This document shows positions 1-64,000 of a stretch of 64,000 bases of DNA, in pieces. The translations under genes were made by a program, and so were the position numbers. Numbering within the stretch: position 1 is the stretch's first letter; each line of letters begins with the position of its first letter. The notes under the pieces were generated by a model that saw nothing but the letters and a program-made list of their open reading frames with translations, was not told the DNA's origin and searched no databases. The stretch lies in sequence record PP761450.1; one strand, given 5' to 3'. The DNA comes from Escherichia phage LHE287.

Positions 1-450
1 CTTACTACAGTGGCCATCACGGCATGCCATACGGCACTGAATGGCGTTGTAGTATAGGTCGGGACTGATGTGGCAACGGTAGTTCTTCTTGCCCTTCAGG
101 ATGTCTATCGCCACGGCTTTCTCTGCTGCATACTGATCCTGTAAACCTTTGGTCGGCGTCGTGATAGACGTGCGGAACTGACCATACGGGTTGTGCTCAA
201 GAACCAAATGGCGAAGCACGTTATGGATGGTAGTGCCGATGAGGGATTTACCTACACCAGTCGGAGCCTCGATGATCACGTGTTTGAATTTCTTATTCAC
301 AAGGGCATCAATGGCTTCAACGATGCATTCCATCTGGCCGGGGTTGGCGGTGTCATACGGGAAGAACTCAGTGGCAAGAGACTTGATGCGGTCTATGCTG
401 ACTGGTCCGACGCCGTCAAGCGCCTTGGTATATTGGTTGAATGCTGTCAC
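1..450 (-). CDS. SF2 DNA helicase (DinG/Rad3-like), N-terminal fragment; C-terminal part lies beyond the window edge
   Basis: Minus-strand frame open to position 1; GTG start at 448-450 preceded by AGGAGG (455-463); translated N-terminus contains Walker A-like IIEAPTGVGKS. Not in the supplied ORF track. Confidence 0.5.
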   Translation of the reverse strand, partial: MTAFNQYTKALDGVGPVSIDRIKSLATEFFPYDTANPGQMECIVEAIDALVNKKFKHVIIEAPTGVGKSLIGTTIHNVLRHLVLEHNPYGQFRTSITTPTKGLQDQYAAEKAVAIDILKGKKNYRCHISPDLYYNAIQCRMACRDGHCSK

Positions 451-500
451 TTTCTTCCTCCTATGGGATTCGCCTATAGTTTACCCGATCCCCAAGAACG

Positions 501-526
501 AAAAAGCCGGAGTACAATGCTCCGGC
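501..526 (-). terminator. Hairpin plus U-run between HU gene and helicase gene
   Basis: gccggag/ctccggc stem followed on the minus strand by TTTTT. Confidence 0.4.
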
Positions 527-578
527 TTTCTCTTTGCCATGCCCTGTAATGCAGAGCCTGGCCGCGCGTCAGATAGAA

Positions 579-857
579 TTACTTGCCGTTGGCAGCGTTC
601 TTCAGACCTTCGCCCACTTTGAATTTCACAACGTTTTTCGCCGCGATCTGAATGGTCTGGCCGTTCAGAGGGTTGCGACCTTCACGCGCTTCTTGGTGTT
701 TAACTTCGAACGCACCGAAGCCAACCAGCTGTACAGATGCGCCTGCAGCAACTGCAGTTTTAACACCGTCGATAAAGGATGCCACTACTTTCTCCGCTTC
801 GCCTTTGGTGATATTCTGGGTCGAAGCAATGTGGGCAACAAATTCAGTACGATTCAT
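579..857 (-). CDS. HU/IHF-family histone-like DNA-binding protein
   Basis: 92 aa; strong resemblance to bacterial HU (VQLVGFGAFEV...REGRNPLNGQTIQIAAKNVVKFKVGEGLK); RBS GGAGA upstream. Confidence 0.85.
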   Translation of the reverse strand: MNRTEFVAHIASTQNITKGEAEKVVASFIDGVKTAVAAGASVQLVGFGAFEVKHQEAREGRNPLNGQTIQIAAKNVVKFKVGEGLKNAANGK

Positions 858-947
858 CTGGATTTCTCCGTTGGATTAATGTTTACTTTCATGTTCACTA
901 CAAGAGGACTACATCTTACCTAACAAAACATATTGAATAAAGCGAAA

Positions 948-1232
948 TTATTGGGTGTTTCCTTTAGAGATGAATGATTCCATGTCTGTCCGGGAAATAA
1001 TCGTTTCTACACGATCTTCATCGATCAACATTTCGTTCAGAAGATCGTACCCCAGGACTTGTACATCACGCACACCACAAGATCGTTTGTTCAGTTCTGC
1101 CTCAACATTGAGAACCCGCTGAACCGTCAGGCCACCAGAGGAGAACGGTACTGGATAGAAAGCAGAACACACTTGCGTGCTCCCATTTACGCTGTAACGA
1201 ACCAGCAAGACATCACACCATACACCAGCCAT
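948..1232 (-). CDS. hypothetical protein
   Basis: 94-aa ORF with ATG and GGAGG RBS. Confidence 0.5.
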   Translation of the reverse strand: MAGVWCDVLLVRYSVNGSTQVCSAFYPVPFSSGGLTVQRVLNVEAELNKRSCGVRDVQVLGYDLLNEMLIDEDRVETIISRTDMESFISKGNTQ

Positions 1233-1233
1233 A

Positions 1234-1896
1234 TTACACCTCCACCGCGTGAGACTTCAGGAGTTCATCAATCTCTTTCTGTCCCATGTATGAGAACGGG
1301 GTGCGCTGGTAGAACGCCCAGAGTACTAACTGGACAACAGCACGGGAACGGGTTTCGGCCGTCATCACCAGGCCACTGAAATGAGGAGACTCAGCTGTCC
1401 ATTGTATCTCTTCGCCCAGGTCTTGATTACAGGTCACCGAGATGCGGAACTTGTTGCACAGATTGTCGACTTCTTTGTACGCATCGGTAGACACACGAAG
1501 TTGTTCCGCATGCGCCCACGGAGTTGTGACGATTCTTTCACCCATCACTTTATCAGAGATAAACCAATCAATACATTCGGTAAACTCACTAAAATGGTCG
1601 ATACGATAAATGCAGTCTCCCCCTTCCATAGAACGCATGGCATGATAGCGAGCGTCGATTTCGTTGTTGTGCATCGCGTTGAAGTCGATGAACACGCGAC
1701 GCGCCAGCACAACATCTTCTGGTTGAAGTGCCAAGAAATCGTTCAGGCGGCTATAATGGAGGATATTGGAACCGTCGTGGCCACGTGTGCAATATGCGTA
1801 ATAGCTACCGATACGGGCGTGGGCAATATAAGACAACGGGGCGAAGAATAATCCGTCAGGATCAGGACCGACGATAATAGAATAAAGTTTTTCCAT
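1234..1896 (-). CDS. hypothetical protein
   Basis: ORF 1234..1911 trimmed to first ATG (1896); the listed start is TTG. Confidence 0.5.
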   Translation of the reverse strand: MEKLYSIIVGPDPDGLFFAPLSYIAHARIGSYYAYCTRGHDGSNILHYSRLNDFLALQPEDVVLARRVFIDFNAMHNNEIDARYHAMRSMEGGDCIYRIDHFSEFTECIDWFISDKVMGERIVTTPWAHAEQLRVSTDAYKEVDNLCNKFRISVTCNQDLGEEIQWTAESPHFSGLVMTAETRSRAVVQLVLWAFYQRTPFSYMGQKEIDELLKSHAVEV

Positions 1897-1952
1897 GATA
1901 TAGTCACTCAAATGAAAGGGCAGCTTTATGATAAGCCGCCCGAGGTTATTGA

Positions 1953-2807
1953 TTATTGGAAATCGCCAACATACATGTTCAGCTTGTCGTCCCAGTTCAG
2001 AACGACACGGATCGTTCCGGTATCTTCTGGGAAGGTCAGTCTGTCACACATGGCGCGATTAACATAAGTCCCGCTCTGGTTGACGTTGTAGTCCTTGCCT
2101 TGCATGATACCAAAACGCTTGAAGTCGCGAGTGACCATCATGTTCAGAGTTGTCCAAGGGATTGCATCGCGCAGGGCTTTGCACAGGATGATCTTACCAT
2201 CCGACCTGAACGACACAAACAGCTCGTTGGCGATACGACGGCGAGTAGGCGGTTCAAGTTCACGCAGGGAAATGAATTGTGAATTCTTTACCTTTTCTGC
2301 CAGCGTCTGTACTTCTGCTGGATCCGGCTTGAACGACTCCACTGAAGAGTCAGACTTCATCACAACGTCACCCTTGCGCTTCTCAACCAATTGCTCCACA
2401 GCCTTTTGACTGTATTTGGACTTAGGAACAACCGCTGGCTTGATGACAGGGCTTGCATCTGGTTTCGCCTTTGGGGTACTCCGAGCCGCACGCAGCTTTT
2501 CCTGGGCTTCCAGAATGCGCTCTTGACGAGAAAGCGGAGCCTTTGGGGTGATCTTCGTACTGAAGTCAGAAACGCCGACCCAGTCACCCTGGTCATTACG
2601 CTTGGCGACCAGAGTCAGTTTGTGGATGATACCCTGAAGTTTGCTCTCACGTAAGTTGTCGGCATACCAGAACTTCGCGCCCATCTCGAACTTCTCGGCG
2701 AAGATCACGCGAGCGTCTTCGTGTACCAACATAACTTTGGCTGCGTTGGGGGCAAAAGCCTTATTCTTTTCGATAATCGCCGCAGCGATTGTTTTGGTCA
2801 GGAGCAT
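1953..2807 (-). CDS. hypothetical protein, Lys/Pro-rich central region
   Basis: ORF 1953..2891 trimmed to ATG at 2807 with GAAGGAA RBS. Confidence 0.45.
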   Translation of the reverse strand: MLLTKTIAAAIIEKNKAFAPNAAKVMLVHEDARVIFAEKFEMGAKFWYADNLRESKLQGIIHKLTLVAKRNDQGDWVGVSDFSTKITPKAPLSRQERILEAQEKLRAARSTPKAKPDASPVIKPAVVPKSKYSQKAVEQLVEKRKGDVVMKSDSSVESFKPDPAEVQTLAEKVKNSQFISLRELEPPTRRRIANELFVSFRSDGKIILCKALRDAIPWTTLNMMVTRDFKRFGIMQGKDYNVNQSGTYVNRAMCDRLTFPEDTGTIRVVLNWDDKLNMYVGDFQ

Positions 2808-2847
2808 CACAGTGTATTCCTTCAGTTCACAATGTAGGGCTAAAATT

Positions 2848-3174
2848 TTAACCCGAAACTTTATTTTGAAATCCGACAAAGTCCTGGGCAATCCCCCGGC
2901 AATACATCAGGTCTTTCTTCGTTTGTGGACTGTTATCAGCCGCAGTCAGCATCATGGGAAGATCCAGCGCATTCTCTATCTGATCAACACTGAACAGATC
3001 AAGGCGCTTCAGCTCTCCCTCGAAGTCAGACAGTAGGATAGATGTGTCTTTGTCATCTGGGTGGAACTGCTGATACGTCTCCATCCATGCCACACATGTG
3101 TTCAGTTTGGACGGTGGTGCGGCGTTTACACACCCGGCTATCAGTACCAACAAGAGCAGGATTTTACATTTCAT
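2848..3174 (-). CDS. putative lipoprotein
   Basis: N-terminus MKCKILLLLVLIAGC: signal peptide with lipobox-like LIAGC. Confidence 0.5.
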   Translation of the reverse strand: MKCKILLLLVLIAGCVNAAPPSKLNTCVAWMETYQQFHPDDKDTSILLSDFEGELKRLDLFSVDQIENALDLPMMLTAADNSPQTKKDLMYCRGIAQDFVGFQNKVSG

Positions 3175-3860
3175 CACTCGTTCTCCTTCATCATATTGTC
3201 ACAGTCAACACGAGTCTGCTGGAGTTCGCGCGACATGCGAGGATCATCAAGGTTCACGCTCAGATTCGTGGCCAGGTCTTTCAGACCGTTCTGAACCCTG
3301 TCTTCAAAGTAATAATCGTTCTCAACCAGCCAGGCTCTGAGACCAAGAGCGCGGGTGCGCCATTCCTTCTTCAGGATGCGATCAGAGGTCTGCGTGGCGC
3401 TGTATTCGAATACTTTGACGCACTGGTTGCCATCGTTGATGAGGTTCAGGTGACGGCGGCCTATCTGCACACCCTTCTGTAATGCCGGAGAAGGGAGCGA
3501 ACGGCACTGTCTTACGGTCATTCGGCCTTGGGTGCCCATACGCCCAGTCATGATCAAATCGCCAGCCTCCATGCCTCCACGGTTAAATTCGTCGTCATTG
3601 AGGTAGCCTTTGAGGTTATAGGCTCCCTGTTTGTAACGGTTGAACTCAATTCCGGCATTGACGACAGCGGTGGAGACGTTGCCTGTGTTCCAGAGTTCAG
3701 CGAAGTTCTCTATGGAACCAGACTTGTCGATGGCAACCGCCTGGGAGAACCCAGCACAATAGGAAAGGTCGGACCACAGTTTATCACCTGTGGAGTTCAG
3801 CTTGGCAGCGGCGGGTAATGCCAGACCAGCCAGCACAACCCCGAGGATTAAACGTTTCAT
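3174..3860 (-). CDS. secreted protein (signal peptide)
   Basis: Internal start MKRLILGVVLAGLALPAAA at 3860 with AAGGAG RBS; the longer listed ORF has no RBS. Confidence 0.55.
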   Translation of the reverse strand: MKRLILGVVLAGLALPAAAKLNSTGDKLWSDLSYCAGFSQAVAIDKSGSIENFAELWNTGNVSTAVVNAGIEFNRYKQGAYNLKGYLNDDEFNRGGMEAGDLIMTGRMGTQGRMTVRQCRSLPSPALQKGVQIGRRHLNLINDGNQCVKVFEYSATQTSDRILKKEWRTRALGLRAWLVENDYYFEDRVQNGLKDLATNLSVNLDDPRMSRELQQTRVDCDNMMKENE

Positions 3861-3939
3861 GGCGATTCTCCTTATTTCATTGGATGAAATGATAGGCGGC
3901 TCACCATGATGAGTAAAGGGATTCAATAAACTATCGTAT

Positions 3940-4389
3940 TCAGAAACGGGTATCGCTGACCGTTCTGTATCGCACACCCTGAAACTGTTTAGCGAGTTTA
4001 ACAAATTCCATCGCTGGCAAATCAACTTTGTAGACCTTCATGCGCTGTTTGCCGTCCATGTTCAACGCAGCGACAAATCGGTGAGAACCGTCAACAACGT
4101 AATTGTCAGAAGATACCCAAACTCGACCCATAGGTTTCTTATTTCTGATCTGCTTCATAATCTTCCAGACCTTCATTTTATTGATTTCGTTCTGGGTAAG
4201 ACGAAGCGTTTTGATGGGCACTTGCGCAGCATCTATGGACACGCCGTTGTCTTCAAGATATTTGTGAAAATCTTCTTGTTTGTCGGCATCGATTTGCGGC
4301 ATAGAAGAACGAGAAAGCCCGAGGTTCCCAACAGGAATCCTCAGGCCGTTAATGATGTTCAACCAGTCAATAAAAGATGTAAGGAACAT
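3940..4389 (-). CDS. hypothetical protein
   Basis: 149-aa ORF, ATG with GAGGTG RBS. Confidence 0.5.
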   Translation of the reverse strand: MFLTSFIDWLNIINGLRIPVGNLGLSRSSMPQIDADKQEDFHKYLEDNGVSIDAAQVPIKTLRLTQNEINKMKVWKIMKQIRNKKPMGRVWVSSDNYVVDGSHRFVAALNMDGKQRMKVYKVDLPAMEFVKLAKQFQGVRYRTVSDTRF

Positions 4390-4421
4390 GACACACCTCG
4401 GGATATAGGGTTATCCCTTAG

Positions 4422-4622
4422 TTAGCGCATCCATCGATCCTTTCTCTCTTTCTCCTTGCGTTCGCGACGTTTCTGGTCGGATCGGAATAACCAATAGAAG
4501 AAGTTCCCACCCAAGATGAAAACCACCGCGATTATTACTAGGACACCCTTCACAATTTCCCAAACCAATTCTTTATCCAAATTATACCTCTTCTTCTTCT
4601 TCTTCTTCAGGTCCACCGTCAA
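4422..4622 (-). CDS. possible small membrane protein (no ATG start; TTG or GTG or frameshift product)
   Basis: ORF-track frame contains a hydrophobic helix VLVIIAVVFILGG and a basic tail; begins inside the (GAA)6 run of the upstream gene. Confidence 0.25.
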   Translation of the reverse strand: MTVDLKKKKKKRYNLDKELVWEIVKGVLVIIAVVFILGGNFFYWLFRSDQKRRERKEKERKDRWMR

Positions 4623-4878
4623 TCAGGATACGAGCGGCGTCGAAAGTTTCCCCGCCCGTGTTCAGCAGCTTGGTCAGATCGTCAAGATATCGGACCGTGC
4701 CAAGATCAGATGACCGCGATATGAACTCCAGCATACCATACAACGCTGTTTGGAATCGGCTGTTATCGATATCGTTCTTTATTACCATCAGGCGCAAGAT
4801 GTTCTCTGACTGAGTATGGCCAACACACGCCTTGTCTCTGATCATCTCCTTGATAGAACTTCTCTCTGATGGTGTCAT
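4582..4878 (-). CDS. hypothetical protein with C-terminal poly-Glu tail
   Basis: 98 aa ending EEEEEEEV, encoded by a (GAA)6 run; ATG with G-rich RBS. Confidence 0.45.
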   Translation of the reverse strand: MTPSERSSIKEMIRDKACVGHTQSENILRLMVIKNDIDNSRFQTALYGMLEFISRSSDLGTVRYLDDLTKLLNTGGETFDAARILIDGGPEEEEEEEV

Positions 4879-5249
4879 AACGTACCCCCGACAGAGATCA
4901 AGAACTCTTCTTGCATGGTCTTGACCGGGTGGTGGTTGCGGGTTTCGAACATGAAGCCCCAGCCACCGTCGGCGACGTTGCCAAAGGTCTTGACGCCAAA
5001 GGACTTCGTCCCGTTGGAGCAGGAATAGATGTCCAGGACGTATGGGCTACCCTGATTGTCGATCCCACGATTCACGTCGTCTGATACGCAGCGCTCAATC
5101 ATCTTCCCGTTCTTATACAGAACGAGGTCTTGGCCATACGCCTTGAAAGCATAAACACCGTTGGTAGACACTCCGGTGATGACAGGAGGGGCGGAAACAG
5201 CAGCAAAGGAAGCGCCCAGCAGGGCAACAGCGAGGATTAACTTTTTCAT
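4875..5249 (-). CDS. secreted protein (signal peptide)
   Basis: Start MKKLILAVALLGASFAAVSA at 5249. Confidence 0.5.
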   Translation of the reverse strand: MKKLILAVALLGASFAAVSAPPVITGVSTNGVYAFKAYGQDLVLYKNGKMIERCVSDDVNRGIDNQGSPYVLDIYSCSNGTKSFGVKTFGNVADGGWGFMFETRNHHPVKTMQEEFLISVGGTL

Positions 5250-5308
5250 GATATAGTCTCTTGGTTTCAAATAGACGGGGTAATCATACCCCGCCCAAAG
5301 TTATAGAA

Positions 5309-5548
5309 TTAACTGATGTGCTTCAGAAGAGCGAAGAGGATCGCGGCCTTGGCCTTTACCTTTCCTACGATGCCTGTTTCGACATCAACTTCTTCAGCAA
5401 CCCACTCTTTTCCCTTCTTGCTGATGATAACGTCACGACGCTGTGCGTAGACTTCTTTGGTCGCATACACACGGCGGAACCCTTTAGCGCGGAGCAATCC
5501 CCAATTGCGATCAATTTCTACTGAGGTTTCTACCATTTTGTTCTTCAT
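5309..5548 (-). CDS. hypothetical protein
   Basis: 79-aa ORF; upstream AAGGTAAG...TTATATC-ATG. Confidence 0.45.
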   Translation of the reverse strand: MKNKMVETSVEIDRNWGLLRAKGFRRVYATKEVYAQRRDVIISKKGKEWVAEEVDVETGIVGKVKAKAAILFALLKHIS

Positions 5549-5599
5549 GATATAATCTTACCTTTCAACCCGGTGAACCCATCGTTCGCCAGTTATTGA

Positions 5600-5629
5600 A
5601 TAATACGCATTTACCTTATAGAAGTAAAC
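5600..5629 (-). promoter_or_regulatory. candidate sigma70/T4-early-type promoter (GTTTAC-N18-TATTAT)
   Basis: Minus-strand -35 GTTTAC (5624-5629) and -10 TATTAT (5600-5605), upstream of gene starting at 5548. Confidence 0.4.
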
Positions 5630-5640
5630 CCCTAAAAGTA

Positions 5641-5667
5641 AAAATCCCCAACAAACGTTGGGGATTT
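5641..5667 (-). terminator. rho-independent terminator
   Basis: ccccaac/gttgggg stem followed on the minus strand by TTTTTACTTTT; downstream of gene 5682..5906. Confidence 0.55.
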
Positions 5668-5681
5668 AATAAAAGTTATGC

Positions 5682-5906
5682 CTATTTAATTTCTCGGCTT
5701 GAATTTTCTAGTTCTAATTTTCTTATAGCGGAAATTCTGCCTTCATCAGTTGCGGGAAACTCCCAAACAGCACGACGCCCATTGTTGGTATCACAACTTG
5801 CCAGCCAGCAGAAATTAGAGGGGTCCTTAAACAAGACCAACTTCGGATTTCCTAAATTGATGAGGTTAAACGGGGTGAGGTCAACAACACATGATATAGC
5901 AGACAT
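5682..5906 (-). CDS. hypothetical small protein flanked by the two repeat copies
   Basis: 74-aa ORF, ATG with AGAAGG RBS. Confidence 0.4.
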   Translation of the reverse strand: MSAISCVVDLTPFNLINLGNPKLVLFKDPSNFCWLASCDTNNGRRAVWEFPATDEGRISAIRKLELENSSREIK

Positions 5907-5951
5907 AACATATACCTTCTTTCAATGAACGGGAACGCCCCGATCTATGAA

Positions 5952-6020
5952 TTCAATAATACGCATTTACCTTATAGAAGTAAACCCCTAAAAGTAAAAA
6001 TCCCCAACGTTTGTTGGGGA
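5952..6020. repeat. Direct repeat copy 2
   Basis: Same core as 5596..5667; the hairpin is present with its loop reverse-complemented. Confidence 0.7.
5956..5985 (-). promoter_or_regulatory. candidate sigma70/T4-early-type promoter (GTTTAC-N18-TATTAT)
   Basis: Same element as 5600..5629, upstream of gene starting at 5906. Confidence 0.4.
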
Positions 6021-6022
6021 CT
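5996..6022 (-). terminator. rho-independent terminator
   Basis: ccccaac/gttgggg stem plus U-run directly after the stop of the ACP-like gene. Confidence 0.5.
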
Positions 6023-6026
6023 TCTG

Positions 6027-6350
6027 TTATTTGCGCAGGGCAACCACGAGTTCAGCGAGTTCACCCATGGTCGGGTCGTCGCCTTTACTACCTAGCCACC
6101 CGTCGTCGATTTCGACCTGAAACTCTTCTTCGAGGTCCATTACAATTTCGATAGCGTCCAGTTCATCACCGCCGAGGTCTTTCTTGGTACGGAGGCCAGC
6201 CAGCTTGTCCAGGGCGTCCTCGTTCTGAGATGCCACGTCGTCCAGCAATTTGCGCTTGTCATCGTCACGCCACAGATCCATATTCAGATTGTCAGTGGCG
6301 TACTGAGCCAGATGACGCATGACTTCAACATATGTTGGCTTACTGCTCAT
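6027..6350 (-). CDS. acyl-carrier-protein-like protein (Ser-to-Glu at the phosphopantetheine site)
   Basis: KDLGGDELDAIEIVMDLEEEFQVEIDD aligns with E. coli ACP [27 protein letters not shown] (from memory); the conserved Ser is Glu here. Confidence 0.6.
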   Translation of the reverse strand: MSSKPTYVEVMRHLAQYATDNLNMDLWRDDDKRKLLDDVASQNEDALDKLAGLRTKKDLGGDELDAIEIVMDLEEEFQVEIDDGWLGSKGDDPTMGELAELVVALRK

Positions 6351-6369
6351 GCTACTTCTCCCAAAGAAA

Positions 6370-6385
6370 GGCGGGTTGCCCCGCC
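6370..6385 (-). terminator. GNRA-loop hairpin plus U-run after the vWA gene
   Basis: ggcggg-ttgc-cccgcc; minus strand shows a GCAA loop followed by TTTCTTT. Confidence 0.45.
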
Positions 6386-6392
6386 CGTTGGA

Positions 6393-8594
6393 TTAGATTT
6401 TGATTTCTTTCTCTGTCAGTTCGGCAGTGACCTTGTACTTCACGCCATCCACTTCAACTTCCATGGTGGACTCTTCCAGGTCGAGGTCGGTGAACCAGCC
6501 GTGGCCAGCAACGATACCATACACCACTTTAGACAGTGTCTTGTTCAGGGCACGGACTTCGGTGATGGCCGCCTTGGCAGCAGCGTCGATCCAGTTTTCG
6601 ATCAGCTGTTTCTGTAAGGCTTCAGGCACGGCAGTGATCATAGGAGACTTCACGAATGCTTCGTACTCTTTCAGAGCATTGGCGATGAACAAGTCACCAG
6701 CATTGAGTTTCTTGTTCTCTGCGATCTTCTTCTGTACTGCCGCGATGCTCGGTAGTGAAGACGCCCCGGCGATCTTCACGTTCAGCTCACGGCTCATGTA
6801 GAAGTCGGTAGACTCTTTGGTCTCAGTCTTCGGTGAGAAGCCGTAATCGCGGATGCCGTAGGAGGACAGGAACTCGGCCGCCTCAGCGCCGTACTGTACT
6901 GCCAGGCCTTTGGCGTTACCCTTACCAACCAGGGCGTCTCGATAGAACTTCAGCACCTTCTGCTTGCCTTTCAGGGCTTCCAGACGGACATTATCCGCAA
7001 AGAACTGAGCAGCACTGATGTTCTTGACCATGGCGCGGTTGACCAGCGGTACGCTTTCCAGGTTCAGGACAAACACTTCCGGGCCACCAAACACGTGGAC
7101 GCCCATTTCGATCAGCTTCTGTACAACTTCGATATCAGCCTTGAACGGCAGAGTCTTCACGTTAATGATACCGTCTTTGACGATGGTGTAGTTGCGCCAC
7201 TGGAAAGTATCCAGTTCTTCAGGCAGGCCAAACTTCTTCTGTGCGAATTCAGGCACAGCCACAGTACCGTGTTGAATTGTACGCACACTGATGTTCGGGC
7301 GCTCGGAGTTATAGACCAAATCACTGATTGGCACAACACCCAGATCGTTGGTAGGTTCGAACGTCGGGTTCCACTCTTCGTGTTCTGCCAGCTTGAGAGC
7401 CAGGGCTTTACGCTCTTCTTTGGACTGAGCATTCGCGATCTGTTCTGCCAGCTTGTCTTCGGTGTCGTCGGTTTTCTGCACAGTACCGCGCCCGATACTC
7501 TTATAGGAGAACATCGGATGCTTGGTAGCAACAGGTACACCAGCTTCAGCCAGGTACGTCAGCACATCAACGACGGTGGTCGCATCTTCAGCCGGAACCA
7601 GGTCATAGTCAATACCGTCAACGCCGCGCAGCTGGTCGTCAACAATCGCCTGAACCAGATCGTTCTTGATGTTGGAGTAGTCCTGCTTGGTGAAGCAGTT
7701 GCTGTACTGTTTGATGAAGCGAACGTCGCCCGTCTTCTTCAGCGCAGCCCAAACCAGATCTGCGTCCATAGTGTGTACACCGTAGAACGCCAGCACGTAT
7801 GCCGCCTGGATGTCCGTCAGGCTATCCATCTGGTCGATCATGTTAGGGTTTACAACCCACAGCTTGGTGACGCTCTCAGGGATGCTCACATAGCCGACCG
7901 GGTGAGAGTCATCGTCCTGCACCGCCAGTACTGTTGCCACACCGTTTTCGACGTAGATGGCATGGGTGTAGATGACTGGGACATCAACTTTCACCTTCGG
8001 CACTGATGACTTCAGCACGTTTTCCAGTTCGGTCTGGTATTCGGTCTGACCTTCGGCAAACACATGAGTCGCGCCAGAGCGCTCGGACATCAGAGCCAGC
8101 AGTTCGCGGTTACAGTGCCAGCCGTATTCGATGAAAGTAATGTTATCGAACGCAGAAGGCAAGGTTTCGGCGACGGCCAGGATTTCGTTTGAGCGCCAGC
8201 AGTTGTCATAACCATCGGTCATGAATGCCAGGTTGTTGACGTAACCAGGTTTCTTCAGGTCACGCGCAGTATCCATCGCCAGTTTCAACGGCTCAACGAA
8301 GCCAGTACATCCGGACGGTTGCAGGAAGCGATCGATCAGTTTGTTCAGCTCGCTCAGGTCAGACGCAGCACTAACCTGGCGGCCAGCGAACACAGTACCA
8401 AAGTCGCCTTTGGAGGAGAAATACAGAACGCTCACAGTGTCTTCCGGTTTCACCAGGGAAGGCAGGTTCTCCTTCAGATGCTTACGGACTTCAGGGAGCG
8501 CACGGTACATAGAGCCGGAAATGTCTACAACGATTACATGGTTGGACGGGGTAGCAGTCGCAACCGCATTCTTAAATTCTAATGATTCAATCAT
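6393..8594 (-). CDS. von Willebrand factor A (vWA) domain protein, 733 aa
   Basis: N-terminal MIDAS-like VVVDISGSM...TDG; start taken at MIESLEF (8594) with AAGGCGAAGAG RBS. Confidence 0.7.
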   Translation of the reverse strand: MIESLEFKNAVATATPSNHVIVVDISGSMYRALPEVRKHLKENLPSLVKPEDTVSVLYFSSKGDFGTVFAGRQVSAASDLSELNKLIDRFLQPSGCTGFVEPLKLAMDTARDLKKPGYVNNLAFMTDGYDNCWRSNEILAVAETLPSAFDNITFIEYGWHCNRELLALMSERSGATHVFAEGQTEYQTELENVLKSSVPKVKVDVPVIYTHAIYVENGVATVLAVQDDDSHPVGYVSIPESVTKLWVVNPNMIDQMDSLTDIQAAYVLAFYGVHTMDADLVWAALKKTGDVRFIKQYSNCFTKQDYSNIKNDLVQAIVDDQLRGVDGIDYDLVPAEDATTVVDVLTYLAEAGVPVATKHPMFSYKSIGRGTVQKTDDTEDKLAEQIANAQSKEERKALALKLAEHEEWNPTFEPTNDLGVVPISDLVYNSERPNISVRTIQHGTVAVPEFAQKKFGLPEELDTFQWRNYTIVKDGIINVKTLPFKADIEVVQKLIEMGVHVFGGPEVFVLNLESVPLVNRAMVKNISAAQFFADNVRLEALKGKQKVLKFYRDALVGKGNAKGLAVQYGAEAAEFLSSYGIRDYGFSPKTETKESTDFYMSRELNVKIAGASSLPSIAAVQKKIAENKKLNAGDLFIANALKEYEAFVKSPMITAVPEALQKQLIENWIDAAAKAAITEVRALNKTLSKVVYGIVAGHGWFTDLDLEESTMEVEVDGVKYKVTAELTEKEIKI

Positions 8595-8802
8595 TGTTCT
8601 CTTCGCCTTGTGCGTAAGGGTTAAGTTCAGACTCATCAGCGGCTTCGATGCGCGTCTTTACAGAGTCCAGCATATTGTTGATAAATTCACGAGACTGCTC
8701 CAGCTGAGCCAAGAGCACATCCTTTGGAGCATAGTTCTGAATGCAAGCCGGAATACTTTCAGACGTCGCCTTCAGGTCGGTAAAACATTCTTTCAGTATC
8801 AT
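8587..8802 (-). CDS. hypothetical protein
   Basis: 71-aa ORF ending 8 nt inside the vWA start. Confidence 0.4.
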   Translation of the reverse strand: MILKECFTDLKATSESIPACIQNYAPKDVLLAQLEQSREFINNMLDSVKTRIEAADESELNPYAQGEENND

Positions 8803-8880
8803 TTGATCTCACTTAACAGAGACGACGCCCTGTTGGGATTTAATAGCGGTCTTCACAGGCATCAGGTTTCCCTCAAAACA

Positions 8881-8896
8881 GGGGAGTTGCCTCCCC
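8881..8896 (-). terminator. GNRA-loop hairpin after the NAMPT-family gene
   Basis: ggggag-ttgc-ctcccc; followed on the minus strand by GTTTT. Confidence 0.45.
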
Positions 8897-8904
8897 TTCG
8901 GTTA

Positions 8905-10569
8905 TCAGATTTGTGAGGCCAGTTCTGTCACCAGAGGAGCGGCACGAACACGCGCATCTTCCAGTGTTTGAGTATTGAAGAACTCGCCATCACGATACAC
9001 CAGCTGGTGCTGGTTGTCGGCGTCTTGCACCTGATCAAAGGTGATACCGTCAACCAACACTAGTTTACCCTGAGAGTCTTTAATGACTTTAAGGAAACCA
9101 CGCGCAGACTTTTTAGTCCCGCCTTTATCGGTCTTCGGCTCTTTGAAGATCTCACGGAATTCACCGTTCACTTTACCAGCCGTGGCTTTCACTGCTGTGC
9201 CAGTACTGTCACGGGTGTTCATCTGGTAGGTGTAGGAACCGATACCGAACACCACGTTGATGGAAGCGAAGTTCCGGTCAGCCAGACGGCTAAAGATCTG
9301 GTCTTCACGCGCCAGGGTGATAGAATCACCGTAGATCAGGCCGATGTGCTCATCCAACAGGAAGTGCCCAGTTTCAGTCTGGGTGCCACCAAAGATCTCC
9401 CACAGGCGCTGGATAGAGCCGACCGCTTCTGAACGGCTGATGATATTACGGTCATCTACCATCAGAGAGTTGATCGTGCCTTCGCCTGTGATCAGGTGAT
9501 AGGTGTTCGTCTCTTCGATGTGGATAACTTCGGTGCTGCTAGACACGCCGCTGATGTTCAGCGTAGCGCGGTCTTTGAACCCCTCGATGCGGTAGCCGCC
9601 AACGATGTGTACAGGGTCGCCCGAGTCGGGGCGAATCACGACTTTACCATTGCGCGCCATGATAATGTCTTTCAGGCGAGGCAGATAGTCGTCGATGACC
9701 TGCCAGTAATCCCACGCATCAGACACGATGCTGACGATGCCATCAGGATACACGTCCTGCACCAGGCGGCGGAAGGTTTCGAATTCGCCATCCTTCGTGC
9801 CCATACACATCACCGCATGTTCCGTTGCGGCAACCGACCCAGCAACGACATAGTCTTCGTCGATGTCTGCGCCATAATACTCTTCTACGAAGTCCAGGGC
9901 AGGGTTGGTATCGGTGCCTTTGAAGAACACCAGATGACCGGAACCGGAAGACGCGGCATCATGCCACCCGCTCATACCACGAAAGGAGAAGTCGTGGCCT
10001 TGGTAGTCGATGAACCAATGGTCCGGTGATACTCCCGTAGCGAGGGCAGCTTTCACCATCAGTGCCTTGTAATGCAAAGCTATGGTGGCGTTCGTCATCG
10101 GCTTCCAGATCTCAGAGCTGAACACAGTCTCCAGATAGTTGGTCAGCCAGTAGAACTCCGGCAGGGTATTGAACATCACATACACCGGAACGCCATACGG
10201 GCACATGGTACCTTCAGGCAGCGCGCGGACTTCGATAGGCAGGTAGCCGAGGTCATGCAGGGCTTCAATATGCTCTGTGCCGACGCGGCCTGGACCCAGG
10301 ACTTTGTTCATGCGACGGGCATACTTCTTCAGCACCTTGGCCTTCGGGCGCTGGAAGAATGCTTCGTCAAACAGTTCGTGGAACCAGGTCATGAAGCCCT
10401 GGATGCCCCAGACCACCACGCCGTTCTTCGGCAGGTGAGAGTTGAACAGTTTGTTAGAGCGCGGAGTTCCGTTGGAGAACACCAGCTCACTGCCTTCAGG
10501 GAACTGATAGATGTGCCCCGATTTGTAGAAGTCGATCGCATGGATTGGGTCTAAGTGGCGCATGCTCAT
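8905..10569 (-). CDS. nicotinamide phosphoribosyltransferase family protein (NadV/Namat-like)
   Basis: 554 aa with NAMPT-like sequence throughout (DFYKSGH..., GSVAATEHAVM, IRPDSGDP); stop/start overlap with upstream gene. Confidence 0.85.
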   Translation of the reverse strand: MSMRHLDPIHAIDFYKSGHIYQFPEGSELVFSNGTPRSNKLFNSHLPKNGVVVWGIQGFMTWFHELFDEAFFQRPKAKVLKKYARRMNKVLGPGRVGTEHIEALHDLGYLPIEVRALPEGTMCPYGVPVYVMFNTLPEFYWLTNYLETVFSSEIWKPMTNATIALHYKALMVKAALATGVSPDHWFIDYQGHDFSFRGMSGWHDAASSGSGHLVFFKGTDTNPALDFVEEYYGADIDEDYVVAGSVAATEHAVMCMGTKDGEFETFRRLVQDVYPDGIVSIVSDAWDYWQVIDDYLPRLKDIIMARNGKVVIRPDSGDPVHIVGGYRIEGFKDRATLNISGVSSSTEVIHIEETNTYHLITGEGTINSLMVDDRNIISRSEAVGSIQRLWEIFGGTQTETGHFLLDEHIGLIYGDSITLAREDQIFSRLADRNFASINVVFGIGSYTYQMNTRDSTGTAVKATAGKVNGEFREIFKEPKTDKGGTKKSARGFLKVIKDSQGKLVLVDGITFDQVQDADNQHQLVYRDGEFFNTQTLEDARVRAAPLVTELASQI

Positions 10570-11420
10570 TTTACACGTCCTGTATTTTCAGTTTTGAAAG
10601 GGAGCCCGTCGGCGGTGATGTTCTCCCACCAGACGGTGTCGGCATACACAGCATCATAGATCCCGTCGAAAACAGAGAGACCTTTGCTGAAGATGCCATG
10701 GGTAACGAAGAGCGTCATGTGCTTAGGCTTGTGCTTCTGAAGCTCTTTGCCTAACTCAACGAACGTGCGCCCACCGTCGCAGATATCATCGACCACCACC
10801 AGATAGCGGTCTTTGATCAGTTCAGGGTTTGTAACACTCACCCCAATGATCTCACCAGTCTTGGTGTCACGGTTCTTGTGACCGTAGACAACAGGAACAC
10901 CGTCCAACGACAGGCTGAGGGCTTCGGTCTTCTTAGCCGCGCCGCCGTCAGGGGCTACCAACACAGCGTTGTTCCCACGGATGAACCAGCCCAGATACTG
11001 ACGCACGATGTAATCTTGCGGGACAACATGGACGTTGTTGATCAGAGAAGACACAACATGGCTGTGAGGATCTTTGATCGCCACGCGGTCAAAGTTCATG
11101 CTATTGATGAACTCAGCTGCCCACTTCACAGACAGAGGCTCACCGAAGTCACAATGGCGGTCCTGGCGAGCATACGGGAAGTAAGGGATATACGCATGGA
11201 ATGTCGTCAGACGGTCCACGTTACCCAGACCACGAACGGCGTTTACCAGAAGCGCCAGCTCAATGAAGTCAGCCGATGATTTGATGTGAGCATCAATCGC
11301 CACGTTCTGAACGTGGCCGATAGGGATACCAGACTTTTGAATCTTGATATGTTCCTCACCACCTGGGAAGGTGAAGTGTTTGTAGAACACATCTTGGTCG
11401 TTCAATTTCAAACGAAACAT
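10566..11420 (-). CDS. ribose-phosphate pyrophosphokinase family protein (Prs/Adps-like)
   Basis: 284 aa with type I PRTase/PRPP motif VVVDDICDGGRTF; 4-nt overlap with the NAMPT-family gene. Confidence 0.75.
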   Translation of the reverse strand: MFRLKLNDQDVFYKHFTFPGGEEHIKIQKSGIPIGHVQNVAIDAHIKSSADFIELALLVNAVRGLGNVDRLTTFHAYIPYFPYARQDRHCDFGEPLSVKWAAEFINSMNFDRVAIKDPHSHVVSSLINNVHVVPQDYIVRQYLGWFIRGNNAVLVAPDGGAAKKTEALSLSLDGVPVVYGHKNRDTKTGEIIGVSVTNPELIKDRYLVVVDDICDGGRTFVELGKELQKHKPKHMTLFVTHGIFSKGLSVFDGIYDAVYADTVWWENITADGLPFKTENTGRVK

Positions 11421-11528
11421 AATGTAGCCTCATGGTGTATTGTACAGCCGTATTATACTGTGATGCACAAATTGAAACGCCCAGCATTTACGCTGGACGT
11501 TATTGATATTGAAAAGGTTTTGACAAAC

Positions 11529-11762
11529 TCAGGATTTGGAGGAAGCGCCCTTCCATGTCTGACGTTTGTAGTAGGAAGCCATGGCCATCGACCCGGCGTA
11601 TTGCGTTTCACCCCTGACTACCACAGCCACAACCAGCTTATGTCGCAACAGGAAGTCCAGACCTGACTTAGACGGGATATCGCCAATGCTCAGTGGACCA
11701 CGATTGTACAGGGCATACATGGTGTCAAGCGCCGCCCCGGTAAAGATAATCTCTTTAGACAT
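11529..11762 (-). CDS. hypothetical protein
   Basis: Trimmed to MSKEIIF start (11762) to remove the 98-nt overlap in the ORF track. Confidence 0.4.
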   Translation of the reverse strand: MSKEIIFTGAALDTMYALYNRGPLSIGDIPSKSGLDFLLRHKLVVAVVVRGETQYAGSMAMASYYKRQTWKGASSKS

Positions 11763-11769
11763 GGCGGTC

Positions 11770-12075
11770 TCACTTAAACGAGTCAACGATGGATGTAAGA
11801 ATTTCGGGGGTGGGTTTGGCGTCTTGTGGTTCACGGAAACCCACCTTTGCGATGCGACCCAATACATTGTACACTTCGCGCGGAAGGGTGTCTACGACCG
11901 TGTCCGACATGAACACCACGTCTTCTTGGATGGCGTTGTATTCGGCCAGTTTAGCCAGTTCTGATTCTACCAGGGACTTCAGCTTTTGCAATGGGTCGTT
12001 GCAATAGTTGAGACGGTTACAGTTGGTGAGCGCCTGAGTTAGATTCTCAAACGCTTCTTGTATTTCCTTTGACAT
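11770..12075 (-). CDS. hypothetical protein
   Basis: Trimmed to MSKEIQE start (12075) with GAGG RBS. Confidence 0.4.
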   Translation of the reverse strand: MSKEIQEAFENLTQALTNCNRLNYCNDPLQKLKSLVESELAKLAEYNAIQEDVVFMSDTVVDTLPREVYNVLGRIAKVGFREPQDAKPTPEILTSIVDSFK

Positions 12076-12457
12076 TGATATGTGCCTCGTATTGTTGACA
12101 GACAACAACTACTTTACGGCACATGTCGATATCGAACAAGCCAATATGACACTCACGCTTCTTTATCCCCAGCTTATGCGCCAGCCAACTGTAAGCGTCG
12201 CTCCTGCTCCTCTCTCCGCTTTTCCACAATGGGTCAAACGATCTATGGGCTTCCTGCTTAGCAGCACGGAGAGCGGCATTCGCCATCCTTCCCAAAGGTT
12301 GTCTGCCGTCGCCATGGGCATGGCAACCGACACGGGCATCACATGGAGTGCACACCCAGAACTTCAGATTGCGGAGGTCAGGGCGATGAGGGTAGAGAAC
12401 ATCACCACCGACGAATTCGGCTGGGAGGCCACAGTAATCACATATAACAGGTTTCAT
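12047..12457 (-). CDS. zinc-ribbon (Cys-rich) protein
   Basis: CDYCG...CTPCD...CH cysteine pairs; ATG at 12457. Confidence 0.45.
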   Translation of the reverse strand: MKPVICDYCGLPAEFVGGDVLYPHRPDLRNLKFWVCTPCDARVGCHAHGDGRQPLGRMANAALRAAKQEAHRSFDPLWKSGERSRSDAYSWLAHKLGIKKRECHIGLFDIDMCRKVVVVCQQYEAHINVKGNTRSV

Positions 12458-12475
12458 ATTCTTTGTCCAAAAGAA

Positions 12476-12494
12476 ACCCCGCACATGGCGGGGT
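12476..12494 (-). terminator. hairpin plus U-run
   Basis: ccccgc/gcgggg stem; minus strand followed by TCTTTT. Confidence 0.45.
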
Positions 12495-12517
12495 TGCTCA
12501 GGCTGAGGTCAGACAGA

Positions 12518-12889
12518 TTATTTCAGGAGTGCTTCCAGTTCTTCAACAGATTTGCTTTCCAGCTCTTGCTGTTTCTTACGCTGGATCAGCTCCAGGATAA
12601 TCTGGTTGTTCGCCTTACGCTCTGCCGCGTCTCTGCTGTCGTCACGTTCTTTCAGCTTAACACCGATGATGTGCTTGACAACGTCGAAGCGCAGCTGCAG
12701 TTCGGAGTCAACGTTGCTTTTGGTGCCAATGAAATCTTCTTCATCGGTTTCTGCTGCTTTCACCTGACGGCTCAGACCTTTCGCCATTTCGTTCAGGGCA
12801 GTCAGGCTCAGGTCCCAGACCTGCTCAACAGACAGCAGACCTTTGTTAGACTCGAAGCGCAGTTTCATACGGGTTGCTTTATCAAACAT
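12518..12889 (-). CDS. hypothetical protein
   Basis: 123-aa ORF, ATG with GAGGA RBS. Confidence 0.5.
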   Translation of the reverse strand: MFDKATRMKLRFESNKGLLSVEQVWDLSLTALNEMAKGLSRQVKAAETDEEDFIGTKSNVDSELQLRFDVVKHIIGVKLKERDDSRDAAERKANNQIILELIQRKKQQELESKSVEELEALLK

Positions 12890-12933
12890 TTTACTATCCT
12901 CAATGATGAATGGGTTACAATTTCAAATCAGGT

Positions 12934-14952
12934 TTAGAACACAACTTTCACAGTGCGGTTGAACGAACCGCTCACCTTCACGAACACGTGGTTGCGTTGG
13001 GTGGTAGAGAAGCCCAGACCGGACAGCTGCTCAGTGCTTGGCTGTACTTTAATCTTACCACCTAACATTTCAAAAACCTTGCGGTGTTTATCAAGTTCCG
13101 GCTTCAGATATTCGTTATAGAAACCACGGGTGCCGACAGGGTTAGCACAACCTTCCAGGATGAAGAACACGTGCTTGTTGCCAGTCTGCTCGCCGTCCCA
13201 ATGGTTTGGTGAGTTCAGAACCAGCTGTACCTTCTGGAAGACGGAGGTCTTGATGCCCCAGATTTCCTGAGAGCGAGCGTCGTCTTTCAGGGTAGAACTG
13301 ATGTCAACCACCTGACCAGCGCGAACCTGAACCACAACAGCCAACGTGCGATCTTTGTTACCCAGGCCAGGGTGTGAGAAGCGCTTAGTCTGACCTTTGT
13401 ATTCAACTTCGATTTCGAAACCAACGTCACAGGTTTCACGCTTGTTGAAGTTGGTGACATAGAACTCATAATTCCCGTCACGCAACTTGCGTTCATCGCT
13501 AAAGAAGATGTTCTCCACCGGACGGCGGTTTGGATCAATGCCGTCCATACCGTTCATGTCGATGTCCAGAGTTGCGCCAGTTGTCGAACGACGGTTGCGA
13601 AAATATACGTGGTTGTGAAGAGGATCGTTCATGCTCAGATCCAGGTCGTCGTTGTTATGCCAAGCCAGTGACACGCGGAGGAAGCTGTCGACATTGCCGC
13701 CTGCGGTCTTCACGCGCTCTTTGATGGAGTCGGCCACTTCGCCATTGTACGACCAGCTGAAGCCGTTGTTCCACTTGAACAGGTTAGGAGCGCCTGCGGT
13801 AGCCGGAGCGATCAGGGACATCAGGTTGCCAATGTGAGAGTTTTCGACCAGCACTTCCAGGGAATGCGCCTTTGGCAACACGTTGGTCAGGAAGTCGTCG
13901 ATCGTGATCTCTTCAACCTTGTCCAGGGACTTGGTCGGAGTCTTCACTTCAGACGCCAGCTGAGCAAACGGGTCCATCTTCTTCTGAGCTGCCAGATCGG
14001 CGAACAGAACGTTGTTGATGGTCAGATCGTCATACACGGCATAACGGCGACCCAGTGAATCGGTCAGACCCAGCGCTTCGACTTCTTTCTGCGCGTTTTC
14101 AATCATCGACTTCGTGACCAGCGCGGTTGGGCGCTTGTAGTTCGTCGGAGCGACTTTGGCTTCAAAGGACTTCACGGCGGTTTCCAGATCCCGGCCTTCA
14201 TTGAGGTCTACCAGCAGAGAGCCAATCACGGTATTACGAATGCCGTGAGGGGTATGACCGTTTGCACGGTAGCCAGTGCGCCAAGCCCACAGAGCGCGTT
14301 TCTCTTCTGCAGTTTGTTCGTACAGGGTCTTGTTCACCACGAACGCCTGCACTGCCGCTTTGTGCTCTTCACCGCGATACAGAGAATTCTGGTCAATCAA
14401 TTCCAGAACGATTTCAGCCGATTCCAGAGACAGTTCACGCAGGCCGCGCTCAAACACTTCAATCGCCTGGCGGATTTCACCCTTCTTAGAAGCGATGGTA
14501 TCTGCCCGCAGAACATAGCTGCCCAGCAGGTCGGTGTGGAAGTGGTTGTAGGTACGGACAATACCATCTTTCATTTCGTGATTCGACTCAACACCAACTT
14601 TCTTGGTGTCGTTGAAGTACACGTCGACGATTGCGTGCTGCTTAACATATGCTGACAGCGCCGCAGCGACAACGTCGTATTCGTTACCCAGCTGAATGTT
14701 ATCCCAGATAGAGATCACGTTCAGATCGGAGTCGATGGTGACTACACCGCCGATGTTACGGATGAATTGTTTGCAGCAGGTGCAGTCGTGCTCGGTACGC
14801 TCACGATAAAGCGGGTTAGTGCCAGCAGGGAAAGAAGACAGATACAGATCCCACAGAGCATCTTTATCGATGTTGGTCATGAACAGACCAGTTGCTGACA
14901 TGGCCAGCACGTTATTGTTGACAGCTACTGCGAAGGGCTTAAAATCTGACAT
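12934..14952 (-). CDS. hypothetical large early protein (672 aa)
   Basis: Long ORF with AGGAAG RBS; no motif I can assign. Confidence 0.6.
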   Translation of the reverse strand: MSDFKPFAVAVNNNVLAMSATGLFMTNIDKDALWDLYLSSFPAGTNPLYRERTEHDCTCCKQFIRNIGGVVTIDSDLNVISIWDNIQLGNEYDVVAAALSAYVKQHAIVDVYFNDTKKVGVESNHEMKDGIVRTYNHFHTDLLGSYVLRADTIASKKGEIRQAIEVFERGLRELSLESAEIVLELIDQNSLYRGEEHKAAVQAFVVNKTLYEQTAEEKRALWAWRTGYRANGHTPHGIRNTVIGSLLVDLNEGRDLETAVKSFEAKVAPTNYKRPTALVTKSMIENAQKEVEALGLTDSLGRRYAVYDDLTINNVLFADLAAQKKMDPFAQLASEVKTPTKSLDKVEEITIDDFLTNVLPKAHSLEVLVENSHIGNLMSLIAPATAGAPNLFKWNNGFSWSYNGEVADSIKERVKTAGGNVDSFLRVSLAWHNNDDLDLSMNDPLHNHVYFRNRRSTTGATLDIDMNGMDGIDPNRRPVENIFFSDERKLRDGNYEFYVTNFNKRETCDVGFEIEVEYKGQTKRFSHPGLGNKDRTLAVVVQVRAGQVVDISSTLKDDARSQEIWGIKTSVFQKVQLVLNSPNHWDGEQTGNKHVFFILEGCANPVGTRGFYNEYLKPELDKHRKVFEMLGGKIKVQPSTEQLSGLGFSTTQRNHVFVKVSGSFNRTVKVVF

Positions 14953-15066
14953 GATGTAATCTTCCTGTTTCAGTTCAAATGTGCGCCCCGTTTGCTAGGG
15001 CGCTTCGTTTAAGTGAGGTCAATATACGCTGGATTGAGTTATTGAAGAACGAAGTAAAGGAAATCT

Positions 15067-16290
15067 TTATTCAGGTTTCTTCAAACGGTCCAGCAAATTG
15101 ACGGAACCACGTTTGAGAACGACTTCATCACAGCGCTTTTTGTATTCCCCACCGCCGTCATAGCTGACCTTGCCCCGAGGTTTTTCACCGCGCCCAACCG
15201 CCTCAACACAGCGAGTGTACTTGCTCAGTTCACAGAACATGTTCTCCAGCTGCATAACGTTCATGCACTGATCTACAGGCTCTTCAGCCGACCAGAATTG
15301 CTCACGAACATACCCATATTGGGAATACACCGCGTCCTGATTGTCCCGCAACCAGAAGATGCATTCTTCATGCGTCATGCCATCTTTGTCCTGGAACATC
15401 AGATCAATCCCTGCGCGACAGCCTGGTCCAGCAACCGTGAAGTGGTTCTCACTGAAAGGATATCCAGGAATGTACGTGAAATCAACCCAGATCTGGTAGG
15501 CCAGGAATGGACCAAGCCCTTCGATGTCGTCATACATGCGCTGGTATACTTCCAGAGGAGTACCAAGGCGCAGCAAGTCATGGAAATAGTTTGGATACTT
15601 GTTGACGAATGCCTTCAGGGAGCGGATGACACGCATTGGCATGTACGGTTCCCATCCCTCGATGGTATATTCACCAGGATTCTCTTCGACCAGCTTCTTG
15701 GCGACCTTGTAGTCCATCTCTTCCACAATACCCTGGCCAACACGATACACTTTCACCATCATCCCACCGAAGCGCTGCTCCTTGTGGTTGACAACCATCT
15801 CAGGGAAAGCCAGGCATTGTTTCAGGCCGCCCGTGTTGAAGGCATTGGTGAATACCTTACCACCGTCGGCCTCGAACTTCTGAAGTCGTTCGCGGGTTGC
15901 ATCGAGGTTGATCTCGGCGAATTCTTTGATCGTCATCGCGCCGCCGATAGCCTGGATTGGATCCCAGAGGTTGAACATGCGGAACAACACGCAGTTGAAC
16001 ATCTTGTCGGCCATACCCAGAGCATCATTCTTGGCGATGTTGTTGATCAGGTTGAGAGACTGCCTGTCGTGCTCTCTCCGGACGTTACAGAATTTAACCT
16101 GGCGTAATATGGGATTATCAGTCCAAGGAGCAGGAAGGCGCTGGACGTCCTTCTTGACGTGGATCTGATAACGATCGCGCATCCATTCGTAAGACAGGCA
16201 GGTATGGGTCGGACTGAGAACCGGTTTGGCCGACTTTATCTTTTCTTCACGGACACCGCAGTACGGGACGTCCAGGGCTTTATCTTTCAT
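15067..16290 (-). CDS. hypothetical protein (407 aa)
   Basis: Long ORF with AGAGGA RBS. Confidence 0.6.
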   Translation of the reverse strand: MKDKALDVPYCGVREEKIKSAKPVLSPTHTCLSYEWMRDRYQIHVKKDVQRLPAPWTDNPILRQVKFCNVRREHDRQSLNLINNIAKNDALGMADKMFNCVLFRMFNLWDPIQAIGGAMTIKEFAEINLDATRERLQKFEADGGKVFTNAFNTGGLKQCLAFPEMVVNHKEQRFGGMMVKVYRVGQGIVEEMDYKVAKKLVEENPGEYTIEGWEPYMPMRVIRSLKAFVNKYPNYFHDLLRLGTPLEVYQRMYDDIEGLGPFLAYQIWVDFTYIPGYPFSENHFTVAGPGCRAGIDLMFQDKDGMTHEECIFWLRDNQDAVYSQYGYVREQFWSAEEPVDQCMNVMQLENMFCELSKYTRCVEAVGRGEKPRGKVSYDGGGEYKKRCDEVVLKRGSVNLLDRLKKPE

Positions 16291-16310
16291 GGTATCCTCT
16301 TAGAATACGA

Positions 16311-16337
16311 AAACAGAGGCCATTATAGCCTCTGTTG
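16311..16337 (-). terminator. rho-independent terminator
   Basis: acagaggc/gcctctgt 8-bp stem followed on the minus strand by TTTT. Confidence 0.55.
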
Positions 16338-16358
16338 TTTAGTGAATAACTGTATATC

Positions 16359-17231
16359 TTAATCGATACGGGTCAGTTGGGTGATAGATGATTGCACTGG
16401 GCTGGCCACATAGATACGGACGTTGGCTTTCCATTCACCCCAGATCAACGGCAGAGTTGGGAAGTTGTCTTCATTGAAAACAAACACGGGAATGTAGCTC
16501 TCGACTGTTTCGCCAGAGAACGCCTGAAAGCCCATCTTGGTGTATCCCATGATCTCGTCAATAAAATCGAACGGAGCGAAGGCAACACCAGCGTGTTCGT
16601 TGCATCCGAGCTGGCCTGGAGTGGCCGTACCTGTCAGAATGATTTCGGTGATCTGGCGCTTAGGCTCGGCGGTCAACATATCAGAGAAGTCAGGCTCTTT
16701 GAAGGTTGCCATGTTCTTCAGGAACTTGCCAGCCGGGTACTCTTTGCCGTCGACAGTGATGGTGTCTACCACTTTGATGCACGCCTGAGGGAATTCCCCT
16801 TCGATGCGCAGACTTTCGCGTGGGAAGCCTTTGTTGTAGTAGTAATCCAGTGCTGGCACAACTTCACCTTCATTACGGATGAACTTGCTCATGTTAGAGG
16901 CATACACGCGCTGTAGACATTCGTCACCGTCGAAACCAGCAATATGAGCCACACCGTCGTTGACTGTTGTGATGTCGCCCTGGGCATCCATGATCTGGCG
17001 CATAATGTCTTTGATGTCGACAACAACGGGTTCTTTCAGGACTCGCGGAGATGCGGTGAACTCAATTTTCACCTCGTGGTCGAAATACGCCGCTTCCAGC
17101 AGTTCACGGGTTTCTTCCAGCACCAGTTTCGCCTGATTGCGGATCTTACCAAAGTCGGGCGATGTGACGTCGCCCTTTGCATTACCGAAAGCCAGATTCA
17201 GATTCACGTTCTTGGAAAATGTAGTTGTCAT
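16359..17231 (-). CDS. hypothetical protein (290 aa); N-terminal region weakly MazG-like
   Basis: KLVLEETRELLEA resembles the MazG/HisE EExxE helix; GGAG RBS. Confidence 0.45.
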   Translation of the reverse strand: MTTTFSKNVNLNLAFGNAKGDVTSPDFGKIRNQAKLVLEETRELLEAAYFDHEVKIEFTASPRVLKEPVVVDIKDIMRQIMDAQGDITTVNDGVAHIAGFDGDECLQRVYASNMSKFIRNEGEVVPALDYYYNKGFPRESLRIEGEFPQACIKVVDTITVDGKEYPAGKFLKNMATFKEPDFSDMLTAEPKRQITEIILTGTATPGQLGCNEHAGVAFAPFDFIDEIMGYTKMGFQAFSGETVESYIPVFVFNEDNFPTLPLIWGEWKANVRIYVASPVQSSITQLTRID

Positions 17232-17247
17232 GATTTAGCGACTCCAG

Positions 17248-17712
17248 TTATTCGCTTTTTGCCTTCGTAGGCCGGATGATGTATTTTGGAACCAGTTTCC
17301 ATTCAGGAACCTGATCGTGTTTAACCACTTTAATGCGAGACATATCGGCTGCTTCAGTGACCTGCTCAGGATGAATGACCTTCACCATGTTCCACTGCTC
17401 CAGCAGCTTGATGATTCGGTTCATCCTCAGGACATCTTCGCGGTTAAATCCGTTGTAATGCCCGTCCAGCATAAATAGATGCTTAAAGTGGACGATATAA
17501 TACTTGCCACACTTATGAAGAATATGGCAAGTCTGATACAGAGTATTCGGCTCTTGGCGCGTGTTTACCCCAATTCGACTCAGTGTTTCCTTGATCCCCA
17601 GGAATATACCTGGCCGATCTTGGTTCAATTGAACTTCAACCATACAATCAACGATGCTGGCCTCATCGTTGACTGCTGAAATATTCAATATGTCTAGCGT
17701 ATTACGCGCCAT
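17248..17712 (-). CDS. regA: RegA-like translational repressor of early genes
   Basis: LYQTCHILHKCGKYYIVHFK and EWKLVPKY closely match T4 RegA as I recall it; sits downstream of genes 45-44-62 as in T4. Confidence 0.8.
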   Translation of the reverse strand: MARNTLDILNISAVNDEASIVDCMVEVQLNQDRPGIFLGIKETLSRIGVNTRQEPNTLYQTCHILHKCGKYYIVHFKHLFMLDGHYNGFNREDVLRMNRIIKLLEQWNMVKVIHPEQVTEAADMSRIKVVKHDQVPEWKLVPKYIIRPTKAKSE

Positions 17713-17741
17713 GACTCATTCCCCTTTTACAATAGTTTGAA

Positions 17742-18164
17742 CTATTTAGCCTTGCGCGGTTTCGCTTTGGCGTTCAGCTCAGTGCGTCTCATCTTCTCGC
17801 GTATCTCGGCCAGGACTTCCTTCGGCAAGAAACGGACGTACTCCGATGCCTTCTCCATGCTGATGTAGAAGTACTCGGAGAGTAACTTCACGTCAGGATC
17901 AATCGGACCTTTCTTAGACCATTTGTCGTAGCGTTTCCGAGCCGGAATGGTGTAAAAGGCATATGACCATTGCATCCATGGAGTGATAGCATGTAGCTTA
18001 TTCATCTGTTGTGCAGCCACTAGTGTGTCTTTGCTCTGAGCTAAACCACGCCGCGTCATAAACGGGTCGAATCCTTTCAACACTTCTGGGTCATCAGACC
18101 GCAAAAGGTTTTCTTTGCTGCTGTTCAGAGCAGCCAGGTAATCGAACAATCCAAGGGCGGCCAT
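17742..18164 (-). CDS. gp62: clamp loader small subunit (gp62-like)
   Basis: T4-like position after gp44; ARKRYDKWSKK resembles T4 gp62 RGKRYGKWAKL; start trimmed to MAALGLF. Confidence 0.55.
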   Translation of the reverse strand: MAALGLFDYLAALNSSKENLLRSDDPEVLKGFDPFMTRRGLAQSKDTLVAAQQMNKLHAITPWMQWSYAFYTIPARKRYDKWSKKGPIDPDVKLLSEYFYISMEKASEYVRFLPKEVLAEIREKMRRTELNAKAKPRKAK

Positions 18165-18168
18165 AATA

Positions 18169-19158
18169 TCACTTCCACTTGATGTTGAGCATGACATTGG
18201 TCAGGAAAAACACAGCATGCAGCCAGACATCGCCGACTTGACGGTGTTCAATCTGAGACTGACCACACACGCATACCAGATCAGGGATAGACTCATTCTG
18301 AACCAACATTTGCTTCTCTTTATCCTGTGGTACACAGAACTGGAAGAAGCGGGAATAGAAGTCTTCAGTGATATAGTTCTGGTTGTCGGTCACCCACTGC
18401 TTCATCCCAGCCCAGTCATTATCCTTCAACATATTCACCAACATGCCCATATCGGCCGATTTTAACACAGCCAGTGCACGTTCGTCGATCTTGCCGTAAG
18501 TGGTGACGTTATCCTGTAGAACACCCATGATGCGGCGGTTATCAGGGAAATGGCGCTTGACAATAGCAGCCAACACAGGAGGGTCATACTCAACACCTTC
18601 GCAGCGAAGGATTTCAGCACAGCGGCGCATGAACTGAAGTTTTACCTCATCAGCCTCAGCCTCATTCCAGATAAAGTCGATTTCACGGCAACGAGAGCGC
18701 AGAGGTTCGTTCACACGTTGCTTGGCGTTGGTGGTCAAGATGAATGAACAGTTCTTGGAGACCTTCTCCACAATACCCTTCAGCGACTCCTGTGCCGCCA
18801 TAGACAGACGCTCTACTTCGTCGAGGATAACGACTTTGCGGCCACCGAATACGCTCACACCAGTAGAGTACTGAATCACGCGGTCACGGATAACGTCAAT
18901 GCTGTTGTCCAGGGATGCGTTGATCATCAGTGGTTGCTTACAACCGATTTCATTACACACGGCCAGGGCAGAGGTAGTCTTGCCAGTACCAGGCTGAGGA
19001 GAGTAGAACAGCATAGACGGGATGTTGCCGTTGCCGCTGGTGATGTAGCCATGGATTTTAGCGCGGACGTCTTGAGGGATGATAATCTCGTCCAGGTTGT
19101 CAGGGCGATACTTGTTTTCCCATGCGTACTGGTCGGAAACGATAGTGATATTAGACAT
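18169..19158 (-). CDS. gp44: clamp loader large subunit, AAA+ ATPase (gp44-like)
   Basis: ENKYRP...SPQPGTGKTT...ILDEVERL with overall similarity to T4 gp44; start at MSNITIV. Confidence 0.85.
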   Translation of the reverse strand: MSNITIVSDQYAWENKYRPDNLDEIIIPQDVRAKIHGYITSGNGNIPSMLFYSPQPGTGKTTSALAVCNEIGCKQPLMINASLDNSIDVIRDRVIQYSTGVSVFGGRKVVILDEVERLSMAAQESLKGIVEKVSKNCSFILTTNAKQRVNEPLRSRCREIDFIWNEAEADEVKLQFMRRCAEILRCEGVEYDPPVLAAIVKRHFPDNRRIMGVLQDNVTTYGKIDERALAVLKSADMGMLVNMLKDNDWAGMKQWVTDNQNYITEDFYSRFFQFCVPQDKEKQMLVQNESIPDLVCVCGQSQIEHRQVGDVWLHAVFFLTNVMLNIKWK

Positions 19159-19190
19159 TTCAGCCTCGTGTAGAAGAATCATTTCAAATA

Positions 19191-19208
19191 GGCGGGGAAC
19201 GCCCCGCC
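19191..19208 (-). terminator. GC hairpin after the sliding clamp gene
   Basis: ggcgggg-aacg-ccccgcc. Confidence 0.4.
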
Positions 19209-19238
19209 CACACATTATAGCATCAGGCTGGAGATTGA

Positions 19239-19907
19239 TTACTCAATCTGTGCGCCGACGAAGTAATTGATCGTCGCGTCGGATGATTGGAAGTTCACCA
19301 TCTGTAGATCAGCACAGGCACGCAGAGTGTAGTTGCCTTCGATCATTTTCAGGTTGGCAACATCCAGTGGCATTACGAAGTCCGGCAGCGCGGTTTCGCC
19401 CAGCTCAACAGTGTAGTTGTTGGAGTTGTCTAGGGTAGTGGTGGTTGCAACCAGGCGTGTTTTGCCACCCTGAGCAACCAGACGCACAGTCTTGTGTCCG
19501 AGGGTAGAGCAGGCGCGGGTCAGTTCTTTCATCTTCTCTGGAGTGATGATCGCTTCAAAGTCAACAGACGGCAGTTCAATAGTATCAGCCGGAACAACAG
19601 TGAGTTCTTTAGCAGAACGCCAGAATTGCAGCTGAGAGCTTTCGCCTTTCAACAGGATGTAGTCCTGATGAAATTCGGCTTTGGCACCTTTGAAGGAAGG
19701 TAGGCGCTGGATGGCCAGAAGTTTGGTCAGGTCCAGAATCGGGAACTCAAACGGGAAGTCTTCTTCGATCTGCGCCACGGCGATCACAGTAGAAGAATCA
19801 TTAATACTGCGCAGCATCTTGCCTGGTGTCAGAACGATAGATGGGTTGATGGTCTCAAAGTTGGCCAGCAACTGAAGTGTACGTTCGGAGAGAGTGATCT
19901 CTTGCAT
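19239..19907 (-). CDS. gp45: sliding clamp (gp45-like)
   Basis: 222 aa; LLANFETINPSI resembles T4 gp45 N-terminus LLKNFATINSGI; synteny with 44/62. Confidence 0.8.
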   Translation of the reverse strand: MQEITLSERTLQLLANFETINPSIVLTPGKMLRSINDSSTVIAVAQIEEDFPFEFPILDLTKLLAIQRLPSFKGAKAEFHQDYILLKGESSQLQFWRSAKELTVVPADTIELPSVDFEAIITPEKMKELTRACSTLGHKTVRLVAQGGKTRLVATTTTLDNSNNYTVELGETALPDFVMPLDVANLKMIEGNYTLRACADLQMVNFQSSDATINYFVGAQIE

Positions 19908-20040
19908 TTGTATGTATCCTCAAAATATAGTGGGGGTTCAAGTCATGTTTGACGCAATCTAGTATCGCTGTGTTTTGCTTATAGAACAAGTGGCAAATTG
20001 CGCTACGCGTTATTAATAAATGCCTTCGGCATTTATGGAC

Positions 20041-20089
20041 TTTATTAAAGATAATAACCTTTATTAAAGATAATAACCTTTATTAATCC
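20041..20089. repeat. 19-bp tandem direct repeat, about 2.5 copies
   Basis: TTTATTAAAGATAATAACC x2 plus partial third copy, in the divergent AT-rich intergenic region. Confidence 0.7.
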
Positions 20090-20119
20090 TATTCGCTTCG
20101 CTCATAAAACAAATACTCG

Positions 20120-20149
20120 TTGTTCGCTAACGCTCACAACTCGTATAAT
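20120..20149 (+). promoter_or_regulatory. candidate plus-strand sigma70-like promoter
   Basis: TTGTTC-N17-TATAAT (TATAAT at 20144-20149), about 120 nt upstream of plus gene 20269. Confidence 0.35.
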
Positions 20150-20268
20150 ACCACGCCATTGTTCAACAAGAAAGCAGTTTTTATTCAACAGCAAAAATAA
20201 TTTATTTGGTCTAAACATGCACGCGAAATAATATGTATGTCATGTTAACCAACACACGAGAGTAATAT

Positions 20269-20640
20269 ATGAAACAGTTCGTAGGATTATACGCAGTCGG
20301 GTGTAGTAAGCCAGACGCCAACCTCACCACAGGTCAATTTATCACAGGCACCCCAGTTTATCTGACACAGCTGGCGTCAGACAAGAACTTACCATCGGAG
20401 CCGCGATTTGTCCCTCTGGGTTTGATGACAGGCCTGAAAGTTGGTCTGTATGTCGGTGCGGTGACGTTTGAAAACGGCATCGAAGCGAAGGTTCTGCCAT
20501 TCAAATTGGGTAGCGAACAAATGCTGAAGGATACGATCAGTGAACACCTGAACTCACAATGTCTGGCTTCTCTGGACAAATTGTTCGGTGTAGTAACTGA
20601 TGAAGGCGAGGCCACCCCCGCCTATGTGAATCAAGATTAA
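20269..20640 (+). CDS. hypothetical protein (lone plus-strand gene)
   Basis: 123-aa ORF; stop overlaps the stop of the converging helicase gene. Confidence 0.5.
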   Translation: MKQFVGLYAVGCSKPDANLTTGQFITGTPVYLTQLASDKNLPSEPRFVPLGLMTGLKVGLYVGAVTFENGIEAKVLPFKLGSEQMLKDTISEHLNSQCLASLDKLFGVVTDEGEATPAYVNQD

Positions 20641-22145
20641 TCGTGATTACCCAGCGCCACCTTCATGAATTCCACAGGGTGGCGCTCTGCCAGGTAAAAC
20701 TTGTAACGCTCGTGAGAGTGCCTAAGAGCGTGGTTCGTGCTGGCGTTGTACGATGCATCATCCACTAAGTCCCATATCCACGCGACGTCCTTAGAGGAGT
20801 GCTGACGCATCAGACGACCCAATGTCTGTATGACGCGGATATATGACTTGCTCGGGTGTGCAAGTACAAGGTGGTGTAGTTTCTTGATCGACACACCCTG
20901 CTGCATTGTCCCGTATGATGCCAACAGGGTGATGTCCTCTCCATCCTCCATCGCTTTCTGTATGCGGCGGCGGTCTTCGATCTTCACTTCCCCGTTGATG
21001 ACAAACACGTTGGGCTTGACTGCGCTCAGCATATCATACACGACCATCATGTGACCATCAATACGCTCGAACATGATGGCCACGTTTCCTTTCAGATTCA
21101 GTGCCATCTTGGCGATCAGTTCGTTGCGGGACTGGTGTGTGATAAGGTATTCTATTTCCTTGGAATAATCCCCGTCCAGACCAACAGCATCCGCCGGAGT
21201 GTGCTTCAGCTGAATCATCTTCACTTTGATGTCAGTGGCGTACCCGAGATTGATAAGATCGCGAGCTGTGATGATCTTATGGTACGCCCCGAAGTGAGCC
21301 ACCACCTGAAGCCCGGCAACTTTGGTGTTCGCCAGCGTACCTGTAACCCCCAGGCGCTGGTCGGCATAGATGCAGTTGTTTAGGATGTAAGACAGTTTCT
21401 CAGACTTGGAGGTGTGCACTTCATCCACCACGATATCACCGAACTGGTGGAACCATTCCTTCGGTTGATCTTGAATGCCTTGCCATGTACTGATGACGAT
21501 TGGTTTGCTGATCTCCTTTGTCGCGCCCTCAAAAATCAGCTGGGTGTTAACAACGGGCTTCCAATCACTGCCATGCGCATACTCTTCGAAGTTGTCGTAC
21601 AGCTGAGTGACTAAGTGGATTGACGGCACCACGATAAGCGTCTTCAGAGGACTTTCGAGAGCTTCTCTGCGTCGCCTGTAGTACCGCGCCATGACATACA
21701 GAATAAAGGACTTACCGGCACTCGTAGCCAGTTCACAGACGCATCTGGTTTGACGCATAGCCTTGGCGATGGTGTCGTACTGGTAGTCACGAGTCTCGGC
21801 ATCGATATATTCGTGATTTTCGGTACGGATCTTTGGATGCAGACTGTCGATGAATTCACGGATTTCTTCATCTGGGATGTCCTGAATGTACTTCAGCGCC
21901 GGATCCAGTTCAATGGTGTATCCGTTGTTCTTACAGAACTTAAATACCTCAAACAGCAGACCGATATCGATTAGACCAGATGACTTGGTAAATAGGCGGA
22001 CAACCCCGTCCCATTTAGAGAAGGGGTTGGGAACGAAGTTCGGGTCTTCGAATTTGAAGTAGTCATTAAGTTCTTCCCTGATAGAAAGATCTGCGATGCA
22101 ACGCATGCGGACTTCGTTAACCTTAACAATCTGAATGTCTGCCAT
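20637..22145 (-). CDS. SF2 DNA helicase (UvsW-like)
   Basis: Walker A TSAGKS and DEVH box; start trimmed to MADIQIV (22145); CTAAATA motif upstream. Confidence 0.7.
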   Translation of the reverse strand: MADIQIVKVNEVRMRCIADLSIREELNDYFKFEDPNFVPNPFSKWDGVVRLFTKSSGLIDIGLLFEVFKFCKNNGYTIELDPALKYIQDIPDEEIREFIDSLHPKIRTENHEYIDAETRDYQYDTIAKAMRQTRCVCELATSAGKSFILYVMARYYRRRREALESPLKTLIVVPSIHLVTQLYDNFEEYAHGSDWKPVVNTQLIFEGATKEISKPIVISTWQGIQDQPKEWFHQFGDIVVDEVHTSKSEKLSYILNNCIYADQRLGVTGTLANTKVAGLQVVAHFGAYHKIITARDLINLGYATDIKVKMIQLKHTPADAVGLDGDYSKEIEYLITHQSRNELIAKMALNLKGNVAIMFERIDGHMMVVYDMLSAVKPNVFVINGEVKIEDRRRIQKAMEDGEDITLLASYGTMQQGVSIKKLHHLVLAHPSKSYIRVIQTLGRLMRQHSSKDVAWIWDLVDDASYNASTNHALRHSHERYKFYLAERHPVEFMKVALGNHD

Positions 22146-22170
22146 ACAAAATCTCCCAAGGATTATGGGG

Positions 22171-22177
22171 TATTTAG
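22171..22177 (-). promoter_or_regulatory. late-promoter-like CTAAATA motif
   Basis: Minus strand CTAAATACCCC about 26 nt upstream of helicase start. Confidence 0.4.
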
Positions 22178-22920
22178 TGATCCGGCCAGACTCCGTTTTG
22201 TTCTTTATCCATGCGATGATACAGACGAACACGCTCAAACATCTTTGTCAGAATGTCATCACGGTTGAACTCAATGACGGTTGGTAGAGGGGAAGACTCG
22301 TTGGCAATCACGTTGATGAGGCGGGTGATCTTGACGCCGAACATCTGCTGGAACATGACCGAATATAAGCACAGCTGGATACTGTAATCCTCGATCATGC
22401 CCCGCGTCTTCATGGTGTTCGATGTCTTGAAGTCGATGACAGCAGGTTTACCCTCATAAACCCCGATAAGGTCTACACGGCCTGCAAGACCAAGCACCTC
22501 GCTATATAATGGGATCTCCTGAGCATAGATCTTTGTCATCTTGTTCAGGTAAGGGAACAGCTGCTTGAACATGAACATGTATTCACCAGCCGCTTCCAAC
22601 ACTTCTTTCATTGGGCGGTTCTTTAGATACAGTTCACAAGCAAGGTGCAGCTTCTCCCCTCGGTCAGCACAGCGCATGGTCTCAAGATCAGCGGCCTCTG
22701 CGCCCAGCTTCTTCCTCCAAGACTCAAGCCATTCATGATCTCCAGTGCGTCCCAGCATAGTCGTGACGGATGTCAGTTTAACACCAGACGGTGAAACGTA
22801 ATGACGACCATTCTCCGTCGTAACACACTCCAGTTCCTTATGAGGAAGTTCGTATTGCTGGAATGTGTAATGACGGTTTTCGAAGTCATTCAGCTTGCGT
22901 AGATCCTGGAGAGATGCCAT
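22174..22920 (-). CDS. hypothetical protein, possible PD-(D/E)xK nuclease
   Basis: GRVDLIGVY...VIDFKT...QLCLYS pattern resembles RecB-family nuclease motifs. Confidence 0.4.
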   Translation of the reverse strand: MASLQDLRKLNDFENRHYTFQQYELPHKELECVTTENGRHYVSPSGVKLTSVTTMLGRTGDHEWLESWRKKLGAEAADLETMRCADRGEKLHLACELYLKNRPMKEVLEAAGEYMFMFKQLFPYLNKMTKIYAQEIPLYSEVLGLAGRVDLIGVYEGKPAVIDFKTSNTMKTRGMIEDYSIQLCLYSVMFQQMFGVKITRLINVIANESSPLPTVIEFNRDDILTKMFERVRLYHRMDKEQNGVWPDH

Positions 22921-22935
22921 TATGTGTGATCCTCG

Positions 22936-23388
22936 TTATACACCATCAATATATTTTCTCCACTCAATAGCATTTTTCACTTCGTATCCCAGTTTGTTCA
23001 GGCGATCCAAACAAGTCTCTATGAACTTGACTTTTGCTTTTTGTTCTTGTAACAGAACAGACAACTCCACATAGTCATCGTCTGCTTTGACCCATGTATC
23101 TAGGTCAGACTTCAGGGGGCGAACCTTCAGGGGGCGATCTGCGTAGATGTTAGGGGGTAACTCCCCTGCATAGTAGCGGCGCAGATAGAGATCGATTTGG
23201 CGGAAGCGCCCGTTGAGAAATTCAAGATAACGTCCCTCGCGCAGATAATGCCGCTGTACAGCCATCCAAGAGCGCCCGATTTTCAGTGAGATCTGGTCAA
23301 GGTTCATGTCTTCTGGGTCCACTGTGATCAGCGGCTCCAGTTCGTTCATGATGTCCTCGGTAGCCATTGTCTGTAGTTGTTCTTTCAT
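22936..23388 (-). CDS. hypothetical protein (possible UvsY-like recombination mediator)
   Basis: 150 aa; weak LYLRRYYAG resemblance to UvsY and position next to the UvsW-like gene. Confidence 0.3.
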   Translation of the reverse strand: MKEQLQTMATEDIMNELEPLITVDPEDMNLDQISLKIGRSWMAVQRHYLREGRYLEFLNGRFRQIDLYLRRYYAGELPPNIYADRPLKVRPLKSDLDTWVKADDDYVELSVLLQEQKAKVKFIETCLDRLNKLGYEVKNAIEWRKYIDGV

Positions 23389-23430
23389 AAAATATCCCAG
23401 CTTGTCAATGTCATAGAATTATACCGCATT

Positions 23431-23931
23431 TCATGGATTAGAATCAATCGCCTTCCCACCAGATAGTGGAACCAGCTGTTGGAACTTGAAGGTCACTGTT
23501 GTCACCAGCTGAGGTACAGCCGCGTCTACGTCCACCAGTACGTTGTCCAAAGCAGTCGGGCGGGCTTCCTCCAGCACGAGAGTGAGGCCAATCGGTCGGT
23601 TGAGGTTATCCAGCAATTCAATGGTAATGTCCTTGCTGACAGGCAAATCCTTGCCGACGTTGCTGGTAATCCATTGGTGGATCTGTAACCATGATTTCCA
23701 GTCCTCGTCTATAACGAAAGTAAATACGACGGGATCATAGGTTAAACGCTCTGAAGGTATAGAAACCAACACGTCACCAGGAGACGGACCATCGATGCCT
23801 TCGGAGTACACCCCTGGTATACTGAAGTCGTGGATGTTACGGGTTAGGAGTACAAGGTCTCCGATAGTCAGACGCCACTTATCGGACGCCGCGAAATTAG
23901 GGTTTTCGTTCTTGAATTGTACGTTGGACAT
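23431..23931 (-). CDS. hypothetical protein
   Basis: ORF trimmed to MSNVQFK start at 23931. Confidence 0.45.
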   Translation of the reverse strand: MSNVQFKNENPNFAASDKWRLTIGDLVLLTRNIHDFSIPGVYSEGIDGPSPGDVLVSIPSERLTYDPVVFTFVIDEDWKSWLQIHQWITSNVGKDLPVSKDITIELLDNLNRPIGLTLVLEEARPTALDNVLVDVDAAVPQLVTTVTFKFQQLVPLSGGKAIDSNP

Positions 23932-24202
23932 AATAGCACCTTTGCTGTGGAGATATTTTGTGACCCTGATGCGCGGGATCAGTAGATTGTTGTTGGCATG
24001 CTCGATGCTCTTGTTTACGAGCTGTCGCATCTTTGTCACGCCAATAATTTCTGTTTCCGAACTCTGGAACCCAGAAGTGCGCACTGTACCTGTGACGTTG
24101 TCGGCCAGCGTTCCCACTTGTAACAAGGGTATGCTGGACATCATCGTGCAAGAGTTCCAGCCCTTCCAGAAGCTCGTACCTTTAGGTTGCTTTGATGAGA
24201 AC

Positions 24203-24610
24203 ATGAGCACCCTCAAGCCATACTGGAAGACCACAATTCCTCTCCTGCGGCATGGCGATGAAGGGAAGATTCCATACCTATCAGCAAGTATTTATTACTC
24301 TCAGAACAACAGCATCATTATCACCTTTAATCCATCATTCTACGCCAAGCTGAAGCAACAAATGGTTGGACGACTGGGTACAACATCAGATATAATCGTG
24401 ACGTTCAAGATCATGAATGACTCAGATAAACCAGTACGAATCGCAACTCAGGGTGTGTTCGTTAACAACGAAGCGGTTGGAAATGGGATGAGTATCTTTG
24501 AAGTTAACCCAGGGGGAACGATCTTGATCAGACTGAGTAATGTGGGTGTGAACTCCCTGCTGTTGGATGGCATCGAACCAGTGGGAGTTCTTCCGGCGCG
24601 GGAGCACTGA
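24203..24610 (+). CDS. hypothetical protein (plus strand)
   Basis: Plausible start MSTLKPYW within ORF 23795..24610; converges tail-to-tail with 24611..25339. Confidence 0.35.
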   Translation: MSTLKPYWKTTIPLLRHGDEGKIPYLSASIYYSQNNSIIITFNPSFYAKLKQQMVGRLGTTSDIIVTFKIMNDSDKPVRIATQGVFVNNEAVGNGMSIFEVNPGGTILIRLSNVGVNSLLLDGIEPVGVLPAREH

Positions 24611-25339
24611 TTACTTCAGCGCGTTCTTCAGATTATCGGAACCGATGCTGTTGATGACACCTCCGGCGCAGATATCTTTCGCCCACTCTGATATCACGTT
24701 GGCAAAAGAGAAGTTAAGACACTTACCAACCATGTCTTGGATATGGGCTAACTCTGCTGCAATACCGTTCGTGATGTCTTGAGCAATAGAGGCTACTGAT
24801 GCGACAGCAGTGTCGATGGCTTGAGTAACTTCAGCAGCCAGTGCCCGAATAGCATCAAGACCAGCACTGACACCCTGAGCTACCAACTCAGCCAGCTCAT
24901 TCATCTTGTTTGTGATAGTTGTGAGAACACTTTGCATGGTGTTGATCCACTGTTTGCCGAGGTTCTGAATAACCCCAAATGCATTATTGATCAGATCACA
25001 GTTGTTCGGTTCTCGACCTATAGACTTCAGGGCGGACTTATACGACACAGATGTACCGATGCGGGAATATGCCTCGTTCACTGACTGGTCGCCATAGTTG
25101 TTCAAAGTAGTGATGCTGTTGTTGGCTGAGTTGAACATTGCTGTAGATTCGTTGAGTTTGGCTGTAGTCAACCCACCTGCCGTCAGCGCTTCCTGAATCT
25201 GCGCATTTCCGGTGTTAGCCAGTGACGCTGCAGTCGCCTTACCACTGGTGATTAACCCCTGTGAGGCGCTGCTGAGGGACGGGAGAGGATTGGTAAAGGC
25301 GTTGCCCTGTGATAGGGCGTCATAGATCTGTGCGTTCAT
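24611..25339 (-). CDS. hypothetical Ala/Ser-rich protein, possibly virion-associated
   Basis: Start MNAQIYD (25339); CTAAATACCCCC late-type motif upstream. Confidence 0.5.
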   Translation of the reverse strand: MNAQIYDALSQGNAFTNPLPSLSSASQGLITSGKATAASLANTGNAQIQEALTAGGLTTAKLNESTAMFNSANNSITTLNNYGDQSVNEAYSRIGTSVSYKSALKSIGREPNNCDLINNAFGVIQNLGKQWINTMQSVLTTITNKMNELAELVAQGVSAGLDAIRALAAEVTQAIDTAVASVASIAQDITNGIAAELAHIQDMVGKCLNFSFANVISEWAKDICAGGVINSIGSDNLKNALK

Positions 25340-25367
25340 AAGAAAATACCCCCATGGATGATGGGGG

Positions 25368-25374
25368 TATTTAG
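25368..25374 (-). promoter_or_regulatory. late-promoter-like CTAAATA motif
   Basis: CTAAATACCCCC with inverted copy GGGGGTATTT before the ATG at 25339. Confidence 0.45.
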
Positions 25375-25377
25375 GGA

Positions 25378-25548
25378 TCATGGTAGTTTGTAAACGAAGT
25401 TGGACCAGAACTTACGAACAAACTTCTTGACATAAACCATTCGGTTGGCGTATTCCCCATCCTTCAGGTCATTGTAGGTCTCGATCCCTACCGCGCCCAA
25501 GAAGTACGCCGTGAAGATATAGCAGAACAGATTGATGACGACAAACAT
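25378..25548 (-). CDS. small membrane protein
   Basis: MFVVINLFCYIFTAYFLGAVGI transmembrane helix; GGAGAT RBS. Confidence 0.35.
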   Translation of the reverse strand: MFVVINLFCYIFTAYFLGAVGIETYNDLKDGEYANRMVYVKKFVRKFWSNFVYKLP

Positions 25549-25587
25549 GATGTATCTCCGCTGTGTGCTCAAATTATTTATGATATG

Positions 25588-26010
25588 TTACAAAAGGCGC
25601 TTGGTCTTCGGCTTACCCATTAGAGTGATATCCACAGGGAGGCCAGCTTTCTTGCAACGGTTGATCATGTCCAGGGTGCCAGTGGACGAACCATCCCACA
25701 TCGCAATCGGATACACTTCCAGCTTGGTCTGTCTGACGAGATCCAATGCCTTGTCTAACATGTCCTGATTGCGTTTGTTGCCCATCCCTTTCCCATACTT
25801 TTCATAATAGCTCGGAGGTATTGGCATAGGAGTGATATGAACATAATTGATTTCAGCCCAATCACGGCAAATCTTGTCCACACCAGAGGCTTCACCCTCA
25901 ATCAGTGTATAGACCTCACGAGGATCCAAGAGTTCGTCCAGCTTGGCGAATACCTTATCCCGCTCGGTGATTGAGCGGGAACCCGTAATGAGAACGATAT
26001 ACTTCTTCAT
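25588..26010 (-). CDS. SLOG/DprA-LOG-like nucleotide-binding fold protein (tentative)
   Basis: KYIVLITGSRSI...GEASGVDKI...WDGSSTGT pattern. Confidence 0.4.
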   Translation of the reverse strand: MKKYIVLITGSRSITERDKVFAKLDELLDPREVYTLIEGEASGVDKICRDWAEINYVHITPMPIPPSYYEKYGKGMGNKRNQDMLDKALDLVRQTKLEVYPIAMWDGSSTGTLDMINRCKKAGLPVDITLMGKPKTKRLL

Positions 26011-26015
26011 AGAAC

Positions 26016-26336
26016 TCACAGCGCCCCAAGATTGCCGATTACGTACAGGGAGCACAGAGGAGTGCCTGACGAACGCGGTTCGATCGTCATCCCGCTCAGG
26101 CGGATCAGTTCCAGTAAGCCGTCAGTGGTCTGATACGCGCGTGTCGAACCGTTCGGTCGATATAGCTCCAGCTCAGTTCGCCCTTCCTTTATTGCATTTC
26201 GAATGCGAGTGAACACGCTGTGGTCGCCGAACTTCTGTTTCAGAAGATCCAGCTTGGTGGTCAGGCGGCGACGTGGTTTGCGCGCACGAGGGTTCTCTTT
26301 TACGACCGCTTCTAAAATCGGGATGCTGTTAGCCAT
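26016..26336 (-). CDS. hypothetical protein
   Basis: 106-aa ORF. Confidence 0.45.
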   Translation of the reverse strand: MANSIPILEAVVKENPRARKPRRRLTTKLDLLKQKFGDHSVFTRIRNAIKEGRTELELYRPNGSTRAYQTTDGLLELIRLSGMTIEPRSSGTPLCSLYVIGNLGAL

Positions 26337-26491
26337 GATAAAGTCCTCTATTTGTAGGGGATAGGGTATGCGGTTAACATACCCTGTTCAAAGGTTTAGA
26401 ACAAATTGCTGCAATGTTACTTTGTAACGAGAGTGGTGATAGTTCCTTCATTTCAGAGTCAGTGTTGTGCTGCTTATGGAATGAAGTATAC

Positions 26492-26530
26492 GGGGTTTAT
26501 TGAAGAATTAAACCCCGTATATTGAATAAA
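26492..26530. other. 13-bp perfect-stem hairpin in intergenic region
   Basis: TATACGGGGTTTA-ttgaagaat-TAAACCCCGTATA. Confidence 0.5.
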
Positions 26531-26538
26531 TTTAAAAT

Positions 26539-26775
26539 TTATTTGAAGCGATCAGGAAGGGTGTCGTGAACCTCGGCGCTCAGCACCAGAAACTTACCAT
26601 CCGTCGTTGGGAAGCAATAGTCTTTCTTGATGTGACGCAAGTGTTCAGCTACAGCTGCTACGCAGTCATCTGTCACGTCGGTCTTCTCACCAACCCACAT
26701 GCTGGTTTTGGTGTTCAACCTGCCCTGGAATATAGTACCAGTGAGAGGACTTGCGCCGATCTTTTTGATAATCAT
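26539..26775 (-). CDS. hypothetical protein
   Basis: 78-aa ORF. Confidence 0.45.
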   Translation of the reverse strand: MIIKKIGASPLTGTIFQGRLNTKTSMWVGEKTDVTDDCVAAVAEHLRHIKKDYCFPTTDGKFLVLSAEVHDTLPDRFK

Positions 26776-26783
26776 GTTTAACC

Positions 26784-27227
26784 TCAGTTGTTAACGCGGA
26801 ATGCCGCCGGATACCCACCTGGATGCCCTTCTCCGGTCACGAAGACCTCGTACCGGGCACCTTTAACCAAACCAGGCAAATTGCCTGAGTCAAGCAGATA
26901 GCGGATTTTATCCATAGTCTCCATCCAGGACTTAGCAGGTTCGGCCTCGGCCTCCCCACGGTTGATTTTGATCACACCCTCTGAATAATACTTCCCATTG
27001 TCCTTCATGTAGTACAGCTTGACATCGATAAACTGTGGGGATGGAACTTCTGTCCAACCCTCATCGTTCAAATCCTGGCGATCATTGTCGAAACTCTGAA
27101 AATCAACATCACCGCATGCCAGGCGATAATCTTTGAATTTACGGAAACCTTCCACCTTGTCCCCAACGGAGCTACGGAAGAACTGTTTCTTGGCGGGACT
27201 AATGAAAATGAAATTCTTGTTACACAT
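26784..27227 (-). CDS. hypothetical protein
   Basis: Start MCNKNF (27227) with AAGGAAGG RBS and CTATATC spacer. Confidence 0.5.
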   Translation of the reverse strand: MCNKNFIFISPAKKQFFRSSVGDKVEGFRKFKDYRLACGDVDFQSFDNDRQDLNDEGWTEVPSPQFIDVKLYYMKDNGKYYSEGVIKINRGEAEAEPAKSWMETMDKIRYLLDSGNLPGLVKGARYEVFVTGEGHPGGYPAAFRVNN

Positions 27228-27534
27228 GATATAGATCCTTCCTTTCAAAGAATGTTGTGTTCGTCGATATCGGACTGCGTTGCAATCTCCCAGCGGACGA
27301 TGTTCTCGGTTGTGACGAAATCACGGTTCAGGTGAGAGGCTGGCACATACACCATCGTGTCTCGACCATGAAGTAACACTGCTCATTGTTACAAGAATCA
27401 ACGTAAACCTCGATGAGGCACACCTCGGCAACACCGGCTTTCGGCTTCTTCACAGTCTTTTTCAAGTACATGGTACAACCCTCGGATAGTAGACGGGGCA
27501 ATAATACCTCTCACCCCGTTATTGAAATGTTCTT

Positions 27535-29007
27535 TTAGTTCAAGACATATTTGATCAGTCCACAATTCCAAATCCTGACCAGCCCGGCTTCGGTTGCTAA
27601 CTGGCTTTCTGTTTTGCCTTCTACGTCATACCCCATGCGAGCAAATGAACCTTTTCTGAAACCGAATTTGTGCTCACGCATAAATGTGCCAGGCTTGTGG
27701 TATTTGTAGTCTGGCTTCTGTACTTCCTCTTCTACGAATCCGTGGGATAGGTAAATGTTGGACAACCTGCTTACAACACACCTATCCCCAAAGGAATAGA
27801 TTTTGGTGTCGGTAAATTTTCTTCTGAAGTGTGAAAGAAGTTTACTGAATGCCCCGTGGCAATCATTAGAGGCAAATCTGACTAATTCCAGGCCATCTTT
27901 CCTTTTAGTGAATAGCATCACGGCTTGTATGACCCCACTCTTGTCAATTAACGACAAATGGTGGGTGGAAGAAACGGAACCTTGTATGTGGTGGTTGTCT
28001 AAAAACTCCCTCAAGCCGCTTATATTCCCCCAAACGACTTTGTGTTGGCGAGCATATGACGCGGGTGTTTTAATGCCAAGTTTAGCTTTCAGAAGAGATT
28101 TGACCACTTCCTGTTTCTCAACCCATTCATCTTCCCAGATGTGGATCAACTGGATACCCTGAGTTTCACATATTTCAGTCTTTTCCAGGTGATAATGTTT
28201 CTCTTTAAAAACTTCTGAATGCCAGTACAGGCCATTAAATTCGATCGCCAATTTGTGTTCAGGGCAATAGATATCCAGTTGTTTACCGGATAATATACTG
28301 TAATCAGAAACAGTGTTTACAACTCCCATTGAGGTGAGAAACTCGGATATTTCCTTTTCATAAGAAGATTTCTTGTTCCTGATAGAACCATTGCTGAACA
28401 ACGCACGTTTTAGTATGTTCGAGTTTTTCATAGGGTTGTCAACACCATAACGTTCTTGTAACGTTGCCAACGCCTTCTCCCTCACACCAGGTAATTGTAG
28501 TGTGGAGCAGCTTCCGTATTTGGATATATTCGAATTCTCTATGGCTTTCCGACCAATCCCACCTTTACACATAGAAACCTGATAACATTCTTCAGAACAA
28601 TATGTTCTGTAATCTTTATTATTGATATAAAAGTTGGTTTCCTTGGAACACACCGGGCATATTTTCACGGTTCTATTGTACAGCCAAGCTGTGACTTTAC
28701 AAGCCAAATCTTGTAGGGTGTTGTGGGTATTGGCGAACACTAAAAGGTCTACATTGATGTGCTTCATAAGCAGTTCAGATTTGCATTTTTGGATATCCAA
28801 TTTGTTGTTCTTGGTAAACATATATTTGTAGAAAAATTGGCGATATGATTCCTCGTCAGACAATTCATTCACTGCTTCAAGGAAACCTTCCGGGAGGTTC
28901 TTTAGGGTGTTCGATGCGAAGGTCTTGCAAGCATCTGAACAAAATTTCTTATCTTTCCTGGATGCTTTGAACTGTTCATGGCAGACACTACAGATTACCT
29001 GATACAT
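27535..29007 (-). CDS. free-standing nuclease: zinc-finger N-terminus plus Vsr-like (PD-(D/E)xK) domain; putative homing endonuclease
   Basis: PEHKLAIEFNGLYWHSE and GIQLIHIWEDEW parallel E. coli Vsr PKHRLAIFVDGCFWHGH and GWRVLIVWECAL; two CxxC...C clusters; GGAGGAG RBS at start 29007. Confidence 0.6.
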   Translation of the reverse strand: MYQVICSVCHEQFKASRKDKKFCSDACKTFASNTLKNLPEGFLEAVNELSDEESYRQFFYKYMFTKNNKLDIQKCKSELLMKHINVDLLVFANTHNTLQDLACKVTAWLYNRTVKICPVCSKETNFYINNKDYRTYCSEECYQVSMCKGGIGRKAIENSNISKYGSCSTLQLPGVREKALATLQERYGVDNPMKNSNILKRALFSNGSIRNKKSSYEKEISEFLTSMGVVNTVSDYSILSGKQLDIYCPEHKLAIEFNGLYWHSEVFKEKHYHLEKTEICETQGIQLIHIWEDEWVEKQEVVKSLLKAKLGIKTPASYARQHKVVWGNISGLREFLDNHHIQGSVSSTHHLSLIDKSGVIQAVMLFTKRKDGLELVRFASNDCHGAFSKLLSHFRRKFTDTKIYSFGDRCVVSRLSNIYLSHGFVEEEVQKPDYKYHKPGTFMREHKFGFRKGSFARMGYDVEGKTESQLATEAGLVRIWNCGLIKYVLN

Positions 29008-29064
29008 AATTATTCTCCTCCATATGGTATCTAGTATAACCTGTTCGATAATATGAACAAATAA

Positions 29065-29086
29065 AAACCCCGCCGAAGCGGGGTTT
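29065..29086 (-). terminator. UUCG-loop terminator after major capsid gene
   Basis: aaaccccgcc-gaag-gcggggttt; minus strand shows cUUCGg loop followed by TTTTAT. Confidence 0.6.
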
Positions 29087-29111
29087 GTCAGGGTTAAGGA
29101 CAACTATTCGA

Positions 29112-30443
29112 TTAGAAAAGTCCCTTAATTAACCCTTTGCGGAAATACACGTTGGTGTCCTTGGCGATACCATCCGCAGTCACATAGACCTGTGGATCCT
29201 GGTTCGCTGGGATCTGAACGAATGGGTTAGCACAAATCCCGTAGCGGGTCTTGAACGCCATACGTGGTGCGAAGGTGGTTTCACCCTGGGTGCGGTACAT
29301 TTCCAGCGGTACATACGGTGCGAAGAAGATACCAGCGTCCAGCGCAGTTGCGCCTTTGTATGCCAGGGTGATGTATTCTGCTACTGCATACGGGTCGATG
29401 TAGACACGCATACCGTTAGACAGCACACCAGCGAAGGTCTGACCAGTCGGATCAATCGCCAGCTTGGTGTTTTCCTGCAGCGCCGGAGCATAATCCAGCA
29501 TACCGGACATCGCCAGGGCAGACGCTACGTTCGGGGAGCACAGAACACGGTTGCCTTTACCACGACGGGTGTCAACACCGATGCCGTTCGCTTCAACTTC
29601 CAGCATGAAAGTCATGTACTTCCATTTTTCCAGCGCCCAACGACCGGAGATGTCAGTGGAGATGTCTACGATACCGTTGGTGCCGAATTTTTTGAAGCGT
29701 ACTGCGCTGAAGTTCATGGTGCGGATAAACTCACGGTTCATCTCTGCCTGAATTTCAGTTACCATCACGTCGGACAGGATGCTGTCAACGTCTTCGCCGT
29801 GGATCGCCATCATGTCCTGGCGCAGTTCATGGCTGTAGTCAGCGTACAGGCCGCGAGACTTCGCAGTCACGGTTGCTTTCTGAACGGTGATACCGACACG
29901 TGCCCATGGGTTGGTGGTGGTGCCCAGCAGTTCAGCGTCGGAAGTTGACATACCTTTACCGATGGTGGTGGTAGCAGCGCCGGAACCTTCGATCTCAGTC
30001 TGGGAGAAGCCAGATGGGTCGCCAGCCTGTGCAGTGTCGTCACCAGAGTAGCCAGAATCAGCTTCCTGCATGAACAGTTCTTTACGGGACTGTGCGGTGT
30101 TGGAACCGTCTGCAACACCTTGGCGAGCACGCAGTGCGAAGATCTGACCGTCAGGACCAGACAGCGGTTGAACACCGAAGAAGTCCATCGCGATGTTGAC
30201 CGGAGCCAGACGTTTGGCCATGTCGATCAGGACTGGCTGCCATTTACCCACAGAGGTGTTCACGGAGCCAGGAGCGTCGGATTCGCCCAGGTTTTTGGCG
30301 TTCCACTCAGCCTGGTTTTGCAGCAGACGGACGGCAACGTTTTCGGCAGAAAGCGGCTGGATGCTTTCAGATTCTTTCTGAAGAACTGGCAGCCACTGCT
30401 CGCGCATTTGTTCAGTAACAAGTTTCTTAGCCATGATGGTCAT
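29112..30443 (-). CDS. gp23: major capsid protein (gp23-like)
   Basis: 443 aa with extensive similarity to T4 gp23 (FALRA, TTNPW, EINRE, FAGVL, RVYIDPYA, DAGIFFAPYV, FKTRYGI, YFRKG). Confidence 0.9.
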   Translation of the reverse strand: MTIMAKKLVTEQMREQWLPVLQKESESIQPLSAENVAVRLLQNQAEWNAKNLGESDAPGSVNTSVGKWQPVLIDMAKRLAPVNIAMDFFGVQPLSGPDGQIFALRARQGVADGSNTAQSRKELFMQEADSGYSGDDTAQAGDPSGFSQTEIEGSGAATTTIGKGMSTSDAELLGTTTNPWARVGITVQKATVTAKSRGLYADYSHELRQDMMAIHGEDVDSILSDVMVTEIQAEMNREFIRTMNFSAVRFKKFGTNGIVDISTDISGRWALEKWKYMTFMLEVEANGIGVDTRRGKGNRVLCSPNVASALAMSGMLDYAPALQENTKLAIDPTGQTFAGVLSNGMRVYIDPYAVAEYITLAYKGATALDAGIFFAPYVPLEMYRTQGETTFAPRMAFKTRYGICANPFVQIPANQDPQVYVTADGIAKDTNVYFRKGLIKGLF

Positions 30444-30526
30444 TCCTTACATTGATATTCAGTTAAGTTGAAATTACTTAGTAGTTCAAAATCAAGCCCC
30501 CTTTTCGAGGGCTGTGGCTGCTAAAA

Positions 30527-31378
30527 TTAGCCGTTGATGCCGAAGCGACGATTATAGTCGGCCAACTGACGCTTGATAGATTCTTTCAGCTCTTTGTCTG
30601 TTTCATCTTCATCGTCATCTTCATCGCCTTCTTTCTTAGGCTTTTTGCCTTCGGCTTTAACATCTTTGTTGTCGTCATCGCCGTCTTTACCGCCGACTTT
30701 GTCCTGGAAGTCATCGTCATCGTCATCGCCTTCTTTCTTCACGGACTTACCTTCTACCAGGTTGCGGAAGGTGTGTACGCGGGAAGCGAATTCGCTTTCG
30801 GTGGTGAACTGCACAGCTTCCAGCAGATTGACAACCGTTGCTTTCTTGGTGTCGACCATACCTTCACAGATACGGGCGATCACAGAGTCACGCAGAGTCG
30901 CATTCGCGGCTTCTTTGATTTGACGGTTTTCGCTTTCGGCAATCGCAGCACGTCGTTCTGCTTCGGTCAGGCGGGCAGTCAGCGCAGCGATCTGGCCGTT
31001 TTCGTCGGTGGCAAAGTTGATACCAGCTTCTTTCAGAACACCAGTCAGGCCAGTCAGCAGATTTTCAGCCGCTTCACGTTTGATCTGAGCATCGATTGCA
31101 GGAGCGTTCTTGTTAGCCCACTCTTCTACAACAGCATTCAGGAAGCCATCGACTTTGGTCGCGATTTCCATCAAGTGAGACTCTTTCAGCTGAGCAATCT
31201 CAGCCTGATGAGCTTCAACCAGACGCAGGCGCTCAATATTGGCAGCGTTTTCGGTTTCTTGAATAGCGGTCAGGCGAGCGGCTTCTACTTTAGATTCCAG
31301 CAGACCAGACACTTTATCCAGGAAGTCGGTGCTGAGGCCGTTAACACCCTCAAACAGTTTTTGCAATTCAGGTTTCAT
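30527..31378 (-). CDS. gp22: prohead scaffold protein (gp22-like)
   Basis: Acidic, coiled-coil-like, Asp/Glu-rich C-terminus; between gp21 and gp23 as in T4; late motif upstream. Confidence 0.6.
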   Translation of the reverse strand: MKPELQKLFEGVNGLSTDFLDKVSGLLESKVEAARLTAIQETENAANIERLRLVEAHQAEIAQLKESHLMEIATKVDGFLNAVVEEWANKNAPAIDAQIKREAAENLLTGLTGVLKEAGINFATDENGQIAALTARLTEAERRAAIAESENRQIKEAANATLRDSVIARICEGMVDTKKATVVNLLEAVQFTTESEFASRVHTFRNLVEGKSVKKEGDDDDDDFQDKVGGKDGDDDNKDVKAEGKKPKKEGDEDDDEDETDKELKESIKRQLADYNRRFGING

Positions 31379-31405
31379 GATTGTTTCCTTCTGAACGATT
31401 TTCAG

Positions 31406-31412
31406 TATTTAG
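31406..31412 (-). promoter_or_regulatory. late-promoter-like CTAAATA motif
   Basis: 28 nt upstream of the scaffold gene. Confidence 0.45.
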
Positions 31413-31423
31413 TGAGGCTGAAT

Positions 31424-32092
31424 TCAGCCCAGATGTTTCAATGCGATATCGAGGCGGCGCAGGAAGTCGTCTTCTAACTGAATATTGGTTTTTACCAATG
31501 AATCGACCACATGCCCCTTAATGTCCTTAGGAACCCAAATTCCTGAAGATTCATCAAGCTGCCATTCCACAGATTCGCTCACAGCCTTTACATAACAAAC
31601 TTGTCCAGAAGGACGGTCGACTGCATCAACAGCAGTGAGCATAAAGCCGGGTTGAACGTCATCATAGCCGTTCACTGACTTGGTCTCACCAAGGCCACGT
31701 GTAGACACTGCCAGGTTGAAGTCTGCTTCAGCCAGAGCACGAATGATCTGACCTTTCGGTGTATTCAGGATCCGCGCTCGACCGATAGCGTTGGTGCCTT
31801 CCCAGCGCAAAGATTCGGTTTTGAGTGCAGCGTGTTCGATATCGGGGAAAGGATAATCCGGATGCTTGAGTTCACCGATTGCACGACGATCCTGGATATA
31901 CTCTTTGTCGTATGCTTCGACAGCAGGGATACCCACTTTTTGGAGATCGTAGTTGCGACCATTACGGTTCACCTGGTTACACATCACGAATGGACCTTCG
32001 ATGTACATGGCTTTGCCGCCAGTAGCCGTGGCCGCTTCACCAATCTGAAGGTCTTTCCCTATCGCAGTGATCTCACGCAACAGTTTCATCAT
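31424..32092 (-). CDS. gp21: prohead protease (gp21-like)
   Basis: GELKHP, GRARI, STRGLG match T4 gp21 signatures. Confidence 0.85.
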   Translation of the reverse strand: MMKLLREITAIGKDLQIGEAATATGGKAMYIEGPFVMCNQVNRNGRNYDLQKVGIPAVEAYDKEYIQDRRAIGELKHPDYPFPDIEHAALKTESLRWEGTNAIGRARILNTPKGQIIRALAEADFNLAVSTRGLGETKSVNGYDDVQPGFMLTAVDAVDRPSGQVCYVKAVSESVEWQLDESSGIWVPKDIKGHVVDSLVKTNIQLEDDFLRRLDIALKHLG

Positions 32093-32099
32093 TCGCTCC

Positions 32100-32405
32100 T
32101 TAACTCAGTCCCATCATACGACGGAACTTCATTGCTTTTTTCTTACGACGCTCGATTTTGCGTTGGTATCCCATACCCATGCGTTTCTTGGCTCGGATCG
32201 CCTTGCGGTTGCCCAGCTTGCGGGTACGGCGCTCACTGGCGACCATCACCTCACAACGGGAACCATCCGCAGACAGTTTGAAACCAGGAGCACACTGCAG
32301 ACGGCGACGGCGTTTGCCTTTTGCGTTCACCTTGTCAATGACTTTCTGCTCATCCATGCGGGAAGCCAGGAAATCAGCGAACGTTGCAACTTCTTCGATT
32401 TCCAT
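32100..32405 (-). CDS. basic prohead core protein (gp68-position)
   Basis: 101 aa, highly basic C-terminus; position between portal and protease. Confidence 0.4.
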   Translation of the reverse strand: MEIEEVATFADFLASRMDEQKVIDKVNAKGKRRRRLQCAPGFKLSADGSRCEVMVASERRTRKLGNRKAIRAKKRMGMGYQRKIERRKKKAMKFRRMMGLS

Positions 32406-32417
32406 GATACATTCCTC

Positions 32418-32639
32418 TTACTGGTCGTCGCCGAAAGGACCCATGTCTTGGCTCAGGGAGTTCAAGACATATTCAGTACCCTGCTGGACCAGTTCTTGGG
32501 CGCGAGCGGATAGCTCCATTTCGCATTCAGCAGCAGCGGCATCAGTATCACCGGCGATGATTGCTTTTACCAGATCGATAGCAGCCATGTTCATATCCTC
32601 TAAATGTTTTCTATACTTAGTCGAATTATTCTTCACCAC
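32418..32639 (-). CDS. small acidic protein (gp67-position prohead core protein?)
   Basis: 73-aa ORF in the portal-protease interval. Confidence 0.35.
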   Translation of the reverse strand: MVKNNSTKYRKHLEDMNMAAIDLVKAIIAGDTDAAAAECEMELSARAQELVQQGTEYVLNSLSQDMGPFGDDQ

Positions 32640-34320
32640 CAGGAGGGTTAGTCGCTGGGATGACGTTAGGTCTGAATTTCAGTGGACTGACTTCCCCGCT
32701 GCCGAAGCCGCCGGACTCATCTGCCTGCACTTCAGGGTATTTGCCTTCTTTCTTCTCTTTCGCGATCTTCTCTTGCTGGTCTTTGATGTCTTCATCGGAC
32801 ATACGCAGCAAATTTCGTTGAGCAAAATCGATAGAGAAGAGAGTGCCGATATATGGTTCGATCTGACCGAGAGCCGCCATACGCTGTGACAAGATTTCGT
32901 TCTCTTGTTGTTCACGGATGAAGCTGTCAGAAGTGAATTCGAACTTGACGAACGGCTTGATCTTCTCATTCCAGTCAGCCTGATCTGTAATGCCTTTCAA
33001 TATCAGTTGACGGCGCAGAAGTTCCAGGAAGATACCAGAAGAATAACGACGGCGCAGGCTCGCACAGAACTTGTTGAAGCGCAGTTCTTCCTGTGTGATT
33101 TCAGCAAGATTGGAACCACCGATGTTGATGGAACCTTCCTCTTGCAGGCGGCTCTTAGGGATCATCAGAGCCTCGTAGAGCTTCTCGCGGAAGTATACCA
33201 CATGATCCATTTGACCCAGTTGATCGCCACCGCCTACGTTGGAGATCTCGGTTGCGTTCTGCCCTTCGCGACGTGGTAGCCAGTAGTCCTCAGCGATACC
33301 CATCAAATGAGTGTTACCAGCCACCTTACCAGTGGTGCGATCATACGCCAGACGGTTCTTGAATTTGCCCATCATGGCTTGCATGTATTCTTCGGCCGAC
33401 TTCTTACCCAGCGTACCCACGTCGAGATAGAACGCTCGCTTCTCAGGAGCACGTGTGATCGCATAGATCACCGTTGCATCTTCAGTTGTAACAAGGTTGT
33501 TCAGGGGACGGATAGCTGGGTTCAGCAGGCTTGGTACAACCCCATTTGCCAGAGGCTCTTCACCACTGTCCAGATACACTATGCTCTCATCATCAAACAC
33601 CAGCTCTTGCTGTGACGGTTGGAAGTTCTGAGACGTACCGGACTGGCCAGTGAATTGGTTGCGGTTGTAGTTCGGGTTGTAGTAGTATTGAAGTTTTACG
33701 TCATTGATGACTTCGATACCGTCGCGCATCGCCTTTTGAACGATGTACACTGGGCGGATACAGCGTGAGTCCATCATGATGAGTTTGGCGATACCCGCTT
33801 TCTTGTTCTTCGGGTCCACCACAACGTGGAATGCCTGACGGCCTTCAATATACCATTTGCGGATCTTCTGATACGCTGTGTTGTCAAAGTCAAGGAGATG
33901 CATGATCTCTTTGAATGCGTCAGTGATCTTCTCTTTGACTTCGTCTGTGATGCCATCTACCTTTTCCAGGTTGATGGTTACAGGAGTCTCTTCCTCTTCA
34001 CAAGTGACGACGTCGTTGACAATGATATCCACAGCCTTACGAATCTCAGGCTGCTGAGCCATAGACTGGTACTCTTCGACCAGCTGTTTGACGTTGAGCA
34101 ACTCATTCTCAACACCAACGAAATTGAATGTGTTCGCGCCGCCCTGGAGGATGATGGAACCATCCTGAGAATCGTCCAGCGCAACAACAGTCGCTTTTGA
34201 AAGCAACTTCTCTTCTTGGTTCGTGACCATCTTGTCGGTATCAATCGGCGCTTCTACTTTGCCGCCTCTGCCGAACAAGCCGAAGAACCCATTTCCGAAT
34301 GCACCATTACCGAATGCCAT
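32626..34320 (-). CDS. gp20: portal protein (gp20-like)
   Basis: 564 aa; position upstream of prohead core/protease/capsid genes and size consistent with T4 gp20. Confidence 0.75.
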   Translation of the reverse strand: MAFGNGAFGNGFFGLFGRGGKVEAPIDTDKMVTNQEEKLLSKATVVALDDSQDGSIILQGGANTFNFVGVENELLNVKQLVEEYQSMAQQPEIRKAVDIIVNDVVTCEEEETPVTINLEKVDGITDEVKEKITDAFKEIMHLLDFDNTAYQKIRKWYIEGRQAFHVVVDPKNKKAGIAKLIMMDSRCIRPVYIVQKAMRDGIEVINDVKLQYYYNPNYNRNQFTGQSGTSQNFQPSQQELVFDDESIVYLDSGEEPLANGVVPSLLNPAIRPLNNLVTTEDATVIYAITRAPEKRAFYLDVGTLGKKSAEEYMQAMMGKFKNRLAYDRTTGKVAGNTHLMGIAEDYWLPRREGQNATEISNVGGGDQLGQMDHVVYFREKLYEALMIPKSRLQEEGSINIGGSNLAEITQEELRFNKFCASLRRRYSSGIFLELLRRQLILKGITDQADWNEKIKPFVKFEFTSDSFIREQQENEILSQRMAALGQIEPYIGTLFSIDFAQRNLLRMSDEDIKDQQEKIAKEKKEGKYPEVQADESGGFGSGEVSPLKFRPNVIPATNPPGGEE

Positions 34321-34386
34321 GATTAAGTCCTCAACATTTTCTTGTAATTAGTGAGGGGGAATAAAGATCCCCCAGCACTGAGGACA

Positions 34387-34920
34387 TTAGAGAGACTTGT
34401 CTGAAATGGCCTGGAAGTAACGCAGGTCAACAGTGAACTGAGTATAAGAGTCCATTGCAGACATGTCCAGTTCCAGCTGACCGAGGTTCTGAGGCCAGGT
34501 GCCCTGAAGGGTCCAGGTCTTGGTGACGTTGTCATTCGCATCCAGCAGTTCCATGATTACATCACGGAAATAATCATCTGGGTTAGCAGACGCACGGTTG
34601 TTGTTGCTGCCGTTGATATACTGCTGCCAGACTTCGAATGCGTTGTACGGGGCGTTGTCCACGACGTTGATGAACGTCACAGGCAGAGCCTCGAAACGAC
34701 GGTCGCCTGGGAATGGAAGTTCACGACCACCCCATGGGACGAGTATTTCCCCGAGCTGGCCTGTTGGGGTATTTGTGGTCACCGCTAACAGCGAAACATC
34801 ACGGATGGTATCGCTTCCAGCCACGAAGGAAGGGAAGTTAACAGTCACACGCCAACGGTGTTGGCGCTGAACGCCGCCCCCGCGTGACATAGCTGCTCTG
34901 AATTCATTAACTGTAGCCAT
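34387..34920 (-). CDS. gp19: tail tube protein (gp19-like)
   Basis: 177 aa; C-terminal LGQLELDMSAMDSYTQFTVDLRYFQA parallels T4 gp19 LQLDWDSNNEIQTFEVTLALDYWE; late motif upstream. Confidence 0.7.
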   Translation of the reverse strand: MATVNEFRAAMSRGGGVQRQHRWRVTVNFPSFVAGSDTIRDVSLLAVTTNTPTGQLGEILVPWGGRELPFPGDRRFEALPVTFINVVDNAPYNAFEVWQQYINGSNNNRASANPDDYFRDVIMELLDANDNVTKTWTLQGTWPQNLGQLELDMSAMDSYTQFTVDLRYFQAISDKSL

Positions 34921-34946
34921 GGTCGTTCTCCTCTGAATAGTGTAAA

Positions 34947-34953
34947 TATTTAG
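34947..34953 (-). promoter_or_regulatory. late-promoter-like CTAAATA motif
   Basis: 27 nt upstream of the tail tube gene. Confidence 0.45.
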
Positions 34954-35311
34954 TTTTGAAATAAATGGGGGTTAAAATACCCCAAAGTGAGGATATTTAT
35001 TATGTCATTCCCCCGATAAAATTGTTCATGCTACCACAAACCGTTCACCCCAACCAGGAAGGCTGCGTTGTATTGTAGTGACGAATGTAAATCATTCATG
35101 CTGGGAACGATGAAACGCAACTCAGATTTATTGGTCAATCTTCCGGCGACCGAAACTGAATGCCGCTCTTGGGTTGATAGTAAACTCAGGAAGAAAGATG
35201 GTTCGTTGAACTTGGATACGATACAGAAGGAAAACAGAGGATATGCTGGCGATAGAAGCCGGGTTGGGTGTATCTGGGGTGTGGTCTTATCCGGTATGAA
35301 CTGGAAACTAA

Positions 35312-35330
35312 AACCCCGCCTCAGCGGGGT
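35312..35330 (-). terminator. hairpin terminator
   Basis: aaccccgcc-tca-gcggggt followed on the minus strand by TTTAGTTT. Confidence 0.5.
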
Positions 35331-35336
35331 AAACTA

Positions 35337-35693
35337 CTATTTGCGAATGCTAACCTGAGCATAATACACATGATAATCACCATGGGCACGGAAGCTGGTG
35401 AGGTGGAATGTGACGAGGTGGCTCCCGAAAGCTACAACTTTGGTATCTGGGGAGCATAAATCATTAGCCAGTTCACCCAGAACCTTACCACAAAACTCCT
35501 CAACGATAGCGTTAAATCTGTCAATGTGTGGACTGGTCACCGTCATTGGACCAACATCTGCACAGTAGATCCCTTTTATCATCTTTCCCTGGCTGTCGCG
35601 TACTGGCTTTGCAGGCTGGTAAGGATTGATGCGGCGTTTCAGGTTACAGAGGCCGATTTCTTTCAGGATAGCGTTAATTTCAGTCTTGGTCAT
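35337..35693 (-). CDS. hypothetical protein (accessory gene between sheath and tube genes)
   Basis: Start MTKTEIN (35693) with AAGGAA-CTATATC-ATG; sigma70-like promoter upstream. Confidence 0.45.
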   Translation of the reverse strand: MTKTEINAILKEIGLCNLKRRINPYQPAKPVRDSQGKMIKGIYCADVGPMTVTSPHIDRFNAIVEEFCGKVLGELANDLCSPDTKVVAFGSHLVTFHLTSFRAHGDYHVYYAQVSIRK

Positions 35694-35740
35694 GATATAG
35701 TTCCTTCGTTTCAAGTTGGTGTCGTACTGCTTATGTTTAG

Positions 35741-35768
35741 AATTATACGTGAGTTATTGAAGAAGTAA
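35741..35768 (-). promoter_or_regulatory. candidate sigma70/T4-early-type promoter (TTTACT-N16-TATAAT)
   Basis: Minus-strand -10 TATAAT (35741-35746) and -35 TTTACT (35763-35768). Confidence 0.4.
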
Positions 35769-35802
35769 AGTAATTCAATAAAATAATCTGGGAAAAATTT
35801 AA

Positions 35803-35821
35803 AACCCCGCCGAAGCGGGGT
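35803..35821 (-). terminator. UUCG-loop terminator
   Basis: accccgcc-gaag-gcggggt; U-run on the minus strand. Confidence 0.55.
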
Positions 35822-35825
35822 CTTG

Positions 35826-36128
35826 TTACACTTTGCTGTATTTCTTAAACAATTTACCGAGTTCACCTGGGGCTTCTCGAGTTCCAGCAGCTTTGCTAAC
35901 AACCTGTTTATCTTTCTTCAGGTCGAATACTTTGATCTCTTTGCCATTATATGTATATTCAAAATCATCAATGGTTATGCGGAAGAAATCTCCAAATACT
36001 CCATTTTCGATATCACCCTTTTTGAGCCTTACATCTTGGTCTTCCAACCATTCAATCACGGAGTCTTTAACTTTCTGAAGGTCACCTTTTAGGCCTGCTT
36101 CTGCTAAAAATTGAGAAAAACTTTTCAT
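35826..36128 (-). CDS. hypothetical protein
   Basis: 100-aa ORF with GAGGT RBS. Confidence 0.45.
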   Translation of the reverse strand: MKSFSQFLAEAGLKGDLQKVKDSVIEWLEDQDVRLKKGDIENGVFGDFFRITIDDFEYTYNGKEIKVFDLKKDKQVVSKAAGTREAPGELGKLFKKYSKV

Positions 36129-36144
36129 AACAATACCTCAATGT

Positions 36145-36160
36145 GCCCTCCGAAGAGGGC
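36145..36160 (-). terminator. UUCG-loop hairpin after sheath gene
   Basis: gccctc-cgaag-agggc. Confidence 0.4.
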
Positions 36161-36170
36161 ATGGAGTAAA

Positions 36171-38066
36171 TTAAGAAACGGCTACGATACCACCACCAGT
36201 TTCGATCTCGCTGAACTCCATGTCCGGACGTACCGCAGCAAAGTCCAGATACACCCAGTTGATGGAGTATTCTGGTTTCAGCCAGATACCCGCGACCATC
36301 TGGTTCGCAGCGATAACATCAGCGGTGTTGTTGTCCTCGTCACACTTCACCATCCCGTCATAGATCGCGCCCATGTTGGCCAACTGGCGGATATATGGGC
36401 GGACAGCGTTGCTGAACAACCCACGAGTGAATGCATCGTTGTTCTCACCAAGGTAGTATTTGGCGATGGCTGCGATGTTCTGCTCTGCCATAATGAACAG
36501 ACCACGAACGTTGATGCGGTCGAACGCAGATGGGCGGGTCAGGCCAGTCTTGTCGCCGTACAACACGATGCCTTCGTTGGAGAAGGTGACGATGCTGTTG
36601 ATCTGGTTGCGATACAGCACAGCACGCTCATCAGAAGACGCAGACCACGCCATTCGATTATAGTTGTTGTATTTACCACGGTTGTGGAACGCTGGAGACT
36701 TGTAGATACCCGCGATTTCAATGCTTCGCGCCCAAACACCTGCGGTGCCGCCACAAGCCGGAATCCAACGCATTTTGTCGTTGTACTTGTCGTACACATA
36801 CGCCCAGTTGTCATCCATGAAGAAGTAGGAGGAGTCGCGAACAAGGCTTTCACGCCAGGCCACAACATCATCCATCTCACGGCCACGGTTTCCGACGACC
36901 GTATCGCGAAGAGGAGACACGAAGGACACTGTGTCTTTACGCTCAGTGGACAGGTCGATCAGCGCCTGCTGCTCAATCAGTTCTTCACAGAAACCGAACA
37001 CTGGCTTGGCATCATACGCTTCGGCGTTGTTCAGTGCCTGGATAGCCGCAACACGGTTCCCAGTGTAATCGTCTACACCACCTTCGAGTTCAATGACACC
37101 AGCAGCCAGGGTATTGGCGAAGGCGTACACCCAATTTGAGGTGCCGTTGATCACGTCTTTGAAGTACGCATTGGATCCATCAGATTTCTTAGAACCCTGA
37201 GCGGTCTGCACCAGTTCATACTTCTCGATGATCGTACCGGAAGCACCAACAGTGGTGACGGCAGCGGTAGCAGTCAGACCATTCGCGTCTGGAACAATCG
37301 CAGTCGCAGCCTGAGGACCGATTGCTTTGTGAGTGACGGTGACGGTGTTGGACTTCACGACAACAGAAGAATACACTTCAGACAGGGACGTCAGCGCAGT
37401 TCCGATCTTTGTCGCCAAGGTCGCCGGGGTGTCAGCGTCAGTGTACGCCACGGCTTCACCAGCAACAGAGATGGAACCAGCAGCGGTGGCAGTACCGGAT
37501 ACAGAGATACGATCAACCTGACTAACAGCGCCAGAAGAGTCGGTGATGCGACCTACTTTGTCAACGATGGCGATATGGTACTCGCCATCCTGCGGAGCAT
37601 ATGCGAAGTTGTTACGGAATTCCCAGGTCGGGAACAGCGCAGCGTCACAGATGTTCACAGCAATGTCGTTACCCAGAGAGCCAGCATAGCGGCCTGTCCA
37701 GGTAATAGACGCAGATGGAGACGCAGTTTCGAAGTCTAGTTTGTTGCGGATAAGGATTGCAGTCTGACCTTTGGTTACAGCGTTGCGTGCCGCCGGACCG
37801 ACCACACGGGTCACCCATGCAACAGAGCTGTAAGACAGGAAGTCAGCAATCACCAAGAAGTCGGTGGCAGTTGCATCGTTTGGCTTGAAGAATTTCTTCA
37901 CCAGACCAGTTTCGCCACCAGTGACCAACACAGGGAGTTCTGCTTCACCCCATTGGAATTTGCCGACAGTCGCACCCTGAACAACAACGGATGGAGACGT
38001 CTGAAGCGTGGCATCACGCTCAGTCCACTGTACGGACGGCGCAACGCTGAAGCTTTGAGTTGCCAT
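36171..38066 (-). CDS. gp18: tail sheath protein (gp18-like)
   Basis: 631 aa from MATQSF start (38066) with GAAGGA RBS; position between terminase and tube genes; late motif at 38109. Confidence 0.8.
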   Translation of the reverse strand: MATQSFSVAPSVQWTERDATLQTSPSVVVQGATVGKFQWGEAELPVLVTGGETGLVKKFFKPNDATATDFLVIADFLSYSSVAWVTRVVGPAARNAVTKGQTAILIRNKLDFETASPSASITWTGRYAGSLGNDIAVNICDAALFPTWEFRNNFAYAPQDGEYHIAIVDKVGRITDSSGAVSQVDRISVSGTATAAGSISVAGEAVAYTDADTPATLATKIGTALTSLSEVYSSVVVKSNTVTVTHKAIGPQAATAIVPDANGLTATAAVTTVGASGTIIEKYELVQTAQGSKKSDGSNAYFKDVINGTSNWVYAFANTLAAGVIELEGGVDDYTGNRVAAIQALNNAEAYDAKPVFGFCEELIEQQALIDLSTERKDTVSFVSPLRDTVVGNRGREMDDVVAWRESLVRDSSYFFMDDNWAYVYDKYNDKMRWIPACGGTAGVWARSIEIAGIYKSPAFHNRGKYNNYNRMAWSASSDERAVLYRNQINSIVTFSNEGIVLYGDKTGLTRPSAFDRINVRGLFIMAEQNIAAIAKYYLGENNDAFTRGLFSNAVRPYIRQLANMGAIYDGMVKCDEDNNTADVIAANQMVAGIWLKPEYSINWVYLDFAAVRPDMEFSEIETGGGIVAVS

Positions 38067-38108
38067 AATCTTATTCCTTCTCTGTAGAGTTTCGCTCAAT
38101 TTGAAAGA

Positions 38109-38115
38109 TATTTAG
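38109..38115 (-). promoter_or_regulatory. late-promoter-like CTAAATA motif
   Basis: Upstream of the tail sheath gene. Confidence 0.45.
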
Positions 38116-38118
38116 TGA

Positions 38119-40347
38119 TCACCGTCTCAGCCATTCTTCCATAGACACACCAGAGCGTTCATCATAAACCTGAATTCCACCGAACCCTGGGATGTTCTCC
38201 ACAGAGTGAGGATCTGGTGTCGACATCATACCCCCAAATGGTAGCATCTGAGATTCTTCCATCGCAGACAACCGTCCTCTCATGTCCACAGAGATATTTG
38301 AATTGGTGAGATCACTAAACCATTCTTGTTTCACCGCCCATGCATACAACACGAGGGGCATTACACAGTCATCATGACAACCATCATCGGCTTCATACCT
38401 TGTTCCAGTCCATACGAATGTACTGAGTTCATCTATCGTGTCCTGGTCATCTATCACCAGCATTTCACGTTCAATCAGGGCTTTCAGGTTGGCACAGCCG
38501 TTTGTGCGCACCTTCTTGTTGGTATTGATACCAGGCTCAGGGCGGCGACCACCGATTCTCTTGCCTGTACCCTTGGTATCTGTTGTAGTGAAGATGATCT
38601 CGGGATATTCAATTTCCTGGTATAGAATTGTGATTACCTGACCACCCACGTCGTTGTTGGTCTCGACTAGCATCGGGCACGTTCCATACTTCTCACCCAT
38701 ATCGGCGATTGTGTACGCGTACATCATTGGAGGTATCGTGTTATTTCGATACTTGGCTGCGATCTTGTGAGGATAGTCTGTGATGTCGATAATGGTCAGC
38801 ACAGAATAATCCCCTTCGACACCCTTGCCTGTATCTGCGATACCCATATAGATGCGCTTAGGATCGTAGTCGTGATAAATCTTGGTGAACTCGTTCGGCT
38901 CCTGATACAGCTTCGAGGTCATCTTGTCCAGACACTTGGCAGGTATCAGTGATCCCACAGAACCACGGAACTTAATGCCAAATTCTTGATCGAAACGTGC
39001 ATCACCCAGCTTCGCCCTTTGTTTGGATTCCCAGTCTGGATCTTTGGTGTACGTTGGAACACGATACCATGGGACCTCTGTGAGTTTGAAGTCGTTGTAT
39101 TGTGGATGTTCTGGGTTCGCCTTGGTGACGATGTCGTAGAACAACCCGCGCTGACCTTTCGGCGTACTGGTCAGAATACAACGTGAAGTCTCTGCAGATG
39201 CAATCGCCGGGAATGTAGACTCCCAGAATTCAAAGTCGTTTTCAATGAACGCCACTTCGTCCACATACAGGAGCGATACAGATCGACCACGGATGGAGTC
39301 GGAAGATGTCGCATAGGCGTAGATCTTTGATCCGTTTTCGAACTCTATCAGCGTGGAACCGAACTTCTCACAACCCTGTTGGAGGAAGAATGGCAAATCT
39401 TGATATGCTTTGCGAATACGATCTAGGATTTCAATCGCCTGCTTCTCTTTGTTCGCCAGTACTGCGATCTCTTTGTCGGAGTGGAACATCGCATACCAGA
39501 GCAGGAACGCTGCCACGACAGTCGTGTTGTGGCTGAGGAAGCCGTTGGTGTAGTAGCGCTGATCACTAGATTTCACCTGTAGGTCATACATGTGATGCGT
39601 CTCACCAGTCTGCCAAACCTCACGGATTTCTTCTGGACCTTCTGACGTCATGATGTATGACCCAGCATTCAGGTCTTTGGCAAATATCTCCTTCATTTCC
39701 GGAGTGAAGAATATATGTTCGTCGGCCACGTTAATTCGCCGCCCAGTAACAGTCACAATAACGAATTCCGCATATTTCTTCGTCTTATGCGCTGCGATAA
39801 CCGGAACCCAGCCACTATCGGATTGCACAAAGTAACGCTTGCCGAAGCGGCTGTCCACGAACTTGTCATGGTTGCCAATGGTATTCAGCGGCACAGCGTG
39901 GTTGACGTCCTCGAAGCGGCTGTGAAGCTCCCCTATGGTCAGGAGCAACTGCTCTTGGCTGAGAGTATCGTAAACTGTGACAAGCGTGTCACCTTTTACA
40001 CATTTCCCAGACTGACGAGCCTGGACGACCGCATTGAATCGATAGTCCTGGAAGTCATGGAACAACTGCTTCTGGTAATCGTGCATGTCAAAGAGGATGA
40101 AGCCTTTATCGATGGTCGTGATCTTGTAGTAGTTGGCGGCGAAGTAATGGGCGTCCATCGCACACTCGACGAACTCCGATTCTTGTTCGTCGGTTAGCAT
40201 CAACTCCACACGAGGTGCACGCACAGACGGCTTGCGCATGAACGTTTGGTCCATACGCAGTCTGACGTCTTCTGTCTTAAACCCCGTCTTGAGCGGGGCG
40301 TATTCTACATCACGCTTCTGATACGCCATTGTCTTCACCTTCTCCAT
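38119..40347 (-). CDS. gp17: terminase large subunit (gp17-like) interrupted by an in-frame mini-intein
   Basis: Exteins match T4 gp17 around the P-loop (ARQSGK / TTVVAAFLLWYAMF...AIEILDRIRKAYQDLPFFLQQG); 159-aa insertion begins CVKGDTLV and ends NGFLSHN followed by Thr. Confidence 0.85.
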   Translation of the reverse strand: MEKVKTMAYQKRDVEYAPLKTGFKTEDVRLRMDQTFMRKPSVRAPRVELMLTDEQESEFVECAMDAHYFAANYYKITTIDKGFILFDMHDYQKQLFHDFQDYRFNAVVQARQSGKCVKGDTLVTVYDTLSQEQLLLTIGELHSRFEDVNHAVPLNTIGNHDKFVDSRFGKRYFVQSDSGWVPVIAAHKTKKYAEFVIVTVTGRRINVADEHIFFTPEMKEIFAKDLNAGSYIMTSEGPEEIREVWQTGETHHMYDLQVKSSDQRYYTNGFLSHNTTVVAAFLLWYAMFHSDKEIAVLANKEKQAIEILDRIRKAYQDLPFFLQQGCEKFGSTLIEFENGSKIYAYATSSDSIRGRSVSLLYVDEVAFIENDFEFWESTFPAIASAETSRCILTSTPKGQRGLFYDIVTKANPEHPQYNDFKLTEVPWYRVPTYTKDPDWESKQRAKLGDARFDQEFGIKFRGSVGSLIPAKCLDKMTSKLYQEPNEFTKIYHDYDPKRIYMGIADTGKGVEGDYSVLTIIDITDYPHKIAAKYRNNTIPPMMYAYTIADMGEKYGTCPMLVETNNDVGGQVITILYQEIEYPEIIFTTTDTKGTGKRIGGRRPEPGINTNKKVRTNGCANLKALIEREMLVIDDQDTIDELSTFVWTGTRYEADDGCHDDCVMPLVLYAWAVKQEWFSDLTNSNISVDMRGRLSAMEESQMLPFGGMMSTPDPHSVENIPGFGGIQVYDERSGVSMEEWLRR
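39526..40002 (-). other. mini-intein coding segment within the terminase large subunit gene
   Basis: N-terminal Cys codon at 40000-40002, C-terminal His-Asn at 39526-39531, +1 Thr; YDLQV...NGFLSHN block; no endonuclease domain (159 aa). Confidence 0.75.
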
Positions 40348-41017
40348 TCGGCTCTGCCTGAACGTCGATTACATCTTCTTCGGGATCAGGTCCTTTGGAC
40401 GCAGCTTTCGCTGCAGCACGTTCTTCAGCACGTTTACGGGCGTCTTCGATGGTCTTCAGTAGATCACGGGAAGACCTGGCCTGTTTACCGACGTTGACCG
40501 TGGTTGTGCCATCAGGGGACGTGGTGACCTCGACGGTTGTTTCGTCTCCAGGAGGTGGCTCTCTGTCGCCCGTGACCGCCTTGATAGTTTTCTGGTTCTC
40601 CATCAGGTCTTTGTTCAGACCGCGCATGAGTTCACCCAACTCTTTGAAGACTGTGAAAGCACGGGGTGCTTCAGTCGTCGTCGCAAGTTTGGCTGCCTGT
40701 CCCATCATGAACATCGTGGCTTCCTGCATGGCATAAGTCGTGTCACGGATGCGTTTGTAGTCGGTGGTGGCATCAGTATCTTCGAAGTCTGGAACCTTAG
40801 ACTCCTTGGGCTTCAGCTCTTCTGGGTCCAATGAAGGAGGAAACACCACAGGCTCATACCCCGCAGGCTTTTCACCCAACCATTCGCCTGTATCCGGATC
40901 GTAATCTTTTCCGGCCATAGGCGAGGTCTTCTCCATGACTTCTTGAGCGACCTCATCCCGCGCTTGGATAGCACTGAGGGTGGATAATAGGCGTTCTGAC
41001 ATAGCACTCATAATCAA
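40310..41017 (-). CDS. terminase small subunit-position protein (gp16-position)
   Basis: 235-aa ORF immediately upstream of and overlapping the terminase large subunit gene. Confidence 0.4.
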   Translation of the reverse strand: MIMSAMSERLLSTLSAIQARDEVAQEVMEKTSPMAGKDYDPDTGEWLGEKPAGYEPVVFPPSLDPEELKPKESKVPDFEDTDATTDYKRIRDTTYAMQEATMFMMGQAAKLATTTEAPRAFTVFKELGELMRGLNKDLMENQKTIKAVTGDREPPPGDETTVEVTTSPDGTTTVNVGKQARSSRDLLKTIEDARKRAEERAAAKAASKGPDPEEDVIDVQAEPNGEGEDNGVSEA

Positions 41018-41709
41018 TCTCCAGGATGATGTACACCGTCTTTATCAACACGGAACCACTCCGGCAGTTCCGTCCACGGTGTTTTCAAATCATTAGACAT
41101 TTCGATAATTATCTCTTTGATCCCGTTAGGATCCCCGCCTCCCTCGTTGTCCACCCAATAGTCATACCCGTAGATGAAGCCGCTCAGCTGGAACATGAAG
41201 GAGCAGTCGACGTGTGGTGAATCAGAAGCATCCCCTTCCCAGTTATCGGACATCTGGTGGCTGATCAGTTGGATCTTGATCTTCTGGTCTTGCTGTAGTG
41301 TATCGTTGTCCTTGATACCACAGTCTAGAGAGGGAGTGAATACCGAATAAACCTGCTCTAGCACCTGTAACATCTCAACCAATTTCTTGGTTCGGATATT
41401 GTACTCAAAATCGATAATCAGGGGGATTCGCTGCTTCGCCCCTGCTGTTGGTGTCGATTGTCGATTGTGGTACGTCTTCGTCACCTGTTTGTTGATCTCA
41501 AACTGACCAAAAGAGAAGGTCGCAAATGGAAGCATGTTGGACGGCACGTTCCTGTTGAGGTCATTGCGTCTCCCGATGGCCATGTGTAATGGGACTTCCA
41601 TAAGACCACGCTCTGTGTTCACCTTCAGATCAGACATAATGGTGGCAAACAGATTGATGTATTTCATCAATGAATCATGGTAGAAGTAATTTTCAAATGG
41701 TCTGGCCAT
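41014..41709 (-). CDS. tail completion/sheath stabiliser-position protein (gp15-position)
   Basis: Synteny with T4 13-14-15-16-17-18 order. Confidence 0.4.
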   Translation of the reverse strand: MARPFENYFYHDSLMKYINLFATIMSDLKVNTERGLMEVPLHMAIGRRNDLNRNVPSNMLPFATFSFGQFEINKQVTKTYHNRQSTPTAGAKQRIPLIIDFEYNIRTKKLVEMLQVLEQVYSVFTPSLDCGIKDNDTLQQDQKIKIQLISHQMSDNWEGDASDSPHVDCSFMFQLSGFIYGYDYWVDNEGGGDPNGIKEIIIEMSNDLKTPWTELPEWFRVDKDGVHHPGD

Positions 41710-41711
41710 GA

Positions 41712-42362
41712 TTATTCTCCAAAGTCGATCTTCATCTTGTCTGTTGCAAGCCCCTTCTCAAGATCATCTGCTAAAGCATTGTCGGTCTGCAGAGAAGAAT
41801 CCTTGTACACGTCCGGTTCGTTCTCTTCGTCCAAGATGGACAGACGTTTGTCGATATCGTCGATCTCCGGAACGCCCGTATCGAAGTTTTCGTTGCCGTA
41901 CTGGAACAACGTACACGGCAGAGAGAACGTATACCATTTGCCAAATTGCATGAAGTCTTCATCGTTGTTCGGGTTGTTGACCTTGAAGATCTTGTTCGCC
42001 AGTGGTAGATAGATCAGGTCACCTTCCTGAGGTTGTTGTTCAAACCCAACACCGTTGCCTATCACCTCGGCAAATCGGCGGCGCGAGATAGAGAACGTCA
42101 CTTCGTCTTGCAATTGGATACCCCCAAACTTCTCCCACATCTGGGTGTTGAAGCCCTGATAATCCTGCATGTATGCTTCGATGTCGAACGCCTGATCGAA
42201 TCTGTGGTTAGCATCGTTGGTGATAGGAAATTTTTCAACGATGGAACGGGGTATATACTTGATGTCTATCCCGCGCAACTCAATCATTTCCTGTACCAAA
42301 TCTTCAATCAGCTTCTGTGTGCCTTGGTGATTGGTGGCGTTGAAATATTTAGAAGTGGCCAT
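41712..42362 (-). CDS. neck protein-position (gp14-position)
   Basis: Synteny; CTAAATA late motif upstream (42386). Confidence 0.4.
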   Translation of the reverse strand: MATSKYFNATNHQGTQKLIEDLVQEMIELRGIDIKYIPRSIVEKFPITNDANHRFDQAFDIEAYMQDYQGFNTQMWEKFGGIQLQDEVTFSISRRRFAEVIGNGVGFEQQPQEGDLIYLPLANKIFKVNNPNNDEDFMQFGKWYTFSLPCTLFQYGNENFDTGVPEIDDIDKRLSILDEENEPDVYKDSSLQTDNALADDLEKGLATDKMKIDFGE

Positions 42363-42385
42363 ATCGATACCCTCAATTTTGAAGG

Positions 42386-42392
42386 TATTTAG
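42386..42392 (-). promoter_or_regulatory. late-promoter-like CTAAATA motif
   Basis: 24 nt upstream of the gp14-position gene. Confidence 0.45.
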
Positions 42393-42421
42393 TCGAAGTT
42401 TATTCTTTTGAGGAATAGCTC

Positions 42422-42634
42422 ATGCAAGTGGAAGACATCAAAGAAGTTCGCAGCGGTCGTCGCGTCCGAATCATCTGTGTGGACGCCAAGATTGGAGGTG
42501 GTGATTACGACATCGTCGGTCTGGTGAAAGAAGTAGATGGCACAGACTTCATTGAGTGGTGGAACTCCAAAGACAAGACAGAAGACGGTCTGCTGCGTGG
42601 TAGTGGCAACGGAAACCTGGATTTGAAAATCTAA
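42422..42634 (+). CDS. hypothetical small protein (plus strand, inside the neck gene block)
   Basis: 70-aa ORF with GAGGA RBS; followed by a GC hairpin. Confidence 0.4.
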   Translation: MQVEDIKEVRSGRRVRIICVDAKIGGGDYDIVGLVKEVDGTDFIEWWNSKDKTEDGLLRGSGNGNLDLKI

Positions 42635-42642
42635 AAGAAGGG

Positions 42643-42660
42643 CGGGTAATCCCGCCTTTC
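42643..42660. terminator. hairpin shared by converging genes
   Basis: gggcggg-taat-cccgcc, T-rich on both sides. Confidence 0.4.
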
Positions 42661-42661
42661 C

Positions 42662-43420
42662 TTATCCCATGTAGAAGTCGATAGGGTACTGCTGACCAGT
42701 ACGCAATTCTTCCTCTAAACGCTCTATCTCCGCTTCAGCCTCACTGAACATACTATCGCCATCCAGCTCGATACCGCCAGGGAGACGGATGCCTCTTGCC
42801 TTCTTGAGCACTTCTGCCCAGCGGCGCTTGACCAACGCAGTTGCATATGCCTTCAGCCACATATCATTCCATGCTTCTTCATTACCCTCAACCTCTGGGT
42901 CGATGTTCTGGAAGCATTTGAACGCCAACACCTCGTCCTTTGTCAGGGCGAATTGTGGGTAGAGTTTGCGCTGGAATTTCTTGTAAACGAAGGTGCGCTT
43001 CACGTTCAGCACACTGGTGATGTCAGACAAACGCTGTTGCATTGAAACATAGTCGACCAAGCGGATGGAAACAAGGGCGGCCTTTGGTACCAACATGGCT
43101 TGGGCCATCTGCCATTGAGGGGTTGCCCAGTTACCGATCGATTCAATCGGAGGGCCAACGATGACTTCAACCACGTCGTCGATGTCTTTGGGGAATTCGA
43201 TGTAACCGTTGGTGATAGTTTCTTCAGTCACCTGGTGAACAAAGAATGCGTCCTGACTGCCATCACGATGATACTCCCAAAACTTCTGTAGAGCATCGTC
43301 TACAGCATCCGAAACTTGCGTTGGGTCAAGGTTGATCTGAATTACAGGTGCCCCCAATTTCTTGAGAATGTAATTCATAAATCCTTTACGATCAACAATA
43401 GAATTAACGGCCATTGCCAT
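42662..43420 (-). CDS. neck protein-position (gp13-position)
   Basis: 252-aa ORF; synteny. Confidence 0.4.
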   Translation of the reverse strand: MAMAVNSIVDRKGFMNYILKKLGAPVIQINLDPTQVSDAVDDALQKFWEYHRDGSQDAFFVHQVTEETITNGYIEFPKDIDDVVEVIVGPPIESIGNWATPQWQMAQAMLVPKAALVSIRLVDYVSMQQRLSDITSVLNVKRTFVYKKFQRKLYPQFALTKDEVLAFKCFQNIDPEVEGNEEAWNDMWLKAYATALVKRRWAEVLKKARGIRLPGGIELDGDSMFSEAEAEIERLEEELRTGQQYPIDFYMG

Positions 43421-43742
43421 TCCCCTTGTTGCTCTGGATATCAGCGACGGTGATACGTAAAGTGCGAACGTCGTCGAATAGACTGTTGCTATTGAGTTTC
43501 AACTCAGCAACGTTCTGCTTGACGTAGTTAACGTCTGTGTTTAACACAGCAATCTTCTCATTCATATCGTTCACCTTGGTGAGGATTAGGTCGACCTTGT
43601 TGGAGTCACGCTCAACCACATCAAGGCGATTCTCAAATTTACCCATCATCCAAACAACCGAGCCAACAGAGACTATCGTCGCCGTCAGCACCCCGGTGAG
43701 GATCGCTTTCACATCGATCACAGTGTCAGTTTGGGTTGCCAT
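43404..43742 (-). CDS. membrane-anchored coiled-coil protein (i-spanin-like?)
   Basis: Start MATQTDTV with AGGAGG RBS; N-terminal TM helix ILTGVLTATIVSVGSVVWMM then coiled-coil-like segment. Confidence 0.35.
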   Translation of the reverse strand: MATQTDTVIDVKAILTGVLTATIVSVGSVVWMMGKFENRLDVVERDSNKVDLILTKVNDMNEKIAVLNTDVNYVKQNVAELKLNSNSLFDDVRTLRITVADIQSNKGNGNGR

Positions 43743-43974
43743 CTTGGCCTCCTGACGGGAGTTCAATCCCGAGGTGTTCCGCCATGAGTTGTACCATCGC
43801 TGTCAGTTGATCTATTTGCGCTGCCTGCGCTGCAATAGTTCTGTCCTTTTCTTCCTGATTTCGACGAGCGTTCAGTGCTGCCAAACCGGCAGCATTGTCT
43901 GTGCAGATGATAGCCCCAGGGCAAGAGCTACTTCTCATCATCGATGCATGCCCTTGTACTTTTACACCACGCAT
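43726..43974 (-). CDS. hypothetical protein
   Basis: 82-aa ORF. Confidence 0.35.
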   Translation of the reverse strand: MRGVKVQGHASMMRSSSCPGAIICTDNAAGLAALNARRNQEEKDRTIAAQAAQIDQLTAMVQLMAEHLGIELPSGGQDGNPN

Positions 43975-44023
43975 GATAATATCCTCTGTTAATGGCGGGG
44001 CAACCCCGCCTTGTTAATACTAC

Positions 44024-47000
44024 TTATGCCAGAGCAATCAAACGGAAATCTTTGAATGACGGCGGTGCTATGCGGTTGCCTCTGACCAGCAGGCGGATCT
44101 TCAGGCCAACGAAAGGATTGGTGCTGTCTACAGTCTTGTCATACTCATATTCGAAGAATGTAGAACCGTCATTGACCAGAGGGGATGTCGGTGTCACAGT
44201 TTCCCATGCCACATTATCCATTTCCTGGCCTGCGCGCAGCAGCTTAACCTGCACAGTCATTGAAGACTGAGAAGGTAGCATCGCGCCGAAGTATTGCTTC
44301 AGAGTGGTGCAAGGGTTATCGAATCCGATATCCTTGGTCACATAGCTGAACACATCTTCAAACGGATCCACGCCGTAGGTGTTGAAGATGATAGTGAAAT
44401 CATCACCGTCGATCATTGGAGCCGTGTAGACATTACTCTCGTTGCGAGTCATGGTTGCACGAACCTGGAAGTCGCCCACCTGACGATAGATACCTTCCGT
44501 CGGCAGAGACACGTCCGTATCGGATTCGAACTCAACCCAATCAGAGAATGAGTTGGAGGTCGCATCGCGATAGCGGTATTCCAGTTTCAACACAGATCCT
44601 TCTAGGGCTGAATTGGTGACGCTTGCGTAGAACATGTCTACCAAGTAGTTACCTAGGAAAGAAGCCGCTTCACCACCAATCTGACCGTCGGAGTCGGCGT
44701 TGGAACTCAGAACGAATTTGAACGTCGTGAACGTCGCATCGGTCACAGTGTGTTGAGCGTTCAGTTGCTCAGGAGTGAAACCGCAACCACCCGTCAACCC
44801 AGACAGAGTAACACTTTCACCCGCAGTCAGACCATGCCCCGGAGCGTACACAGTAACAGTTGAAGAACCATTGACACATTTCACGGTGTTCAGACCCAGA
44901 GGGCGGATCTTCGGACCGACTTTAGCATCGAAGGTCACGATGTTTGAACCAGCGGAGAAGTTACAGCGATACACACGGAACTTCATATCGGCAGTCTGGT
45001 TTGGAGTCCAGGTCGTACCATTTGAAGATGTGAAGAACACGCCAGTGTACGGCTGTTTGGCAATGAACTCGTTGGTCAGCAAGTTCTTCTTGCCCATCTC
45101 TGCGATGTATGCGTTGTAGTCCTGAGTGTTGGCCAGGAGTACGATCGCGAACTCAGTCTGCGCCTGCAGATACACAGGATAATCAAACTTGAACATCGTC
45201 GGCACAGAAGAGTCTGTGGAGACGGAAACTTCTGATGGATTCAGAGTCTTACGAGTGACGACTGTCGTCGCTGGCAGACCATTGCTCATCTCACGGATTT
45301 CCAGAGTGATTGGAATATCGCGAGACTTGGTAGAGAAGAACACTTCAATGCCTTCGATGTATTCGCCGCCGATATTGGTGGCAACCATGAAGGACTGGGC
45401 GATAGGGTCTTTCCACTTCGCGACTTCAACCGTCTCTGTTTTGTTTTCCGTAGACTTGGACGAAGTGTATCCCAGGACGCGGGTGTTGACATAAGTCTTC
45501 TGGATGCCCTGTTTCTTGCCGAAGGACTTATGAACAGCCTCGGCATTGGTCAGGGTATCATCAGCAGACTTGCTGTCCACAGGACTATCAGTCAGACGGA
45601 AGACGTTGTCACCCGTGTTAAACTTGATAGTCTCGTTCTGAGGAACCGCAAACACACCTTTGATGTTGCCGTTGGCATCAGTGTTCAACGCACCACCCAG
45701 TACACCACCGTTTGGGGTACAGTACGCGCTCACATCACGTCCAGAGAAGAACGGATACACACGAGTGAACGGACGCAGGCCTGTGGCTTCGAAGTTGATG
45801 TTCGTTTTGCGCATGTATGGGATTACCTGCGTTTCAACGATCTGCTCGCCAGTCAGGGTAGTGGTCGTCTTGTCGGTGTACGTGTACGTGGTGACGTCAC
45901 GGGTAGACACAGTCGTGCGGTAGCGATAGCCCCACCATACACCACCTGCACCATGCGGTTCCCACACACGCTCAGACACGGACACAGTACGCCATGTGCC
46001 ATACACAGAACCTTCTTTGATCGCACCACGGGTGTTGATCGTTTCGTTGATCACACGTGGAGTAACATAGTAGTTCTCAAACCAGTAATCAGTAGTTGGG
46101 TTCAGCTTCAAGAAACCTTCCCAGTTGAACACCGCATACGGGTTCACGTTGATGGTCGTGGTTGCATAGTCTTGGCGGACAGAGATCTCACGGGTGTAGT
46201 TGCATACAACCATGCCATCCTGAACGTTGTTCCAACCGACTGGCGTCAGGTCAATCGCGTTCTGCTGAACAAACGGGCGTAGGCGACCATTGTCAGTGTC
46301 GATTGAACCCACCCAGTCTGCAGACAAATCGTCGATCAGACGGAAGTCTTTGAACGGGTCTGCTGCGATACCGTTCTTGAAGCGCGGGTTGCCAGTAATT
46401 GGATCGAACACCTGTTGTGACATCGCCGAGGATTCCAGCTGAGACAGTGAGGTGTAATATTCGACATTGGAGATACGGGTCTCCAGTTTACCGATATCGC
46501 GCATCGTGTAGCGGCGGTTGTCGATAGTACGAATCTGGATGTCGTCAATGTTGGCCGTGTATGGTGGGATCATCAATTCATACAGGCGCATGCCGTTGTC
46601 TGGGATCGCAGGGGAAGCCAGGTTGTTGGAACTCACACCACGAGCAACGTTGAACACACCGTTGTCTGCCAGATACACAGCATCAATACGAGGCAGATAG
46701 TACTCTGCATCTAGGATGATCGCGGTGTTCGGGCGAACCATGTCCGTGTCAGACGCTCCGCTGGTGATCTTGGGACGGAAGTCCAGACTATCGGCCAACC
46801 CATACACAGTACCAGAACTGGATGAAACATAGTTCGGGATGTCTGGGTAGTTGATGGACGAATAGGAGTCCGCTGTAAAGAAATCACCAGAGCTGTGAGC
46901 GAAATACTGATACACCACCGTGAACGTCCCTGAAATGGCTCCAGTGGACGATATGAGATTAGAAAGGTAGTATGCAGCATCACGCTGGCCGCCGTCCAGA

Positions 47001-48862
47001 GTGAAGTTAGAGGTGACGTCAGCGCCATTTGCGTTCTTCACGCTGATCAGCTTGTAACCATCATGGTTCCCAAGTTGTGCGCTGGCCGCCGCAGTAAACG
47101 TCACAGTCTCGGTGACTTCGGTAACAGTCTTGGTCTTGATCGTCGCTGTGGTGCGGACCATCAATGCCAACAGGTTGATAGACTGGTTGGCGTACCCCGC
47201 GCCCAGGGAAATCTGTAGTGCTGAACCAACCGGAGTACCAGCCAGGGACAGTCCCGAAGAGATATCAAACTGAGCTGCAGTGCCATCTGCCTTCGCTGCG
47301 GAGTACAGTGAAAACTCAGGGCTGAAGCTGTAACCCAGAGGAGCAGAGATTGAGCCTGCACCAGCGGCGTTCAACGTGATCTTGTTTGACCGCAGGACAG
47401 TGTAGTTGATGTCGATGGTGCCTGTAGGTGCTAGAGTCTTCACACCAAATACAGGAAGAGGGAAGATCAGGTCAATCGCCGAACTCTGGCTGAACTGATT
47501 GGACTCCAGTTCGCAAGAGAACATGGTTGTGCCGCTTTCTTCGTATGCAACTTTGGTAACAGTACCCATGTCCCCAGTCACAACCAGGTCGCGCATATAC
47601 AGACGGAATTCAGTACCAGAGCGCTCTGCCGAAATCAGCAGGGCGGTGGCCTGCACATCGCTGGATGCGTTCAGGAACTTGTAGCGGATTGTGCGGGAGA
47701 CAACCGGAACCCCTTTGGAGTTCTTGGACACCAGATAGTTGCCAGTCGAAACAGCCACAGGGTTGTTGTTCAGGATATCAGTGTCACGGGCTTTGTCAAT
47801 TATGACCAGCTCTTCGCCGAGGTTTTCGATACGACGACCACGAACGTAGGATATCCCTGGCTTCATAACCGCCACGAATTTGCTTTCGTCGCCACCTTCG
47901 GCCGGAGTGTATACGCCACCGTTGTTGTTCTGTTTCAGATGTTCACGCAGGTCGATCTGGTGAGTAGAGACGTTGTAGTCACCATTGGTCTCATAGGTAC
48001 GCTGAGCCATGGCGTCTTCGAGGATGTTGTACGTTGACTGGGTGACCATGGACTGAATGCGACCGTCTTTCACCTTCGCCAGTTCAACGAAGTCGGCCAC
48101 TTCTTCATCATAACCGTAGCGAGACAACACGAGGTCGACGCGCAGGCGATGCGCACCAGGGGCTTTAGAGTTCGGAGTACCCTGAGCATTGGAGAACAGA
48201 CTTTCATCTTCTGCTTCAGTCACGATTGTTTCTGTAACTTTGAAGCCAATGCGGTGAGATGTAGAGTTCGATGCGTTGTCTACGATCAAAGTGGCTGGTT
48301 CAACATCCAGGAACATACCACGAACGAAATAAACACCCTTTGTCATGCGAGCGACAATCGAACCGCCAACAGTATCGGCCACACCATAGCCGACACGGAT
48401 GAAGTTATCGTTCACGTCATAAGTGTTGAAGTATAGATTGTCGCCAGCTTCGAAACCGTCTGAACTACCACTCTCAGTCATCTCTAAGATGGCATACATT
48501 GTATCCGGCTCAGCTGGATAACGTTCCAAAGACAGGACGCGTGCTTTCGCATTGTTGTCCTTGCCCAGAACATAGAGTTCGGAGATACCTTCCAGATCAG
48601 TGAACTCACTACCACCAGCCAGAGTGAACTTCATGGACACAGCAGTATTGGTGATCGTCAGGCCGCCGGGGATAACCATTGAACCGTCTTTGAACAGATG
48701 GTTGCCAAGTTTCTCCAGTTGATCCTGGAAGATGGTCTGCATCTGGTTCAGTTCACGCGTCTGAACTTTGATAGGTGCCGGACGGAATAGGATGCGCGAA
48801 AAACGCTTCTCTGGATTCCAGTCATCCCAATATGGGCGGCGGTTGAGGTTCATTTCTTGCAT
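44024..48862 (-). CDS. very large virion structural protein (1612 aa; baseplate/fibre-like)
   Basis: Start MQEMNL (48862) with GGAG RBS; CTAAATA late motif at 48897; sits in the structural module. Confidence 0.6.
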   Translation of the reverse strand: MQEMNLNRRPYWDDWNPEKRFSRILFRPAPIKVQTRELNQMQTIFQDQLEKLGNHLFKDGSMVIPGGLTITNTAVSMKFTLAGGSEFTDLEGISELYVLGKDNNAKARVLSLERYPAEPDTMYAILEMTESGSSDGFEAGDNLYFNTYDVNDNFIRVGYGVADTVGGSIVARMTKGVYFVRGMFLDVEPATLIVDNASNSTSHRIGFKVTETIVTEAEDESLFSNAQGTPNSKAPGAHRLRVDLVLSRYGYDEEVADFVELAKVKDGRIQSMVTQSTYNILEDAMAQRTYETNGDYNVSTHQIDLREHLKQNNNGGVYTPAEGGDESKFVAVMKPGISYVRGRRIENLGEELVIIDKARDTDILNNNPVAVSTGNYLVSKNSKGVPVVSRTIRYKFLNASSDVQATALLISAERSGTEFRLYMRDLVVTGDMGTVTKVAYEESGTTMFSCELESNQFSQSSAIDLIFPLPVFGVKTLAPTGTIDINYTVLRSNKITLNAAGAGSISAPLGYSFSPEFSLYSAAKADGTAAQFDISSGLSLAGTPVGSALQISLGAGYANQSINLLALMVRTTATIKTKTVTEVTETVTFTAAASAQLGNHDGYKLISVKNANGADVTSNFTLDGGQRDAAYYLSNLISSTGAISGTFTVVYQYFAHSSGDFFTADSYSSINYPDIPNYVSSSSGTVYGLADSLDFRPKITSGASDTDMVRPNTAIILDAEYYLPRIDAVYLADNGVFNVARGVSSNNLASPAIPDNGMRLYELMIPPYTANIDDIQIRTIDNRRYTMRDIGKLETRISNVEYYTSLSQLESSAMSQQVFDPITGNPRFKNGIAADPFKDFRLIDDLSADWVGSIDTDNGRLRPFVQQNAIDLTPVGWNNVQDGMVVCNYTREISVRQDYATTTINVNPYAVFNWEGFLKLNPTTDYWFENYYVTPRVINETINTRGAIKEGSVYGTWRTVSVSERVWEPHGAGGVWWGYRYRTTVSTRDVTTYTYTDKTTTTLTGEQIVETQVIPYMRKTNINFEATGLRPFTRVYPFFSGRDVSAYCTPNGGVLGGALNTDANGNIKGVFAVPQNETIKFNTGDNVFRLTDSPVDSKSADDTLTNAEAVHKSFGKKQGIQKTYVNTRVLGYTSSKSTENKTETVEVAKWKDPIAQSFMVATNIGGEYIEGIEVFFSTKSRDIPITLEIREMSNGLPATTVVTRKTLNPSEVSVSTDSSVPTMFKFDYPVYLQAQTEFAIVLLANTQDYNAYIAEMGKKNLLTNEFIAKQPYTGVFFTSSNGTTWTPNQTADMKFRVYRCNFSAGSNIVTFDAKVGPKIRPLGLNTVKCVNGSSTVTVYAPGHGLTAGESVTLSGLTGGCGFTPEQLNAQHTVTDATFTTFKFVLSSNADSDGQIGGEAASFLGNYLVDMFYASVTNSALEGSVLKLEYRYRDATSNSFSDWVEFESDTDVSLPTEGIYRQVGDFQVRATMTRNESNVYTAPMIDGDDFTIIFNTYGVDPFEDVFSYVTKDIGFDNPCTTLKQYFGAMLPSQSSMTVQVKLLRAGQEMDNVAWETVTPTSPLVNDGSTFFEYEYDKTVDSTNPFVGLKIRLLVRGNRIAPPSFKDFRLIALA

Positions 48863-48896
48863 TTTGATGCTCCATCGATAGGTGCCATTATAGAGA

Positions 48897-48903
48897 TATT
48901 TAG
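48897..48903 (-). promoter_or_regulatory. late-promoter-like CTAAATA motif
   Basis: 35 nt upstream of the 1612-aa gene. Confidence 0.45.
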
Positions 48904-48933
48904 TATACAACCAACCGAGGAATAGAAAGAAAT

Positions 48934-48949
48934 AAGCCCGAAGGGGCTT
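48934..48949 (-). terminator. UUCG-loop terminator
   Basis: aagccc-gaag-gggctt followed on the minus strand by TATTTCTTTC. Confidence 0.5.
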
Positions 48950-49141
48950 TGATTATCTTTCTGCGGTTATGGTCATGGATTCGAGACCTCTGCCATTTGT
49001 GGTGGTCGCAGCAGAAGCCGTGTCCCTAACATCAATTATTTACCCTCGTTCAGGTCTCGCGTGTACACGCGGACACTGTTGATATCTGACGCCAGAGAAC
49101 TCAGAGTTTCAGAGTACTATCGACATACACCACCCAACTAG

Positions 49142-49480
49142 ATGTTACCTGACACCACACAAGTTGGCATATTGACCTCCGCATTCTTCAGGAACTATTG
49201 CAGGAGGTGCTGGTACAGCAAGAGATGGAGAACGAAAACAAGACGAACCAATGGAACTATGGTAGTATGTTCAGACGCTAGTGTTAAAGTACAAGGTACT
49301 GACATTGCTAACAGGGACAACGTATTAGCTACATACACACTTGGTTCAACTGACCCATTCATGGTGGATGGTATTCAGTTGGGTATGTTTAACATATCCG
49401 GTCAGACTATTACTTTAACTGCTGTATCGGTAAGGGTAATGCAAACAGTTAACTCTATAAAAAGTATTATTAATAAGTAA
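49142..49480 (+). CDS. questionable plus-strand ORF
   Basis: Listed ORF without a convincing RBS; C-terminal 70 aa look protein-like. Confidence 0.3.
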   Translation: MLPDTTQVGILTSAFFRNYCRRCWYSKRWRTKTRRTNGTMVVCSDASVKVQGTDIANRDNVLATYTLGSTDPFMVDGIQLGMFNISGQTITLTAVSVRVMQTVNSIKSIINK

Positions 49481-49483
49481 AAC

Positions 49484-49503
49484 AACCCCGCCGATGCGGG
49501 GTT
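49484..49503 (-). terminator. hairpin terminator after tail spike gene
   Basis: aaccccgcc-gat-gcggggtt followed on the minus strand by TTGTTTTA. Confidence 0.5.
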
Positions 49504-49508
49504 GCAAA

Positions 49509-51482
49509 TCAAACAACCTGAATTATTCCTTGCACATTAGTGATGTTTGTGCCAGCAATGGCAATAGTCATCCTGTTGTTCTCATCATATGTGATAGTCA
49601 TGGGTTTAGCGCCAGATGGTTGCATTAGACCAAAGCTACCAAATAACGTACCACATGCATTTATTGGAGTTCCATTATCAGTAACCAGCAGGTTAATGTG
49701 AACTATATTATATGGGCTACGTACCACCTGAGTGGTAATGGTGGCTCTTGCCGGGTCGCTGGTGTTGACAGTACAGAACGGAACGCTATTACTTGGCAGT
49801 ACTGTGCTAATAGTTTGCCCCGTATATCTCTTAGGGGCTGTACTGCTTTGGCGTAAATTTCGCGCAATAACAGCCCCTGATGAATCCGTGAGTGTTTCAA
49901 TGCGCTTAATCTCCACTCCTTGTCCAACGAGATAGTTACCAGGTATCGAACTGCCATTCTGAATGGTGCTTACGTAATCCTCAATCTCAATGATGAATGT
50001 CTTCTCACCACTACGACCAGTGACTGCAAAATCACCACGCCAGTTAGTTCCTGATGGATGTGCTCCATCCTTAAAGTTGCATGATTTATCAATCCCACCT
50101 GATAAAACAGTTGACGCTTCCAGATGAATCATTTGCCAATGTAAATATGAATTTCTGATATAAAGCCTTTCAACTATTGCTGAAGGATCAACTCGTATCC
50201 CTATTGTGTTTTTCTCAAAGTACCAGTTATGTAATTCAAGGTTTTGAATATTTCCTGAATCAGAACCATAAATATCCACACCACGGACACCATTTTCAGC
50301 TGTGCAAGAATCAAAACAATCTGCTGAGCTAAGACCGGTTATCTTCCAGTTAGTATGGAAACCAGACGCTACGCATTTACGAACGCCCATTGCCTGGATA
50401 TTTGATTCAATCTGGAATGCTATAGACCCATCAGCGCCTGCCGGAGGACTCATTGCGGAGATTTCCTCAATGGTTCCATAGAAGCTGTCTTTAACTATAA
50501 CTGGGTAACGCGTCGCAGTGATGCGAGTGTCCTTGATTGCACTCCCATAAATCATCTGGTACATCTTGTAAGCAGAACCGGCAAATCTGATGCGCCCACC
50601 ACCAATACGCATATCAGGAACAAGGCCAATTGAGCCAACTGAACTAGCAGGAACTGACCAGTTTGATTTAAGTTCCCCTGCATCCCAATAAGCTGACTCA
50701 AAAATAGTGTTTGTGCCAACTACGCCTTGGCTACCATTCCCTTCTATGACTGCGTGGTTTAAATCTATTGAAACTCCACCTGGAACCAGAATTGTCCCCA
50801 TTATTTTAACTACAGATTTTCTAGGCAGCTTTAACTTGATCATCGAGCCGTTTGCTTCTGTTATTGCACTTTGTATTGCGGCAGTGTCATCAGCAACACC
50901 ATTGCATTTAGCACCCCATCCTCTGATGTCACCTTCATCTCGCCATCTTGCAATCTGTAGTGCTGGGTATAGAGATGCACCATTAGGATTTGATATTTGA
51001 TTTCTTAATACAATATCTCCAACACTAACCCACTTACCTAAACCAACGCCACCAGTACTCTCTGGGGTTGAGCCAGCAGAAACGATTTTAGGTAATTCAC
51101 CATCCCAGCGATACTTACCATCAGCAAAGACAACCAGTTCATTCTTAACATTAACGGTTACTCCGGTAGAGAATGACCCAGGTAAAGTCACATACTCTTC
51201 ACGAGTGACAGCTAATTCACCCAAGTCCACATTACCAGCAGAGTGAACTAATACCCCAGCAGGGCTGAGACTTACAGCAGTAACCCCTGAGTCAATACTG
51301 GTTGGTAATGAGTAAGCACGCTGGGTAGTCTTATCATAAATAACTTTGTAACCACCCAAGTCCACACCCACAGCAAAGTAGACTACTTCATTTTGCTTGA
51401 CACCAAACTTACGGGCAATGGCTTGTTTGTTGGTAAGAATACCAGTGGAGCCTTTACCACCTTGTGAGAATAACTCGTTCAT
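49509..51482 (-). CDS. tail spike protein (right-handed beta-helix type)
   Basis: 657 aa; N-terminal module shared with the 1183-aa spike; Asn/Gly-rich repetitive C-terminal domain. Confidence 0.65.
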   Translation of the reverse strand: MNELFSQGGKGSTGILTNKQAIARKFGVKQNEVVYFAVGVDLGGYKVIYDKTTQRAYSLPTSIDSGVTAVSLSPAGVLVHSAGNVDLGELAVTREEYVTLPGSFSTGVTVNVKNELVVFADGKYRWDGELPKIVSAGSTPESTGGVGLGKWVSVGDIVLRNQISNPNGASLYPALQIARWRDEGDIRGWGAKCNGVADDTAAIQSAITEANGSMIKLKLPRKSVVKIMGTILVPGGVSIDLNHAVIEGNGSQGVVGTNTIFESAYWDAGELKSNWSVPASSVGSIGLVPDMRIGGGRIRFAGSAYKMYQMIYGSAIKDTRITATRYPVIVKDSFYGTIEEISAMSPPAGADGSIAFQIESNIQAMGVRKCVASGFHTNWKITGLSSADCFDSCTAENGVRGVDIYGSDSGNIQNLELHNWYFEKNTIGIRVDPSAIVERLYIRNSYLHWQMIHLEASTVLSGGIDKSCNFKDGAHPSGTNWRGDFAVTGRSGEKTFIIEIEDYVSTIQNGSSIPGNYLVGQGVEIKRIETLTDSSGAVIARNLRQSSTAPKRYTGQTISTVLPSNSVPFCTVNTSDPARATITTQVVRSPYNIVHINLLVTDNGTPINACGTLFGSFGLMQPSGAKPMTITYDENNRMTIAIAGTNITNVQGIIQVV

Positions 51483-51506
51483 ATAAACCTCATTGTTTTT
51501 CTAGAA

Positions 51507-51525
51507 AACCCCTCCGAAGAGGGGT
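51507..51525 (-). terminator. UUCG-loop terminator
   Basis: aacccctc-cgaag-aggggt followed on the minus strand by TTTCTAG. Confidence 0.55.
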
Positions 51526-51533
51526 GGATTAAT

Positions 51534-53771
51534 TTAACGCTTAAGTGCTACTACCTGAGAATCAGTAGTAATTTCGAAATAGAATGTACCCGCAGCAGAG
51601 CCAATTGGGGTAGCAATGAGTTCGTTGGAAGAACCAATTGACCAGGTAAAGCTAGGTGTTCCTGCTACATTACCTGACACGTAACCAAGCTGCTTAATTA
51701 ACTCACACTCTTTGCCCGTATCTGCACCGGAACAAACTAGTAGTTTATAAATAGCAACACGACGAGTAGCTGTAGAGGGTGGGTTAACACTGGCGACTAT
51801 AGTTACTTCACCGGCAAACGACTCAGTGCTTGAGTCAGAATTATTACCGTGACCCTGGGTACTTCTCAGGTTACATACTGCTACCGGTCCTGATACGCCA
51901 GACTTCTGTGTATAAAGTGTATGGTGTACCCAATCAATATAACCACCATTACGAGATTGCCAACCATTCGGTAGAACACAGTTATCTACAATAACTACAG
52001 TTTCATTACCATCAGCAATAATATCTGGGGTTGTGCCAATACTGGCGTGGGCTGTACTATCCGCTATTCGAACACGGTTGATAGTATTCTGTGCACTAAT
52101 TGCATGAAGCAGGTTTGCATGAGTACCTGAACCGTTGTTGTGACAGAAGGCTCCATGAATAGCAATACTTCTGTTTTCCCCCAAGCTGGAGGATGCTTCA
52201 ACCATAATGCCAGCACCTTTATTACTCTCAGCACCGGGAGCAACCATAACAAAACCTTCTGACTTGGCAATAGCATACCCATGCCCAGCATTCTGATCAG
52301 ATGCTGGAGTAATGGCAGCAGAGTAGTTCATAAATCCGAATCGCCAGCCATTGCCACCGTTCTTCAACTGATACCCTGCAAGGGTTGTAGTGCTGGTTTT
52401 CTGTGCTGTTATTGAGAAGTGGACACCATTACCAGTACATTGGTCAGCAAGAACTTGGTTATAGACGTTAACCCAGCTATTACCTATATACACACCATCC
52501 GATGTAGCAGTGGATACTCTAAGGTTATCAATTGATGTACGGGAAGCAGTTTCAACACGTAACCCGTTGTATCCACCTTTGGTTCCTAAGTCCTTTAGCT
52601 TGAAGCCTTGAACATATTTACCGCTTGGTAGATTAGTATTTAAGATTGCACTTCCTGCTGGGAAACCAGAAGCAGCAACAAGAAGAGTGCTACCCTTACC
52701 TGAACCGGAGATTAAGTATTCATCCCCTGTATCATCTTCACCTGCTGGAACACGGTCAAACACTATTGGGGTATCTAGAGACATTTGTCTACGTGGAAGA
52801 TTGAGACGCCCCCCTATTTTATAGGTTGTGTTCTGCGAACGGAGGAAATCTAATCCAGCGTTAATCTGAATACCCACATCTGAACCAGAAAAGTCATCCA
52901 TAGACAAGGTACGGTCAGTGAGGTCTTCCAGCATTCCCCCAACAGTTCCTTTATTGTATGTTTCTGCTGGGTCATACCCAATCTCACCTGCACCATTAGA
53001 TGCAGACAGATTCTCATAAGAATCCGGAGTAGGAACCAGGTCTACTGTAATATTTCCCGGAGAGTAGGTTAACTGACCACCTGAGACAGACTTAATATAT
53101 ACGTTAGTAGGTAGGTTAGGTAAACCGTAAGCCTTCTGCTCACTAACAGAGAATACTACCTTCTTACCATTAAGAAACTGAGAAGTATCCGTGCTGAGAA
53201 TTACTTCAGAGTCTTTTACGTTAGCAGCACGAGCGATTTCTTGAATACTTCGGTCAAACAACAGACCGATATTCGATTGTTTAACAGACATTTCAGCGAC
53301 TACCCAAACGCCTGCAGTCAGCGCAGTTTGTAAAGACACTTTCCCTGTCGTTCTGTCATAGGAATATTCAATTTCGGGTGTTTTGTACTCACCACCGATA
53401 TAAAGAGATTGGACTCCATAAGATGTGTAATCAGGAGTGAACTCGGTTTCACCTCCTATAGCCTGAAACTTATAGATTCGAATCCCGGTTTTATAATCTT
53501 CTGGAGACAAAATCTTATCAAACAGGCAGAACACAACGTCACCTTTGGATAATGCACGCCCGAGATTCAACGTATTTCCATCGATTTCAAAGTTGTCTAA
53601 CGGAACTTGCATGCCACCGTTGATTGTGACTATACCAGTGACAGGGTAGAAAGGGAGGGAGATAAACTTCTCTCCGCCCGTTGCTGTGTAAGTGTATGGA
53701 ATCTGGTGTGGAGCTGTTACGACCGCTCCAAAGATGCTCTCGACGTTTCTGGTCATTTGAAGATACCCCAT
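51534..53771 (-). CDS. tail spike protein (beta-helix type)
   Basis: 745 aa; late motif CTAAATACCCC upstream; start could alternatively be 53756. Confidence 0.65.
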   Translation of the reverse strand: MGYLQMTRNVESIFGAVVTAPHQIPYTYTATGGEKFISLPFYPVTGIVTINGGMQVPLDNFEIDGNTLNLGRALSKGDVVFCLFDKILSPEDYKTGIRIYKFQAIGGETEFTPDYTSYGVQSLYIGGEYKTPEIEYSYDRTTGKVSLQTALTAGVWVVAEMSVKQSNIGLLFDRSIQEIARAANVKDSEVILSTDTSQFLNGKKVVFSVSEQKAYGLPNLPTNVYIKSVSGGQLTYSPGNITVDLVPTPDSYENLSASNGAGEIGYDPAETYNKGTVGGMLEDLTDRTLSMDDFSGSDVGIQINAGLDFLRSQNTTYKIGGRLNLPRRQMSLDTPIVFDRVPAGEDDTGDEYLISGSGKGSTLLVAASGFPAGSAILNTNLPSGKYVQGFKLKDLGTKGGYNGLRVETASRTSIDNLRVSTATSDGVYIGNSWVNVYNQVLADQCTGNGVHFSITAQKTSTTTLAGYQLKNGGNGWRFGFMNYSAAITPASDQNAGHGYAIAKSEGFVMVAPGAESNKGAGIMVEASSSLGENRSIAIHGAFCHNNGSGTHANLLHAISAQNTINRVRIADSTAHASIGTTPDIIADGNETVVIVDNCVLPNGWQSRNGGYIDWVHHTLYTQKSGVSGPVAVCNLRSTQGHGNNSDSSTESFAGEVTIVASVNPPSTATRRVAIYKLLVCSGADTGKECELIKQLGYVSGNVAGTPSFTWSIGSSNELIATPIGSAAGTFYFEITTDSQVVALKR

Positions 53772-53791
53772 AAAGGATGTCCAATATGGGG

Positions 53792-53798
53792 TATTTAG
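53792..53798 (-). promoter_or_regulatory. late-promoter-like CTAAATA motif
   Basis: CTAAATACCCCATA with inverted copy TATGGGGTAT before the start. Confidence 0.45.
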
Positions 53799-53835
53799 GC
53801 TGAACTAATAAATTTATGAACAAAGGTATAATAAG

Positions 53836-53855
53836 AACCCCGCCAAAGCGGGGTT
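53836..53855 (-). terminator. hairpin terminator
   Basis: aaccccgcc-aaa-gcggggtt. Confidence 0.5.
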
Positions 53856-53859
53856 GGTT

Positions 53860-56800
53860 TTATGTATAAGATGTCTCTGATATGGATATCGCCACTGTTT
53901 TAGACCGCGATGGTGTGCTTCTGTTTACAAAATACACGGTGTGTGTTACCCCCATATCCGCATTTAGTTGGTAGTACTCAGCCCCATAAGGTACTCTGTA
54001 ACTCAGAGGGTGCACAGCAGAAGCTGTTAATGCGCCTGAGTAATTGGGTGCGGACGGTTTTGCGTTCAGGAAGTTATACCATATGGACACTCCGGATACA
54101 GAACCGGTATTGGGCGCTACGCAACTCTTGTCTATGATGCCAGTGTAGATGTTGGCAACCGCGCCGCATTGAACAAGAACAGAACCAACGCCTTTAAGGA
54201 TGGCTCCTTTAAGGTACGCTGGATAGTTACTTGACATGCACGCAATCGTGCAAGACACAAAAGTATCATTTATTGACTCTAAGCCACGGGTGTTATTGTT
54301 TATAGACGTAGACTTGACGAGATAGGCGCAGTCCACATCGTTGAACACATTTGACTCAATATCTAATCTAAAGTTTGTAGATATAGTCACACATGCAACC
54401 ATAACCCCTAAATGAATGTTTCTGAATTTACAATTTTTAATGCTTACACTACGTGTACCCTGTACGTAACCAAAAACTCCAGCAACACCCCCGTTTATTA
54501 GCGCGGTTACTGTACTAGGGAGGTACAGGTCCGCTGTTTTTGTGAAATCTACTAAAGAAGTATAATCAATAGCGGCCCTGCTCTCGTTATAGTAGAACTC
54601 ACAGTCATCAAGATAAATTCTTTGCGTCGGGGCGGACACGAAACCAGCCCAACCGAACGGTTTGGAACCTGTATCATATAAATTAACACAACCAGACGAA
54701 GGAGTGCCAGCACCCCCTACGTAGTAAAACTTATTCCTGCGTAGGTCTACTGTGTAGCTTACCGTATTCTCTATCCCGGCAGATAATCTAATAGTGTTGT
54801 CAGTAAATTGGTTAAAAATAACCCCCAGATTCGTCAAACTGTAACACTCTATGTTGTTATTGGAGATAATATTACCTTTGTTAAAAGCGTAGTCCCCAAT
54901 ACCATGTCGGGCATTTACTTTGTTACCGGTAGCCACGTTGTAATCACAATGAGTGTGGAAGATAAGCCCCCAGTGATATCCTGAAGTAGCTTCTCCATTG
55001 ATTACATTACCAGTAAATACGTTACGGCAGCAGTTCTTAAAGACGATTAGCACTGCATCTTTAATTACCTCTGGAGTAACAAAGCTGTTATTAGAGAAGG
55101 AGTTATGATAACAGTTCCAGGACAACATGAAGGTGTACCCAATATCCAGCGTGTTATTCTCAACCTTGTTAAAGTTAGAGAAGTAACTAATCTCTGGATA
55201 ATTTAAACGACCAGTGCAGTTAGAAATACCACCTCCATAGTTCCTACGGAATCGTAAAACGCCGTCGGTATCTGCCGTACCAGTATTTTCATCTATAAAA
55301 TGGATATTTCTAAAGTGTGCGTGGTTTACCTCGGAGTACACAATAGCGGTAGCTCCAGGAGCAGAAAAGTTGGGCGTTATATCGAGATACGCACGACTAT
55401 TTATGCTGTCATATTTAATCACCTTGAACAGGCAGGAGCGAAGCGTTCCAAAATTGGCGTCATCCTTTGATAGCGACATTATATCTATGGTGTTTGCCGT
55501 AGCAGTTTCTGCGGCCATAACATAGTCAGTTTTACCGTTGGTGATTTCCAGGTATTTCCCTGTCAGGTCCACAGAAGAACTAACCCACGGTTGGTTGTAA
55601 ACTAAATTTACACTCTGTGTGGTGGAAGTGGATGGGCTTGTAAAGAATATTTTTGCACCATCAGCTATTCTAAGAGATGCTTTTATCCTTGCTTTGAATT
55701 CTCCAATACCAAGAGGTAGGGTTATGCTAGTGGCAATGTATGTCGTAGTATAGTCCGGCAGGATGACATATTTAAGGTCGTTAGCCATAGCCTCGATAGC
55801 TGCGGAATCGTCAGTGATGCCGTCGCAAACCGCTCCGTAATCAAGTATGGTTTTCAATTGCTCTAACTGCTCAGCAATAGTCCTGCTAACTGTTCCATCC
55901 CCTTTATTTTTGTTTCCTATGATACTAGCTCCAGAGTTCGAAGCCAGATCGCTTCTTAAGGAAGTATCCCCAACACTAATCCACGCGCCCGAACCTTCCC
56001 CACCAGTTGTCGAAGGGGTTGAACCAGCAGAAACTTCTTTAGGTAATGCACCATCCCAACGGTACTTGCCATCAGTAAAGACAACCAGTTCATTCTTGGT
56101 ATTAACTGTTACACCGGTATCAAATGACCCGGACAATGTGACGTACTCTTCACGAGATACAGCCAATTCCCCGAGATCTACAGAACCCGCTGAATGTACA
56201 AGTACAGCGGAAGAACTAAGACTGACAGCAGTAGTACCAGGGACAATATCAGCAGGCAAGGGATAAGCCCTTTGCGTCTCCTTGTCATAAATAACTTTAT
56301 ACCCACTTAACGCAGCACCAACACTAAAATAAACGACCTCTGTATCTTTAACATTGGTCACACGAGCAACTTCCCGCAAAGTATAATCAATTTGATTATA
56401 GATGTTTGGTGTTCCATTGATAATTACAACAACTTCATCCTCCGGTTCCAGTTCTTGCGCAAGAGTGATTTTACTGGTTAATGGATCGAATGTGAATCCC
56501 AGATTTTTATACTGGCGACTTCCGTTTATATCAATGGCCGGAACATCATCAACAACGACGTCCAACGTGATTTCGGTTTCACCACCAATCGCTGAACCCC
56601 CATTATAGACCCAAGTAATCGTAGAAGAACTAGAACCACCGCCATTACCCAATTGAATAGGAGTATATTCAATCACCTGAAGTTCTGTGTTAGCTGGCAA
56701 AGAAGGACTGAAAGTGATTACATTCCCATCTAGTGAATATTTAGATTCCGCAAGACGTTTCCCATCAGCATACACGTCCACGATTGTTGGTGGAGTATTG

Positions 56801-57411
56801 AGAGCGACAGAACTTGTTTCAGAAGCCAAAATTTTTGTAAAGATTTCACGACTGTAGACACGACCTTGGCCAAGACCGACGCCGGATGTAATAATCCAAC
56901 CTTGTTCAGGCCCAGACCAAGTGAACGTTGCTGATACATTATCGGTTGTTATAGCCATGTCTTCAGTGGAGCCATACAAATTATTTCCAGAAGGAGACAC
57001 GGTCAATGGGTAAGTGGCAAATTTCCCATAAGCATCACAAATAGTAACGGAATCCCCAATACGCGTAGGGGAAGGGAGAACCACTGTAGATGCCCCTGTG
57101 GTATTATTAATGAGATAGCCTCGCCCTTCAGTGAGCGTTGTCGTAGAGGCATGCGGAAGGACTTCCCAGCGGATACCACCGCCACCCAGCGGCAACCATC
57201 CACCATTTTCATAGAAGCCCTCAAATTCGTCGGAGTCGGCATTGTAGCGAACGGAAGACGGGAGTCCTGCGCTGGTATTACCCTCGGGTAAAGTCAGGAC
57301 AGCATCTGGTCCATGCTCAATCGTACCCGTGTTGAGGATACCAGCCAAAGTAGACTGCTCTTCAGCCGCCAGACCGAGAGGGAAAACAGGCTGTGTTGGT
57401 TTATTAGCCAT
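53860..57411 (-). CDS. large tail spike protein (beta-helix type)
   Basis: Start MANKPTQ (57411); repeated N-x-x-x-N rungs (NNSFVTPEV..., GNVINGE..., GNKVNARHGIGDYAFNKGNIISNNNIE). Confidence 0.7.
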   Translation of the reverse strand: MANKPTQPVFPLGLAAEEQSTLAGILNTGTIEHGPDAVLTLPEGNTSAGLPSSVRYNADSDEFEGFYENGGWLPLGGGGIRWEVLPHASTTTLTEGRGYLINNTTGASTVVLPSPTRIGDSVTICDAYGKFATYPLTVSPSGNNLYGSTEDMAITTDNVSATFTWSGPEQGWIITSGVGLGQGRVYSREIFTKILASETSSVALNTPPTIVDVYADGKRLAESKYSLDGNVITFSPSLPANTELQVIEYTPIQLGNGGGSSSSTITWVYNGGSAIGGETEITLDVVVDDVPAIDINGSRQYKNLGFTFDPLTSKITLAQELEPEDEVVVIINGTPNIYNQIDYTLREVARVTNVKDTEVVYFSVGAALSGYKVIYDKETQRAYPLPADIVPGTTAVSLSSSAVLVHSAGSVDLGELAVSREEYVTLSGSFDTGVTVNTKNELVVFTDGKYRWDGALPKEVSAGSTPSTTGGEGSGAWISVGDTSLRSDLASNSGASIIGNKNKGDGTVSRTIAEQLEQLKTILDYGAVCDGITDDSAAIEAMANDLKYVILPDYTTTYIATSITLPLGIGEFKARIKASLRIADGAKIFFTSPSTSTTQSVNLVYNQPWVSSSVDLTGKYLEITNGKTDYVMAAETATANTIDIMSLSKDDANFGTLRSCLFKVIKYDSINSRAYLDITPNFSAPGATAIVYSEVNHAHFRNIHFIDENTGTADTDGVLRFRRNYGGGISNCTGRLNYPEISYFSNFNKVENNTLDIGYTFMLSWNCYHNSFSNNSFVTPEVIKDAVLIVFKNCCRNVFTGNVINGEATSGYHWGLIFHTHCDYNVATGNKVNARHGIGDYAFNKGNIISNNNIECYSLTNLGVIFNQFTDNTIRLSAGIENTVSYTVDLRRNKFYYVGGAGTPSSGCVNLYDTGSKPFGWAGFVSAPTQRIYLDDCEFYYNESRAAIDYTSLVDFTKTADLYLPSTVTALINGGVAGVFGYVQGTRSVSIKNCKFRNIHLGVMVACVTISTNFRLDIESNVFNDVDCAYLVKSTSINNNTRGLESINDTFVSCTIACMSSNYPAYLKGAILKGVGSVLVQCGAVANIYTGIIDKSCVAPNTGSVSGVSIWYNFLNAKPSAPNYSGALTASAVHPLSYRVPYGAEYYQLNADMGVTHTVYFVNRSTPSRSKTVAISISETSYT

Positions 57412-57448
57412 TTCAAATACCCCTAAATGTGTTCGTTTCATCTAGGGG

Positions 57449-57455
57449 TATTTAG
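57449..57455 (-). promoter_or_regulatory. late-promoter-like CTAAATA motif
   Basis: CTAAATACCCCTA with inverted copy TAGGGGTATTT before the start at 57411. Confidence 0.45.
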
Positions 57456-57457
57456 TT

Positions 57458-58648
57458 TTAGAAAGAAGCTACAATAGAATAATCGACCGAACAAGCAGTT
57501 GTTGTATTCGCATTAACAACGGAAATTCTCAATTTACCACCCACCACAGAACCTGTGAACGTCACTGTACCGCTCGTACTTTTCTGAACCAACAACTCCG
57601 ATTTGATAGTTCCGTCGCGAGTTATGGTTACTCGATATGTATCAACAACGTTACCTGTTCCCCATTGCGCGGTCACCAGTATTTGACAAAGGTTCACCAA
57701 ATCAAAATCTGGAAGAGCCGTCGTCCCAGAAGCCGAAACCGTGTAAGAAGACAAATTCGTTTTGGTACGATAAACGGCGTTCCCTAAACTATTGTCGACA
57801 GAGGTCATCTTGGCGTTATACGTTGATACATTAACTTTATCACTGGAAAGAGAACTGATGCTGTTATCCAGAGATGTCATCTTCGTGTTGTACGTGCTGA
57901 CCTCGACTTTATTACCCAGAGACGTATTGATATTGGAGATACTCAAATCCAACGACGCCATCTTAGTGTTGTAAGTCGATGTGTTGACTTTCCCGTTCAA
58001 CGATGTGTTGATGTTATTAATCTGGGACTCTAGACTCAGCATATCTGAGTCATACGCTGTCGATGTCACATATCCATTAAATCGGTTATCTGCAAACAAC
58101 GCATCAAAAAATGCAGTCATTGTCCAATAACGCGCTCCAGAATCTGTTTGTACTGGAATTGAAGTCGGCATCGTTGATCCGGTATACGCAGACAATCTGG
58201 TGAAATCCAAATTGAATTTGTAATATCCGGATGCCAACAACTCCCCAGCCAAACCAGAACCAGGTGGGGTAGTGTCTTCACTGACACCATGCTTTCTCAA
58301 CATGCTCAGGTTAACACCATCTGTCGCTACTATAGGCTCATCCGCGATAGACAGTTTCTTTCCAGCCGGAACAGTCAGGCCGCCGTTGGCTGTCAACAAC
58401 GCAGCAAAAGTCTTGTTCCCGTTGATCGTTTGTTCACCACCGTCGGTGCGGATCACTTTGTTTTCCAGTGTGTCGTAGATATTATCCACAGAACGCTTCA
58501 GCTCGTATGTCAAATGAGCTGAAGGAGGGAACAACGGATCATCAACAGCGAAATCGTTGACAACATCAGTCTTGCTTATTTTATCGTCAACAGAAGAAAG
58601 GATTGCATCAATCTGCTGACCTGTGTATCGACTCAGAAAATCGGCCAT
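57458..58648 (-). CDS. tail fibre/spike-associated protein with tandem repeats
   Basis: 396 aa; about 24-aa repeats (NINTSLNGKVNTSTYNTKMASLD...) and a beta-rich C-terminus. Confidence 0.55.
   Translation of the reverse strand: MADFLSRYTGQQIDAILSSVDDKISKTDVVNDFAVDDPLFPPSAHLTYELKRSVDNIYDTLENKVIRTDGGEQTINGNKTFAALLTANGGLTVPAGKKLSIADEPIVATDGVNLSMLRKHGVSEDTTPPGSGLAGELLASGYYKFNLDFTRLSAYTGSTMPTSIPVQTDSGARYWTMTAFFDALFADNRFNGYVTSTAYDSDMLSLESQINNINTSLNGKVNTSTYNTKMASLDLSISNINTSLGNKVEVSTYNTKMTSLDNSISSLSSDKVNVSTYNAKMTSVDNSLGNAVYRTKTNLSSYTVSASGTTALPDFDLVNLCQILVTAQWGTGNVVDTYRVTITRDGTIKSELLVQKSTSGTVTFTGSVVGGKLRISVVNANTTTACSVDYSIVASF
57800..58020. repeat. Imperfect tandem DNA repeat (about 72-nt period, 3 units) inside the fibre gene
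   Basis: Units beginning GTCATCTTGGCGTTATACG, GTCATCTTCGTGTTGTACG and GCCATCTTAGTGTTGTAAG. Confidence 0.5.
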
Positions 58649-58650
58649 TT

Positions 58651-59505
58651 TTAACTCCTTGAACTTTCTAGGAATACAGTAAACCCAGCAGGATGGAAAT
58701 GCTGACGGAAGACGCGGTCAAACACACCTTCAAATTCAGATACGTTGCCAGGAACTCTTATCACATACGTGAATTCATCATAGTAGTAATCGTCACGCAT
58801 TCCTGTCGCGCCGTCACATTCAAAGTTGTCATCCAGGCCACCAATTGCTTCCTTGGGATAATACACACTCACTGGGCAACCAAAGTAAATCCAGAAGAAC
58901 AATTCAATCGCTTTCTTCGTCCCGCGAATGCGATAAATGTGTTTAAGTAACTTCAACCAGCGTACATGGTCCAGTGTCCGGCGTTCAGTTCCCTCGACAT
59001 ACACAGAGAGTGTGTCTCCGTCTGAAGTCACCAAACTGTCCGAACCAACTGGCACAAACTTCCCGAACTCCAGGAAGGACTTATCAACCGTTCTCTGGAA
59101 TCCAAAATCAGCATACCAATCGTCGATGCGTTCGTTCTTGTCTTCCATTGAGATTAATGGTCGACCGTCCACGTCCAGCAAATCTTCGAAGTCTAGCGCC
59201 ATCATGTTCTCAAACGTGCGCGTCAGGAACTTGTCTTCCAAGAAGTCTTTGGCCTCAGTACCTGGCGTCTTGCGCTTCTTGATGTCAATCAACTGCTCAA
59301 TAGGAGACTGATCCGTATTTGGGTTCACCCAGCCACCAGTGTCTGCCAGATACGCCAAGATCTCCTCTTCGGTGAATCCCTGCTGTCGATACAACCAGTT
59401 GAAGAACGTATCCATAAACTCGATGAATACTGGGAATTCATTCTGGTAAAACAATGGGGTTTCATATTTCACCCCATTGTGTCCGTTATTAAGATCTTTG
59501 GACAT
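58651..59505 (-). CDS. baseplate-associated protein (position of gp7/gp53 in T4)
   Basis: 284-aa ORF overlapping the gp6-like gene end. Confidence 0.35.
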   Translation of the reverse strand: MSKDLNNGHNGVKYETPLFYQNEFPVFIEFMDTFFNWLYRQQGFTEEEILAYLADTGGWVNPNTDQSPIEQLIDIKKRKTPGTEAKDFLEDKFLTRTFENMMALDFEDLLDVDGRPLISMEDKNERIDDWYADFGFQRTVDKSFLEFGKFVPVGSDSLVTSDGDTLSVYVEGTERRTLDHVRWLKLLKHIYRIRGTKKAIELFFWIYFGCPVSVYYPKEAIGGLDDNFECDGATGMRDDYYYDEFTYVIRVPGNVSEFEGVFDRVFRQHFHPAGFTVFLESSRS

Positions 59506-61267
59506 AACGCACCTCCGGCTCCACAGTTACAGCACCGATGCGGAGCACCTGATTCTGTGTGGCCTGAATGTTCTGGTCAAGACCGTCTGGAGACACAATT
59601 ATTGTCACACCCTCAGTGTTGTAGTTGGATACTATGATACGCTGGAGTTCAACAACGCCAGTCACATAATCAACCGTTCCAACAGCTTGTACCAGATATT
59701 CCTTGGTCGTGTCTGTTGTACTCACCTTGTACATATTCAGGACACCACTGACGTCGCGTATGTAGTAAGTGAATTCGACCTCGGCCGGAAGCGGCTTAAA
59801 CCCACTGATACGCACAGAACCAGACGCAATCGAGCGCCCAAAATCGAATGTGAAGCTGTCCAGTACCCCGTAGTCTGGCTTGAAATGGCGTTTATACTTC
59901 ACAGAAGTGATGTTTGACACTATCGATCTGTCCATGTCGGTGATGGCCGACTGTAACTGCTCTTTATCGAACAGTTCGTCGAATCCTTCTAGGTTCCCCA
60001 AGCCCCAGTTGACAACACCGTTCTTCACGACTATCTTCAACTGCTCTTCGGTATAGGACGTGGAAGTGGGATCCCAGAACACGCGGGTGGTGACATCAAC
60101 ATAAGTCAGTTCAGCGTCGACAATCTTGGGTGTGATCGTGCCCACATTGTACTTGTCCAACGTCGCCACGATATCTGCCTTCTCAGCGTCCGAGAGCGCC
60201 TCACCAACAGAAGGTATCACAGCAATGTAAACGTATCCGGAGTCGGGCGGAGAGAGCGTGTCGCCGCCATATGCTTTGGCGCGGGAGACGTTAGAGAACA
60301 GACGCTCGGTCAACACAGCATAATCGACTTCGGCCACTGCCGCACCCTCAGCCTGATAAGCCAGCGGAGCAAGGCGCTTGATGTCCTCAATGCTCTCTGG
60401 GTCCTTACCACCGGAAGAACGTTCTGACACCAGCTCAACATCTACAAGGTTGAATCCCCCGATGGAAGACGCGGAGGACAAGGTAGTGATGTCATTGCCG
60501 TCTGCACCAGCTGTCTCCAGATACTGGAGGTACACGACGTTCCCGTCTTCTACTCGCTTACAGATATACCCATCACCGAATTCGAACGTGTACATCCCGT
60601 CCAACCCCAGCTCAACGAAGTAGAGTTGCGCATACTGGCTCAAATCGAACGGGCTGACATATCGTGAGAAGGTAGACCGCACGTCAGATGTCTCAGATTC
60701 CTGCACCTGCACCACCATATGGTCGATGTCCACGGAAGAAGATGGGATCACATAGGTAGAGATCGCGCTGCCTTCCACATCATAAGACTTGTACAGCCAG
60801 TTACCCTGTATGAGTTTGATGTTCTCGAACTTGTAAGAGCCGTCTACAAGAGAGGCACTCACAGGTTGGTCAACCGTGAAGTTATAAGATTTGCCATCCT
60901 TCACCCCAATGAACATCGCGCGGCGATCCATTACAATCGTGTCTGGAGCCGTGCTGGCGTCATATGGAGTGACTGTGACGTTTGCGTACAGGTACGCGGC
61001 CTGGTAGTTGTGAGGGGTGTAAGATAAGAACCCCGCCGCCAGACCGACATTAGAACGCTGTTGAGCAGAGTGAAGATGGCTTTCGCCATTCAGCATGTTC
61101 TGCATGAACCCGATAGAGTTGGCATCCGAGGCCAAGATACGCACGATTGCACTGAGACCAGAACCTTCAAAGTCATAATCCTTGAAAGTTGGATCAGCTT
61201 TCATGCGCTTCTTGATAAGATACTCGAAAGCCCTGACATCGAGTGAAGGGACTGTTTGCGTGGCCAT
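59489..61267 (-). CDS. gp6: baseplate wedge protein (gp6-like)
   Basis: Start MATQTV (61267) with GGAGAT RBS; DYDFEGS and ITPKI match T4 gp6 as I recall it; late motif at 61308. Confidence 0.7.
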   Translation of the reverse strand: MATQTVPSLDVRAFEYLIKKRMKADPTFKDYDFEGSGLSAIVRILASDANSIGFMQNMLNGESHLHSAQQRSNVGLAAGFLSYTPHNYQAAYLYANVTVTPYDASTAPDTIVMDRRAMFIGVKDGKSYNFTVDQPVSASLVDGSYKFENIKLIQGNWLYKSYDVEGSAISTYVIPSSSVDIDHMVVQVQESETSDVRSTFSRYVSPFDLSQYAQLYFVELGLDGMYTFEFGDGYICKRVEDGNVVYLQYLETAGADGNDITTLSSASSIGGFNLVDVELVSERSSGGKDPESIEDIKRLAPLAYQAEGAAVAEVDYAVLTERLFSNVSRAKAYGGDTLSPPDSGYVYIAVIPSVGEALSDAEKADIVATLDKYNVGTITPKIVDAELTYVDVTTRVFWDPTSTSYTEEQLKIVVKNGVVNWGLGNLEGFDELFDKEQLQSAITDMDRSIVSNITSVKYKRHFKPDYGVLDSFTFDFGRSIASGSVRISGFKPLPAEVEFTYYIRDVSGVLNMYKVSTTDTTKEYLVQAVGTVDYVTGVVELQRIIVSNYNTEGVTIIVSPDGLDQNIQATQNQVLRIGAVTVEPEVRYVQRS

Positions 61268-61307
61268 GATAATCTCCATCACCTGAGTTTGAATATGGTG
61301 TTGAAGA

Positions 61308-61314
61308 TATTTAG
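61308..61314 (-). promoter_or_regulatory. late-promoter-like CTAAATA motif
   Basis: 41 nt upstream of the gp6-like gene. Confidence 0.45.
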
Positions 61315-61632
61315 CCAACGGGAATCAAAACGCTCGCGCGCGTTTAATTTATTCGAATATAACTCGCGAGGGGGCTGACGCCCTCGCTCGTAACACCGCC
61401 CTATGCGGGCAGCACCATTCCACAGCCATGGAGGCTGCTTCTCGTTGTTCGTTGACACTCACAACTCGAAGGGCACTGCGTTAGGATACAGTTTCTTGAT
61501 GTTGTAGAAAAGTAGTTTTTACCTATTAATAATCACTGTCATTATTTTATTGGTCATTCCTGTGTTTATATTCAATAAACATACTCCCAATATAATAACG
61601 GAGACATTTAATCAATCCAGTGAGGCTCCGGA

Positions 61633-62202
61633 ATGCATATTAACACAGCAATCATGAAACACATTATTCCTTTGTTAGCAAAATACGAAGGGGAACGCGC
61701 CACGAAAATCCCTTTTGGAACAATCACCGATGAAGTAAAACGCCTGACAGGTAAAAGTATCAATTTCCGTCGCGTTATTGAATCTGCGTTAGAGTTGGCC
61801 CGTTCTGATTTACGAAATCCAACATTTTCATTTAATATTGACATAACTTCTTCACTTCGACAAGAATTGGAAGAATCATCACAAGCACGGCGCGATCGCT
61901 TCCGTCATTTATATGTTCGTAACGAATTCTCTGAAAGTCGTGTTGGTATGAAACTGGAGTCTATTCGTTCTGACATTTGCTTCACTGTCAACTATGTTTT
62001 AGAGCCAGAAAGTGGGCGCATTTATTTTGGCGCGATTATCGGTTTCTATGGGAACTCTATTAATGGTTGGGCTGAACGCGTTGGATTAAAAGAAACCCAG
62101 AACACTCATTCCACACCTTCTACCCATTATATGACGCATGAAGCTGCTGGTGAATATGTTTACATTCTGCGTCGTATTGTGAAGTTAGAAGTGTTAAAAT
62201 AA
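61633..62202 (+). CDS. hypothetical protein (plus strand)
   Basis: 189-aa ORF downstream of the divergent intergenic region. Confidence 0.45.
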   Translation: MHINTAIMKHIIPLLAKYEGERATKIPFGTITDEVKRLTGKSINFRRVIESALELARSDLRNPTFSFNIDITSSLRQELEESSQARRDRFRHLYVRNEFSESRVGMKLESIRSDICFTVNYVLEPESGRIYFGAIIGFYGNSINGWAERVGLKETQNTHSTPSTHYMTHEAAGEYVYILRRIVKLEVLK

Positions 62203-62259
62203 CGCTTTATTCAATAAATAATTGCAGTAAAGTTAGTTGCATGGAAGGGAGGGAACACT

Positions 62260-62406
62260 ATGTTTTACATGATGTTACTCCTCATCCTCCTGATCGGGAT
62301 TACCTTTACTCTCCTGGGTCTACCCGATCAGTCCGGTAAACAGACGCCCACTTCGGCGCATCCGGTTTTGAGTGAAGGTTCGTCCGCACTGCTGTGGGCA
62401 GTGTAG
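62260..62406 (+). CDS. small hydrophobic peptide (48 aa)
   Basis: Not in ORF track (<60 aa); strong RBS GGAAGGGAGG 7 nt before ATG; MFYMMLLLILLIGITFTLLGL transmembrane helix. Confidence 0.35.
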   Translation: MFYMMLLLILLIGITFTLLGLPDQSGKQTPTSAHPVLSEGSSALLWAV

Positions 62407-62409
62407 CAC

Positions 62410-64000
62410 AAAGAGGAGAGGACTTTTCAAATTAGCTTGGCTGTAGTATAGTAAATTTTATGGTGTAAAGAGTCGGGCGACCAGCGGTGTAAAGGCTGAG
62501 GCCAAGCACAGTCCTAGGACGAGGACTCCGGCTCCATAAGTCAATATCCACCTTGCATGGTGTCAGTGGACGCACTTGACCGTCGGAGAACGAAACTCCC
62601 TGTTGTAGCGTGATTAGCTCAGAATCAGAGAGCACCCCGTTGGCAAGTCGACACCAACACAAGGGGAGGTCGGGGGCGCTAATCTCCATCACGCCGACAA
62701 CATTATGAGTCTTCCATAGAGGGTTCATAATGTTGCGTCAAAGGGCAACAAGGTTCCTGTTGGTTGAATTAACTTGATTCATAGTTCCTACTGATCTTCC
62801 CGGATTCGAAGGAGCACCAACAGGCGAGGCCGGATGCGTAAGTTCCGGTAAATCGATGGTGATACCCTCGCCAACAAAAATAAAAGGTTTTATCAATAAC
62901 GGGTTACAAAGTATAGTTAACCCACTGAAGCGAAAAGCTGTTTGGGCATTAGACAAACACTTCGATGTGAACCCAGGACATGGCGTCTTGTGCTCAAACA
63001 GGTTTTCGTTTTCGTTGTGAGTGACTTTGCGGGTTTTTAGAAACTGACCAAGCAAATAACTGCTAATGATTCCGAAGTTCTGATGGCGGCGTAACAGCCT
63101 ATAAGTCAGTGAGGTCTTCCGATTCCTCATCACCAAATTCGGCGCACTAAAATAGACGGGAGGGTGTGATTAATAATCTCCCGTCGACAATGCCGTTATA
63201 TCTGACTGTCCAAAGGGGATAAGCTCCTGAGTAAGCAGAGGTGGGTTGCCTAAGTCAGATGGGATGTAAGGTCAGCGCTGGCCAAGCATTTGGGTTCGAC
63301 TCCTAAAAACGGCTCCACATCTTTGAGGATATTCTCACGAGTATCTTGAAAGATGTGAGCGAAGTCTTGCCATCAGCCCTGATCCCTGGCAGGTGAAGGG
63401 CACACAAATCGAAGTGCCTTGACAATTTATCTTAAACCCAAAGGTTGATCTACAAATTGGGCGGCCAATCCGGTGGACGATAACAGCATATTGGGCCATA
63501 CTGTTGAGTCAGGGCACTTCGATTTGTGAACTTGAGAGAGCATTGGGTGAAATAGACCATGCCTTGCAGATTGCGATGCCTATACATTCCGGACACTGGT
63601 GGGCACCAAGAAGAACTCAGTAGCAGACGAGCCATCAGGGTTAGCTACCCGGCGCGGCGAGGACTGGGAGGCCGAACTAAGGGGAAACCCGAGACAGGCG
63701 TAGTATTCTCAAGTTCACAAAATGAAGAGCATTAAAGAACTCGCAAAGGACCTGAAATTGGTATCCCTGGCTTGTACCACTGAGTGTTCTTCATCTTTGG
63801 TGATTCTATGTTGCCGGGCTATCAACCCATGCTTGCTGGAGCAACCAGCGGCTCTGAATCAACCAGCCAGCCTCGTTTGGTCCGAGCGTTAGAGGACAAG
63901 TTGCTTCTACATGGAAGCTGCGAGTTGCGACATTGGTTGCAACTTTGATGGCTCTGGATTTTATAAACCATGTCTATGGGTGACGCGGGATCTTTAGTAC
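62410..64000. other. ORF-poor region of about 1.6 kb, possibly structured non-coding RNA (unclassified)
   Basis: No convincing ORF in any frame; multiple nested GC-rich helices; tRNA-like T-arm/acceptor 3' motif at 63290-63317. Confidence 0.3.

What the first reader, a model, noticed from the sequence alone, without database searches (positions are those of the whole stretch)
4582..4622. (GAA)6 run at the junction of two overlapping ORFs: possible frameshift or slippage site
The 98-aa gene ends in seven Glu encoded by GAAGAAGAAGAAGAAGAAGAG, and a second frame with no ATG opens inside this run, encoding a transmembrane helix and basic tail (ORF 4422..4622). A +1 shift within the repeat would fuse the two, yielding a membrane-anchored form. 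The trinucleotide repeat is also a candidate for length variation.
Basis: seen in the sequence. Interest (0 to 1): 0.4.

Follow-up and report, generated by a model that had tools for sequence, protein, structure and literature searches.

The report
Coupled phage genes, GAA tract expanded
The GAA run is a real three-codon expansion, seen only in this genome, in the acidic tail of a small phage protein; the "second frame" is the next gene, a conserved 52-residue membrane protein with its own ribosome-binding site and TTG start two bases after the stop, so nothing supports a frameshift.

Summary
The window is an Ackermannviridae (ViI-like, Agtrevirus-related) phage, and the genes lie on the minus strand. 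The (GAA)6 run (4608..4591) is real. It is the only trinucleotide repeat of 4 or more units in the 64 kb. The frameshift reading fails on comparison:
- All relatives carry GAA GAA GAC GAG GTR TRA (EEDEV*). This covers 39 GenBank records spanning the junction, 31 protein clusters, and metagenome and IMG/VR matches. The window alone has +9 nt plus a GAC>GAA change.
- The downstream ORF is a separately annotated 52-aa membrane-protein gene (4422..4580). It starts at a TTG 2 nt after the stop and is preceded by GAGGT (anti-SD pairing -7.1 kcal/mol). Hand-curated relatives mark that GAGGT as its RBS.
- The start at that position is TTG, GTG or ATG depending on lineage.
- The frame offset between the two genes varies (+1 or +2).
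- In some relatives an unrelated small gene occupies the slot.
- No fused homologue exists, and the junction RNA is unstructured.

Verdict: an ordinary, closely apposed and probably translationally coupled gene pair, plus a genome-specific in-frame microsatellite expansion in a disordered tail. Low interest. By-product: the small-gene slot is an exchangeable cassette flanked by two conserved junctions.

The parts
4582..4878 (-). 98-aa gene of unknown function (phrog_4458). It has a helical N-terminal part and a conserved C-terminal LLNTGGETFDxARILIDGGP motif, followed by an acidic tail.
   Evidence: ORF list. PHROG hit E=3e-36. 31 homologous clusters, 86-97 aa and almost all 95 aa. AF2 model: helices at pLDDT ~80, tail residues 88-98 coil at pLDDT ~40. 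No fold match.
4591..4608 (-). (GAA)6 tract: a genome-specific in-frame expansion. Relatives have GAA GAA GAC here, so the window has +9 nt and a GAC>GAA change.
   Evidence: Only SSR of >=4 trinucleotide units in the window. All 39 GenBank records spanning the junction are exactly 9 nt shorter. Flank-anchored pattern scans found only the 3-nt (GAC) allele.
4586..4590 (-). Shine-Dalgarno GAGGT for the downstream gene, embedded in the last codons (GAG GTA) of the upstream gene.
   Evidence: Anti-SD duplex -7.1 kcal/mol, in the top 4% of window 20-mers. Annotated as ribosome_binding_site in phages Maynard and Marshall. GAGGT is invariant in all 15 junctions.
4582..4584 (-). TAA stop codon of the 98-aa gene.
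4578..4580 (-). TTG start codon of the 52-aa membrane-protein gene, 2 nt after the stop.
   Evidence: Annotated start in AV101, Maynard, Marshall, AG3, RPN242, PC3 and S118. The homologous position is GTG in SeF3a. Other slot genes start with ATG at the same place.
4422..4580 (-). 52-aa single-pass membrane protein gene (phrog_14464): short N-terminus, one TM helix, highly basic C-tail (11 K/R, 5 D/E).
   Evidence: PHROG E=4e-22. Two protein clusters, both exactly 52 aa, on >=25 contigs. dN/dS ~0.04 with synonymous sites saturated against SeF3a and S118.
4394..4420 (-). Conserved right-hand junction of the variable slot (TAAGGGATAACCCTATATCCCGAGGTG). It contains a small hairpin and the SD of the next gene.
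   Evidence: Identical or nearly identical after all four kinds of slot gene in 12 genomes. Unique in the window. Fold z = -1.5.
3940..4389 (-). 149-aa gene that follows the slot (phrog_2859, weak ParB-like similarity). Its LIMEstone1 homologue is annotated 'confirmed structural protein'.
4875..5249 (-). Preceding 124-aa gene with an N-terminal signal-like sequence (phrog_5474). Its stop overlaps the ATG of the 98-aa gene (ATGA), so the genes form one tightly packed run.
   Evidence: No promoter-like or convincing terminator-like site between genes in 4380-5300.

Best explanation
There are two separate, adjacent genes in one operon of an Ackermannviridae phage. The 98-aa protein terminates at TAA 4584..4582. 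Ribosomes start the next gene at TTG 4580..4578, using the GAGGT Shine-Dalgarno that lies inside the last two sense codons of the upstream gene. They do this either de novo or, more likely, by termination-reinitiation (translational coupling). That next gene encodes a conserved 52-aa single-pass membrane protein. The apparent overlap (ORF 4422..4622) exists only because the +1 frame happens to stay open for 14 codons upstream of the true start. The (GAA)6 run is a recent replication-slippage expansion of the ancestral GAA GAA GAC: a GAC>GAA change, then +3 units. It adds three Glu to a disordered acidic tail. It keeps the reading frame of the upstream gene and the SD-to-start spacing of the downstream gene, so it is probably neutral or nearly so.

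Shown: the anatomy, the conservation pattern, the SD strength, selection on the 52-aa ORF, and the uniqueness of the expansion.

Inferred: coupling as the mode of initiation, and neutrality of the expansion.
For: - Independent annotators call a 159-nt gene starting 2 nt after the stop. Maynard and Marshall mark GAGG(T) as its RBS.
- The anti-SD duplex is -7.1 kcal/mol before TTG 4580. It is +0.4 before TTG 4622 and +0.6 before GTG 4616, the mechanical upstream starts.
- The start codon at the homologous position is TTG, GTG or ATG across lineages, always 0-3 nt from the stop and after an invariant GAGGT.
- The 52-aa ORF is under strong purifying selection from codon 2 onward (dN/dS ~0.04).
- Both of its protein clusters are exactly 52 aa.
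- All 31 homologue clusters of the upstream protein are 86-97 aa and, apart from the truncated 86-aa P0021, end in EEDEV or a one-residue variant.
- All 39 GenBank records spanning the junction are 9 nt shorter. Flank-anchored scans of metagenomes and IMG/VR found only the short allele.
- The tail is predicted to be disordered.
- There are no promoters or terminators between the genes.
Against: - There are no expression data. TTG is a weak start codon, so the actual initiation efficiency and its dependence on upstream translation are unmeasured.
- The expanded allele rests on a single assembled sequence, and I could not inspect reads.
- A purine-rich 22-nt tract just upstream of an SD could change downstream translation somewhat, so strict neutrality is unproven.
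Confidence: 0.9

Rival explanations
1. Programmed +1 ribosomal frameshifting in or just after the (GAA)6 run fuses the 98-aa protein to the TM helix, giving a minor membrane-anchored isoform.
For: The geometry is right. The downstream gene is in the +1 frame, that frame is open for 14 codons upstream of its start, and a simulated shift gives a 150-aa fusion. An SD-like GAGG and a stop codon lie at the end of the run, which superficially recalls prfB.
Against: - The run is absent in every relative.
- The frame offset is +1 in some lineages and +2 in others for the same 52-aa gene. In S118 the frame is closed 3 codons upstream.
- The downstream gene is replaced by unrelated genes in MK-13, SW16-7 and LIMEstone1 while the upstream gene is retained.
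- There are no fused homologues.
- There is no downstream RNA structure (z = +1.1).
- Inference from codon-anticodon rules: tRNA-Glu cannot re-pair GAA>AAG at the first codon position, GAA is a fast codon so there is no pause, and GUA>UAU re-pairing at the stop is also poor. The GAGG abuts the last sense codon instead of sitting ~3 nt upstream as in prfB.
- A Lys-rich linker N-terminal to a helix with a basic C-tail would put positive charge on both sides of the membrane (inference).
Confidence: 0.03
2. The downstream gene really starts at TTG 4622 or GTG 4616. It would then be a 64-66-aa protein with an N-terminal Lys6 stretch, overlapping the upstream gene by ~40 nt.
For: The mechanical ORF starts there. 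One GenBank record (SeF3a) annotates an upstream start for its orthologue, 186 nt long.
Against: - There is no SD before either codon (+0.4 and +0.6 kcal/mol).
- In S118 the frame is closed 3 codons upstream of the TTG.
- Both protein clusters are 52 aa.
- The extension sequence is only the +1 reading of the conserved upstream tail.
Confidence: 0.03
3. The GAA tract is a functional contingency or tuning element. Its length changes would modulate the acidic tail's function, or translation of the downstream membrane protein through the purine-rich leader.
For: It is a clear SSR outlier in the window. Length differs from all relatives by whole units, and one lineage has -1 codon. The tract lies directly 5' of the downstream SD.
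Against: - Only one expanded allele is known, and dozens of genomes from four genera are fixed at EEDEV. That is the opposite of a hypermutable locus.
- With a 3-nt unit no on/off switching is possible.
- Six units is short for high slippage rates (general knowledge).
Confidence: 0.05
4. The extra nine bases are an assembly or sequencing artefact, and the true sequence is the canonical GAA GAA GAC GAG.
For: The allele is unique among all searchable sequences.
Against: - An artefact would have to add exactly 9 nt and also change C>A.
- Trinucleotide tracts of 18 nt are not a typical error context for current platforms (general knowledge).
- The flanks carry other private substitutions relative to the nearest relatives (~98% identity), so a private allele is unsurprising.
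Confidence: 0.04

Closest known systems
Translationally coupled adjacent genes with the SD inside the upstream coding end (for example the E. coli trpB-trpA and trpE-trpD UGAUG junctions, and many phage operons). From general knowledge.
   Same: The stop and start are 0-3 nt apart. A strong SD (GAGGT) lies in the last codons of the upstream gene. There is no intergenic promoter or terminator. The start position is conserved across lineages.
   Different: The start codon here is the weak TTG. Dependence of downstream translation on upstream termination has not been measured.
prfB (RF2) programmed +1 frameshift: CUU UGA C with an SD-like element 3 nt upstream. From general knowledge.
   Same: An SD-like GAGG, a stop codon and a +1-frame continuation all occur within a few nucleotides.
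   Different: No P-site codon here can re-pair in +1. The SD spacing is wrong. The downstream ORF has its own start. The site and the frame relation are not conserved.
Phage tail-assembly-chaperone -1 frameshift (lambda G/GT type, XXXYYYZ heptamer). From general knowledge.
   Same: It is a phage system with two overlapping frames that could give a short and a long product.
   Different: The direction is wrong (+1, not -1). There is no slippery heptamer. The genes are not in the tail module. The overlap is not conserved.
Simple-sequence-repeat contingency loci, including the GAA-repeat control of vlhA (pMGA) expression in Mycoplasma gallisepticum. From general knowledge.
   Same: It is a GAA trinucleotide tract whose copy number has changed by slippage.
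   Different: The tract is coding and in frame, only 6 units long, and fixed at the short form in all other genomes. There is no evidence of switching.
Annotated orthologues: Maynard_91/Maynard_92, phiSboM-AG3 gp122/gp121, and AV101 WJJ54086/WJJ54085.
   Same: They have the same two genes, the same junction and the same TTG start, and the 52-aa protein is 100% identical.
   Different: Their upstream protein has the EEDEV tail (95 aa) instead of EEEEEEEV (98 aa).

Membership tests
Programmed +1 ribosomal frameshift site (prfB-like) | A P-site codon whose tRNA can re-pair in the +1 frame. | tested here: not met
   Read from the sequence. GAA>AAG and GUA>UAU both lose the first-position pair. The pairing rules are from established knowledge, so this step is inference.
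Programmed +1 ribosomal frameshift site (prfB-like) | A slow A-site codon or stop at the shift site, plus a stimulator (an SD ~3 nt upstream, or a downstream structure). | tested here: not met
   Within the run the A-site codon is always GAA or GAG. A stop follows GUA, but the GAGG overlaps that codon, so there is no 3-nt spacing. The junction RNA folds no better than shuffles (z = +1.1).
Programmed +1 ribosomal frameshift site (prfB-like) | The site and the frame relation are conserved among homologues. | tested here: not met
   The run is absent in all relatives. The offset is +1 in the window, SeF3a and SW16-7, and +2 in S118, MK-13 and LIMEstone1.
Programmed +1 ribosomal frameshift site (prfB-like) | The downstream ORF lacks its own initiation site. 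| tested here: not met
   GAGGT plus TTG/GTG/ATG is present in every lineage, with an anti-SD duplex of -7.1 kcal/mol. It is annotated as an RBS.
Programmed +1 ribosomal frameshift site (prfB-like) | A trans-frame protein product is detected. | not testable with these tools
   This needs MS, Ribo-seq or a reporter assay.
Translationally coupled gene pair | The stop of the upstream gene and the start of the downstream gene lie within a few nucleotides of each other. | tested here: met
   TAA 4584..4582 and TTG 4580..4578. The distance is 0-3 nt in all 15 junctions.
Translationally coupled gene pair | An SD for the downstream gene lies inside the upstream coding sequence at functional spacing. 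| tested here: met
   GAGGT 4590..4586, 5-6 nt before the TTG, with a duplex of -7.1 kcal/mol.
Translationally coupled gene pair | The two genes are co-transcribed. | tested here: inconclusive
   Consensus scans found no promoter-like or intergenic terminator-like site between the genes. Such scans are weak evidence, and no RNA data are available.
Translationally coupled gene pair | Downstream translation depends on upstream translation reaching the stop. | not testable with these tools
   This needs a premature-stop mutant in the 98-aa gene together with a reporter.
SSR contingency (phase-variable) locus | A change in repeat-unit number switches the frame or the promoter spacing. | tested here: not met
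   The unit is 3 nt and in frame. The SD-to-start spacing is unaffected because the tract lies 5' of the SD.
SSR contingency (phase-variable) locus | Frequent length polymorphism among closely related genomes. | tested here: not met
   All 39 GenBank junctions and all 31 protein clusters carry the short form, except this genome (+3 codons) and P0027 (-1 codon).
phrog_14464 small membrane protein | Sequence match to the family profile and a single TM helix. | tested here: met
E = 3.8e-22. The protein is 100% identical to Maynard_92.

The most novel reading that the evidence does not exclude
In this one phage, the newly expanded 22-nt purine tract ending in GAGG-GUA-UAA may have created a low-efficiency +1 (or -2) recoding site de novo. 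A small fraction of ribosomes would then make a 150-aa fusion of the 98-aa protein to the membrane helix. That would be a snapshot of a recoding signal arising from microsatellite expansion. Nothing here measures translation, so a low level of shifting cannot be formally excluded.
Probability: 0.03. Interest if true: 0.5.

Novelty: already known. Interest (0 to 1): 0.1.

Why it matters
As a frameshift candidate it does not matter much. The two ORFs are already annotated as separate genes in related phages, with the RBS marked. The work has three practical results.
1. The 52-aa TTG-initiated membrane-protein gene should be annotated in this genome at 4422..4580(-). The mechanical 66-aa ORF should not be used, and the gene should not be omitted, as it is in pertopsoe.
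2. The (GAA)6 tract is a private in-frame allele that can serve as a strain marker.
3. The position after the conserved GAGGTR-TRA junction is a swap slot. In different Ackermannviridae it holds four unrelated tiny genes, most of them membrane proteins, two genes upstream of the spanins. That slot is the more interesting lead for anyone studying small phage membrane proteins.

Tried and rejected
- Exact look-up of the 98-aa product in the 153-billion-gene index: not on record.
- Searches of E. coli complete genomes and of plasmids for the junction: no match.
- Genome-contig scan with the flank-anchored pattern: 0 hits.
- IMG/VR scans: only 3 related contigs, all with the short allele.
- Pfam: nothing above threshold for either protein. 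A Phage_holin_2_4 hit to the 52-aa protein had E = 0.04 and 14 bits against a cut-off of 30, so I rejected it as evidence for a holin.
- AF2 model of the 98-aa protein: mean pLDDT 64. Foldseek against the PDB gave no match with E < 4, so there is no functional inference.
- RNA fold of the junction: no structure, so no frameshift stimulator and no occluding hairpin to argue for obligatory coupling.
- Literature search (Ackermannviridae, holin, spanin) and the SeF3a paper: nothing on these two genes.
- Transcriptional slippage was considered and rejected. The tract is not a homopolymer, and slippage by one repeat unit keeps the frame.

Full report
**What the sequence shows.** The genes in this part of the window lie on the minus strand. 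The 98-aa ORF (4582..4878) ends ...ILIDGGP-EEEEEEE-V*. The codons are GAA x6 (4608..4591), GAG (4590..4588), GTA (4587..4585) and TAA (4584..4582). In the +1 frame a mechanical ORF runs from TTG 4622 to 4422 (66 aa) and reads the run as Lys6.
- The protein ends in Val, not Glu.
- The second frame opens upstream of the run, not inside it.
- The absence of an ATG overlooks a TTG at 4580..4578, two bases after the stop.

The repeat is not a chance feature. It is the only trinucleotide repeat of four or more units in the 64 kb. In 300 shuffles the mean count was 0.16 for >=4 units and zero for >=5.

**Where the window comes from.** The region is 97-98% identical to Escherichia phages vB_EcoM-RPN242, AV101 and PC3/PH4, and 83-90% identical to other Ackermannviridae such as Shigella phage AG3 and Salmonella phages Maynard, Marshall and pertopsoe. 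In total 274 phage records match.

**How relatives annotate the junction.** Independent annotators call two separate genes: a 288-nt (95-aa) gene, and a 159-nt (52-aa) 'membrane protein' that starts 2 nt after the stop.
- AV101, AG3, RPN242, PC3 and S118 all carry this call.
- The hand-curated Maynard and Marshall records also annotate the GAGG(T) inside the upstream gene's last codons as the ribosome-binding site of the membrane-protein gene.
- In window coordinates this gene is 4422..4580(-), starting at TTG 4580.

**The repeat is private to this genome.**
- In 14 GenBank junctions read base by base, 12 tails are GAA GAA GAC GAG GTR TRA (EEDEV*). SeF3a has NKEEV* and S118 has NNDEV*, each the same length as EEDEV*. 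The window differs by +9 nt and a GAC>GAA change.
- All 39 GenBank records whose match spans the junction are exactly 9 nt shorter than the window.
- In the 5.8-billion-cluster protein collection, the 31 homologous clusters are 86-97 aa, almost all 95. Apart from the truncated 86-aa P0021, they end in EEDEV or a single-residue variant. One has EEEV at 94 aa, and none has an expanded Glu run.
- A pattern anchored on both flanks, allowing 0-30 nt between them, found one metagenome contig and one IMG/VR contig, both with the 3-nt (GAC) form. It found nothing in 185,579 species genomes.
- The exact 98-aa product is not on record.
- E. coli complete genomes and plasmids have no match.
- In the AF2 model the tail is unstructured: residues 88-98 are coil at pLDDT ~40. 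That fits tolerance of three extra Glu.

**The downstream ORF is an independent gene.**
- Anti-SD pairing is -7.1 kcal/mol upstream of TTG 4580, in the top 4% of 20-mers on this strand. It is +0.4 and +0.6 kcal/mol upstream of the mechanical starts TTG 4622 and GTG 4616.
- At the homologous position the start codon is TTG in the window group and S118, and GTG in SeF3a. Other genes in the same slot use ATG (SW16-7, SKML-39, MK-13 type, LIMEstone1). It is always 0-3 nt from the stop and after an invariant GAGGT.
- The 52-aa ORF is under strong purifying selection. Against SeF3a there are 22 of 31 synonymous sites changed and 10 of 122 non-synonymous sites changed (dN/dS ~0.04). Against S118 the synonymous sites are saturated.
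- Both protein clusters of this family are exactly 52 aa and are seen on 25 or more contigs.
- The protein has a 12-residue N-terminus, one hydrophobic helix and a very basic 20-residue tail with 11 K/R.

**Tests that bear directly on a frameshift fusion.**

| Test | Result |
|---|---|
| Frame relation conserved? | No. Offset is +1 in the window group, SeF3a, SW16-7 and SKML-39. It is +2 in S118 (same 52-aa gene), MK-13, SNUABM-02, ChubbyThor and LIMEstone1. In S118 the downstream frame is closed three codons upstream of the start. |
| Genes inherited together? | No. Maynard shares a ~100% identical membrane gene but a 53-85% identical upstream gene. MK-13 shares an 85-100% identical upstream gene but has a different gene in the slot. 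|
| Any fused homologue? | None in either family. |
| Stimulatory RNA structure? | None. MFE -18.6 against a shuffle mean of -22.2 kcal/mol, z = +1.1. |

From standard decoding rules (inference), tRNA-Glu cannot re-pair from GAA to AAG at the first codon position. GAA is a fast, abundant codon, so there is no pause. The GAGG abuts the last sense codon rather than sitting about 3 nt upstream as in prfB. Slippage of RNA or DNA polymerase by a whole 3-nt unit would not change the frame. The geometry alone is correct: a simulated +1 shift gives a 150-aa fusion.

**Best explanation.** This is an ordinary, tightly packed pair of genes. The downstream gene is initiated at TTG 4580 from an SD embedded in the upstream gene's 3' end, probably by termination-reinitiation coupling. 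On top of that there is a recent in-frame microsatellite expansion, GAA GAA GAC > (GAA)6, in a disordered acidic tail. The expansion preserves both the upstream frame and the SD-to-start spacing. I put this at about 0.9. The rivals are:
- a real +1 recoding event (0.03);
- a longer overlapping gene starting at 4622 or 4616 (0.03);
- a functional tuning or contingency repeat (0.05);
- an assembly artefact (0.04).

**Context and function.** The operon runs, on the minus strand:
- an acyl-carrier-protein gene (6027..6350);
- a 79-aa gene;
- a 124-aa signal-sequence protein;
- the 98-aa gene;
- the 52-aa membrane gene;
- a 149-aa gene with weak ParB-like similarity, whose LIMEstone1 homologue is annotated 'confirmed structural protein';
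- an i-spanin (3174..3860);
- an Rz-like o-spanin (2848..3177).

Neither the 98-aa nor the 52-aa protein has a known function. There is no Pfam hit above threshold. A weak holin-family hit (E = 0.04) is not significant. The structure model found no fold match.

**By-product.** The position after the 95/98-aa gene behaves as an exchangeable cassette.
- Its left border is the conserved ...GGTGGACCTGAAGAAGACGAGGTRTRA.
- Its right border is the conserved CTAACTAAGGGATAAYCC(T)ATATCCCGAGGTG...ATG (window 4394..4420).
- Between them, different phages carry four unrelated small genes:
  - the 52-aa type;
  - a 36/37-aa TM type (MK-13, SNUABM-02, ChubbyThor);
  - a 26-28-aa TM type (SW16-7, SKML-39);
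  - an 80-aa soluble type (LIMEstone1).
- No gene is annotated in this slot in the MK-13, SNUABM-02, SW16-7 and SKML-39 records. ChubbyThor annotates only a 54-nt CDS there.

**Verdict.** The frameshift interpretation is not supported. The 'length variation' remark holds only in the sense that this genome carries a unique in-frame expansion. Interest is 0.1, and the kind of feature is already known.

Noticed in passing
window 4394..4584 (-); loci L011-L016 (MK-13, SW16-7, SNUABM-02, SKML-39, ChubbyThor, LIMEstone1): The slot between the 95/98-aa gene and the 149-aa gene is an exchangeable cassette with two conserved borders. The left border is GACGAGGTRTRA and the right border is CTAACTAAGGGATAAYCC(T)ATATCCCGAGGTG. 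Across Ackermannviridae it holds four unrelated small genes: 52-aa TM, 36/37-aa TM, 26-28-aa TM and 80-aa soluble. Each starts 0-3 nt after the upstream stop.
   Followed up: partly
L011 ~830-940, L013 ~828-940, L012 ~832-918, L014 ~830-910: Small TM ORFs of 26-37 aa, ATG-initiated and conserved between phages with amino-acid substitutions, are not annotated in the GenBank records of MK-13, pSal-SNUABM-02, SW16-7 and SKML-39. The orthologous 52-aa gene is likewise unannotated in pertopsoe.
   Followed up: partly
window 4394..4420 (-): There is a conserved ~27-nt intergenic motif with a 6-bp hairpin (GGGATA/TATCCC) directly before the SD of the 149-aa gene. It is kept from Kuttervirus to Limestonevirus although the flanking coding DNA diverges. 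It is unique in the window, and its fold z-score is only -1.5.
   Followed up: partly
window 3900..5300: The mosaic is strong, with breakpoints at or near gene boundaries. Against Maynard the 124-aa gene and the TM gene are ~100% identical, but the 98-aa gene is 53-85% and the 149-aa gene 60-90%. Against SeF3a and S118 the pattern is reversed, with the 149-aa gene at 92-100%.
   Followed up: partly
window ~5598..5667 (-) and ~5955..6020 (-): A ~65-nt module is duplicated. It is a terminator-like hairpin (AAATCCCCAACGTTTGTTGGGGATTT, then a T-run) followed by a promoter-like TTTACT-17-TATTAT. The two copies flank a 74-aa ORF (5682..5906).
   Followed up: no
window 2848..3860 (-): A spanin pair lies two genes downstream. 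The i-spanin-like 228-aa gene is 3174..3860 (annotated i-spanin in Marshall and pertopsoe). The Rz-like o-spanin is 2848..3177 (phrog_3843, lipobox LIAGC) and overlaps it by 4 nt. No holin is annotated nearby.
   Followed up: partly
L021 (FrontPhageNews) 539..754; P0021: Two relatives have a truncated or frameshifted upstream gene. FrontPhageNews has 71 aa, and its match is 1 nt shorter than those of its close relatives. Cluster P0021 is 86 aa and ends ...ETFRRRSYPD. These are either sequencing errors or natural loss-of-function alleles of the 95-aa gene.
   Followed up: no
L017 (SeF3a) 801..986: Start calls for the membrane-protein gene are inconsistent between records. SeF3a annotates a 186-nt version that starts 26 nt inside the upstream gene, whereas most records use the 159-nt version.
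   Followed up: yes

What the first reader, a model, noticed from the sequence alone, without database searches (positions are those of the whole stretch)
5596..6022. Duplicated terminator-plus-promoter cassette bracketing a 74-aa gene, with the hairpin loop flipped between copies
Two roughly 70-bp direct repeats each carry a minus-strand hairpin terminator (ccccaac/gttgggg) followed by a T4-early-like promoter (GTTTAC-N18-TATTAT). The stems are identical but the 4-nt loop is reverse-complemented (aaac versus gttt) while the flanks stay direct. This looks like a duplicated regulatory cassette that captured a small gene.
Basis: seen in the sequence. Interest (0 to 1): 0.5.

Follow-up and report, generated by a model that had tools for sequence, protein, structure and literature searches.

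The report
Duplicated terminator-promoter cassette flanking optional gene
In this Vi1-like (Ackermannviridae) phage, a small optional gene is bracketed by two copies of a terminator-plus-early-promoter cassette that serve as recombination points for gaining or losing the gene, and the flipped hairpin loop is a recurrent small inversion; both are known kinds of thing, seen here in a phage family where they appear undescribed.

Summary
A 73-nt direct repeat (5595-5667 and 5951-6023, 67/73 identical) brackets a real 74-aa gene (phrog_22629). Four of the six differences are the hairpin loop, exactly reverse-complemented.

Each copy carries a predicted intrinsic terminator hairpin with a U-tract, followed by TTTACT-N17-TATTAT. 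That matches the T4/PST "PeSL" early-promoter consensus.

Across 29 copies from relatives, the stem, U-tract and both hexamers are essentially invariant. The spacer varies in sequence but not in length.

The cassette occurs in 219 phage records, almost always once and only at this site. The gene is in only 31 records. Genomes lacking it are exactly one repeat period (356 bp) shorter and keep a single, sometimes chimeric, cassette. The gene module is 97.4% identical to a Kuttervirus whose flanks are about 73-78% identical. A near-identical backbone contig lacks the gene.

The loop orientation is polymorphic family-wide (about 86 versus 66 records) and has flipped repeatedly. A second gene-flanking hairpin repeat 350 bp away also flips in relatives. 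Of 112 other hairpins with orthologs, none flips.

Best reading: a PeSL-like recombination cassette, plus neutral loop inversion by replication template switching. Transcription was not tested.

The parts
5951..6023 (-). Upstream copy of the 73-nt cassette. It lies immediately after the acyl-carrier-protein gene and drives the 74-aa gene.
   Evidence: Direct repeat D1. The core has 2 matches in the window against 0.00 expected.
5996..6025 (-). Predicted intrinsic terminator hairpin of the upstream copy. RNA: AGAAGUCCCCAAC-AAAC-GUUGGGGAUUUUU, loop AAAC in the RNA sense, with the U-tract running on to 5986.
   Evidence: RNA fold -18.5 kcal/mol, z -5.3. It starts 7 nt after the ACP stop codon.
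5956..5985 (-). Predicted early promoter of the 74-aa gene: -35 GTTTAC(T) at 5985-5979, 17/18-nt spacer, -10 TATTAT at 5961-5956.
   Evidence: Promoter scan. Exact match to TTTACW-N17-TAYWAT, with 2 matches in the window against 0.01 expected. The hexamers are invariant in 29 copies while the spacer varies.
5907..5955 (-). 5' untranslated region of the 74-aa gene, with a small hairpin (CGGGGCGTTCCCG) and a Shine-Dalgarno region (GAAAGAAGG).
   Evidence: Read from the sequence. Conserved among carriers.
5682..5906 (-). 74-aa cargo gene of unknown function, an optional accessory gene.
   Evidence: phrog_22629, E 1.7e-44. No Pfam hit. Found in 31 phage records at 74-97% identity, always at this site. 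AlphaFold model pLDDT 90.2, four strands plus a helix, with no informative fold match.
5595..5667 (-). Downstream copy of the 73-nt cassette. It terminates the 74-aa gene and drives the 79-aa gene.
   Evidence: Direct repeat D1.
5642..5667 (-). Predicted intrinsic terminator hairpin of the downstream copy: a perfect 26-nt palindrome apart from its loop (AAAUCCCCAAC-GUUU-GUUGGGGAUUU). The loop is the reverse complement of the other copy's. The U-tract runs on to 5630.
   Evidence: Terminator scan, 11 pairs. RNA fold -16.3 kcal/mol, z -4.0. It is flipped relative to KE31 and SW16-7 at the orthologous position.
5600..5629 (-). Predicted early promoter of the 79-aa gene: -35 GTTTAC(T) at 5629-5623, -10 TATTAT at 5605-5600. 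Its spacer is identical to the upstream copy's, whereas most relatives carry a different spacer here.
   Evidence: The spacer has been homogenised in the window, KE31 and Marshall only.
6027..6350 (-). Acyl-carrier-protein gene, the conserved upstream flank.
   Evidence: phrog_4154, E 2.6e-57, and PF00550.
5309..5548 (-). 79-aa gene (phrog_804), the conserved downstream flank.
   Evidence: Present in every relative examined.
5274..5295 (-). Second hairpin element (GGCGGGGUA-UGAU-UACCCCGUC in the RNA sense), between the 79-aa and 131-aa genes. It is single here. In relatives it is duplicated as a 50-nt repeat round an extra 168-aa gene, with its loop flipped in some.

Best explanation
What it is. 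The element is a composite intergenic regulatory cassette of the kind called PeSL (promoter-early stem-loop) in T4-like phages. It consists of an intrinsic terminator hairpin with a U-tract, which also serves as the A/T-rich stretch upstream of the promoter. This is followed directly by a sigma-70-type early promoter (TTTACT-N17-TATTAT), a 5' untranslated region and a ribosome-binding site. The cassette is the normal junction between the acyl-carrier-protein gene and the 79-aa gene in Vi1-like phages. In this genome it occurs twice, on either side of an optional 74-aa gene, so that gene is its own insulated transcription unit.

How the gene comes and goes. The two 73-nt copies are direct repeats, so homologous recombination between them deletes exactly one period (356 bp) and leaves one cassette, sometimes a chimeric one. 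Recombination in or near the cassettes during co-infection moves the gene-plus-cassette module between phage lineages, including between subfamilies.

The loop. The reverse-complemented loop is a separate, small and probably neutral event. The hairpin is a long perfect palindrome, and a replication template switch within it (the quasi-palindrome mechanism) inverts the 4-nt spacer while leaving the arms and flanks untouched. This has happened repeatedly in the family.

Shown versus inferred. Shown here: the repeat, the conservation footprint, the exact-period presence/absence polymorphism, the mosaic identity and the recurrent flips. Inferred: promoter and terminator activity, the recombination pathway and the template-switch mechanism.
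For: Architecture:
- Hairpin plus U-tract plus promoter in both copies.
- The T4/PST PeSL promoter consensus quoted in PMC4122927 matches exactly and only at these two sites in 64 kb, with 0.01 matches expected.
- In 29 copies from 19 genomes the stem, U-tract, GGGGTTTACT and TATTAT are invariant or nearly so. The 18-nt spacer has at least 5 versions of constant length.
- The stem shows compensated changes: CCCCAAT/ATTGGGG in phage 241 and PS5.
- The LIMEstone1 record annotates the same hexamers as a putative early promoter.

Recombination module:
- The cassette is in 219 phage records, nearly always once per genome. The gene is in only 31.
- Non-carriers are shorter by exactly the repeat period and keep a single cassette.
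- Both predicted chimeric products exist. The A221/AV101/LIMEstone type has the downstream-type spacer. The Marshall type has the upstream-type spacer joined to the 79-aa gene's flank.
- Mosaic identity: contig L008 is 97.5-100% identical in the backbone genes but lacks the gene. KE31 is 72.6% identical in the vWA gene and 78% in the ACP 5' half, yet 96.9% in the ACP 3' half and 97.4% in the gene module.
- Two further gene-sized indels are bounded by duplicated intergenic elements of 50 and about 52 nt.
- A distant 68-aa homolog in an unrelated contig also lies between repeated promoter cassettes.

Loop flip:
- Exact reverse complement with flanks direct.
- Every up/down combination except GTTT/GTTT with both stems intact occurs among carriers: AAAC/GTTT, GTTT/AAAC and AAAC/AAAC. 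Det7 is GTTT/GTTT but with one stem mismatch. Both states also occur in single-copy genomes.
- Family census: about 86 versus 66 records.
- The window and KE31 differ by about 8 substitutions in 570 nt plus the en-bloc flip.
- A second hairpin also flips.
- Predicted RNA stability is the same for both loops.
- Loop inversion by template switching is a documented class of mutation (PMC8794818; PMC8604942).
Against: - No transcript-end or expression data exist for any Ackermannviridae phage in the searchable literature. Promoter and terminator function rest on sequence and conservation only.
- Unlike T4 PeSLs, this cassette sequence is not dispersed. It occurs only at this one locus, and the repeats at the other two indel sites are unrelated in sequence.
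- The direction of events is ambiguous. KE31 may be the recipient rather than the donor type, and the window cannot be derived from L008 or the reverse by a single event, because the spacers differ.
- Magnus carries the gene without a second cassette, so the cassette pair is not obligatory for the gene.
- Template switching is inferred. Recombination between the inverted arms, or between the two palindromes, would leave the same product.
Confidence: 0.75

Rival explanations
1. In-situ tandem duplication. The cassette was duplicated locally in this lineage, by slippage or unequal crossing-over, and a foreign gene was then inserted between the copies.
For: The two copies in the window are unusually alike, including an identical promoter spacer. 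That is what a recent duplication or a gene conversion would give.
Against: The same gene at the same site, with two cassettes, occurs in several genera with 74-97% protein identity, so the arrangement is old. In most carriers the two spacers differ strongly. The identity mosaic shows exchange of the module between lineages. Magnus has the gene without a second cassette.
Confidence: 0.1
2. The 26-nt palindrome works mainly at the DNA level rather than as an RNA terminator. It would be a binding site for a dimeric regulator sitting just upstream of the promoter, or a target for a structure-specific or site-specific recombination enzyme that mobilises the gene.
For: The palindrome is perfect over 11+11 bp. 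It lies just upstream of the -35 hexamer (hairpin centre roughly 30 nt upstream of it). Its half-sites are invariant while the centre can flip, and the compensated stem change keeps the dyad symmetry. Arbiol et al. left open site-specific recombination for PeSLs, and one RB49 mini-circle crossover mapped within the loop.
Against: A strictly conserved U-tract follows the stem on the coding strand only. The hairpin starts 7-14 nt after a stop codon, and the fold is strongly favourable. These are the hallmarks of an intrinsic terminator. No recombinase, invertase or homing-endonuclease domain is encoded nearby. Crossover points inferred from chimeric cassettes fall both before and after the spacer, not at one fixed site.
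Confidence: 0.1
3. The loop difference is not an inversion event. It arose either by four independent substitutions or by copying from a differently oriented copy elsewhere (gene conversion).
For: Recombination between the two cassettes can shuffle existing loop states between positions. Pertopsoe and UViG_142553 have near-identical modules with the two loops swapped.
Against: Among 29 copies read directly, the loops are AAAC (19) or GTTT (8), plus two length or stem variants, and no partial intermediates. The chance of an exact reverse complement confined to the loop is about 1.7e-7 (own arithmetic). Both states occur in genomes with a single cassette and no other copy anywhere, so conversion cannot create the second state. 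A second, unrelated hairpin shows the same behaviour.
Confidence: 0.04
4. The repeat is an assembly or sequencing artefact.
For: Several GenBank records begin inside or next to this cassette, which shows that the repeat disturbs assemblies.
Against: At least eight independent genomes from different laboratories carry the same two-copy arrangement with lineage-specific substitutions. The intervening gene is under coding constraint and belongs to a PHROG family.
Confidence: 0.01

Closest known systems
PeSL (promoter-early stem-loop) mobile regulatory cassettes of T4-like phages (Arbiol et al. 2010, PMC2839356; Comeau et al. 2014, PMC4122927)
   Same: Same composite order: stem-loop terminator, A/T-rich tract, sigma-70-type early promoter, Shine-Dalgarno sequence and start codon. 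The promoter fits the T4/PST PeSL consensus TTTACW-N17-TAYWAT exactly. The cassettes flank a small gene of unknown function that is present or absent between close relatives, with breakpoints inside the cassette. Chimeric single cassettes remain after loss. The site lies in a locally hypervariable stretch of small genes.
   Different: The host family is Ackermannviridae, not T4-like. I found no paper linking the two. This cassette sequence is confined to one locus instead of being a dispersed genome-wide motif family. Mini-circles, promoter activity and terminator activity, all shown experimentally for RB49/phi1, are untested here. Loop inversion was not reported for PeSLs in the passages I read.
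Loop (spacer) inversion by replication template switching at inverted repeats. This covers quasi-palindrome mutagenesis, template-switch mutations in rRNA hairpins (PMC8794818), spacer inversion at yeast inverted repeats (PMC8604942), and small hairpin-loop inversions in chloroplast non-coding DNA (the last from my own knowledge, not checked here).
   Same: Exact reverse complement of a short spacer between perfect inverted arms, with loop length kept and flanks untouched. It is recurrent and homoplastic on the phylogeny. In the rRNA study too, the typical loop is 4 nt.
   Different: Here both states are common (about 86 vs 66 records) at one orthologous phage terminator, and the loop is fully non-palindromic, so all four bases change. 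In the rRNA study most inverted loops were partly self-complementary. The setting is a phage intergenic terminator inside a direct repeat.
Intrinsic (Rho-independent) terminators
   Same: G+C-rich stem, short loop, U-tract, position just after a stop codon, and compensated stem changes among relatives.
   Different: The stem is extended by A/U pairs into a 26-nt perfect palindrome, and its U-tract doubles as the upstream A/T-rich element of the next promoter.
Integron gene cassettes and phage 'morons' (analogy only)
   Same: A single small accessory gene carried as a self-contained unit bounded by repeated sequence. A moron likewise brings its own promoter and terminator.
   Different: No integrase and no attC-type site. 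Exchange appears to depend on general homologous recombination between regulatory repeats.

Membership tests
PeSL cassettes of T4-like phages | Composite element: stem-loop immediately upstream of a sigma-70-type early promoter, then Shine-Dalgarno sequence and start codon | tested here: met
   hairpin, U-tract, TTTACT-N17-TATTAT, untranslated region and ATG in both copies.
PeSL cassettes of T4-like phages | Promoter fits the published PeSL consensus (TTTACW-N17-TAYWAT for the T4/PST pair) | tested here: met
   Consensus quoted. Exact matches occur only at 5600-5628 and 5956-5984, with 0.01 expected.
PeSL cassettes of T4-like phages | Cassettes flank small genes of unknown function that are inserted, deleted or replaced between close relatives, with breakpoints in the cassette | tested here: met
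   a 356-bp presence/absence polymorphism, chimeric single cassettes and mosaic identity.
PeSL cassettes of T4-like phages | A family of similar motifs repeated at many sites, concentrated in hyperplastic regions | tested here: not met
   This sequence occurs only at this locus, both in the window and in complete genomes. Other sites have the same kind of architecture or duplicated boundary elements, but with unrelated sequences.
PeSL cassettes of T4-like phages | Promoter and terminator activity demonstrated; mini-circles formed by recombination between neighbouring cassettes | not testable with these tools
   This needs reporter assays and inverse PCR on infected cells, the methods described.
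PeSL cassettes of T4-like phages | Host genome is a T4-like myovirus | tested here: not met
   All relatives are Ackermannviridae, from Aglimvirinae, Cvivirinae and Taipeivirus.
Intrinsic terminator | Stable G+C-rich stem-loop followed by a U-tract, downstream of a stop codon, with pairing kept through compensated changes | tested here: met
   -16.3 and -18.5 kcal/mol; U-tract invariant; AAC/GTT changed to AAT/ATT.
Intrinsic terminator | Transcripts end in the U-tract in vivo | not testable with these tools
   No Ackermannviridae transcript-end data were found.
Template-switch loop inversion | The spacer between perfect inverted arms is replaced by its exact reverse complement, with length kept and flanks unchanged | tested here: met
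   using the criteria quoted.
Template-switch loop inversion | Recurrent, phylogenetically scattered occurrence without intermediate states | tested here: met
   Of 29 copies, 27 are AAAC or GTTT. Loop state differs in 0 of 20 genome pairs below 3% flank divergence and in 30 of 73 pairs at 6-12%.
Template-switch loop inversion | Arises during replication by strand or template switching (the mechanism itself) | not testable with these tools
   This would need mutation-accumulation experiments or deep sequencing of clonal stocks.
Site-specific invertible switch (Hin/Gin/Fim type) | An invertase gene nearby, and an invertible segment of tens to thousands of bp bounded by recombination sites | tested here: not met
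   The inverted segment is 4 nt. No recombinase domain occurs in neighbouring genes. Flips are not seen between genomes under 3% divergent at the upstream hairpin.
Homing-endonuclease or transposable-element insertion | The cargo encodes a nuclease or transposase, or the element has terminal inverted repeats with a target-site duplication | tested here: not met
   The 74-aa product has no Pfam domain and no informative fold match. The boundaries are 73-nt direct copies of the resident regulatory junction, not a short target duplication.
Known RNA families (Rfam) | Match to a curated covariance model | tested here: not met
   Only one sub-threshold chance hit in 4800-6500.

The most novel reading that the evidence does not exclude
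The loop orientation is not neutral. On this reading, the long perfect palindrome is kept because it is a two-state heritable switch. Flipping AAAC to GUUU would change terminator read-through or mRNA 3'-end stability. That would alter the dose of the downstream early genes. The near-balanced frequency of the two states across the family (about 86 vs 66 records), and their independent assortment at the two copies, would then reflect selection rather than mutational equilibrium. A milder version is that the palindrome is a structure-prone hot spot that both flips and triggers the recombination that mobilises the gene, through PeSL-type mini-circles operating across Ackermannviridae genera.
Probability: 0.06. 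Interest if true: 0.65.

Novelty: new member of a known kind. Interest (0 to 1): 0.38.

Why it matters
The finding extends the PeSL idea from T4-like phages to Ackermannviridae. In that idea, the terminator-promoter junctions that regulate phage genes also serve as the homology patches through which small accessory genes are lost and exchanged. Ackermannviridae are heavily used for biocontrol and engineering, and a 2024 review of the family does not mention promoters, terminators or transcription at all.

Practical uses:
- It predicts two early transcription units and their boundaries.
- It points to natural, tolerated insertion sites with ready-made insulated expression signals for phage engineering.
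- It explains why assemblies break at this locus.

The loop flip is a clean natural example of hairpin-spacer inversion. It would be miscounted as four substitutions in alignments and phylogenies. It also suggests that this palindrome is extruded or folded during replication in vivo.

Tried and rejected
- **Fuzzy regular-expression scan:** it timed out and was replaced by BLAST and exact-stem searches.
- **Public-collection scans with the cassette core:** these gave only 5 viral contigs and 1 metagenome contig. The GenBank phage collection was used for the census instead.
- **Hypothesis that loop flipping is general to hairpins in these phages:** rejected. Among 112 window hairpins with orthologs in AV101, RPN242 or SW16-7, there were 214 unchanged comparisons, 25 point-substituted and 1 flip, and that flip was the cassette itself.
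- **Hypothesis that the flip is a fast phase-variation-like switch:** not supported at the upstream hairpin, where 0 of 20 genome pairs below 3% flank divergence differ.
- **Hypothesis that the cassette is a dispersed genome-wide repeat:** rejected.
- **Function of the 74-aa cargo:** no Pfam hit. It falls only in a PHROG of unknown function. One distant homolog turned up in 1.84 billion representatives, plus spurious repeat-protein hits. The structure model is confident but has no significant match in the PDB or the viral library apart from its own ortholog.
- **Rfam:** nothing.
- **Literature:** no Ackermannviridae transcript map, no paper linking Ackermannviridae and PeSLs, and no paper on terminator-loop inversions in phages.
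- **Simple derivation of the window from the gene-less contig L008, or the reverse:** rejected. L008's single cassette carries a promoter spacer that neither window copy has.
Full report
**1. The observation**

The region was read directly. All genes here lie on the minus strand:
- a vWA-domain protein gene (6393-8636);
- an acyl-carrier-protein (ACP) gene (6027-6350);
- a 74-aa ORF (5682-5906);
- a 79-aa ORF (5309-5548);
- a 131-aa ORF (4875-5270).

The repeat finder reports a two-copy direct repeat of 73 nt at 5595-5667 and 5951-6023, spacing 356, 92% identical. Its 54-nt core matches twice in the 64-kb window and never in 100 shuffles.

The copies differ at six positions. Four are the hairpin loop, AAAC versus GTTT on the + strand, an exact reverse complement. 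The other two are single bases at the repeat edges. By my own arithmetic, six random differences would fill the four loop positions and form the reverse complement with probability about 1.7e-7.

On the coding (minus) strand each copy reads: stem-loop, AUUUUUACUUUU, then GGGGTTTACT, a 17/18-nt spacer, and TATTAT. The hairpins fold at -16.3 and -18.5 kcal/mol (z -4.0 and -5.3). Swapping the loop changes nothing in the predicted energy.

**2. Where the window comes from**

The locus matches 185 records of Vi1-like phages (Ackermannviridae). The closest are the E. coli phages ZQ1, AV101 and A221, of the Aglimvirinae/Agtrevirus type.

**3. Evidence that the cassette is a terminator plus promoter**

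No transcript data were found for this family, so the evidence is comparative. I aligned 29 cassette copies from 19 genomes.
- The stem arms, the U-tract, GGGGTTTACT and TATTAT are invariant or nearly so.
- The spacer between the hexamers occurs in at least five quite different versions, all of the same length. This is the classic footprint of a promoter.
- The stem keeps pairing through a compensated change: AAC/GTT becomes AAT/ATT in phage 241 and PS5.
- The hairpin begins 7 and 14 nt after the stop codons of the ACP gene and the 74-aa gene.
- The promoter fits the consensus published for T4/PST PeSLs, TTTACW-N17-TAYWAT. That pattern matches only these two sites in the window, with 0.01 expected.
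- The LIMEstone1 GenBank record annotates the same hexamers as a putative early promoter.
- No Rfam family matches.

**4. The gene is optional and the repeat marks its boundaries**

The cassette is present in 219 phage records, nearly always once per genome and always at the ACP/79-aa junction. The 74-aa gene is present in only 31 records. It is always at this site, and it is spread over Kuttervirus, Agtrevirus-like, Taipeivirus and a Yersinia phage at 74-97% protein identity.

Non-carriers are shorter by exactly one repeat period and keep one cassette. Both chimeras expected from recombination between the copies exist:
- A221, AV101, RPN242, L008 and LIMEstone1 have the downstream-type spacer.
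- Marshall has the upstream-type spacer fused to the 79-aa gene's leader.

In the window, and in KE31, the downstream copy carries the upstream-type spacer. The two copies have therefore been homogenised by conversion.

Magnus (Taipeivirus) has the gene fused into the operon with no second cassette. Other relatives have different small genes at the same junction: L009 and phage 241.

**5. Exchange between lineages**

Segment identities to the window are mosaic.

| Relative | vWA 3' end | ACP | 74-aa module | 79-aa gene | 131-aa gene |
|---|---|---|---|---|---|
| L008 (uncultivated contig) | 99.3% | 98.1% | absent | 97.5% | 100% |
| KE31 (Kuttervirus) | 72.6% | 78% in the 5' half, 96.9% in the 3' half | 97.4% | 92.5% | no match |
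| ZQ1 / SW16-7 | 97.4% / 92.6% | 96.6% / 99.1% | 94.1% / 94.1% | 96.7% / 90.8% | 98.7% / 93.2% |

ZQ1 and SW16-7 belong to the same clade as the window, yet their module is less similar to the window's than KE31's is.

So a segment running from mid-ACP through both cassettes has moved between subfamilies. The direction is not resolved, and KE31 may be the recipient. The window and L008 cannot be interconverted by one event, because L008's single cassette has a spacer that neither window copy has.

Recombination between Kuttervirus and Agtrevirus is documented independently for tail-spike genes.

**6. The loop flip**

Read in the RNA sense, the upstream/downstream loops in carriers are:

| Genome | Upstream / downstream loop |
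|---|---|
| Window, UViG_142553 | AAAC / GTTT |
| Pertopsoe, CAU_YEP3 | GTTT / AAAC |
| ZQ1, KE31, SW16-7, CECAV_050 | AAAC / AAAC |
| Det7 | GTTT / GTTT |

Single-cassette genomes have either state. LIMEstone1, AV101, A221, RPN242 and L008 have AAAC. Marshall and a maane-like contig have GTTT.

Of the 29 copies, 19 are AAAC and 8 are GTTT. Two are length or stem variants. Vi01 and phage 241 have AAACC. PS5 has ATTT with a compensated stem. No partial intermediates were seen.

For a family-wide census I used two 43-nt queries that reach full length only with one loop orientation. This gave about 86 records of the AAAC type and 66 of the GTTT type. These counts include the minor variants.

The window and KE31 differ by about eight substitutions across 570 nt of the module plus the en-bloc flip of the downstream loop. 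At the upstream hairpin, the loop state differs in:
- 0 of 20 genome pairs with flanks under 3% divergent;
- 2 of 6 pairs at 3-6%;
- 30 of 73 pairs at 6-12%;
- 33 of 54 pairs above 12%.

The flip is therefore a recurrent one-step mutation that saturates at moderate divergence. It is not a rapid switch.

It is also not a general property of hairpins in this genome. Among 112 perfect window hairpins with orthologs in AV101, RPN242 or SW16-7, there were 214 unchanged comparisons, 25 point-substituted and one flip, which was the cassette itself.

A second case does exist 350 bp away. The hairpin GGCGGGGTA-TGAT-TACCCCGCC is single in the window at 5274-5295. In AV101, ZQ1 and others it is duplicated as a 50-nt direct repeat round an extra 168-aa gene, which some records annotate as an RNA polymerase ADP-ribosylase. 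Its loop is inverted in ZQ1 and UViG_142553 relative to AV101 and CECAV_050.

Both flipping hairpins have long perfect arms (9-11 bp) and loops with no special stability. The window's other strong terminators carry UUCG tetraloops. Inversion of those would be selected against (my inference).

Inversion of the spacer between perfect inverted arms by a replication template switch is a documented class of mutation, typically with 4-nt loops (PMC8794818; PMC8604942). That is the most economical explanation here, but it is inferred, not shown.

**7. Generality of repeat-bounded indels**

I aligned the window with about 64 kb from each of three relatives. Besides the 73-nt and 50-nt cases, a third gene-sized indel has a duplicated intergenic element of about 52 nt at its boundaries. 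The element lies at window 27480-27531, and RPN242 and SW16-7 have an extra 66-aa gene there.

The only distant homolog of the 74-aa protein is a 68-aa protein at 48% identity. It lies in an unrelated contig between 60-nt direct repeats that contain GCTTTACT...TATAAT and a leader hairpin.

The theme of a small early gene bounded by duplicated regulatory sequence therefore recurs. The repeat sequences differ from site to site.

**8. The cargo**

The 74-aa protein belongs to phrog_22629, of unknown function, and has no Pfam domain. It gives a confident model (pLDDT 90.2): a four-stranded sheet plus a C-terminal helix. The model has no significant structural neighbour other than its Magnus ortholog. 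Its function remains unknown.

**9. Comparison with what is known**

The closest known system is the PeSL of T4-like phages (PMC2839356, PMC4122927). Shared features are the composite order, the promoter consensus, the A/T-rich tract, the association with optional small genes, and breakpoints inside the cassette. Differences are:
- the host family;
- this sequence is confined to one locus rather than forming a dispersed motif family, a defining feature that was tested and not met;
- there is no experimental proof of promoter, terminator or mini-circle activity.

I therefore describe it as working like a PeSL, not as a member of the T4 PeSL family. No paper in the searchable library links Ackermannviridae with PeSLs. 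None describes loop inversions in phage terminators.

**10. Verdict**

The flipped loop is a recurrent, probably neutral, template-switch inversion.

Both components are known kinds of thing, seen here in a family where they appear undescribed. Interest is moderate to low (0.38).

Noticed in passing
window 5274-5295 (junction of the 79-aa and 131-aa genes, 5271-5308): A second hairpin element is single in the window. In AV101, ZQ1, KE31, Det7 and CECAV_050 it is duplicated as a 50-nt direct repeat (spacing 559) round an extra 168-aa gene, annotated in some records as an RNA polymerase ADP-ribosylase. Limestoneviruses carry denV at the same junction. The hairpin loop is inverted in ZQ1 and UViG_142553.
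   Followed up: partly
window 27480-27531: An intergenic element of about 52 nt (TTTCAATAACGGGGTGAGAGGTATTATTGCCCCGTCTAC...) is single here but duplicated round an extra 66-aa gene in RPN242 and SW16-7. This is a third gene-sized indel bounded by duplicated intergenic sequence.
   Followed up: partly
window 29065-29086, 35313-35330, 35801-35824, 49482-49505, 53836-53855: A family of five terminator-like hairpins, CCCCGC-TTCG-GCGGGG (UUCG-type tetraloops on the minus strand). The one at 35801-35824 is followed by a perfect TTTACT-N16-TATAAT, another terminator-plus-promoter junction.
   Followed up: no
window 1888-1917, 5241-5270, 5541-5558, 27219-27248, 35685-35714: A recurrent motif around minus-strand start codons (TTGAAA ... 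GA.CTATATCATG). It may be a shared translation-initiation region or possibly a phage-specific promoter element.
   Followed up: no
window 5549-5594 and 5907-5955: Both cassette promoters are followed by a leader hairpin. The 79-aa gene's leader stem (CTGGCGAAC...GTTCACCGG) is replaced by a different but still pairing sequence in phage 241, PS5 and Vi01 (CTGGCTAAC...GTTGGCTAG). This suggests a conserved 5'-end stem-loop on the mRNA.
   Followed up: no
GenBank records SenALZ1, selz, SenASZ3 and SeTs-2: Several deposited genomes begin inside this cassette (nt 1-58) or just beside the 74-aa gene (nt 34-284). Assemblers probably broke, or were opened, at the repeat.
   Followed up: no
OR844942.1 'Enterococcus phage Efm 3-10' and one 'Pseudomonas' record: Records labelled as phages of unrelated hosts carry this Ackermannviridae cassette. 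They are probably mislabelled or contaminated entries.
   Followed up: no
window 51002-51301 and 55953-56252: A 300-nt direct repeat at 75% identity inside the tail-spike region, probably the conserved N-terminal modules of paralogous tail-spike genes. Relatives differ by multi-kb replacements here.
   Followed up: no
window 30597-30740: A short-period repeat of TCATCG/TCTTCA units on the + strand, which would encode an acidic Asp/Glu-rich stretch on the minus strand.
   Followed up: no
window 8856-11275, compared with RPN242: The nicotinamide phosphoribosyltransferase and ribose-phosphate pyrophosphokinase genes present in the window, AV101 and SW16-7 are replaced by about 116 bp and a small gene in RPN242.
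   Followed up: no
locus L025 113-689 (Logan contig ERR12726407_61671): Three 60-nt direct repeats (GCTTTACT...TATAAT plus a leader hairpin) precede successive small genes, including the only distant homolog of the 74-aa protein. This is a repeated-promoter arrangement in an unidentified phage.
   Followed up: partly

Follow-up and report, generated by a model that had tools for sequence, protein, structure and literature searches.

PPTases move 4′-phosphopantetheine onto a Ser hydroxyl, and in AcpP, the acyl carrier protein (ACP) of the type II FAS system of E. coli (PF00550), the attachment residue is Ser36. Moreover, proteins of the ACP fold are well known as structural subunits of large complexes. 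In E. coli, apo-ACP inhibits glycerol-3-phosphate acyltransferase more than holo-ACP does, with growth arrest (PMC3896788). In Plasmodium falciparum, the mACP has no phosphopantetheine Ser and is still functional, in Fe-S cluster biogenesis (PMC8547962). The phage gene analysed here is widely annotated as 'acyl carrier protein', both in many phage records and in PHROGs. Literature searches returned no report of a missing Ser in phage ACPs or of a function for this gene.

The window, the whole stretch of 64,000 nucleotides of Escherichia phage LHE287 (PP761450.1) that was analysed, is the genome of an Ackermannviridae phage and is 97% identical across positions 5000-9000 to Escherichia phage AV101. 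The open reading frame placed at 6027-6350 by the initial annotation was recovered with exactly these coordinates, and its strand, left unstated there, is the minus strand. The features of the gene are as follows.

6027..6350, minus strand: coding sequence of the ACP-like protein, with ATG at 6350-6348 and TAA at 6029-6027; 107 aa, pI 4.2
6356..6362, minus strand: Shine-Dalgarno sequence GGGAGAA, 5 nt before the ATG, read from the sequence and rated good
6270..6350, minus strand: N-terminal extension, residues 1-27, absent from canonical ACPs (alignment, conservation and model)
6162..6164, minus strand: codon 63, GAA for Glu, where AcpP has its phosphopantetheine-attachment Ser (Ser36)
6108..6179, minus strand: helix II 'recognition helix' motif, residues 58-81, DLGGDELDAIEIVMDLEEEFQVEI (alignment and family conservation)
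6060..6107, minus strand: Trp-containing loop, residues 82-97, DDGWLGSKGDDPTMGE, in place of ACP helix III

The encoded protein (MSSKPTYVEVMRHLAQYATDNLNMDLWRDDDKRKLLDDVASQNEDALDKLAGLRTKKDLGGDELDAIEIVMDLEEEFQVEIDDGWLGSKGDDPTMGELAELVVALRK) contains 27 Asp and Glu against 13 Lys and Arg residues, and an identical protein is encoded by one IMG/VR contig (locus L021). The HMM search suggested by the initial annotation gave a significant match to the ACP family, in which PF00550 (PP-binding), at 24.7 bits, cleared its gathering threshold of 20.8; PF14573 scored 27.5 bits, under its threshold of 32. PHROG 4154, 'acyl carrier protein', was matched end to end (2.6e-57). When a profile of 36 family members was compared with PDB sequences, all listed matches were ACPs (E 4e-8 to 1e-6, residues 53-84), the top one being the ACP of Bacillus subtilis. 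The alignment to ACP helix II proposed earlier was likewise borne out, as residues 57-81 share 16 of 25 positions with residues 30-54 of E. coli AcpP. The AcpP equivalog cut-offs of NCBIfam were not reached (TIGR00517, 33.7 vs 70.45 bits; NF002149, 33.0 vs 106 bits). By these sequence comparisons the protein is an ACP by family and by predicted fold, and the match lies well beyond chance.

The predicted structure (AF2, pLDDT 77, moderate confidence) has the four-helix carrier-protein fold. Helix II was assigned by DSSP on the model to residues 63-77, so that residue 63 opens this helix. The acidic surface residues of helix II are kept (D62, D65, E68 and E74-E76); D62, D65, E68 and E74 are invariant across the family and E75-E76 nearly so. 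The family alignment contains 28 invariant columns, among which the helix II motif accounts for L59, G60, G61, D62, L64, D65, I67, E68 and E74 (alignment A2). Conservation extends to the N-terminal helix (residues 7-21; Y7, V10, L14, A18, N21 and L22 invariant) and to the Trp loop (D83, W85, G87, D91, D92, P93, T94, G96 and E97 invariant), the loop being missing from the versions of Miltonvirus and of Erwinia phage Bue1, though D-E-L-D is kept there. Compared with E. coli AcpP, the phage protein therefore differs in having Glu or Asp for Ser36, an extra conserved N-terminal helix region of about 27 residues and a Trp-containing loop for helix III, and in scoring far under the AcpP equivalog cut-off; in addition, no PPTase or acyl-transfer genes are found near its gene.

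Glu63 (GAA, 6164-6162) stands opposite AcpP Ser36, which confirms the replacement of the attachment Ser by Glu reported in the initial annotation. For the window the residue was named correctly; across the family it is Glu or Asp, and 'Glu' alone was too narrow. Among 36 family members from a collection of 5.8 billion proteins the site is Glu in 34, Asp in two and Ser in none, and 17 IMG/VR loci comprise 11 with Glu (GAA) and six with Asp (GAT). The Asp form marks the Kuttervirus clade of Salmonella phages (GGD-D-LD, codon GAT). All seven distant full-length metagenomic relatives (P0040-P0047; E 1e-25 to 1e-11) have D-E-L or D-D-L. Six genera of the Ackermannviridae were covered (Agtrevirus, Limestonevirus, Kuttervirus, Taipeivirus, Nezavisimistyvirus and Miltonvirus), and the gene is present in each of them. 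In Erwinia phage Bue1 the motif reads FAMDELD and lies in a 99-aa open reading frame that has no annotation in its record, and in Serratia phage 3M the attachment-site motif reads LWFDELD. Ser, Thr, Asn or Ala was found at site 63 in none of the family members examined.

To turn GAA or GAT into a Ser codon takes at least two base changes. Surface position 66 nearby is free to change, with at least ten different residues seen (A, V, G, I and T, with H, F and L in distant relatives and M, Y and R in other genera), which argues that the carboxylate at position 63 is selected and not drifting. Pairwise Nei-Gojobori estimates for the gene gave a median dN/dS of 0.19 over 23 pairs; for the window against L022, dS was 0.43 and dN 0.012. 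No genome examined among the 271 phage records matched by tblastn has a broken reading frame. The gene is under purifying selection and is not a remnant. The earlier proviso that homologues retaining Ser could expose this copy as a sequencing variant did not come to bear, since no homologue with Ser was found and the acidic residue is fixed in the lineage. With the ACP fold kept, the Ser lost and the gene under selection, the protein would be a non-carrier member of the ACP fold.

A functional carrier would be expected to have a conserved Ser for 4′-phosphopantetheine and to be encoded together with its own PPTase or with enzymes of acyl transfer, FAS or PKS. The phage protein lacks the former, and none of the latter was detected with its gene: across the region that corresponds to the window, the annotation of Shigella phage Gloob lists no PPTase, FAS, PKS or acyl-transfer gene. 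Phosphopantetheinylation would be ruled out by the absence of the Ser hydroxyl, because without it the protein should be unable to take 4′-phosphopantetheine; from this it would follow that it acts by protein-protein binding. A tblastn search with E. coli AcpS, which covered AcpS-like PPTases, gave no match in the Ackermannviridae. This result fits a protein that is not open to modification.

The nearest Ser-bearing relatives are other phage-borne ACPs. Three of these have the same GDDxT loop (P0056, P0058 and P0063), and in P0063 GGDSLD...DDPTIGE corresponds to GGDELD...DDPTMGE in the window. P0056 is encoded beside a RusA-family gene on a phage contig (L015), and P0063 on a phage contig with terminase and ParB-domain genes (L073). 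The Ser-bearing phage ACPs (P0056, P0063; other families such as PHROG 5934) share with the present family the loop that joins helix II to the last helix, and differ from it in having kept the Ser and in having neither the N-terminal extension nor an adjoining vWA gene; presumably a host PPTase modifies them and they act as true carriers. On this comparison the GDDxT loop predates the loss of the Ser, and the Ackermannviridae protein looks like a derivative of a phage-borne lineage of true ACPs and not like a recent copy of host AcpP. This origin is consistent with the Bacillus ACP as the top PDB match and with the score far below the AcpP equivalog cut-off.

Acidic residues at the Ser site also occur in bacterial proteins. 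Among the best 150 remote hits, Glu or Asp occupied the site in 40 of about 180 matched domains, a count that is skewed because the query profile itself has Glu there, and that therefore does not measure a frequency. When one genome per species was scanned, 30 acidic-site loci came up, mainly from Planctomycetes and Verrucomicrobia. Many of the bacterial proteins have lipoprotein signal sequences, the lipoproteins belonging to Planctomycetes and Verrucomicrobia, or carry the domain in tandem or at the C-terminus; acidic-site C-terminal domains of large proteins were found in Kitasatospora, Nostoc and others. The exported domains would be non-carrier uses of the fold too, because they are not expected to meet a cytoplasmic PPTase. 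One Glu-type relative (P0051) had no match among sequenced phages by tblastn.

In the window, the gene is the last of a minus-strand transcription unit in which a Prs-like gene (10566-11420) is followed by a NAMPT-like gene (8905-10569), a small ORF, the vWA gene, a gap of 42 nt and the ACP-like gene. The features of this neighbourhood are as follows.

6393..8636, minus strand: vWA gene encoding 747 aa (PHROG 2426, of unknown function), MIDAS at D38, S40, S42, T111 and D141; candidate partner
6369..6386, minus strand: GC-rich hairpin GGGCGGG-GCAA-CCCGCCT, then TTCTTT, terminator-like or attenuator-like, in the gap between the vWA and ACP-like genes
5994..6020, minus strand: strong hairpin TCCCCAAC-AAAC-GTTGGGGA with TTTTTAC, beginning 6 nt past the stop codon of the ACP-like gene and resembling an intrinsic terminator
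5956..5984, minus strand: sigma-70-like promoter match for the next gene, TTTACT, 17 nt, TATTAT

A terminator was marked by the annotators of Klebsiella phage Menlow at the place equivalent to the hairpin in the gap. The cassette of hairpin plus promoter is repeated at 5600-5667, after the next gene, with 89% identity. A role in defence or anti-defence was considered for both the ACP-like and the vWA protein and dropped: PADLOC returned nothing for these two or for the small neighbouring proteins, and text searches of the NARP1 paper and of the paper on the EVADES anti-defence catalogue found neither ACP nor vWA mentioned.

The position of the ACP-like gene directly downstream of a large vWA gene, as noted in the initial annotation, holds, the two genes being in frame across the 42-nt gap. 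A spacing of about 42 nt recurs in every examined Ackermannviridae-like contig that covers the region (L004-L009, L017-L036 and Bue1) except in Miltonvirus; in the latter (Serratia phage 3M) three small genes intervene, and the ACP-like gene lies within 900 nt of the vWA gene on the same strand. The MIDAS of the vWA protein is complete (DxSxS, T, D), and its residues D38, S40, S42, T111 and D141 do not vary among 59 homologues of 34-93% identity. In a Foldseek search of the AF2 model (pLDDT 87) against the PDB, only the vWA and beta-sandwich part was matched (4fx5, ArnB, ITIH1), and with matches confined to this part no function could be inferred from structure for the C-terminal half.

Members of the vWA family occur in 503 phage records, among them those of RB43, Slopekvirus, pf16, AR9 and Rhizobium phages. 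In RB43, phT4A and pf16 the vWA gene is followed by a gene that does not resemble an ACP, and these loci gave no match to the family HMM. A vWA neighbour was detectable at one of 31 bacterial acidic-site loci and missing at the other 30; at the one exception (L040), a Glu-type ACP-like gene stands in an operon-like run with a YfbK-type vWA gene. The two genes thus occur together throughout the Ackermannviridae but not wherever either is found, and an obligate vWA/ACP-like module was rejected, as the association ends at this family (RB43, phT4A, pf16 and 31 bacterial loci, except for L040). A mutation in the acpP gene of a Klebsiella host after phage exposure was also set aside as a lead, the phage concerned, mtp5, being a Slopekvirus without the ACP-like gene. 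Slopekviruses carry a vWA homologue.

The reading preferred here, which is possible and is put forward tentatively, is that the phage protein is a non-carrier mimic that docks to ACP-binding proteins via its acidic helix II. As a pseudo-ACP it would keep the four-helix ACP fold and the acidic docking surface of helix II with the carrier chemistry lost, would act stoichiometrically by protein-protein binding, and would bind through helix II, the surface recognised by every ACP client enzyme. The carboxylate at the start of helix II may supply the negative charge of the holo-ACP phosphodiester, and residue 63 together with D58, D62 and D65 may form a divalent-cation site. During infection, host proteins that dock AcpP would be occupied or redirected by the phage protein, candidate targets being AcpS, PlsB, the Lpx acyltransferases, Fab enzymes, MukB, IscS and SpoT. 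It would thereby behave like an ACP locked in the 'apo' state, which the host could not convert to holo, and hence like a stable version of the apo-ACP inhibitor. In this the phage protein would differ from apo-AcpP, which is convertible to holo by AcpS; by analogy, the behaviour of apo-ACP as a competitive client ligand is what a decoy would be predicted to show.

The idea of a host-enzyme decoy, put forward in the initial annotation, draws on two things, the conserved surface of helix II and the toxicity of apo-ACP as an analogy, and is plausible on these grounds; the interpretation given in the initial annotation is thus supported in part. The conservation of helix II is partly that of a structural core, and client docking is thus not proven by it. 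The protein is no closer to AcpP of enterobacterial hosts than to other ACPs, and no partner of it was identified in these analyses. The conserved N-terminal helix and the Trp loop seem to point to a family-specific partner surface that is absent from host AcpP. Like Plasmodium mACP, which functions by binding proteins and not by carrying acyl groups, the phage protein keeps the ACP fold with the Ser lost and the gene retained. Unlike it, the phage protein is viral and not organellar and has a carboxylate at the site, the replacement residue in Plasmodium being hydrophobic (Phe). We know of no LYR-type partner for the phage protein.

Among other explanations, a partnership with the vWA neighbour fits the same data about as well as a host decoy. 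Ligands of integrin I-domains and of the vWA domains of anthrax receptors contribute an acidic residue to the MIDAS metal, and Glu and Asp interchange among integrin MIDAS ligands. By analogy only, the phage protein resembles such ligands in being small, in exposing a Glu or Asp and in being encoded beside a vWA protein with an intact MIDAS. The ACP-like protein might then be a partner of the vWA protein, with Glu/Asp63, exposed at the tip of helix II, completing Mg2+ coordination at the MIDAS, and serve as an adaptor or regulator and not as a host mimic, which is judged unlikely. The close spacing in the window and in Ackermannviridae-like contigs, the same-strand pair of Serratia phage 3M, the shared transcription unit that ends just past the ACP-like gene, the invariant MIDAS in 59 homologues, the obligatory carboxylate with its Glu/Asp interchange and the pairing at bacterial L040 all speak for such a partnership. 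However, adjacency is weak evidence here because the Ackermannviridae backbone is syntenic throughout; the vWA family is far wider than the ACP-like gene (503 phage records; RB43, phT4A and pf16 without it), and only one of the 31 acidic-site bacterial loci has a detectable vWA neighbour. A more specific proposal, judged improbable, is that Glu/Asp63 bridges the MIDAS metal, so that an ACP fold turned dedicated vWA ligand or adaptor might tether host ACP clients to the vWA protein through its retained ACP-like surface; if true, this would put the carrier fold to a new use and offer a first clue to the function of a vWA family that about 500 sequenced phages possess. A somewhat doubtful possibility is a non-carrier subunit of the ACP fold that binds some other family-specific partner, which could be, for example, a phage enzyme or assembly complex, through the N-terminal helix and the Trp loop. 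The start of a helix intrinsically favours Glu and Asp, and part of the selection on Glu/Asp63 could therefore be structural; for a subunit of this kind the residue would be mainly a helix cap. The strongest family-specific conservation does lie outside the ACP core (Y7, V10, L14, A18, N21 and L22; D83, W85, G87 and D91-T94), and acidic-site domains recur in unrelated bacterial settings, which suggests a general non-carrier use of the fold. Moreover, Plasmodium mACP functions without the Ser (PMC8547962). A role in stability alone would, however, allow Ser, Thr or Asn caps, which no member has; the Trp loop is missing in Miltonvirus and Bue1, D-E-L-D being the more universal feature, and a candidate partner was not identified for this role.

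Two further explanations are much less probable. Since LysW-type amino-group carriers use a Glu carboxylate, the protein could be a carrier of new chemistry, with cargo on the carboxylate of Glu/Asp63 (LysW-like, or by ADP-ribosylation) or with a cofactor on another residue. The obligatory carboxylate exactly at the carrier position would suit this, as would the NAD-related (NAD-salvage) genes just upstream and a Mod-like ADP-ribosyltransferase gene about 1 kb downstream in one relative (L005). Yet no ligase, ATP-grasp enzyme or transferase is conserved beside the gene, the ADP-ribosyltransferase gene occurs in only some relatives, no other Ser, Thr or Cys is conserved near the site (position 55 is T, V, C, A or P), and an exchange of Glu and Asp alters the reach of the side chain, which is unusual for a catalytic attachment site; a new-chemistry carrier is thus very unlikely. 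A decaying remnant of a phage ACP, or an artefact of sequencing or annotation, is hardly credible at all. Loss of the key Ser would be expected of a pseudogene, but the frame is intact across the 271-record set, dN/dS is about 0.19, 28 columns are invariant and the gene has its own ribosome-binding site. Together with a fixed Glu or Asp whose codons are at least two base changes away from any Ser codon, this rules out a sequencing variant or a pseudogene, and the reading as remnant or artefact is effectively refuted.

For this proposed viral pseudo-ACP with an acidic site, the gene has long carried its label, and no paper found in the searches notes the loss of the Ser. The observation is solid and family-wide, and the mechanism is conjecture. 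The label 'acyl carrier protein' implies a chemistry that, with the Ser lost, should be impossible for this protein; its recognition as a pseudo-ACP corrects the annotation and takes the gene off lists of 'auxiliary metabolic genes'. This concerns a core gene of the Ackermannviridae, a family with phages of Salmonella, E. coli O157, Klebsiella, Shigella and Dickeya, some of these phages being in use for biocontrol or suggested for it. Viewed as a pseudo-ACP, the protein would serve to bind other proteins, whether in the takeover of the host or in the workings of the vWA/MIDAS protein, and it may give experimental access to a larger, so far undescribed branch of the ACP fold that does not serve as a carrier.

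The gene preceding the ACP-like gene encodes a vWA protein, conserved across 503 phage records:
6393-8636, minus strand, vWA protein of 747 aa, PHROG 2426 (unknown function), metal site (MIDAS) invariant.
These records span Ackermannviridae, Straboviridae (RB43, Slopekvirus, Karamvirus-like), pf16, Bacillus phage AR9 and Rhizobium phages, and chromosomal bacterial homologues also exist. The AF2 model of the vWA protein was confident (pLDDT 87), and approximately the C-terminal half of the model had no match among solved structures.

In Erwinia phage vB_EamM-Bue1, an ACP-like ORF starts 42 nt downstream of the vWA gene, within a 440-nt stretch for which the RefSeq record has no annotated gene:
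L071 3816-4115 (NC_048702.1, approximately 84598-84897), minus strand, ACP-like ORF of 99 aa, 6.6e-9 with the HMM of the ACP-like family.
The encoded protein contains FAMDELDYIEFIMELEDD.

Two phage records carry an Enterococcus phage label:
OR844942.1 and OR846588.1, 'Enterococcus phage' records.
The record labelled Enterococcus phage Efm 3-10 holds Kuttervirus-like vWA and ACP-like genes, its vWA protein being 82% identical to that of the window, and AcpS-like or ACP-like bacterial genes were found in several small OR84xxxx contigs labelled as Listeria or Staphylococcus phages. The Efm 3-10 record and these small contigs are probably mislabelled or contaminated.

Some bacterial ACP-like proteins, mainly from Planctomycetes and Verrucomicrobia, likewise carry Glu or Asp at the position of the phosphopantetheine-attachment Ser, together with signal sequences of the lipoprotein type:
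L041-L050, L054 and other loci, acidic-site bacterial ACP-like proteins, including P0090, P0095, P0120, P0128, P0132, P0151 and P0159.
One subgroup, with proteins of approximately 210-240 aa, has an additional conserved stretch at the C-terminus (…NEPQDGGLRAxQVG…LPNPRGHELVFVP…). A 1199-aa Kitasatospora protein also ends in an acidic-site ACP-like domain of the same kind, as do repeat proteins from Nostoc, Lachnospiraceae and Bacteroidales. To our knowledge, neither the acidic-site proteins with lipoprotein-type signals, including the subgroup with the extension, nor these C-terminal domains have been described before.

In the window, the vWA and ACP-like genes belong to one same-strand run with two NAD-related genes, which overlap by 4 nt:
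8905-10569, minus strand, NAMPT-like gene, NCBIfam NF006629 (1.2e-141).
10566-11420, minus strand, ribose-phosphate-diphosphokinase-like gene, score under the Prs cut-offs.
The make-up of this pair is that of NARP1, a phage NAD+ reconstitution pathway consisting of Adps and Namat (bioRxiv 10.1101/2024.02.11.579819, PMC12774641). The distant relative L006 keeps the vWA and ACP-like genes without the NAD-related pair, and approximately 7 kb upstream of its vWA gene lies a gene with a domain linked to DNA modification:
L006 950-2170, gene with a 5-hydroxymethyluracil DNA kinase helical domain, PF18723 (thymidine hypermodification).
At the corresponding position, Shigella phage Gloob has gp124, a hypothetical gene of 406 aa.

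Approximately 1 kb 3' of the ACP-like gene, the variable small-gene region of some relatives contains a Mod-like ADP-ribosyltransferase gene, which is absent from the window itself and is replaced by denV in other relatives:
L005 4029-4535, Mod-like ADP-ribosyltransferase gene, 168 aa, PF26816.
A Mod-like ADP-ribosyltransferase is also annotated near the ACP-like gene of Shigella phage MK-13. The small-gene region of the window holds two copies of an element of approximately 65 nt, with 89% identity across 92 aligned nucleotides:
5956-6020, minus strand, copy after the ACP-like gene.
5600-5667, minus strand, copy after the next (74-aa) gene.
The element is made up of a hairpin (TCCCCAAC-loop-GTTGGGGA), its T-run and then TTTACT-17-TATTAT. 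One copy has the inverse of the other's 4-nt loop (AAAC versus GTTT). The element looks like a terminator-promoter cassette that punctuates the small-gene region.
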